A stretch of DNA of 30,432 nucleotides from Auanema rhodensis (Eukaryota > Animalia > Nematoda). The translations under genes were made by a program, and so were the position numbers. The notes beneath the pieces were generated by a model. It was not told where the DNA came from, made no database searches, and saw only the letters and a list, made by a program, of their open reading frames with translations. The stretch is taken from the NCBI GenBank assembly GCA_964057225.1, contig CAXKVF010000068.1, forward strand, positions 1 through 30,432. Reading direction: 5' to 3'. Below, piece by piece: positions 1 through 30,432 of the stretch (positions within the stretch are counted from its first letter, which is position 1; every line of letters starts with the position of its first letter).

Positions 1-420
1 TTATATTGAGGCTTAGACTTGAGTATTTTGGGGATTAGGCTCAACTATATCTCACTAAGGCTTAGGTATATCGGGCTCAGGCTTAACTATGTTTCACTCA
101 GGCTTAAGTATATCAGGCTTAGGCTTAACTATATCTCCCTCAGGCTTGAGTTTATCGGGCTCAGGCTTAACTATATCTTACTCAGACTAAAGTATATTGG
201 GCTTAGGCTTTCAGGCTTAGGTATATGGGGCTTAGGCCTAACTATATCTTACTCAGGCTTGAGTATATTGGGCTTAGGCTTAACTATATCTTACTCAGGC
301 TTAAGTATATCGAGCTTAGGCTTGACTATCATACTCAGGCTTAGGTATATCGATCTTAGGCTTTCAGGCTTAGGTATATGGGGCTTAGGCTTTCAGGCTT
401 AAGTATATGGGCTATATGGG
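1..420 (+). repeat. Degenerate telomere-like (TTAGGC-derived) minisatellite, ~21/42-bp units
   Basis: Repeated ggcttaggctt / ctcaggcttaagtatat / ggcttaactatatct units, G-rich on the + strand. TTAGGC is the canonical nematode telomere repeat. Confidence 0.85.
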
Positions 421-538
421 GCATCCTTACTTTGTTACTACTACTTTCTACTTGTACTCTGATATCAACTCTGTACAACTTTTACTCTATTCATACAACA
501 AATCTGTACATTGAACTCTGTAGATTGTACTTTCTACT

Positions 539-553
539 ATCATATCGTATAAT

Positions 554-618
<65 letters not shown>

Positions 619-636
619 AAGATTATACGATATGAT
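539..636. repeat. Palindrome centred on a (TA)n microsatellite, with imperfect outer arms to ~445 and ~860
   Basis: atcatatcgtataatcttta (539-558) and its reverse complement taaagattatacgatatgat (617-636) flank (TA)n. The 445-538 segment is an inverted copy of the minisatellite units found from ~690. Confidence 0.9.
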
Positions 637-689
637 ATATTTATATATATATTACTTACTATATATATATATATATAAGGTCTAGTCAT

Positions 690-2600
690 GATATGATAGT
701 AGAAAATATAATGTACAGAGTTCAATGTACAGGGTTGATGTATGAATAGAGTAAGAGTTGTACAAAGTTCAATGTACATAGTTGTGTGTGAATAAAGTAA
801 GAGTTGTACAAAGTTCAATATACAGAGTTCAATGTACAGAGTTGATATCAGAGTACAAGTAGAGAGTTAAGAAATAATGAAAATATTGATTATATTTTGA
901 TAATTAAAATAATAATAGTAATAATTAACATAATAATTATATATAAAATAATAATAATAAAGATAAAGTGAGTAATATATATAACAACTATATGATATGA
1001 TAGTAGAAAATATAATGTACAGAGTTCAATGTACAGAGTTCAATGTACAGGGTTGATGTATGAATAGAGTAAGAGTTGTACAAAGTTCAATGTACAGAGT
1101 TGATGTGTGAATAGAGTAAGAGTTGTACAAAGTTCAATGTACAGAGTACAATGTACAGAGTTGATGTGTGAATAGAGTAAGAGTTGTACAAAGTTCAATG
1201 TACAGAGTCAATGTACAGAGTTGATGTGTGAATAGAGTAAGAGTTGTACAGAGTTCAATGTACAGAGTTCAATGTACAGATTTGATGTGTGAATAGAGTA
1301 AGAGTTGTACAAAGTTCAATGTACAGAGTTCAATGTACAGAGTTGATATCAGAGTACAAGTAGAAAGTTAAGAAATAATGAAAATTCTGATTACATTTTG
1401 ATAATTATAATAATAATAGTGATAATTAACATAATAATTGTATATAAAATAATAATAATAAAGATAAAGTATTATTATTATTATTATATTTATTATTGAT
1501 GTATGAATAGAGTAAGAGTTGTACAAAGTTCAATGTACAGAGTTGATGTGTGAATAGAGTAAGAGTTGCACAAAGTTCAATGTACAGAGTTCAATGTACA
1601 GAGTTGATGTGTGAATAGAGTAAGAGTTGTACAGAGTTCAATGTACAGAGTTCAATGTACAGAGTTGATATCAGAGTACAAGTAGAGAGTTAAGAAATAA
1701 TGAAAATTCTTTTTACATTTTGATAATTATAATAATAATAGTAATAATTAACATAATGAATATATATAAAATAATAATAATAAAGATAAAGTGAGTAATG
1801 TATATAACAACTATATGATATGATAGTAGAAAATATAATGTACAGAGTTCAATGTACAGAGTTCAATGTTCAGGGTTGATGTATGAATAGAGTAAGAGTT
1901 GTACAAAGTTCAATGTACAGAGTTGATGTGTGAATAGAGTAAGAGTTGTACAAAGTTCAATGTACAGAGTTCAATGTACAGAGTTGATGTATGAATAGAG
2001 TAAGAGTTGTACAAAGTTCAATGTACAGGGTTGATGTATGAATAGAGTAAGATTTGTACAAAGTTCAATGTACAGAGTTGATGTGTGAATAGAGTAAGAG
2101 TTGTACAAAGTTCAATGTACAGAGTCAATGTACAGAGTTGATGTGTGAATGGAGTAAGAGTTGTACAGAGTTCAATGTACAGAGTTCAATGTACAGGGTT
2201 GATGTATGAATAGAGTAAGAGTTGTACAAAGTTCAATGTACAGAGTTCAATGTACAGAGTTGATATCAGAGTACAAGTAGAGAGTTAAGAAATAATGAAA
2301 AGTCTGATTACATTTTGATAATTATAATAATAATAGTGATAATTAACATAATAATTGTATATAAAATAATAATAATAAAGATAAAGTGAGTTATATATAT
2401 AACAATTATATGATATGATAGAAGAAACTACACTGTATAGAGTTTAATGTACAGAGTTCAATGTACACAGTTCAATGTACATAGTTAATTTATGAACAGA
2501 GTAAGGAATGTACAGAGTTCAACGTACAAAGTTGATGGAAGAATAGAATGAGGAATATACAGAGTTCAATGTACAGAGTTGATATTAAAGTAGAACTTTG
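690..2600 (+). repeat. Complex minisatellite (14-bp gagttcaatgtaca and ~41-bp units) with recurring AT-rich spacer blocks
   Basis: Tens of copies of agagttcaatgtac and gttgatgtgtgaatagagtaagagttgtacaa. The block gatatcagagtacaagtagagagttaagaaataatg...aaagataaagt recurs at ~845, ~1345, ~1667 and ~2262. Confidence 0.9.
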
Positions 2601-2676
2601 TACTTTTATGCGATATTGGTGTATCAACTCTCTATATTCAATTCTTCATTTTTGACTCTGTACATTGATATTTGAA

Positions 2677-3000
2677 CATGCGGAGAGATGAAATCAAATA
2701 GATTGTACTCATCACTATTCAATTATTTGTCCTTATATGAATCATATTTTTCATCATGTTTATCATCGTCATCAGCATTAGTTTCATAAACATCAATATT
2801 TTTTTTTTAATTATTGCCATTGTTTTTATCGTTTTCAATTTCAATGTTATTACTACTATTACTGTTTTCATTATTGCTATAAGTTTTTTTGTTTCGATTA
2901 TTATTATATTTATTATTGAAATTGATTGAAATTTTTTTTATAACTTTTAAAATTTATATCATTTTGACTATCAGGATCTCATAAATCTACAAAAGGTTTA
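2677..3000. repeat. Segmental duplicate of 3497-3810 (3' end and downstream tail of Rep paralogue 1)
   Basis: catgcggagagatgaaatcaaatagattgta...ctcataaatctacaaaaggtttat is present near-identically at both positions. Confidence 0.9.
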
Positions 3001-3071
3001 TACGTACGAATGGTTTATACGCACGATTTTATCTCTTTTATCTATCTATCACATTGCATAAATTTTTTGTC

Positions 3072-3495
3072 TCTCTATTCTTTCCAAATTTTTGCATGTT
3101 CCAGTGTTCTATTCTAACAAAGTTCTTTTTATTTAAGTTTGATAAATACTTATTCTCAGAAATATTTTTTGATCATACAGAGTCGAGAAAATTACTCTTC
3201 AACGAAGATGAAAGAGTTTTTCCAGATTAGGAGTAGGGGAAACACCCCTAAGATTAAAATAGATATGTACTTTTTTTTGAGATGTAAAACATGAAGAAGA
3301 ATTATTAGATCAGGAGTAGGGGAAACACCCCTAAGATTATTCATCTCTTTCCTCTTTCCAAATTTTTTCATGTTCCAGTGTTCTAATCTAACAAAGTTTT
3401 TTTTTTATGTTTGATAAATACTTATTCTCAGAAATATTTTTTGATCATACAGAGTCGAGAACATTACTCTTCAACGAAGATGAAAGAGTTTTTCC
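3072..3495 (+). repeat. ~280-bp repeat unit (about 1.5 copies) containing two TAGGGGAAACACCCCTA palindromes; direct-repeat copy at 14759-15076
   Basis: aaattactcttcaacgaagatgaaagagtttttcc...gataaatacttattctcagaaat...cagagtcgaga is duplicated locally and again at 14.76-15.08 kb. Confidence 0.85.
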
Positions 3496-3787
3496 CATGC
3501 GGAGAGATGAAATCAAATAGATTGTATTCATCACTATTCAATTATTTGTCCTTATATGAATCATATTTTTCATCATGTTTATCATCGTCATCAGCATTAG
3601 TTTCATAAACATCAATATTTTTGTTTTAATTATTGCCATTGTTTTTATCGTTTTCAATTTCAATGTTATTACTACTATTACTGTTTTCATTATTGCTATA
3701 AGTTTTTTCGTTTCGATTATTATTATATTTATTATTGAAATTTTTTTTATAACTTTTAAAATTTATATCATTTTGACTATCAGGATC

Positions 3788-5213
3788 TCATAAATCTACA
3801 AAAGGTTTATCTTCTTCGTAATCACTTTGAAATGTCCGAATTGTTTTGAACCCATGCCCTTCTTTCCATATTGGTTGTTGTTGCAACGCTGTACTTTTTC
3901 CAATCCAATGAATACGTCCCATGAATGCCTTGAGCTGAAAAATATAAAGTTAGTTAAAATTATAGAAGTCTATAATTTCGACACTAGAAAATAAATGTAA
4001 TGCTGAAATAATAAAAATTATTCACCGTTTCTGGATCTCCCGGAAACCATTCTCTTGGATGAAAATTCGAAAGTAAAAAAATTTTAGTTGCATATATGGT
4101 GCAACTGGAAAACTTCACATTTAAGCTGAAAAAATCAATTGGAGTGAGCATTACACATAACACCTACCGACAAACTCCATCATTGCAAAGAAGTAAAAGT
4201 TGTCGTGATGACATATAACCACGTTGTCCAAAATGAACTACTTCTTCTAGTATAATAGAATCTTCATCATTATATTCTGAAACAACGATTATAAACTTAT
4301 TACTTTCAGAACATACAAAAAAACTCACTCTCAAAATATGCAGAATTATCCGCGGCAACTGTATAACAATCATCTCCTAAAAATCAAATCAAATAATAAA
4401 TGTTATTGATCAAAAACTGTCTATACCTAAGAATGAATTGGCAAAATATGATTTTCCTGTACGAGTATCACCGTATAAAACGTAAACACGCACATTTTTG
4501 CGTCTGGCTTTTTTTGGAATCACCCGTTGAAAAGCACTCCTCAGTTCAGCTATATGACGCAAAGCAACATCATATTTGATTAGATCCTGACAGTCTTCGA
4601 CTGTCCAACCATTGTTCTGTATGTTGAAAAGCATTGCATTGACATAACAACGGCTCAAATCTGCAACATGTCTGCCTAAAAGTAAACAAATACGTGAAAT
4701 AAAAAAAAAATCATTAACCTATTATAAGATGTGATTTTTTATCTAGTTTTGAACGTAGTTTATGCAATTCCACGTTAGTGGTTATGCGGTTTAATACGCA
4801 ACTATATGCACCACAATTGCTTCTTGTTTCCAAAACTTCGTAAAAGAAGTCAAAAACATCTTTTTCAATCACAATATTATTGAAAAAAAGAATGAGCTGA
4901 ACAAATAAGGGAAAAAAATATTAAAAAAGAGGTAAGAAGTGCAAACCAGTATTGTTTCGCTCGAACCATCTTCATTGCAGTACTCAATGCATCGTAACTT
5001 TGTTGACAAATTGAATTCGGCTTCTTTACAGAAATTTACGAATTTACTAATCAAATAGGCCGGACCAATTGATAATTGAACCGAACAACACACGAAATTA
5101 GGTTCTACATGTCTTACTTTTTTAATCTGAAAAATTGAACAATGTTATGTTTATTCAAATTTGAAAACCTTGTTCATTTGTTCTGCAAGAGTTTGTCTGT
5201 TTTCGTAGTTCAT
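3788..5213 (-). CDS. Rep-like SF3 helicase paralogue 1 (CRESS-DNA virus Rep type), 8 exons, ~351 aa
   Basis: Exons 5213-5169, 5126-4947, 4896-4719, 4675-4427, 4376-4329, 4276-4168, 4125-4026, 3934-3788, all GT-AG and phase-consistent. Spliced protein shows Walker A VYVLYGDTRTGKS, YFEKY (at the position of WWDGY), Walker B IILEE, B' LLLLCNDGVCRLNVKFSS, motif C IFLLSNFHPREWF and Arg finger KAFMGRI. No recognisable HUH or YxxK motif in the N-terminus. Start codon less certain. Confidence 0.85.
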
Positions 5214-5467
5214 ATTCTCCTCATCTTCATTGATGAGCTGTTGTGTTATCTCATTTTGAAAAAACACATTGAAAAGATAGGGGAAACACCCCTACTGTTT
5301 GTTAGGGGATATACCCCTATAAAGCAATAGTTAGCTGTCCCTACGCAAAATTGGGGAATTGCCGCTATTGAAAAAACAATAGAAGCCCCCAAAGAAAACA
5401 AAACATAATAACAATGAAACTACAAATTATGAAAATTTTTAGAATTATTAGTATAAAAAAAATCTTA

Positions 5468-6162
5468 TTATCTTACCCATGTTATCGCTAGAAGTTTTCT
5501 TTTCCTATTCGAATTTATTGAATCAGAGAACTCACTTGAGTTCTAAAAAAAATTGTTTTTTTTCTTCAAAGTTTAAAACAAACCTCGTCATTTGTTTCGT
5601 GAATTTGTGAACTGGCTAAATAATTGGATGAAACTGAAATACGTCCACGCTCCATAAACGGAAACAGAACCAAACTTTTCTGTGAACATTCAAACAATAC
5701 TGAGATACAAATCAATAGAAAACGTACTTCTAGTTCTAAATTTTCCATATTGATGGGTTGTGTTGTATTGATTTCTTGCGCATCCTCTTCTCTTATTTCC
5801 AAACTAGCCGAAGATTTCTGAGATCCCGTTTCAAAATCAGTATCCGTGAATGGAAACGAGATCAAACAATTCTGAAAACATGCATATCCACAAAATAATA
5901 ATGTGGAACCAACCTCTTCTTCTTCTTCATCGTTATTGTTTCTGATACTTTGAGTAGACAGTGGTTGTGAATCTATTTCTTCAATCTAAATTGATTTAGT
6001 ACATTAACATTAATCCAGCAAGCACTAAAAATAAATCATTGAACTAACTGTTTGATCATTGATGAAATTCAATGAGAAATTATCAGCGTGTTCAATAAAA
6101 CCATGTTCGATTCCTTGTGGAACTCCATTAATTTTCCTGCCATTGTATTCAGATATTTTCAT
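5468..6162 (-). CDS. Hypothetical acidic, low-complexity spliced protein (about 5 exons) with C-terminal RKRK NLS-like motif
   Basis: MKISEYNGRKINGVPQGIEHGF...NDQT / IEEIDSQP...DEEEEE / NCLISFPFTDTDF...LELE / KSLVLFPFMERG...NDE / NSSEF...NRKRKLL, joined by phase-0 GT-AG introns. The 3' end is uncertain (possible extra donor gtaag at ~5476). Confidence 0.55.
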
Positions 6163-6716
6163 GTTTTACAAACGATGAATTGATTTGAAACTGAAAAAAT
6201 GCCATGAATGCTAGAAGAATAGAGGAAACAACTATGAAAGTTTCAAAAACGGAACAAACAAAGTTTTGAATCACGACACAGAACAATGAATCGATTTAAT
6301 TTTTTTAAACAATAGAAGAATCACCATATGACCCGAAGAAACAATGAATAATCTAAGTGTTCACATATTCATGCAAAATAAAAAAACGGCAATCTTGGAA
6401 GGCACATCAAAAAAAAACTTTAATTTATGAGGTAGTCATATTTCATGTCTGTCATATAAACATATATGAACATATATGAACATGTATATGTATTTAAAAA
6501 GGGGCGGCAGTGTTTTTCGGCATGTTGAAAGTAGCCTCAAATTTACGAGGTACTAGTTGTTACATATTATGTATATTACATTATAGCCATTTCATGAACA
6601 TGTGTAACAAGAATCATTATAACATGTTTCAATTTTGAGAAAAAAAAACCAAAATATCTCATTAGTTATATTAGTTGTTCTATTTATTTGTTTTTATCTT
6701 TGAAAAATTTACAGAA

Positions 6717-7953
6717 ATGACTCGAGTTATACGTCAAGATTGTTTTCTCAATTCATGCACAACATCATCTTCCATTGCTGCAAAAGAACTGTTTAATGTT
6801 ATAAGTCATAATGATCTTTTGCACACATACATCGATGTAAGACCATACGTTATCATAATATTACATTTTCTTTCACTTCAGATTTTTATGATGAAAAATG
6901 TTGCTGGTTTTGCCAAAAATAAACATGTGAGCGAGATGCAACTACACTTTTTCAAATATTTTTTACAATCACACAATCCAACCGTGTCGCTTGCTGCAAT
7001 CAAAATTGTGGTATTATTTTGTTTATAATTTGAACCTAAATAGAAAAATAACATTTTATAATAACTTTTTTTTAAGATCATCAATGTCATTATACGTGAC
7101 TCAAAATTCAGCATTATGATAGAGAAAGATGTTCGAAAAGAACCATTTTTTGTCCAGTTTCTTTATCTCGCTCAATCATCATTTATGGAAATGAGATTAA
7201 ACAAGACATCGGTTTAGTTTTCATTATATTTAATAACATTGTGAAAAACAAAATACACTAAATTCATGAATAATTTCAAAAAAAAGCATTACAAACTTTT
7301 AGAATAAATTTTTAACGGCTCTTCATCGATATGTGATGAAATGGAAGAATAAATCTATTGCTGAAGTGGAAAATAAAGTCAGTATTTTTCATTGAAAAAA
7401 TGAACTTTAGAAACTTTTAGGACGACACATTTAGAACAAACGTTGAAACACCAATTTATTACGATAATAGAACTCAGGTTTTTTGAGATACTTCTTCTTA
7501 TCGAATTGTTAAATTTCAGAACATCAACAGAGAAGAAAATACATGTTGTGCTTGCAATGGCACACTTCCTGATTTACTTGCTGAAACAATCATATCAATG
7601 CGCATGGACTTATGTGAGAATAACGAGAAAGACTACGAATGGAAAATACTGAACAAGGAGCAATGTTCCAAACAAATTCTCACGTAAGTTTATGAATTAT
7701 CTTTAATTTACATAAACAACTTATATTTCTTTTCAGTGAAGGCATACAAATGATAGCCTTTATTGCTACACGGCGTAAACCACCCACATGGATTCGTATA
7801 AAATTTATCAGATTTAATCGTCTTGGTAACTTAGAATTTTTCATCCGTCGAAAAAACTCATATTCACCAACTAAAAATTTATCTGTTCTAAAACATTGTA
7901 AAAGTTGTTTTCACAAAATATGTCTTGTTTTACAAAAAAAAAAATATAAATAG
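6717..7953 (+). CDS. Hypothetical 7-exon protein, ~298 aa; N-terminal CID/VHS-like helical domain and C-terminal Cys-rich region
   Basis: Exons 6717-6836, 6882-7010, 7077-7211, 7303-7377, 7421-7477, 7520-7683, 7737-7953 are phase-consistent. LQSHNPTVSLAAIKIVIINVIIRDSK...LHRYVMKWKNK resembles the CID/VHS pattern (by eye only). CCAC...CKSC follows. Confidence 0.7.
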
Positions 7954-8104
7954 AATAAATTATACCCATCCACACGTTGATTTGATAGGGGTTTTTCCCG
8001 GATTGTAGAATTGAAGAATAAACAACCGCTCACCATTAAAATTGATTGCGGATCTTAAATGTTATATCGAATAAAAATTTTTAAGGCTGAAATATGTTAA
8101 CGAA

Positions 8105-8440
8105 ATAGGGTTTTCTAATGTTTACTAGGGGTTTTCCCCGTACTCAGACAATGCTTGATCGAACTACGTGAAAAAATGCTTGCAATATAACATTTGAGCG
8201 CAATTGCAAAAGTGGACGGAGCCTGCGCCCTATTCCATGTAATGTTGCGAAAGTGGGCAGAGCCTGTGCTTCATTCCATATAGTGCTATAAAATTGGACA
8301 GAGCCCCCCGCACCTCTCTACCATAATACAAAATAGAAAATTCAAAAGAACACTAGTGAAAAATAGGGGTTGTACCCCTAGATAAAAAAAATAAGGGTTG
8401 TACCCCTAGGTAAAAAAATAGGGGTTGTACCCCTAGGTAA
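8105..8440 (+). repeat. Diverged copy of the shared intergenic module (end of the 150-bp unit plus GC-rich block), followed by three TAGGGGTTGTACCCCTAG-type units
   Basis: taatgtttactagggg...agacaatg...gagcgcaattgcaaaagtgg...gagcctgcgccctattccatgtaatgttgc...gcacctct matches 11540-11755. Three palindromic units at 8364, 8392 (one mismatch) and 8419. Confidence 0.85.
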
Positions 8441-9024
8441 AAAATCTGGTAATAATAAGAAGCTCAAAGTACAGAGTTGATTGCACAGTAGTACACAAAA
8501 AGTAGAGTGTTTTATTATGAAAAGTCAGAAATCTTTAAACAGCATTTTGTCAGAACATTTAAAAAAATCATTTTGCAAGTTGTAAAACGCAATAACTTCT
8601 TTGAAGTTTTATCCGATTTTGACACTTTATTCCCATCATAAAAGTTTCCAGAAGTTCTCCGACTCGTAAAACTTGTAAACTATTTTCATCAGTTTTTATA
8701 TTGTTTTGCTATTAGGACAAATCTCAAACGATTTCATTCAAACAACAAAAGGACTTGCCGTCAGCAAATTAATAATGAACTTTTACCGATTGGTTTAACC
8801 CATTGACAGGTTCAAAACTTTTTTGGTATTGACTTTTTATTCCCATAATAAACTTGCAGGGAAGACGTTTCACCTTATATGAAACTTTTGTTATTCATTT
8901 CTTTCAATTTGTTGTTTTGTTTACAGGTATTCACGATAATTAATGTTGTTTCATGTCTGACATTTCGATTATATTTTGGTTGTCTTCTTCATTTATTTTA
9001 TTGTTTTGTTTCCAGGTGTTCATA

Positions 9025-10216
9025 ATGATTAGTTCTAATATGATTCGTTCAAATGTAACTCCTAACAAAACAGGTACCACTATAGTTATTGTTCTTGTTT
9101 TCTGATGTTTTTAGTTTTAGAATTAGATTCTTTTGAAAATGAAATTGTCCCTACTCCAGTTGCTCCTAGTAAAGATATCTCTCTACCGATACAACATGTA
9201 GATGATGAAGGTTTTTATGGAATATAAACTTTATTTTGATGTTAATATGTAATTTCAGGTTCAGACTCTTTTGAGAAAGAGAACGTTGTTATCTCAGCTG
9301 AGCGTACAAGAAGTTTTCAGTCACCTGTCAATTTTGAAAACGAAGGTTTTTGCAGAAATATTAATTCAATGTTTATGTGACATTTAGAACTTGAAATTAT
9401 TCAAGAAATGGAATTCAATGGACAGCGATGCTCCACCCCTCTTCATGAAAAGTTGTTGCCAAGTATTCATCAAGCTATAGTAAAAGGTAAGAAACATTTT
9501 ATCATAAACATTTCTGTATTAATACATTCAGAAGAAACAAATAATGAGGATTTATTTACTGATTCACTGGAAGAAATTTCTCATTCCGAAGGTAACCTTG
9601 TTCTAAAAATGTTCATGAATATATATTTCCAGTTTTTTTCGAAATTGATGAACAAGAAAATCTATCGAATGATATTAATTTGACAAATATGAAAAAAAGA
9701 AGAAGAAGCTCAGGAGACGTTATTTGCGAATGTAGTTGTGAAATCAAACGCTTGACAAATAAAGCTATTCAAAAAATAGCTAGTAAGTTATAGTTGAAAA
9801 TTTGAAAATTCACATTTTTATATTTGATTAATTATAGGAAACTTACAACCTATTATTGATAGGCAATGCATACCAGAACTTTGCCTGATAGGAACCAAAA
9901 TCTTGGTTTATCACCGGAACACACGTTCCTGGCGTCTAGGAGTCATACAAGACATATCTGACATTTATAGCACAATAACATATTCTCTTATCACAGTAAA
10001 ATTATAAATTTTCTAATTTTTGATTTCATAATCATTCAAATTTAGACTAGTGATGTGGAAGATACGCTTTTAGCCAAAAAATACAAATTTTTATTAACCA
10101 AGAAGCGATTGGTGGGCAAACAGAAAGACTGGCCTAAACACACATACAGACTGATTTGTGATGATATTTCTAAACCTCATTTGTATTTAATTCAAACACT
10201 GTATGACTTAGATTAA
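9025..10216 (+). CDS. Hypothetical 8-exon protein, ~287 aa; acidic N-half, KKRRRS NLS, C-terminal Tudor/Agenet-like domain
   Basis: Exons 9025-9073, 9121-9210, 9259-9345, 9388-9486, 9532-9591, 9633-9782, 9838-9995, 10046-10216 are phase-consistent. LIGTKILVYHRNTRSWRLGVIQDISDIYSTITYSLITTSDVEDTLL fits the Tudor pattern iG.rv.vy......W..G.I........i.Y......E. Extra 5' exons in 8.5-9.0 kb are possible. Confidence 0.7.
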
Positions 10217-10545
10217 TTTTTCTTTCAATTTTTTGTTTATCCTTTTTGTATTAAGCTGTATCTTATACCACATCGGTTTTTTTCTCAATTTCTTGTTTTT
10301 TTTTCTTAATTTCTTGTTCATACTTTCACTATTAAACTGTATCATATAACTCAAAACTTATCTTCCAATTTCTTGTTCATACTTTTTTTAATAAACTATA
10401 TCACAAATTTCTCATAGGGGTTTCTCCCCTATTTACATTGTTGCTGAAAACTTTCAACGTGCATTGCACACCTTTTGTATAAAGTTAACGTTTTTTTATT
10501 TTTTTCGCTTATTTGATTTTAATATGATGACTCGAACTAACCTTA

Positions 10546-11238
10546 ACGGGGCTGGTTAATGACGACATTTTTCAAAACCAATCATTTCAATTTTGACACA
10601 TGGAATATTTTTTACTTTCCGATATTTGATTTATCTTTAATAGATTATGAGTTTTATGAACGGGGCTTGTTAATGACAATCTCTCATGAAGTGATATGCT
10701 TCACTGAAATTTACACTTTTTCCGCGTATGACATTTTTCAAAACCAATTATTTCAATTTTGACACATGGAATATTTTTTACTTTCCGATATTTGATTTAT
10801 CTTTAATAGATCATGAGTTTTATGAACGGGGCTTGTTAATGACAATCTCTCATGAAGTGATATGCTTCACTGAAATTTACACTTTTTCCGCGTGTGACAT
10901 TTTTCAAAACCAATTATTTCAATTTTGACACATGGAATATTTTTTACTTTCCGATATTTGATTTATCTTTAATAGATCATGAGTTTTCTGAACGGGGCTT
11001 GTTAATGACAATCTTTCATGAAGTGATATGCTTCACTGAAATTTACACTTTTTCCGCGTATGACATTTTTGAAAACCAATTATTTCAATTTTGACACATG
11101 GAATATTTTTTACTTTCCGATATTTGATTTATCTTTAATAGATCATGAGTTTTCTGAACGGGGCTTGTTAATGACAATCTTTCATGAAGTGATATGCTTC
11201 ACTGAAATTTACACTTTTTCCGCGTATGACATTTTTTT
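10546..11238 (+). repeat. 166-bp tandem repeat, about 4 copies
   Basis: tgacatttttcaaaaccaattatttcaattttgacacatgg...ggggcttgttaatgac recurs every 166 bp; the repeated ORFs start at 10728, 10894 and 11060. Confidence 0.95.
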
Positions 11239-11274
11239 TGAATCAGTTAGTTGTTAACTTGATTGGTTCTAGTA

Positions 11275-12165
11275 GGCAGAGCCCCCGCACCTCTATACCA
11301 TAAAACATTAAAATACATACTCAATAAAAAATACATATTATTCCTAAAAAAAAAATTTTTAATAATCAAAAATAATAACGAAAAAAACTTGTTAATGTTT
11401 ACTAGGGGTTTTTCTCCTAATTAGACAATGGTCGATCGAAATACTTGAAAAAATGCTTTCATTATAACATTTGAATAAAAAATACATATTATTCCTGAAA
11501 AAAGTTTTTTAATAATCAAAAATAATAATGAAAAAAATTTGTTAATGTTTACTAGGGGTTTTTCCCCTAATTAGGCAATGGTCGATCGTAATACTTGAAA
11601 AAATGCTTTCATTATAACATTTGGGCGCAATTGCAAAAGTGGGCGGAGCCTGCGCCATATTCCATGTAATGTTGCAAAAGTGGGCGGAGCCTGCGCTTTA
11701 TTTCATGTATTGCTATAAAATTGGGCAGAGCCCCCGCACCTCTATACCATAATACATTAAAATTTATTGCGGATCGTGCAAAATACATACTCAATAAAAA
11801 ATACATATTATTCCCAAAAAAAATTTTTTAATAATCAAAAATAATAATGAAAAAAATTTGTTAATGTTTACTAGGGTTTTTTCCCCTAATTAGACAATGG
11901 TCGATCGAAATACTTGAAAAAATGCTTTCATTATAACAGTTGAATAAAAAATACATATTATTCCTAAAAAAAATTTTTTAATAATCAAAAATGATAATGA
12001 AAAATATTTGTTAATGTTTACTAGGGGTTTTTCCCCTAATTAGACAATGGTCGATCGAAATACTTGAAAAAATGCTTTCATTATAACATTTGAGCGCAAT
12101 TGCAAAAGTGGGCGGAGCCTGCGCCCTATTCCATGTAATGTTGCAAAAGTGGGCGGAGCCTGCTC
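11275..12165 (+). repeat. Shared intergenic module: 150-bp tandem units plus GC-rich blocks with GGGCGG boxes
   Basis: Four 150-bp units (taaaaaatacatattattcc...taggggtttttccccta...ggtcgatcg...ataacatttg) and two blocks of gcgcaattgcaaaagtgggcggagcc. Confidence 0.9.
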
Positions 12166-12259
12166 GCTGTTCGCCATAATGATACCCAATTTTTCTCATT
12201 TTTATGAACCCAATTTTTCTCATTTTTATGAATCCAATTTTTTATTCAAGTGCTCTTCA

Positions 12260-12778
12260 ATGGATGTAGGTTGGTGAAATTAATATTATATCAGTTGTAT
12301 TTTTGTTTTGTTTTTTTTTTCAGAAGAAGTCGTAGAATTTCTAATTCAAAGTACAGAAAGTACTCCACTCCAGAAAAAACGGAAGAAAACAGTTCCCAAA
12401 AAATCACAAAAATCGAAGGTATGTTACTGTGTTTATTTGAAAATTTAAAATCTATTTCCAGGTTGAGAATGAAATCTCTCATTATCAAAAATCTTTAAAA
12501 AATATGATTCCCAAACTAAGTTTTCAAAGAGTATGTCGGGAAATTATTCAGAAAATGGGAGATTTTCGGATGACAGGAGGAAGTCTGGCAGCGCTTCAAG
12601 TCAGAAATTTTTTTTATCGACTAAAATTCATAATAACAATTTTCAGGAAGCATCCGAAGCTTACTTGGTGAATTTATTTGAGCTTTCCTCGATAGCTGCG
12701 CTTCACGCAGGTCGAAAAACTGTTATGCCAAAGGACTTTTTGTTAGTGAAGTTACTGAATTGCGGTAAACTTTTTTAA
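12260..12778 (+). CDS. Divergent histone H3 variant, 4 exons, 124 aa
   Basis: Exons 12260-12269, 12324-12418, 12462-12599, 12647-12778 give [124 protein letters not shown]. This is colinear with the H3 fold (EIRRYQKS, FQRLVREI, ALQEA.EAYLV.LFE, HAKRVTIMPKD). Confidence 0.92.
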
Positions 12779-12952
12779 AATTCTCTGTTTTTCTGAGTTG
12801 TTGTTGTTCATTTTCACTGTTCCTGTTTGTTTACTTAAAAGACTTTTTTTCTCTTTATATTTTGTTTAATGTGTGGATATTCCATTCTTACTTGATTTTT
12901 ATTGATTTGGCAATTTAATTTAACTACCTCATTTTTTTCATGTGTCAGTGAT

Positions 12953-13944
12953 ATGAATTTTGCATATGTTGCTGAAAATTTAGGCAAACGCAGACTTAAT
13001 CCTTCAATAGGTATATTTTCGATTTTTCCAGAGTTCTCAAAATAATTTTTTATTAGGACTAGATATGTGGAGCGAGAACGGAACTGCCGCTGAAGGGCTC
13101 ACGGAAGAAGAAAGAGATTTCATCGATGACTCATATGGTTAGTGGATTTATTCAATGTAAAACGTGAATCTAATATTCCTATCTTTCAGATTTAGAAAAA
13201 GAAAAAGTAGAAATGTTTTCTTTATTAAGCGGTGAGAAACACGAACAAGAAAAAAGAGCTGTAAGCAGAAGAATTGAATCGAGGAAAGATGTATTCATCT
13301 TAGACAAACCACGCAGAATTCAAGTTAGTTTTCAATATATTCTTTTCTGAAAAATTTTCTTTCTAGCTGAAATCGAAAATAAATTGTTCTAACTCAACAA
13401 ATTTAATGCAATTTCTATTGATAGTTTTGAAAATTCCCGAAGAACGTAATTTTTTGCTCGAGCTTAAAGAAAACAGTTTGGAGAAAAAAAAGAAAAACTC
13501 GCTAATTAATGGTTTCTCTAGGTGCGCTAAAGAAATAACGGTACGTTTCATTATTTTTCCAATTTCCATGAGACATTACAGTTTTGTGCCATCGACGGCT
13601 TTGTTTATGCTAAAAAATCTGGTGAATTTCTAACAAATAGCCGTTTGCAGCAAGCGAATACACTCCATTCATTTTGCTGCTCTGAGAAAGGAATTTTTGC
13701 TGCTGAGTTAGTCATTTTTGAGTTCAAACTTAATACTAACTGCCGAACACTCAGATTTGGAAAGATTTCTTTAATAGAAGATGTACAAGAGAAAGAAAAA
13801 ACGTTCTTCATTTTCTCAATTTTTGTTTTTTCAATCTCTTGCTCTCATTGCAAAACGTATTTGAACTCGTTATGTAATACGGAAAAGGTAATGAGTTGTA
13901 TACGTACCCACGTGATGGATTTTATCTTGAGAAACATAGAATAA
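12953..13944 (+). CDS. Hypothetical 5-exon protein, ~269 aa, with KRRL and acidic DFIDDS motifs and a C-terminal CxxC
   Basis: Exons 12953-13010, 13057-13137, 13190-13323, 13367-13540, 13582-13944 are phase-consistent with no internal stop. Confidence 0.7.
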
Positions 13945-13952
13945 ATTTTTTT

Positions 13953-14753
13953 AAAAAATACGTATTATTCCTAAAAAAAATTTTCAATAATTAAATATAA
14001 TAATGAAAAATATTTGTTAATGTTTACTAGGGGTTTTTCCCCTAATTAGACAATGGTCGATCGAAATACTTGAAAAAATGCTTTCATTATAACATTTGAA
14101 TAAAAAATACATATTATTCCTAAAAAAAATTTTTTAATAATCAAAAATGATAATGAAAAATATTTGTTAATGTTTACTAGGGGTTTTTCCCCTAATTAGA
14201 CAATGGTCGATCAAAATACTTGAAAAAATGCTTTCATTATAACATTTGAATAAAAAATACATATTATTCCTAAAAAAAATTTTTTAATAATCAAAAATGA
14301 TAATGAAAAATATTTGTTAATGTTTACTAGGGGTTTTTCCCCTAATTAGACAATGGTCGATCGAAATACTTGAAAAAATGCTTTCATTATAACATTTGAA
14401 TGAAAAATACATATTATTCCTAAAAAAAAATTTTTAATAATCAAAAATAATAATGAAAAATATTTGTTAATGTTTACTAGGGGTTTTTCCCCTAATTAGA
14501 CAATGGTCGATCGAAATACTTGAAAAAATGCTTTCATTATAACATTTGAATAAAAAATACATATTATTCCTAAAAAAAAATTTTTAATAATCAAAAATAA
14601 TAATGAAAAATATTTGTTAATGTTTACTAGGGGTTTTTCCCCTAATTAGGCAATGGTCGATCTTGAAAAAATGCTTTCATTATAACATTTGAGCGCAATT
14701 GCAAAAGTGGGCGGAGCCCGCGCCCTATTCCATGTAATGTTGCAAAAGTGGGC
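13953..14753 (+). repeat. 150-bp tandem repeat x5 plus GC-rich block; same family and orientation as 11275-12165
   Basis: Exact 150-bp period, ending in gagcgcaattgcaaaagtgggcggagcc...gcaaaagtgggc. Confidence 0.95.
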
Positions 14754-14758
14754 ATAAT

Positions 14759-15076
14759 AAAATTACTCTTCAACGAAGGTGAAAGAGTTTTTCCACATTA
14801 GGCTTAGGGTGAAACAGTAGGGGAAACACCCCTAAGATTAAAATAGAAATGTACTTTTTATTGAAGTGTAAAACATGATGAAGAATTATTAGATTAGGAG
14901 TGAGGGAAACACCCCTAAGATTAATAATCTCTTTTCTCTTTCCAAATTTTTTTATGTTCTAGTGTTCTATTCTAACAAAGTTCTTTTTTTTTATATTTGA
15001 TAAATACTTATTCTCAGAAATAATTTTTGATAATACAGAGTCGAGAAAATTACTCTTCAGCGAAGATGAAAGAGAT
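14759..15076 (+). repeat. Direct-repeat copy of 3189-3492
   Basis: Colinear match including both ggaaacacccctaagatt motifs; contains an extra ttaggcttaggg. Confidence 0.88.
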
Positions 15077-15087
15077 TTCATTGATGA

Positions 15088-16085
15088 TTTCCGATTGATT
15101 TCCTATGTGTCATTTTTGAGATGAACTATTTTAAAAATTGTGAAAATCACCAAAAAACCCAAGATTCAAAAGATCATATGTTCTTTCAAACTTGAGCCAA
15201 CAACAAGCCCCTCTCGAAAGTATGCTGAATGATACATTTTCATTCATATATGAACTCTCGATTAATTTCCTATGTGTCATTTTTGAGATGAACTATTTTA
15301 AAAATTGTGAAAATCACCAAAAAACCCAAGATTCAAAAGATCATATGTTTTTCCAAACTTGAGCCAACAACAAGCCCTTTTTGAAAGTATGCTGAATGAT
15401 ACATTTTCATTCAAATATGAACTACCGATTGATTTCCTATGTGTCATTTTTGAGATGAACTATTTTAAAAATTGTGAAAATCACCAAAAAACCCAAGATT
15501 CAAAAGATCATATGTTCTTTCAAACTTGAGCCAACAACAAGCCCCTTTTGAAAGTATTCTGAATGATACATTTTCATTCATATATGAACTCCCGATTGAT
15601 TTCCTATGTGTCATTTTTGAGATGAACTATTTTAAAAATTGTGAAAATCACCAAAAAACCCACGATTCAAAAGATCATATGTTCTTTCAAACTTGAGCCA
15701 ACAACAAGCCCTTTTCGAAAGTAAGCTGAATGATACATTTTTATTCATATATGAACTACCGATTGATTTCTTATGTGTCATTTTTGAGATGAACTATTTT
15801 AAAAATTGTGAAAATCACCAAAAAACCCAAGATTCAAAAGATCATATGTTCTTTCAAACTTGAGCCATCCAAAAATCAAAAAAAAACCAACATTTAAAAG
15901 GTCATATGTTTTTCCAAAATTGATCCAGTAACAAGCGCCTTGCGATAATATGTTGAATGACCCATTTTCATTCATATATCAACTCACAATTCATTTTCTA
16001 TGTGTCTATTTTGAGATAAATTGTTTTAAAAAATCTTGAAATCACCAAAAAACCCAACATTTAAAAGGTCATATGTTTTTCCAAA
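15088..16085 (+). repeat. 167-bp tandem repeat, about 4.7 clean copies plus a degenerate tail
   Basis: cgatt(g/a)attt(c)ctatgtgtcatttttgagatgaac recurs at 15092, 15259, 15426, 15593 and 15760. Confidence 0.95.
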
Positions 16086-16189
16086 TGTTTCATGTTTCTT
16101 ATTTTAATATTGTATAAATTAAGTTCCTGAGAAAATAAAAATACGACGATGAGGTTTCAACAATATTTATTGAGTTCAAAGTAAACAAA

Positions 16190-16906
16190 TCAATGTGCAT
16201 ATCTTTCTAAAACAAATTTTGCTTTCCTGCGATTAATATGATTCATAAGCGAACGAAAAGTTGCCCCGTGTTCTAGCAATAAACTGGAAGCAATAGATAT
16301 GGGTATAATACTTGGGTTTATTAGACACTTTATGTGTAGAAATTCATAAACATGAATGAGTTCATGAACCATAACCGAAAGTAATTCCATTTTTTTGTCT
16401 TTTCTGAATGAAAAAGCAGTTTTTTTTGCACTGTCGCGCTTTTTTTCAAGAAATGAAGAACAAAAAAATGTTATCGAAATATTATTGCAATTTCTCGTAG
16501 TATAAGCATGTTTGTCTTTCATTGTGACATTACTATTACATTTTACTTGAATGGATATGCCGTAGGAGAAGATTTTGGAATCAAAAAAGTGAAAATCTAG
16601 ATATTTTAACAATTTTCTGAAACATCTTTCATCAGATGTGCAGGCGGGGAATGAGTTATTGTTCTCGATATCTGCTACAATATCAAAAAAACTCGTTGAT
16701 GTTTGTGCTGGCAATGGCATTTCAATTTGAGAAAAATCAAATGTTTCTGAGATAGTGTTTTTTTCCAACAATGCTTCATATTGTTCGCGAGTAATGAAGT
16801 TTTCGGATTTGCGTATTCCTTTTTTTTCACAGTGTACATACACTACATTAAAAGCAAACGAATTTCCATGAAGTTTTTCTTTGGACAAGAGAACCACGTA
16901 AGACAT
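16190..16906 (-). CDS. SprT/Spartan-like zinc metalloprotease domain protein (at least 238 aa)
   Basis: Longest ORF in the window. LLSVMVHELIH followed by HGATFRSLMNHIN matches the HExxH...HGxxF signature of the SprT family (SPRTN/GCNA/Wss1-like). A short upstream exon near 16954-16972 is possible. Confidence 0.8.
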   Translation of the reverse strand: MSYVVLLSKEKLHGNSFAFNVVYVHCEKKGIRKSENFITREQYEALLEKNTISETFDFSQIEMPLPAQTSTSFFDIVADIENNNSFPACTSDERCFRKLLKYLDFHFFDSKIFSYGISIQVKCNSNVTMKDKHAYTTRNCNNISITFFCSSFLEKKRDSAKKTAFSFRKDKKMELLSVMVHELIHVYEFLHIKCLINPSIIPISIASSLLLEHGATFRSLMNHINRRKAKFVLERYAH

Positions 16907-17399
16907 ACTGAATGAAATTATTATTCAAAATTTCCGAAAAGCAAATAATTTACCTTAAGGTTCGATTTTATTCTAAAATATTTCACTAAATCTTGAGTGG
17001 ACACTAAAAAAAATTATTAATTTCGAAAAAATTTCAAGAAGAATGAAAAATAAGATAAGAAGAATGAAAAAAATACAATGAACAATAAATCAAGAGATGA
17101 AAACAGTGAAAACACAGATGAGAATGACTGGAAAATGTGTGATTGTGATTGATTTAGATTAAACCATATTCCACCAAAACAAAAACATATATACGATACA
17201 GAATAAATTTCATAAATAAAAAAAATAAAAAGGAGAAAATAATGATGAGTAAATATTAGAGAAGAAAAAAAAATCGATCAAATTAAAACAAAAATTAATC
17301 AACGAACATTAGAAAAAGTTATGCTTCACAAAATATAAATAAAAAATCTATCAAAATTTGAGTTTGAGTTAGTAACAAGCCCCTCATTATCTCTATATA

Positions 17400-18196
17400 A
17401 TGGAAAACGAAATACAAAAAAAGAGCTGGAAGTTGACGGTAAGTAATAAGTTTTTCGAGCAATATTATTTTTTTTAGAACTGCTTGGAATTGCGTTATGA
17501 TGTAGCTATGTGGCATCAATCACAATTAAAACACTTAATATTCCTTGTTGACGATGCTGAATGTGATAGAAAGGATGTACGAGTATATATACTCTACGGA
17601 GATTCTGGAGCAGGCAAATCTTATTTTGCTAAGAAGTATCTCGGTATGAATTTTTTTTATTAATTTTCAAATTTGAAAAAACTATTTCAGCAAAAGTTGC
17701 CGGATCTGTGTATACAACATCTGCTGATTGTACTAGTTATTTTGAAAGTGAGTTTCAAATTTGTTCCGATAAAAAAAAATTTATAGAATATAACAAGCAA
17801 AAAAACAAGCAGAATTATAATTGATGAAGTTGAACAGTTCGGACAACGTGGGTACATGACAGGAAAACAGCTCTTAATGATGTGTAATGATGGTACCTGC
17901 AGGTAAGTGTTGAACACAAAAATAGTATTACTAAACCCATTTTTTCATATTGAACGTTAAATTTTCAAGTTGTGTCATAAAAGCCCATCATATCTTTCTT
18001 ATTTCGAACATAGAACCTTCGCAATGGTTTGGGAATGATCATATAACAGTGAGTTCCCGATAAGGTTAAAAATTACATTTGGTTTCAGTTGACAGCGTTC
18101 AAGAGACGAATACATTGGATTGGCAAAGCAACCGAATTGAAATCTCAACCGAAATGGAGGAGAGGAAAAGCATTTGAAACAGTTTTGAAAAATTAG
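17400..18196 (+). pseudogene. Rep-like SF3 helicase paralogue 2, helicase part only, disrupted
   Basis: VRVYILYGDSGAGKS, IIIDEVEQFGQRGY, LLMMCNDGTCRLNVKFSSC, IFLISNIEPSQWF and AFKRRIHWIGK, with four intron positions shared with paralogue 1. Lesions: frameshift explained by a 7-bp duplication aacaagc (17804-17810), acceptor cag>cat (17946-17948), and no N-terminal domain. Confidence 0.85.
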
Positions 18197-18488
18197 ATTC
18201 CCCATGTCCATATTAGTCTAAAAACAAATTTTTATTGATATTGGTTCATGGTAACCATGACTTTGAAATTTACGTGAACTTTAATTTATGCTAATTAAAT
18301 GTACACGTGATATGCACTTGGTATGTAACTCGCTTCACGTGAAAGATAAAGAGATGCGGTTTTCAAATTTAGATTCCCCATGTCCATATTAGTCTAAAAA
18401 CAAATTTTTATTGATATTGGTTCATGGTAACCATGACTTTGAAATTTACGTGAACTTTAATTTATGCTAATTAAATGTACACGTGATG
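18190..18488 (-). repeat. About 1.7 diverged, inverted copies of the 176-bp satellite family
   Basis: Period is exactly 176 (ttagattcccc at 18193 and 18369). Aligns with the reverse complement of the satellite through catattagtcta.aaaca, tggtaacca.gacttt.aa.ttacgtgaa, tgtaactcg and aaagata. Confidence 0.85.
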
Positions 18489-18515
18489 CGCTGCTCCCTA
18501 TCGTCGGGAGCAGCG
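18489..18515. other. Perfect GC-rich hairpin, 10-bp stem and 7-nt loop
   Basis: cgctgctccc-tatcgtc-gggagcagcg. Confidence 0.9.
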
Positions 18516-18621
18516 AGTGCGTGAAGGAGCTTAGTTTTTCAGGAACATCGTTTTTTCCCCATATCGTCTTTATCGTTACAAAATTTTTCCAATTTCCATG
18601 AGACATTGCAGTTTTGTGCCA

Positions 18622-19058
18622 GTTTAAAGTTATCTATTTCATCTATGATAATTGCTTCTTGGTTTTTGTATTCTGTAATTGAAACATTAATAATTGAAAT
18701 ATGTCATACTTATTCACTTTCGAAATGTGCCGAATTATCAGCTACTATGTGATACACACTATTACCTGGAAAATGAAACGTTAAGTGAAACAAAGTGTTA
18801 ACCAAGAAAAAACCTAGAAACTTTGAAGCAAAATGTGTTTTTCCTGTTCCTACATAACCATATAGTACATAAACGCGGACATTGGTTCTGTAAGCTTCCT
18901 TTGGTTCTTGGAAAACACACAATTGTTTCAATTGTGTCTGATGTCGCATGGTAGCATCAAGTTTCACTCCCATGCAGTCACAAAAACTCCAGCCATCATT
19001 TTCGATTTTTTTATCATTATGTCTAAATATCCGAGACTGAGTTCATTATCCTTGGTTC
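18622..19058 (-). pseudogene. Rep-like SF3 helicase paralogue 3, internal fragment
   Basis: ELSLGYLDIMIKK/IENDGW...NVRVYVLYGYVGTGKTHFASKFLG|NSVYHIVADNSAHFE|KYKNQEAIIIDE, with the same intron positions as paralogue 1. One-base frameshift in the T-run at 19006-19012. Cut 5' by the 37-bp array and 3' just after Walker B. Confidence 0.85.
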
Positions 19059-19116
19059 CTTAACGTTTCCAATAGAAAAATTAACGAAAAAAAATTTTTT
19101 AACTAGCATTTTTAGA

Positions 19117-19745
19117 AGCATGAGATCTATGACTAAGCATATGACTAAGTCTAAGCATGAGATCTATGACTAAGCATATGACTAAGTCTAAGCATGAGAT
19201 CTATGACTAAGCATATGACTAAGTCTAAGCATGAGATCTATGACTAAGCATATGACTAAGTCTAAGCATGAGATCTATGACTAAGCATATGACTAAGTCT
19301 AAGCATGAGATCTATGACTAAGCATATGACTAAGTCTAAGCATGAGATCTATGACTAAGCATATGACTAAGTCTAAGCATGAGATCTATGACTAAGCATA
19401 TGACTAAGTCTAAGCATGAGATCTATGACTAAGCATATGACTAAGTCTAAGCATGAGATCTATGACTAAGCATATGACTAAGTCTAAGCATGAGATCTAT
19501 GACTAAGCATATGACTAAGTCTAAGCATGAGATCTATGACTAAGCATATGACTAAGTCTAAGCATGAGATCTATGACTAAGCATATGACTAAGTCTAAGC
19601 ATGAGATCTATGACTAAGCATATGACTAAGTCTAAGCATGAGATCTATGACTAAGCATATGACTAAGTCTAAGCATGAGATCTATGACTAAGCATATGAC
19701 TAAGTCTAAGCATGAGATCTATGACTAAGCATATGACTAAGTCTA
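19117..19745 (-). repeat. 37-bp telomere-variant tandem repeat, exactly 17 identical copies
   Basis: Unit agcatgagatctatgactaagcatatgactaagtcta; 629 bp = 17 x 37. The minus strand reads TTAGAC TTAGTC ATATGC TTAGTC ATAGATC TCATGC. Confidence 0.97.
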
Positions 19746-19746
19746 A

Positions 19747-19894
19747 GCCTAAGCCTAAGCCTAAGCCTAAGCCTAAGCCTAAGCCTAAGCCTAAGCCTAA
19801 GCCTAAGCCTAAGCCTAAGCCTAAGCCTAAGCCTAAGCCTAAGCCTAAGCCTAAGCCTAAGCCTAAGCCTAAGCCTAAGCCTAAGCCTAAGCCT
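19747..19894 (-). repeat. Perfect telomeric tract (TTAGGC)24 on the minus strand, interstitial
   Basis: 24 x gcctaa followed by gcct. Confidence 0.98.
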
Positions 19895-22800
19895 GGTTAC
19901 CAAGCACCAAACACAATAAGATAGTGTTTCTAGACTAATATGACCATGAGGAATTCATTAAAATTTACAGAATGCTTCTATCTTTAACAGAAACCGAGTT
20001 ACAAATTATGAGCACTTAGCTCGGATACTTAGCTTGTATAGCTGACACTTCACGTAAAATTGAAAGTCCTGGTTACCAAGCACCAAACACAATAAGATAG
20101 TGTTTCTAGACTAATATGACCATGAGGAATTCATTAAAATTTACAGAATGCTTCTATCTTTAACAGAAACCGAGTTACAAATTATGAGCACTTAGCTCGG
20201 ACACTTAGCTGGTATAGCTGACACTTCACGTAAAATTGAAAGTCCTGGTTACCAAGCACCAAACACAATAAGATAGTGTTTCTAGACTAATATGACCATG
20301 AGGAATTCATTAAAATTTACAGAATGCTTCTATCTTTAACAGAAACCGAGTTACAAATCATGAGCACTTAGCTCGGACACTTAGCTTGTATAGCTGACAC
20401 TTCACGTAAAATTGAAAGTCCTGGTTACCAAGCACCAAACACAATAAGACAGTGTTTCTAGACTAATATGACCATGAGGAATTCATTAAAATTTACAGAA
20501 TGCTTCTATCTTTAACAGAAACCGAGTTACAAATTATGAGCACTTAGCTCGGACACTTAGCTTGTATAGCTGACACTTCACGTAAAATTGAAAGTCCTGG
20601 TTACCAAGCACCAAACACAATAAGATAGTGTTTCTAGACTAATATGACCATGAGGAATTCATTAAAATTTACAGAATGCTTCTATCTTTAACAGAAACCG
20701 AGTTACAAATTATGAGCACTTAGCTCGGACACTTAGCTGGTATAGCTGACACTTCACGTAAAATTGAAAGTCCTGGTTACCAAGCACCAAACACAATAAG
20801 ATAGTGTTTCTAGACTAATATGACCATGAGGAATTCATTAAAATTTACAGAATGCTTCTATCTTTAACAGAAACCGAGTTACAAATTATGAGCACTTAGC
20901 TCGGACACTTAGCTGGTATAGCTGACACTTCACGTAAAATTGAAAGTCCTGGTTACCAAGCACCAAACACAATAAGATAGTGTTTCTAGACTAATATGAC
21001 CATGAGGAATTCATTAAAATTTACAGAATGCTTCTATCTTTAACAGAAACCGAGTTACAAATCATGAGCACTTAGCTCGGACACTTAGCTTGTATAGCTG
21101 ACACTTCACGTAAAATTGAAAGTCCTGGTTACCAAGCACCAAACACAATAAGACAGTGTTTCTAGACTAATATGACCATGAGGAATTCATTAAAATTTAC
21201 AGAATGCTTCTATCTTTAACAGAAACCGAGTTACAAATTATGAGCACTTAGCTCGGACACTTAGCTTGTATAGCTGACACTTCACGTAAAATTGAAAGTC
21301 CTGGTTACCAAGCACCAAACACAATAAGATAGTGTTTCTAGACTAATATGACCATGAGGAATTCATTAAAATTTACAGAATGCTTCTATCTTTAACAGAA
21401 ACCGAGTTACAAATTATGAGCACTTAGCTCGGACACTTAGCTGGTATAGCTGACACTTCACGTAAAATTGAAAGTCCTGGTTACCAAGCACCAAACACAA
21501 TAAGATAGTGTTTCTAGACTAATATGACCATGAGGAATTCATTAAAATTTACAGAATGCTTCTATCTTTAACAGAAACCGAGTTACAAATCATGAGCACT
21601 TAGCTCGGACACTTAGCTTGTATAGCTGACACTTCACGTAAAATTGAAAGTCCTGGTTACCAAGCACCAAACACAATAAGATAGTGTTTCTAGACTAATA
21701 TGACCATGAGGAATTCATTAAAATTTACAGAATGCTTCTATCTTTAACAGAAACCGAGTTACAAATTATGAGCACTTAGCTCGGACACTTAGCTTGTATA
21801 GCTGACACTTCACGTAAAATTGAAAGTCCTGGTTACCAAGCACCAAACACAATAAGATAGTGTTTCTAGACTAATATGACCATGAGGAATTCATTAAAAT
21901 TTACAGAATGCTTCTATCTTTAACAGAAACCGAGTTACAAATCATGAGCACTTAGCTCGGACACTTAGCTGGTATAGCTGACACTTCACGTAAAATTGAA
22001 AGTCCTGGTTACCAAGCACCAAACACAATAAGATAGTGTTTCTAGACTAATATGACCATGAGGAATTCATTAAAATTTACAGAATGCTTCTATCTTTAAC
22101 AGAAACCGAGTTACAAATCATGAGCACTTAGCTCGGACACTTAGCTTGTATAGCTGACACTTCACGTAAAATTGAAAGTCCTGGTTACCAAGCACCAAAC
22201 ACAATAAGATAGTGTTTCTAGACTAATATGACCATGAGGAATTCATTAAAATTTACAGAATGCTTCTATCTTTAACAGAAACCGAGTTACAAATTATGAG
22301 CACTTAGCTCGGACACTTAGCTTGTATAGCTGACACTTCACGTAAAATTGAAAGTCCTGGTTACCAAGCACCAAACACAATAAGATAGTGTTTCTAGACT
22401 AATATGACCATGAGGAATTCATTAAAATTTACAGAATGCTTCTATCTTTAACAGAAACCGAGTTACAAATTATGAGCACTTAGCTCGGACACTTAGCTTG
22501 TATAGCTGACACTTCACGTAAAATTGAAAGTCCTGGTTACCAAGCACCAAACACAATAAGATAGTGTTTCTAGACTAATATGACCATGAGGAATTCATTA
22601 AAATTTACAGAATGCTTCTATCTTTAACAGAAACCGAGTTACAAATTATGAGCACTTAGCTCGGACACTTAGCTGGTATAGCTGACACTTCACGTAAAAT
22701 TGAAAGTCCTGGTTACCAAGCACCAAACACAATAAGATAGTGTTTCTAGACTAATATGACCATGAGGAATTCATTAAAATTTACAGAATGCTTCTATCTT

Positions 22801-25800
22801 TAACAGAAACCGAGTTACAAATCATGAGCACTTAGCTCGGACACTTAGCTTGTATAGCTGACACTTCACGTAAATATTGAAAGTCCTGGTTACCAAGCAC
22901 CAAACACAATAAGATAGTGTTTCTAGACTAATATGACCATGAGGAATTCATTAAAATTTACAGAATGCTTCTATCTTTAACAGAAACCGAGTTACAAATT
23001 ATGAGCACTTAGCTCGGACACTTAGCTTGTATAGCTGACACTTCACGTAAAATTGAAAGTCCTGGTTACCAAGCACCAAACACAATAAGATAGTGTTTCT
23101 AGACTAATATGACCATGAGGAATTCATTAAAATTTACAGAATGCTTCTATCTTTAACAGAAACCGAGTTACAAATTATGAGCACTTAGCTCGGACACTTA
23201 GCTGGTATAGCTGACACTTCACGTAAAATTGAAAGTCCTGGTTACCAAGCACCAAACACAATAAGATAGTGTTTCTAGACTAATATGACCATGAGGAATT
23301 CATTAAAATTTACAGAATGCTTCTATCTTTAACAGAAACCGAGTTACAAATCATGAGCACTTAGCTCGGACACTTAGCTTGTATAGCTGACACTTCACGT
23401 AAATTGAAAGTCCTGGTTACCAAGCACCAAACACAATAAGATAGTGTTTCTAGACTAATATGACCATGAGGAATTCATTAAAATTTACAGAATGCTTCTA
23501 TCTTTAACAGAAACCGAGTTACAAATTATGAGCACTTAGCTCGGACACTTAGCTGGTATAGCTGACACTTCACGTAAAATTGAAAGTCCTGGTTACCAAG
23601 CACCAAACACAATAAGATAGTGTTTCTAGACTAATATGACCATGAGGAATTCATTAAAATTTACAGAATGCTTCTATCTTTAACAGAAACCGAGTTACAA
23701 ATCATGAGCACTTAGCTCGGACACTTAGCTTGTATAGCTGACACTTCACGTAAAATTGAAAGTCCTGGTTACCAAGCACCAAACACAATAAGATAGTGTT
23801 TCTAGACTAATATGACCATGAGGAATTCATTAAAATTTACAGAATGCTTCTATCTTTAACAGAAACCGAGTTACAAATCATGAGCACTTAGCTCGGACAC
23901 TTAGCTTGTATAGCTGACACTTCACGTAAAATTGAAAGTCCTGGTTACCAAGCACCAAACACAATAAGATAGTGTTTCTAGACTAATATGACCATGAGGA
24001 ATTCATTAAAATTTACAGAATGCTTCTATCTTTAACAGAAACCGAGTTACAAATTATGAGCACTTAGCTCGGACACTTAGCTTGTATAGCTGACACTTCA
24101 CGTAAAATTGAAAGTCCTGGTTACCAAGCACCAAACACAATAAGATAGTGTTTCTAGACTAATATGACCATGAGGAATTCATTAAAATTTACAGAATGCT
24201 TCTATCTTTAACAGAAACCGAGTTACAAATTATGAGCACTTAGCTCGGACACTTAGCTTGTATAGCTGACACTTCACGTAAAATTGAAAGTCCTGGTTAC
24301 CAAGCACCAAACACAATAAGATAGTGTTTCTAGACTAATATGACCATGAGGAATTCATTAAAATTTACAGAATGCTTCTATCTTTAACAGAAACCGAGTT
24401 ACAAATTCATGAGCACTTAGCTCGGACACTTAGCTTGTATAGCTGACACTTCACGTAAAATTGAAAGTCCTGGTTACCAAGCACCAAACACAATAAGATA
24501 GTGTTTCTAGACTAATATGACCATGAGGAATTCATTAAAATTTACAGAATGCTTCTATCTTTAACAGAAACCGAGTTACAAATCATGAGCACTTAGCTCG
24601 GACACTTAGCTTGTATAGCTGACACTTCACGTAAAATTGAAAGTCCTGGTTACCAAGCACCAAACACAATAAGATAGTGTTTCTAGACTAATATGACCAT
24701 GAGGAATTCATTAAAATTTACAGAATGCTTCTATCTTTAACAGAAACCGAGTTACAAATTATGAGCACTTAGCTCGGACACTTAGCTTGTATAGCTGACA
24801 CTTCACGTAAAATTGAAAGTCCTGGTTACCAAGCACCAAACACAATAAGATAGTGTTTCTAGACTAATATGACCATGAGGAATTCATTAAAATTTACAGA
24901 ATGCTTCTATCTTTAACAGAAACCGAGTTACAAATCATGAGCACTTAGCTCGGACACTTAGCTGGTATAGCTGACACTTCACGTAAAATTGAAAGTCCTG
25001 GTTACCAAGCACCAAACACAATAAGATAGTGTTTCTAGACTAATATGACCATGAGGAATTCATTAAAATTTACAGAATGCTTCTATCTTTAACAGAAACC
25101 GAGTTACAAATCATGAGCACTTAGCTCGGACACTTAGCTGGTATAGCTGACACTTCACGTAAAATTGAAAGTCCTGGTTACCAAGCACCAAACACAATAA
25201 GATAGTGTTTCTAGACTAATATGACCATGAGGAATTCATTAAAATTTACAGAATGCTTCTATCTTTAACAGAAACCGAGTTACAAATCATGAGCACTTAG
25301 CTCGGACACTTAGCTGGTATAGCTGACACTTCACGTAAAATTGAAAGTCCTGGTTACCAAGCACCAAACACAATAAGATAGTGTTTCTAGACTAATATGA
25401 CCATGAGGAATTCATTAAAATTTACAGAATGCTTCTATCTTTAACAGAAACCGAGTTACAAATCATGAGCACTTAGCTCGGACACTTAGCTTGTATAGCT
25501 GACACTTCACGTAAAATTGAAAGTCCTGGTTACCAAGCACCAAACACAATAAGATAGTGTTTCTAGACTAATATGACCATGAGGAATTCATTAAAATTTA
25601 CAGAATGCTTCTATCTTTAACAGAAACCGAGTTACAAATCATGAGCACTTAGCTCGGACACTTAGCTTGTATAGCTGACACTTCACGTAAAATTGAAAGT
25701 CCTGGTTACCAAGCACCAAACACAATAAGATAGTGTTTCTAGACTAATATGACCATGAGGAATTCATTAAAATTTACAGAATGCTTCTATCTTTAACAGA

Positions 25801-28800
25801 AACCGAGTTACAAATTATGAGCACTTAGCTCGGACACTTAGCTTGTATAGCTGACACTTCACGTAAAATTGAAAGTCCTGGTTACCAAGCACCAAACACA
25901 ATAAGATAGTGTTTCTAGACTAATATGACCATGAGGAATTCATTAAAATTTACAGAATGCTTCTATCTTTAACAGAAACCGAGTTACAAATTATGAGCAC
26001 TTAGCTCGGACACTTAGCTTGTATAGCTGACACTTCACGTAAAATTGAAAGTCCTGGTTACCAAGCACCAAACACAATAAGATAGTGTTTCTAGACTAAT
26101 ATGACCATGAGGAATTCATTAAAATTTACAGAATGCTTCTATCTTTAACAGAAACCGAGTTACAAATCATGAGCACTTAGCTCGGACACTTAGCTTGTAT
26201 AGCTGACACTTCACGTAAAATTGAAAGTCCTGGTTACCAAGCACCAAACACAATAAGATAGTGTTTCTAGACTAATATGACCATGAGGAATTCATTAAAA
26301 TTTACAGAATGCTTCTATCTTTAACAGAAACCGAGTTACAAATTATGAGCACTTAGCTCGGACACTTAGCTTGTATAGCTGACACTTCACGTAAAATTGA
26401 AAGTCCTGGTTACCAAGCACCAAACACAATAAGATAGTGTTTCTAGACTAATATGACCATGAGGAATTCATTAAAATTTACAGAATGCTTCTATCTTTAA
26501 CAGAAACCGAGTTACAAATTATGAGCACTTAGCTCGGACACTTAGCTGGTATAGCTGACACTTCACGTAAAATTGAAAGTCCTGGTTACCAAGCACCAAA
26601 CACAATAAGATAGTGTTTCTAGACTAATATGACCATGAGGAATTCATTAAAATTTACAGAATGCTTCTATCTTTAACAGAAACCGAGTTACAAATCATGA
26701 GCACTTAGCTCGGACACTTAGCTTGTATAGCTGACACTTCACGTAAAATTGAAAGTCCTGGTTACCAAGCACCAAACACAATAAGATAGTGTTTCTAGAC
26801 TAATATGACCATGAGGAATTCATTAAAATTTACAGAATGCTTCTATCTTTAACAGAAACCGAGTTACAAATTATGAGCACTTAGCTCGGACACTTAGCTT
26901 GTATAGCTGACACTTCACGTAAAATTGAAAGTCCTGGTTACCAAGCACCAAACACAATAAGATAGTGTTTCTAGACTAATATGACCATGAGGAATTCATT
27001 AAAATTTACAGAATGCTTCTATCTTTAACAGAAACCGAGTTACAAATCATGAGCACTTAGCTCGGACACTTAGCTTGTATAGCTGACACTTCACGTAAAA
27101 TTGAAAGTCCTGGTTACCAAGCACCAAACACAATAAGATAGTGTTTCTAGACTAATATGACCATGAGGAATTCATTAAAATTTACAGAATGCTTCTATCT
27201 TTAACAGAAACCGAGTTACAAATTATGAGCACTTAGCTCGGACACTTAGCTTGTATAGCTGACACTTCACGTAAAATTGAAAGTCCTGGTTACCAAGCAC
27301 CAAACACAATAAGATAGTGTTTCTAGACTAATATGACCATGAGGAATTCATTAAAATTTACAGAATGCTTCTATCTTTAACAGAAACCGAGTTACAAATT
27401 ATGAGCACTTAGCTCGGACACTTAGCTTGTATAGCTGACACTTCACGTAAAATTGAAAGTCCTGGTTACCAAGCACCAAACACAATAAGATAGTGTTTCT
27501 AGACTAATATGACCATGAGGAATTCATTAAAATTTACAGAATGCTTCTATCTTTAACAGAAACCGAGTTACAAATTATGAGCACTTAGCTCGGACACTTA
27601 GCTTGTATAGCTGACACTTCACGTAAAATTGAAAGTCCTGGTTACCAAGCACCAAACACAATAAGATAGTGTTTCTAGACTAATATGACCATGAGGAATT
27701 CATTAAAATTTACAGAATGCTTCTATCTTTAACAGAAACCGAGTTACAAATTATGAGCACTTAGCTCGGACACTTAGCTTGTATAGCTGACACTTCACGT
27801 AAAATTGAAAGTCCTGGTTACCAAGCACCAAACACAATAAGATAGTGTTTCTAGACTAATATGACCATGAGGAATTCATTAAAATTTACAGAATGCTTCT
27901 ATCTTTAACAGAAACCGAGTTACAAATCATGAGCACTTAGCTCGGACACTTAGCTGGTATAGCTGACACTTCACGTAAAATTGAAAGTCCTGGTTACCAA
28001 GCACCAAACACAATAAGATAGTGTTTCTAGACTAATATGACCATGAGGAATTCATTAAAATTTACAGAATGCTTCTATCTTTAACAGAAACCGAGTTACA
28101 AATCATGAGCACTTAGCTCGGACACTTAGCTTGTATAGCTGACACTTCACGTAAAATTGAAAGTCCTGGTTACCAAGCACCAAACACAATAAGATAGTGT
28201 TTCTAGACTAATATGACCATGAGGAATTCATTAAAATTTACAGAATGCTTCTATCTTTAACAGAAACCGAGTTACAAATTATGAGCACTTAGCTCGGACA
28301 CTTAGCTTGTATAGCTGACACTTCACGTAAAATTGAAAGTCTGGTTACCAAGCACCAAACACAATAAGATAGTGTTTCTAGACTAATATGACCATGAGGA
28401 ATTCATTAAAATTTACAGAATGCTTCTATCTTTAACAGAAACCGAGTTACAAATCATGAGCACTTAGCTCGGACACTTAGCTGGTATAGCTGACACTTCA
28501 CGTAAAATTGAAAGTCCTGGTTACCAAGCACCAAACACAATAAGATAGTGTTTCTAGACTAATATGACCATGAGGAATTCATTAAAATTTACAGAATGCT
28601 TCTATCTTTAACAGAAACCGAGTTACAAATCATGAGCACTTAGCTCGGACACTTAGCTTGTATAGCTGACACTTCACGTAAAATTGAAAGTCCTGGTTAC
28701 CAAGCACCAAACACAATAAGATAGTGTTTCTAGACTAATATGACCATGAGGAATTCATTAAAATTTACAGAATGCTTCTATCTTTAACAGAAACCGAGTT

Positions 28801-30432
28801 ACAAATTATGAGCACTTAGCTCGGACACTTAGCTTGTATAGCTGACACTTCACGTAAAATTGAAAGTCCTGGTTACCAAGCACCAAACACAATAAGATAG
28901 TGTTTCTAGACTAATATGACCATGAGGAATTCATTAAAATTTACAGAATGCTTCTATCTTTAACAGAAACCGAGTTACAAATCATGAGCACTTAGCTCGG
29001 ACACTTAGCTGGTATAGCTGACACTTCACGTAAAATTGAAAGTCCTGGTTACCAAGCACCAAACACAATAAGATAGTGTTTCTAGACTAATATGACCATG
29101 AGGAATTCATTAAAATTTACAGAATGCTTCTATCTTTAACAGAAACCGAGTTACAAATCATGAGCACTTAGCTCGGACACTTAGCTTGTATAGCTGACAC
29201 TTCACGTAAAATTGAAAGTCCTGGTTACCAAGCACCAAACACAATAAGATAGTGTTTCTAGACTAATATGACCATGAGGAATTCATTAAAATTTACAGAA
29301 TGCTTCTATCTTTAACAGAAACCGAGTTACAAATTATGAGCACTTAGCTCGGACACTTAGCTGGTATAGCTGACACTTCACGTAAAATTGAAAGTCCTGG
29401 TTACCAAGCACCAAACACAATAAGATAGTGTTTCTAGACTAATATGACCATGAGGAATTCATTAAAATTTACAGAATGCTTCTATCTTTAACAGAAACCG
29501 AGTTACAAATCATGAGCACTTAGCTCGGACACTTAGCTTGTATAGCTGACACTTCACGTAAAATTGAAAGTCCTGGTTACCAAGCACCAAACACAATAAG
29601 ATAGTGTTTCTAGACTAATATGACCATGAGGAATTCATTAAAATTTACAGAATGCTTCTATCTTTAACAGAAACCGAGTTACAAATTATGAGCACTTAGC
29701 TCGGACACTTAGCTTGTATAGCTGACACTTCACGTAAAATTGAAAGTCCTGGTTACCAAGCACCAAACACAATAAGATAGTGTTTCTAGACTAATATGAC
29801 CATGAGGAATTCATTAAAATTTACAGAATGCTTCTATCTTTAACAGAAACCGAGTTACAAATTATGAGCACTTAGCTCGGACACTTAGCTGGTATAGCTG
29901 ACACTTCACGTAAAATTGAAAGTCCTGGTTACCAAGCACCAAACACAATAAGATAGTGTTTCTAGACTAATATGACCATGAGGATTTCATTAAAATTTAC
30001 AGAATGCTTCTATCTTTAACAGAAACCGAGTTACAAATCATGAGCACTTAGCTCGGACACTTAGCTGGTATAGCACGCCAGCGCTCGACGGTAAAATTGA
30101 AAGTCAGGTTACCAAGCACCAAACACAATACGATAGGTGTTTCTAAGACTAATATGACATGAGGAATTCATTAAATTTACAGAATGCTTCTATCTTTAAC
30201 AGAAACCGAGTTACAACTATGAGCACTTAGCTCGACAACTTAGCTGGTATCGCACGCAGCACTTCACGTTAAAAATTGAAAGTCTGGTTACCAAGCCCAA
30301 ACACAATAAGATAGTGTTTCTAGACTAATATGACCTGTGGATTTCATTAAAATTTTCAGAATGTTTATTCTTTAAACGAAAACAGAGTTACAATCATGAG
30401 CACTTAGCTCGGGTCACTTAGCTGGTTATAGC
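19892..30432 (+). repeat. 176-bp satellite array, about 60 highly homogeneous monomers, continuing to the window end
   Basis: ggttaccaagcacc at 19895, 20071, 20247 and onward. Monomers differ mainly at two sites (aat[T/C]atg and agct[T/G]gta). Confidence 0.98.

Follow-up and report, generated by a model that had tools for sequence, protein, structure and literature searches.

The window analysed here is a stretch of 30,432 nt of Auanema DNA, and between positions 3497 and 19116 it contains a 16-kb island of real, spliced, intron-bearing nematode genes within satellite DNA. The initial annotation had counted nine compact genes or pseudogenes in this interval, and this count agrees with ours, in which seven gene models are intact and two ATPase paralogues have decayed. 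From left to right, these are hel1 (3788-5213, minus strand; 8 exons, 351 aa, intact), gene B (5477-6162, minus; at least 5 exons and at least 164 aa, an acidic orphan with an uncertain 3' end), gene C (6717-7953, plus; 7 exons, 298 aa, orphan), gene D (8953-10216, plus; 8 exons, 311 aa), an H3-like gene (12260-12778, plus; 4 exons, 124 aa), gene F (12953-13944, plus; 5 exons, 269 aa, an orphan with a Cys/His-rich C-terminus), a SprT-like gene (16190-16906, minus; a single-exon ORF of 238 aa), and the relics hel2 (17400-18195, plus; a broken hel1 paralogue) and hel3 (18572-19042, minus; a fragment of a hel1 paralogue). The introns of all models are canonical GT-AG, 39-91 nt long, and their acceptors are T-rich (TTTCAG/TTTTAG type). 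Spliced-ORF scores in all six multi-exon regions lay above those of 60/60 dinucleotide shuffles, by a wide margin for genes C and D and a narrow one for gene B and the H3 variant, and a stop-free stretch of 244 codons was longer than in 200/200 shuffles. Protein searches found relatives for H3 alone among the island genes.

Shared repeat modules do separate the genes, as had been claimed, and they are built of 150-bp, 41-bp, M2 and 166/167-bp units. On the left, a 47/61-bp satellite with AT-rich spacers (712-2583) precedes a 96% identical, minus-strand duplicate (2677-3001) of positions 3496-3810, which cover the 3' end of hel1 and its downstream sequence; the 3' end of hel1 is included in a local 0.8-kb duplication. 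The M2 module (3070-3495) consists of two sub-copies with TAGGGG-N5-CCCCTA hairpins, and its second site (14759-15078) is 88-91% identical to 3188-3492. This palindrome occurs 19 times between genes, and its loop sequence is not conserved. A partial M1 module, whose 150-bp and 41-bp units occupy 8070-8330, lies together with a 28-bp hairpin repeat in three copies at 8070-8444, M1 arrays of 150-bp, 41-bp and 24-bp repeats (11323-12242) lie directly upstream of the H3-like gene, and a further M1 array (five 150-bp units plus 41-bp units) covers 13952-14754. The 41-bp unit contains a GGC-NNN-GCC core. Tandem repeats of 166 bp (four copies, 10564-11236) and 167 bp (4.7 copies with a diverged tail, 15091-16085) complete the modules. 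Near the right end of the island an AT-1-like satellite unit is present twice at a spacing of 176 nt (18184-18487, minus), and beyond the island a 176-bp satellite of about 60 copies with a median identity of 98% (19892-30432) runs off the window. The AT-1-like unit and the 176-bp satellite have an 82-nt stretch in common at 80% identity, in inverted orientation.

The interval had been described as bounded on both sides by telomere-type repeats. Their G-strands do point inwards (left on the plus strand, right on the minus strand), but the left one is only a degenerate 21/42-bp repeat holding GGCTTA units of the telomere G-strand (37-413, plus), situated 3 kb outside the interval, beyond the 47/61-bp satellite. 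On the right, a 37-bp array of telomere-like hexamers in 17 copies (19116-19745, minus) grades in the same orientation into about 25 perfect TTAGGC units (19741-19892, minus; GCCTAA on the plus strand), an interstitial telomere array for which 0.03 matches are expected. The array joins the 176-bp satellite directly, and the monomer is met on CC, i.e., GG on the G-strand, the dinucleotide from which de novo telomere addition is reported to be primed (PMC13370393; PMC13060919).

The genes hel1, hel2 and hel3 form a family of P-loop ATPases, represented by one intact and two decayed copies, in which the motifs follow an SF3-like order and spacing. In hel1, GDTRTGKS at residue 203 (Walker A, K209) is followed by IILEE at 241 (Walker B, E244-245), IFLLSN at 285 (SN motif, N290) and the conserved arginine R310, with 35 residues between Walker A and the acidic pair, 45 from there to the hydrophobic-SN motif and 20 to the arginine. 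On inspection this is an SF3-type set of Walker A, Walker B, motif C and arginine finger in compact spacing; this spacing is tighter than that of AAA+ proteins, which provides a lead and not a test. The N-terminal domain of hel1 (200 aa) belongs to no recognisable family, and its exons match none. The hel2 relic aligns to hel1 across the Walker A, Walker B, SN and arginine blocks, spans hel1 residues ~162-335 without the N-terminal domain and carries one frameshift, and hel3 spans residues ~153-266, is truncated at both ends and has no stop or frameshift in the part that is kept. The copies have 33-56% protein identity and no alignable DNA between them. Their pN of 0.26-0.37 versus pS of 0.65-0.91, from dN/dS calculations on short gapless blocks in which silent sites are saturated, suggests that the family has long been under constraint. 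The positions of the seven hel1 introns are common to the paralogues wherever they overlap, thus the three copies were multiplied as genomic DNA and not as virus.

In Pfam, PHROGs, NCBIfam and the PDB, the Walker A exon of hel1 has generic P-loop matches alone, and no significant match to an SF3 or Rep family was obtained with single exons as queries, which makes this a weak test. The weak SF3 matches in Pfam were PPV_E1_C (E=0.0069; 16 bits against a cut-off of 26.5), RNA_helicase (E=0.066; 14.1 bits, cut-off 21.5) and DUF5906 (E=0.25). A profile search of the same exon against the PDB returned Vps4-type AAA+ proteins and no SF3 helicase, and phmmer found zero matches to it in 1.84 billion representative proteins. 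The HUH motif (H-hydrophobic-H/Q) is absent, and hel1 contains no H-x-H or H-x-Q at all. The window has neither a capsid gene nor the nonanucleotide stem-loop of a CRESS origin, and the sole recurrent hairpin has a variable 5-nt loop. The designation of these genes as CRESS-type Rep helicases is therefore not sustained, and the common intron positions also speak against viral spread.

The presence of an H3 variant was confirmed. Two exon-bearing pieces of the H3-like gene exceed the 26.4-bit cut-off of Pfam Histone (1.8e-8 and 1e-6), and PDB H3 chains align to the protein over H3 residues 49-93 (E 1e-4) and 94-129 (E 2e-8). The histone fold is complete over H3 residues 49-129, co-linear with helices alphaN to alpha3, and its fold residues are conserved, while the N-terminal ~35 residues of the spliced model align to no H3 tail. 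With an N-terminal tail unrelated to H3, the product is a variant of the H3 fold rather than a canonical H3, and the usual tail marks cannot be carried. It would be an obvious candidate for a special chromatin on eliminated satellites. Centromeric cenH3/CENP-A proteins are distinguished from H3 by a longer loop 1 and the loss of the conserved alpha1 glutamine; neither feature is seen in the variant, whose loop 1 is shorter than that of H3 by one residue and which retains the FQR motif.

The SprT assignment is weaker. The ORF has HELIH at residues 181-185 and further histidines at 191, 213 and 223 as candidate zinc ligands, but the Pfam SprT-like match (E=0.031, 14.6 bits, profile positions 56-101 of 108) falls below the cut-off of 25.6 bits and the PDB gave no match. 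Homologues for an alignment were not found, and the AlphaFold2 single-sequence model (pLDDT 37) was unusable. The gene D product, previously called Tudor-like, consists of acidic repeats followed by a C-terminal part which might fold as a beta-barrel; the two exons of this region, searched singly, match nothing at E up to 5, and the domain would span their splice junction. Gene C, previously called CID-like, had no relevant family match when six exons were searched singly. The functional coherence that had been attributed to the island's cargo is conjecture.

The most informative feature of the island is its probable link to DNA that Auanema discards. In A. rhodense, tandem-repeat blocks are present in the germline and lost from all somatic cells at about the 12-cell stage, which removes ~61% of the germline genome; the eliminated repeat units measure 167-504 nt, and AT repeats occur only at autosome ends (bioRxiv 10.64898/2026.08.27.747507). 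The AT-1 (A-elim) FISH probe, whose sequence is given in the Methods of that study, represents such an autosome-terminal tandem repeat eliminated from the soma (bioRxiv 10.64898/2026.08.27.747507). The probe matches the window at 27/28 positions at 18299-18326, within the AT-1-like unit of the island, with 0 such matches expected, and the 176-bp satellite itself does not match it. The island therefore holds a remnant of an eliminated satellite and adjoins a long related satellite via the interstitial telomere array. The assignment of the window to A. rhodense or a close relative is based on this one 28-nt match. The same study reports a divergent, Auanema-specific cluster of H3 variants wholly within eliminated DNA (bioRxiv 10.64898/2026.08.27.747507), and together with the AT-1 match this strengthens the idea of a germline-restricted element, one of the alternatives in the initial annotation. 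The resemblance extends to repeat units within 167-504 nt and to few, lineage-specific genes amid megabase-type arrays. Of the island's other features, the P-loop ATPase family, the SprT-like gene, the modules between the genes and the interstitial telomere array go unmentioned in the text of the study.

We consider it fairly probable that the island consists of nematode genes in germline-restricted DNA which is removed from the soma by programmed DNA elimination, the eliminated status of the window being deduced from its satellite family. Segmental duplication has probably shaped the island, which would have grown and been reshuffled by this process and by unequal recombination between the 150-bp, 41-bp and M2 modules, and not by transposition or viral replication. 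The direct repeats at a distance of 11.58 kb, the 0.8-kb duplication at the hel1 3' end and a gene F piece beside hel3 fit such a history. Since the DNA is later discarded, its genes would be active only in the germline and the very early embryo, and hel1 and the H3 variant would be maintained by selection. The telomere array may be a relic of a break inside the satellite that was healed by telomerase and later became internal, and would then not be the end of a linear element.

As to the origin of the ATPase family, it may go back to the ancient capture of an SF3 helicase, taken from a small virus (DNA or RNA), a plasmid or a virus-like transposon, with subsequent loss of any endonuclease part, gain of introns and evolution as a host gene family. 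Rep-like genes have reportedly entered eukaryotic genomes, the motif order and spacing of hel1 fit SF3 helicases, and SF3 families appear among its weak Pfam matches; however, every one of these is below cut-off and mixed with generic P-loop families, and the Vps4-type result in the PDB, the empty phmmer search (both with the Walker A exon only) and the missing HUH motif count against it. Such a capture, possible but not our favoured reading, would be compatible with the germline island. Far less credible, and the least likely of the alternatives, is a single selfish unit made of all nine genes, a mobile cassette or domesticated ssDNA-virus system at telomere/satellite junctions that would replicate and package itself in its own chromatin. 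Dense gene packing, the lack of recognisable orthologues, the 19 palindromes between genes, M2 direct repeats 11.58 kb apart bracketing six genes, and telomere-type repeats on both sides could be taken in its favour. Yet no transposase, integrase, reverse transcriptase, polymerase, capsid, Rep endonuclease or Rep-Hel was recognised in any ORF or exon, the window has no inverted repeats ≥60 nt, and no terminal repeats or second copy of the gene set are visible in it; the selfish cassette that had been proposed is conjecture. Moreover, the SprT-like gene, hel2 and hel3 lie outside the M2 bracket, the hairpin loop of 5 nt without conserved sequence is unlike rolling-circle origins, the introns common to the paralogues show copying as genomic DNA, and inward G-strands are opposite to what is expected for a linear telomere-capped element. 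With no element enzyme and no defined termini, an autonomous mobile element (DNA transposon, LTR element, Helitron or Maverick) is not indicated, and nothing shows that the island is a virus or mobile cassette.

The island could also be inert, i.e., gene duplicates and orphan ORFs drifting under weak selection without function, as most eliminated genes are silent in the Auanema study: any expression was detected in only 95 of 360, half of the eliminated genes are TE-derived, and eliminated regions are argued to be under weak surveillance (bioRxiv 10.64898/2026.08.27.747507). Only one ATPase copy in three is intact, and the protein searches found no homologues. We nevertheless hold inertness to be unlikely, given that seven ORFs of 124-351 codons remain open despite 30% G+C, that only ~0.3 of replacement sites differ in the ATPase copies although silent sites are saturated, and that the fold residues of the H3 variant are conserved. 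An assembly join between the gene cassette, the telomere array and the satellite, suggested by the highly repetitive, hard-to-assemble arrays on either side of a perfect telomere array and by the unusual G-strand orientation, is improbable. The array is 152 bp long in a single orientation, whereas two joined natural chromosome ends would be head-to-head, and the 37-bp array, which runs the same way, passes gradually into it. The published assembly was made after discarding reads with telomere repeats at their start or end, and if the window comes from it, internal telomere arrays would derive from spanning reads.

Proteins whose genes lie solely in the discarded DNA are worth a look in the search for the machinery that breaks and discards it in Auanema. 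Genes kept open and constraint on an ATPase inside eliminated DNA would point to actual use, beyond mere tolerance, of some germline-restricted genes. A bolder idea, which we regard as very improbable, is a germline-only toolkit kept by selection and acting on eliminated chromatin, comprising the H3 variant, a captured viral-type SF3-like ATPase, the SprT-like protease and possibly a methyl-lysine reader. If true, the toolkit might serve to package the giant satellite blocks or to mark them, join the elimination machinery, or aid the unusual chromosome inheritance of Auanema. Germline-limited protein-coding genes are reportedly known in ciliates, an example being a piggyBac transposase gene of Tetrahymena. 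Their expression, too, can take place only before the DNA that carries them is eliminated, but kingdom and mechanism are different and no role in elimination has been demonstrated for the island.

Parallels are also found in Oscheius tipulae and basal Caenorhabditis, in which the eliminated ends are also satellite-rich with multi-copy, mostly orphan genes and telomere healing is likewise primed on GG/GGC (PMC13370393; 10.1101/2022.08.19.504554). In these nematodes, repeated copies of the break motif lie inside the eliminated DNA, and elimination affects 0.6-2.3% of the genome (PMC13370393; 10.1101/2022.08.19.504554); in the island, only the GGC-NNN-GCC core of the 41-bp unit was seen. For the ATPase family, the comparison is with endogenous Rep-like genes of circular ssDNA viruses, which also encode a small P-loop ATPase of SF3-like motif order from within a eukaryotic chromosome and have decayed copies close by; in contrast, the N-terminal HUH endonuclease domain of Rep is missing from hel1, and hel1 has seven introns and no significant similarity to any Rep. 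For virus discovery, this is a caution that a compact P-loop ATPase with SF3-like motifs beside repeats is insufficient to call a Rep.

The right-hand junction resembles the interstitial arrays found at subtelomeric duplication blocks and healed breaks in having a short perfect array between repeat blocks, adjoining degenerate telomere-derived repeats and a junction on the telomerase-priming dinucleotide, while subtelomeric blocks that are simply stacked would not lead one to expect the opposite orientation of the telomere-like repeat across the island. A healed break accounts for the right-hand array and not for that left repeat. Within the island itself, a 48-nt piece of gene F recurs beside hel3.

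On balance, we favour the view that the interval 3497-19116 is a gene island that lies in Auanema satellite DNA restricted to the germline and eliminated from somatic cells, and that it was built by segmental duplication; in the best-supported account, its contents include a genuine H3 variant and a P-loop ATPase family under constraint, for which an SF3 type is possible but unproven. The island would gain high interest only if its germline-only proteins turned out to act on the eliminated chromatin. The observation made in the initial annotation stands, and its interpretation is upheld in part. Mapping of the repeats and telomere units reproduced its limits of the AT-rich island (30% G+C) and the inward-pointing G-strands. 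On the left lie a degenerate 21/42-bp repeat around GGCTTA (37-413) and a 47/61-bp satellite (712-2583); on the right, a 37-bp array of telomere-like hexamers (19116-19745) is followed by a run of perfect telomere units, about 25 in all, whose G-strand lies on the minus strand (19741-19892; 28 telomere-unit matches vs. 0.03 expected), and then by a 176-bp satellite that is repeated about 60 times and runs off the window. Telomere-type repeats had been proposed for both sides, which is borne out by the perfect units on the right, but the repeat on the left only resembles telomere sequence and sits 3 kb beyond the island's edge.

The gene models were anchored on canonical splice sites and on introns common to paralogues. 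Stop-free segments join via canonical GT-AG introns (39-91 nt, T-rich acceptors) into seven open models, i.e., the ATPase gene hel1 (minus strand, 3788-5213; 351 aa, 8 exons), gene B (minus, 5477-6162; at least 164 aa), gene C (plus, 6717-7953; 298 aa, 7 exons), gene D (plus, 8953-10216; 311 aa, 8 exons), the H3-like gene H3v (plus, 12260-12778; 124 aa, 4 exons), gene F (plus, 12953-13944; 269 aa, 5 exons), and a SprT-like ORF (minus, 16190-16906; 238 aa, single exon). With the decayed ATPase paralogues hel2 (plus, 17400-18195) and hel3 (minus, 18572-19042), they make up the nine genes or relics originally counted. Under identical scoring, the real spliced-ORF score lay above every dinucleotide shuffle in all six multi-exon regions, as in gene C (318 vs. 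a shuffle maximum of 202) and gene D (321 vs. 199), with a narrow margin in gene B (196 vs. 180) and H3v (155 vs. 140). The island genes are real genes. By eye, T-rich AG acceptors stand a few bases 5' of several start codons (6706-6716, 16907-16915, and also at gene B), as expected for trans-spliced nematode mRNAs. A search of 30 exon or ORF pieces against Pfam, PHROGs, and NCBIfam returned Histone as the sole significant family, and tblastn against plasmids and phages gave just noise-level P-loop matches of the Sak4/AAA_24 type. Genes C and D, described earlier as CID-like and Tudor-like, yielded no family match when searched exon by exon. In the model of gene D, codons 1-21 (8953-9015) are strongly hydrophobic; they could encode a membrane or signal segment, or translation may in fact begin at an ATG further downstream.

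Judged from sequence, the histone is the only secure protein identity in the island. Both exon-bearing pieces of H3v exceed the threshold for Pfam Histone, and PDB H3 chains align with it co-linearly over H3 residues 49-129, in agreement with the H3 variant initially proposed. Since its first ~35 residues are unrelated to the H3 tail and its loop 1 has one residue fewer than in H3, the protein qualifies neither as a canonical H3 nor as cenH3-like, and a cenH3 identity was dropped on account of the short loop. A homologous-protein search with the H3 piece, restricted by a word index and a length window, found nothing. The proposed SprT protease is weakly supported: its ORF has HELIH followed by further histidines, the match to Pfam SprT-like is sub-threshold (E=0.031), the PDB sequence search gave no SprT protein, the similarly restricted homologous-protein search no homologue, and exact look-up in public assemblies no match. 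An AlphaFold2 model computed without an alignment was not usable (pLDDT 37).

The ATPase hel1 carries a Walker A motif (K209) and, 35 residues after it, an acidic pair; a hydrophobic-SN motif comes another 45 residues on, and a conserved Arg 20 residues beyond that. This compact layout resembles that of SF3 helicases, a likeness that we take as a lead rather than a test. Its Walker A exon gave weak matches only, some to SF3 families and others to generic P-loop families, in Pfam, PHROGs, and NCBIfam; PDB searches with this exon and with a profile of the three-copy alignment returned no SF3 helicase. A phmmer search of the exon against 1.84 billion representative proteins produced 0 matches, a weak negative for an 82-aa query. 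The whole protein contains no H-x-H/Q motif, and no family was matched by its N-terminal exons, therefore the earlier label of a CRESS-type Rep fails on two defining features; an SF3-like ATPase is plausible but unproven. The paralogue hel2 lacks the N-terminal domain and has one frameshift, and hel3 is truncated on either side, its remaining part being free of internal breaks. The three copies share intron positions, according to sequence reading and splice models, and are 33-56% identical as proteins, with no alignable DNA among them; in gapless codon blocks, pS is saturated (0.65-0.91) while replacement differences amount to 0.26-0.37. This combination points to duplication of a gene that already bore introns, to a long divergence of the copies under purifying selection, and to the disabling of two of them only recently.

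Such old, constrained, and intron-sharing copies argue against recent viral integration and also against pure drift. We consider it possible, though less likely than not, that the ATPase goes back to an ancient viral gene; the SF3-like motif layout would suit it, and the family matches are weak and mixed. That the island as a whole is a mobile or virus-like cassette we regard as very improbable; it is a patchwork of repeats, and inverted repeats of at least 60 nt are absent from the window. A 150-bp unit occurs together with a 41-bp unit at three places in the island, the module M2 is present twice as a direct repeat 11.58 kb apart (3070-3495 and 14759-15078), 166-bp and 167-bp arrays occupy other intergenic gaps, and a local 0.8-kb duplication takes in the 3' end of hel1. 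Unequal recombination within repeat-rich DNA would be expected to leave such a pattern, unlike an element with ends. In this local duplication, the last codons of hel1 and its downstream region (3496-3810) recur at 2677-3001 with 96% identity, so that a 3' gene end is stranded left of the island. A 48-nt stretch across the final intron/exon junction in gene F (13544-13591) is found again in the same orientation and with 92% identity at 18574-18621, where the hel3 homology stops.

The preferred placement in eliminated DNA draws on the satellites. The AT-1 FISH probe detects an autosome-terminal tandem repeat that is gone from A. rhodense somatic nuclei (bioRxiv 10.64898/2026.08.27.747507), and this 28-mer matches the window in 27 of 28 positions at 18299-18326, with none expected by chance; the X-chromosome probes XR-1, XT-1, and XT-2 have no match in the window. 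Between hel2 and hel3 there are two copies of a 176-nt-spaced unit, which has an 82-nt stretch in common with the 176-bp satellite, inverted and 80% identical. The one probe match and this satellite relationship suggest that the window derives from A. rhodense or a close relative, and that the island lies in germline-restricted DNA. In A. rhodense, elimination removes ~61% of the germline genome, the eliminated repeat units measure 167-504 nt, and the genes lost number only 360, of which half derive from TEs and most are silent (bioRxiv 10.64898/2026.08.27.747507), a description that the window closely fits. The same preprint reports a divergent cluster of H3 variants that is specific to Auanema and confined to eliminated DNA, as well as read depths of about 29x for eliminated blocks versus about 236x for DNA that is retained.

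The perfect telomere array meets the first 176-bp monomer on CC (G-strand GG; 19885-19900), and GG is the dinucleotide at which telomeres are reported to be added de novo in related nematodes (PMC13370393, PMC13060919). The orientation of the 37-bp array is the same. Most simply, an old break within the satellite would have been healed by telomerase and later become internal, whereas joined natural chromosome ends would produce head-to-head arrays, unlike the single orientation observed. The healed break leaves the oppositely oriented telomere-like repeat on the far left unexplained. For the published Auanema assembly, reads with telomere repeats at their start or end were removed before assembly (bioRxiv 10.64898/2026.08.27.747507). 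The core GGC-NNN-GCC of the Oscheius tipulae break-and-heal motif, to which the Auanema motif is described as similar, occurs eight times in the 41-bp unit (8260, 11279, 11646, 11687, 11728, 12115, 12156, and 14714); as a break motif it was set aside, its flanks being no more palindromic than background, and no 29-mer attained 12 of 14 palindromic pairs in the break-motif search.

Rfam and tRNA scans of the window gave nothing but spurious miRNA matches on the telomere array (MIR7994 and MIR1888, sub-threshold, 19744-19893), which are artefacts of the simple repeat. The palindrome TAGGGG-N5-CCCCTA has 19 sites in 3235-14833 against 0.05 expected (e.g., 5279-5318, 8365-8434, and 14029-14643), all strictly intergenic, and the sequence around them is of at least four different kinds. 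Its stem is conserved and its loop variable, with a predicted DNA hairpin of 6-7 bp at -5 to -6 kcal/mol. A histone-mRNA 3' stem-loop was rejected, as both stem and loop differ and none lies 3' of the H3-like gene. The arms look like inverted telomere-like hexamers, and a telomere-like dimer, TTAGGCTTAGGG, adjoins one such hairpin within M2 at 14798-14809.

What the first reader, a model, noticed from the sequence alone, without database searches (positions are those of the whole stretch)
3788..5213. Circovirus-like Rep with seven spliceosomal introns and an apparently dead HUH domain
Seen: an open 8-exon frame with the complete SF3 motif order of CRESS Reps. The ~170-aa N-terminus has Rep-like length but no HxH or YxxK; IEYCNEDGSSETILLILFF sits where E...G..HLQG.i.f is expected. 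Walker B is EE rather than DD/DE. Known: endogenous CRESS Reps are normally intronless or nearly so. Inference: long residence in the host with retained DNA binding or oligomerisation but loss of nicking.
Basis: partly seen in the sequence, partly recalled or inferred. Interest (0 to 1): 0.82.

Follow-up and report, generated by a model that had tools for sequence, protein, structure and literature searches.

The report
Orphan intron-rich P-loop ATPase gene family
The eight-exon gene is real and belongs to a small, old family of ATPase genes in what looks like a nematode chromosome region full of satellites, but nothing I was allowed to run shows that it descends from a circovirus-like Rep or ever had a nicking domain.

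Summary
On the minus strand, 5213 to 3788, an ATG-to-TGA frame of 351 codons is open across 8 exons and 7 GT..AG introns of 42-91 nt. It carries Walker A, Walker B (EE), an Asn motif and a conserved Arg, spaced 35/45/20 residues, which is SF3-like. No HxH, HxQ or YxxK occurs in the N-terminal exons.

Two further copies lie in the window, both degenerate or truncated. They share introns 4-7 at the same positions and phases. They are 47-66% identical in protein, with synonymous sites saturated, so the core is old and was under selection.

Exon-by-exon scans of Pfam, PHROGs, NCBIfam, PADLOC and PDB give only sub-threshold generic P-loop hits. An exhaustive profile search of 1.84 billion proteins gives no true relative. 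The N-terminal 150 residues match nothing and are absent from the paralogues.

The host DNA carries (TTAGGC)n and nematode-type short introns.

The parts
3788..5213 (-). Copy 1: intact 8-exon gene, 351 codons plus TGA
5169..5213 (-). Exon 1 (15 codons, ATG; ends in phase 0)
4947..5126 (-). Exon 2 (60 codons); orphan N-terminal region
4719..4896 (-). Exon 3 (178 nt, ends in phase 1); orphan N-terminal region
4427..4675 (-). Exon 4 (249 nt); the core shared with the paralogues starts about residue 18 of this exon; contains Walker A
4449..4472 (-). Walker A (G-x4-G-K-S); G, G and K invariant in all three copies
4329..4376 (-). Exon 5 (48 nt, phase 1 on both sides)
4168..4276 (-). Exon 6 (109 nt); contains Walker B
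4242..4256 (-). Walker B (hydrophobic run plus E-E; D-E in the two paralogues)
4026..4125 (-). Exon 7 (100 nt); contains the motif C / sensor-1-like S-N
4065..4082 (-). Motif C-like hydrophobic strand ending S-N (invariant in copies 1 and 2)
3788..3934 (-). Exon 8 (48 codons plus stop)
3896..3916 (-). Conserved R-I-H-W-I-G-K block; candidate arginine finger 20 residues after the Asn
17078..18196 (+). Copy 2: degenerate paralogue with counterparts of E4-E8 in the same order and the same intron positions and phases. It has no counterpart of E1-E3. It has three defects: one frameshift, one lost splice signal and one insertion-like interruption. The 5' bound is uncertain.
18539..19042 (-). Copy 3: paralogue truncated at both ends, with counterparts of E4-E6 only. 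These are open, and introns 4 and 5 are at the same positions and phase.
2677..3001 (-). Duplicate (96-100% identical) of 3496-3810, that is, the 3' flank plus the last 23 nt of copy 1

Best explanation
Copy 1 is the intact member of a multi-copy gene family confined, as far as can be seen, to the source lineage. The source is very probably a nematode. The family encodes a small P-loop ATPase of the ASCE type.

Shown:
- The conserved core is about 200 residues, from mid exon 4 to exon 8. It carries Walker A, Walker B, a sensor-1 / motif C Asn and a conserved Arg.
- The spacing is 35, 45 and 20 residues. From my own knowledge this is the compact layout of superfamily 3 helicases rather than of classical AAA+ proteins.

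Inferred:
- The protein binds and hydrolyses ATP as an oligomer and acts on nucleic acid.
- The N-terminal 150 or so residues (E1-E3) are a copy-specific extension of unknown fold without nuclease motifs. They may not belong to the ancestral gene.
- The family spread by duplication within repeat-rich DNA containing telomere repeats. Two of the three copies here are decaying.

A viral or mobile-element origin of the core is possible, but nothing run here demonstrates it.
For: - The splice model is open with canonical sites.
- Paralogues share exon order and introns 4-7.
- Protein identity between copies is 47-66%, with pN 0.20-0.39 against pS 0.72-0.89, which is saturated. This indicates long purifying selection.
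- The motif residues are invariant across copies.
- Only P-loop families appear in Pfam, PHROGs, NCBIfam and PDB, all below cut-off.
- There is no true relative in 1.84 billion representative proteins or in the word searches.
- Nematode-type context: a perfect (TTAGGC)x25 array, which is the conserved nematode telomere repeat (abstract of 10.1101/2023.03.29.534350), and 42-52-nt introns ending in TTTCAG.
Against: - The SF3-like assignment rests on motif order and spacing and on two sub-threshold hits. No family model or solved structure supports it significantly.
- The only structure prediction possible by reference (exon 4 alone) was useless, with pLDDT 46.7.
- There is no transcript evidence.
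- The support for E1-E3 is only moderate (6 of 300 shuffles).
- The exhaustive search used exon 4 only. The more conserved exons 6-8 are too short to search alone.
Confidence: 0.55

Rival explanations
1. One reading: an endogenous CRESS-DNA-virus (circovirus-like) Rep that gained seven introns and lost the HUH and Tyr catalytic residues, while keeping the SF3 helicase.
For: - The overall length (351 aa) and the layout, an N-terminal region of about 150-170 aa followed by an SF3-like Walker A/B/C order.
- Weak hits to two SF3 families: PPV_E1_C at E 0.007 and RNA_helicase PF00910 at E 0.069.
- CRESS-like endogenous Rep sequences are known from nematode genomes (PMC6186406).
Against: - No Rep family model appears at all on any exon, even at E up to 10.
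- No Rep appears among the hits of the exhaustive profile search, although the library holds metagenome proteins.
- The N-terminal exons match nothing and are missing from both paralogues.
- No stem-loop with a long loop next to the gene behaves as an origin. The flanking TAGGGG-N5-CCCCTA palindromes are a dispersed repeat that lies mostly in 150-bp tandem arrays and is absent near copies 2 and 3.
- The known nematode endogenous Reps were found by plain BLAST (PMC6186406). This gene is not detectable that way.
Confidence: 0.12
2. The core derives from another virus or mobile element with an SF3 helicase (parvovirus-like NS1, a primase-helicase of large DNA elements, or a virus-like extrachromosomal element). 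The N-terminal exons were added later in the host.
For: - The compact SF3-like spacing (35/45/20), derived.
- An E-E Walker B occurs in parvovirus-type SF3 helicases (my own knowledge).
- The family is multi-copy and sits in repeat-rich DNA.
- The conserved core starts just before the ATPase, and the paralogues lack E1-E3.
Against: - No significant hit to any such family.
- D-E, not E-E, in the two paralogues.
- No terminal repeats, capsid or other element gene found beside any copy.
Confidence: 0.18
3. The N-terminal exons E1-E3 are not part of the gene. The real product would start at the in-frame Met early in exon 4, or use other 5' exons, and would be an ATPase core of about 200 residues only.
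For: - Similarity to the paralogues begins about residue 18 of exon 4, just after an in-frame Met.
- Exon 4 is preceded by a TTTTAG acceptor of the kind used for trans-splicing in nematodes (the trans-splicing point is my own knowledge).
- The shuffle test for E1-E3 is only moderately significant, at 6 of 300.
Against: - E1-E3 show in-frame enrichment of G at codon position 1 like the core.
- Exon GC is higher than intron GC.
- All three introns are phase-compatible with good acceptors.
Confidence: 0.25

Closest known systems
Superfamily 3 (SF3) helicase domains of small DNA virus and plasmid replication proteins
   Same: The order is Walker A, Walker B, an Asn-ending strand (motif C) and an Arg shortly after. 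The spacing is compact, at 35, 45 and 20 residues. The core is about 200 residues.
   Different: No SF3 family model (PF00910, PF00519, others) reaches its cut-off on any exon. No solved SF3 helicase appears among the PDB hits. The fold was not testable.
CRESS-like endogenous viral Rep sequences of nematodes and other invertebrates (PMC6186406)
   Same: A chromosomal, Rep-sized gene in a probable nematode. Some copies are degenerate.
   Different: Those elements are recognisable by BLAST to viral Reps and keep the HUH and Tyr motifs or their remnants. This gene has no detectable similarity to any Rep, has seven introns, and its N-terminal region is not shared even by its own paralogues.
Classical AAA+ ATPases
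   Same: The exon 6 profile weakly resembles the Walker B region of FtsH and NSF, at E 0.24-2.4. The Asn after a hydrophobic strand resembles sensor 1.
   Different: The distance from Walker A to Walker B is about 35 residues rather than the 50-60 usual in classical AAA+ proteins (my own knowledge). All hits are sub-threshold.

Membership tests
CRESS-DNA virus Rep (Cressdnaviricota) | HUH (or HUQ) metal-binding motif II in the N-terminal domain | tested here: not met
   No HxH or HxQ in E1-E3 or the start of E4. The exon ends were read directly.
CRESS-DNA virus Rep (Cressdnaviricota) | Catalytic Tyr motif III (YxxK) | tested here: not met
   No YxxK in E1-E4. The only YxxK lies in E7, inside the ATPase core.
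CRESS-DNA virus Rep (Cressdnaviricota) | Significant match to a Rep family model or to known Reps | tested here: not met
   The exon-by-exon Pfam scan shows no Rep model. The exhaustive profile search with exon 4 gives no Rep.
CRESS-DNA virus Rep (Cressdnaviricota) | HUH-nuclease fold of the N-terminal domain | not testable with these tools
   This needs E1-E3 joined, and no reference exists for a joined sequence. Single exons are too short.
CRESS-DNA virus Rep (Cressdnaviricota) | Nearby origin stem-loop with a conserved loop sequence | tested here: not met
   The only hairpins are TAGGGG-N5-CCCCTA palindromes with 5-nt loops. They are a dispersed repeat (15 copies), mostly in tandem arrays and not near copies 2 and 3.
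SF3 helicase | Walker A, Walker B and motif C (Asn) in order with compact spacing, plus an Arg finger | tested here: met
   K209, E244-E245, N290 and R310. All are conserved in the paralogues.
SF3 helicase | Significant profile or structural similarity to SF3 helicases | tested here: inconclusive
   PPV_E1_C at E 0.007 and 15.9 bits against a cut-off of 26.5. PF00910 at E 0.069. Generic AAA models score equally. The PDB gives nothing specific. AF2 of exon 4 alone gave pLDDT 46.7.
Endogenous viral element | Demonstrable homology to an exogenous virus gene | tested here: not met
   The scan of viral contig collections was left out.

The most novel reading that the evidence does not exclude
An ancient SF3 helicase gene, captured from a virus or a virus-like element, has been kept under selection as a small intron-rich gene family in nematode chromosome-end or satellite-rich (possibly germline-restricted) DNA. 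It has diverged so far that it escapes all sequence-based detection of endogenous viral genes.
Probability: 0.25. Interest if true: 0.65.

Novelty: new member of a known kind. Interest (0 to 1): 0.38.

Why it matters
If the core proves to be virus-derived, it would be an unusually old, intron-rich and selection-maintained capture of a viral helicase in an animal genome. It would also be invisible to the usual BLAST-based screens for endogenous viral elements.

As it stands, it is an orphan P-loop ATPase family in a repeat-rich region of a probable nematode. That is useful for annotation, and as a caution that motif order alone does not make a Rep.

Tried and rejected
Searches that gave nothing useful:
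- Exon-by-exon scans of Pfam, PHROGs, NCBIfam and PADLOC gave only sub-threshold generic P-loop hits for the exon 4 pieces, and nothing for E2, E3, E6, E7 or E8.
- PDB sequence and profile searches with E4, A1, A2 and A3 gave chance-level hits: designed P-loop protein, McrB-type GTPase, KaiC, VPS4, Fab light chains, FtsH and NSF.
- Word searches with E4, E2 and the neighbouring 238-aa ORF found nothing.
- The exhaustive HMMER profile search returned three hits, all giant repetitive proteins whose score is a sum of chance repeats.
- Exact-protein look-ups of three window ORFs found nothing on record.
- Rfam and tRNA scans found nothing.
- AF2 of exon 4 alone and of the 238-aa ORF gave pLDDT 46.7 and 37.3, so no fold search was run.
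- The flanking palindromes were considered as a Rep origin and rejected.
- No terminal inverted repeats lie around any copy.
- Literature searches found no described nematode family of this kind.

Full report
THE OBSERVATION

The feature lies on the minus strand. An ATG at 5213 opens a frame that stays open through eight exons to a TGA at 3790-3788:
- E1 5213-5169
- E2 5126-4947
- E3 4896-4719
- E4 4675-4427
- E5 4376-4329
- E6 4276-4168
- E7 4125-4026
- E8 3934-3788

The coding length is 1056 nt, or 351 codons. The seven introns are 42, 50, 43, 50, 52, 42 and 91 nt. All are GT..AG, and five end in TTTCAG. Exons have GC 0.30-0.39. Six of the seven introns have GC 0.19-0.28.

Read exon by exon, the product has:
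- a Walker A (G-x4-G-K-S, K209);
- a Walker B (hydrophobic run plus E244-E245);
- a hydrophobic strand ending S-N290;
- a conserved Arg at 310.

The spacing is therefore 35, 45 and 20 residues. No HxH, HxQ or YxxK occurs in the N-terminal exons.

IS IT MORE THAN CHANCE?

For the C-terminal two thirds, yes, beyond doubt. tblastn of the single exons against the window finds two more copies.
- Copy 2 lies on the plus strand within 17078-18196. It has counterparts of E4, E5, E6, E7 and E8 in order.
- Copy 3 lies on the minus strand within 18539-19042. It has counterparts of E4, E5 and E6.

Reading these regions as they stand shows that introns 4 and 5 sit at the same codon positions and phase in all three copies. 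Introns 6 and 7 do so in copies 1 and 2. These four introns are therefore shared by relatives, and the splice model is not an artefact.

Per-exon codon comparison, with numbers added across exons and no sequences joined, gives 47-66% protein identity. Non-synonymous differences are 0.20-0.39 per site and synonymous differences 0.72-0.89 per site, which is saturation. The copies are old, and the protein was under purifying selection for most of that time. The Walker A Gly and Lys, the Walker B Glu, the Ser-Asn and the Arg block are invariant.

Copy 1 is the only intact copy.
- Copy 2 lacks any counterpart of E1-E3. It has three defects: one frameshift, one lost splice signal and one insertion-like interruption.
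- Copy 3 is truncated at both ends. Its three remaining exon counterparts are open.
- A fourth trace exists: 2677-3001 duplicates 3496-3810 at 96-100% identity, including the last 23 nt of the gene.

THE N-TERMINAL REGION

E1-E3 and the first 17 or so residues of E4 (about 150 residues) have no counterpart in the other copies. They have no hit in any library or in a word search.

Their coding status rests on three points:
- The open, phase-compatible splice path. Six of 300 dinucleotide shuffles gave a path as long.
- In-frame enrichment of G at codon position 1: 0.25 against 0.15 and 0.11 out of frame, similar to the core.
- The contrast in GC between exons and introns.

The exons are therefore probably real, but they may be a copy-specific addition. 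An in-frame Met lies early in E4, just before the point where similarity to the paralogues begins. This leaves room for a product of about 200 residues consisting of the core alone. Nothing indicates that this region ever was an HUH nuclease.

WHAT FAMILY IS IT?

- Pfam gives, for exon 4, PPV_E1_C (an SF3 family) at E 0.007 and 15.9 bits, against a cut-off of 26.5.
- For the copy 2 piece, Pfam gives RNA_helicase PF00910 at E 0.069 over 16 residues, among equally weak AAA_22, AAA_24, AAA_16, NACHT and KaiC hits.
- PHROGs, NCBIfam and PADLOC give only generic P-loop matches.
- PDB searches give generic P-loops for exon 4 and chance-level matches for exons 6 and 7.

Because the word search and the family scans left the protein open, I used the one exhaustive search on a profile of exon 4 from the three copies. 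Of 1.84 billion representative proteins, only three passed E 0.001. All three are giant repetitive proteins whose score is a sum of chance repeats.

The family therefore has no detectable relative at this level. True CRESS-like endogenous Reps of nematodes were found by ordinary BLAST (PMC6186406). This gene is not of that recognisable sort.

The SF3-like reading rests on motif order and spacing, which I judge from my own knowledge of the families, and on two sub-threshold hits. It is a resemblance, not a demonstrated membership. Walker B is E-E only in copy 1. The paralogues have D-E.

CONTEXT

The window is AT-rich (GC about 0.30) and consists largely of tandem repeats.
- A perfect (TTAGGC)x25 array lies internally at 19745-19892, between a 37-bp array and a 176-bp satellite of 60 units that runs to the end of the window.
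- Degenerate TTAGGC-containing repeats open the window.
- TTAGGC is the conserved nematode telomere repeat (abstract of 10.1101/2023.03.29.534350).
- Together with the 42-52-nt introns ending in TTTCAG, this points to a nematode. The species could not be identified.
- Copies 2 and 3 lie tail to tail, separated by two units that are 72% like the 176-bp satellite.
- Satellite-rich DNA next to telomere repeats is what has been described for eliminated germline DNA in several nematodes (PMC13370393). Whether this region is of that kind cannot be told from the sequence.

MOST LIKELY MECHANISM

Shown:
- An intact, spliced gene of an old, selected, multi-copy family.
- Conserved ATP-binding and hydrolysis motifs.

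Inferred:
- The product is an oligomeric ATPase that acts on nucleic acid, of SF3-like layout.
- It has an orphan N-terminal extension that cannot nick DNA by HUH chemistry.

The origin, viral or mobile against cellular, is unresolved. I give the CRESS Rep reading about 0.12 and any viral or mobile origin about 0.3.

SLIPS

I also worked through where the defects of copy 2 lie. I stopped when I noticed.

VERDICT

The gene is a new, orphan member of the P-loop ATPase kind. Interest is moderate to low unless the full-length comparison shows a viral origin.

Noticed in passing
window 19745-19892 (with 19116-19744 and 19892-30432): A perfect internal array of 25 nematode-type telomere repeats, (TTAGGC)n on the minus strand. 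It is sandwiched between a 37-bp tandem array and a 176-bp satellite of about 60 units at 98% identity. It looks like an old chromosome end or a healed break buried in satellite.
   Followed up: partly
window 12533-12778 (+): An 81-aa ORF whose C-terminal half matches the Pfam Histone fold above the cut-off (PF00125, E 1.5e-8, 35.4 bits). It is H3-like and only part of a histone, so it is a fragment or a divergent variant.
   Followed up: partly
window 16190-16906 (-): An intronless 238-aa ORF with an HExxH motif and a weak SprT-like hit (E 0.028), lying head to head with copy 2. No homologues were found, and the AF2 model is of low confidence.
   Followed up: partly
window 3234-14834, 15 sites (e.g. 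3234, 3317, 5278, 5303, 8364, 14028): The palindrome TAGGGG-N5-CCCCTA occurs 15 times against 0 expected. Most copies lie inside the 150-bp tandem repeats at 11323-12093 and 13952-14692. Two lie on each side of copy 1. It may be a hairpin of a dispersed repeat family.
   Followed up: partly
window 18184-18540: Two units that are 72% identical to the 176-bp satellite, in the opposite orientation. They fill the gap between the 3' ends of copies 2 and 3.
   Followed up: yes
window 37-413 and 1016-2583; 10564-11236; 15091-16085: Further tandem arrays: TTAGGC-containing 21/42-bp units; 47/61/108-bp units; a 166-bp array at 98% identity; and 167/227-bp units.
   Followed up: no
window 2677-3001 vs 3496-3810: A near-perfect duplication of the 3' flank and the last 23 nt of copy 1, about 810 bp downstream.
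   Followed up: yes
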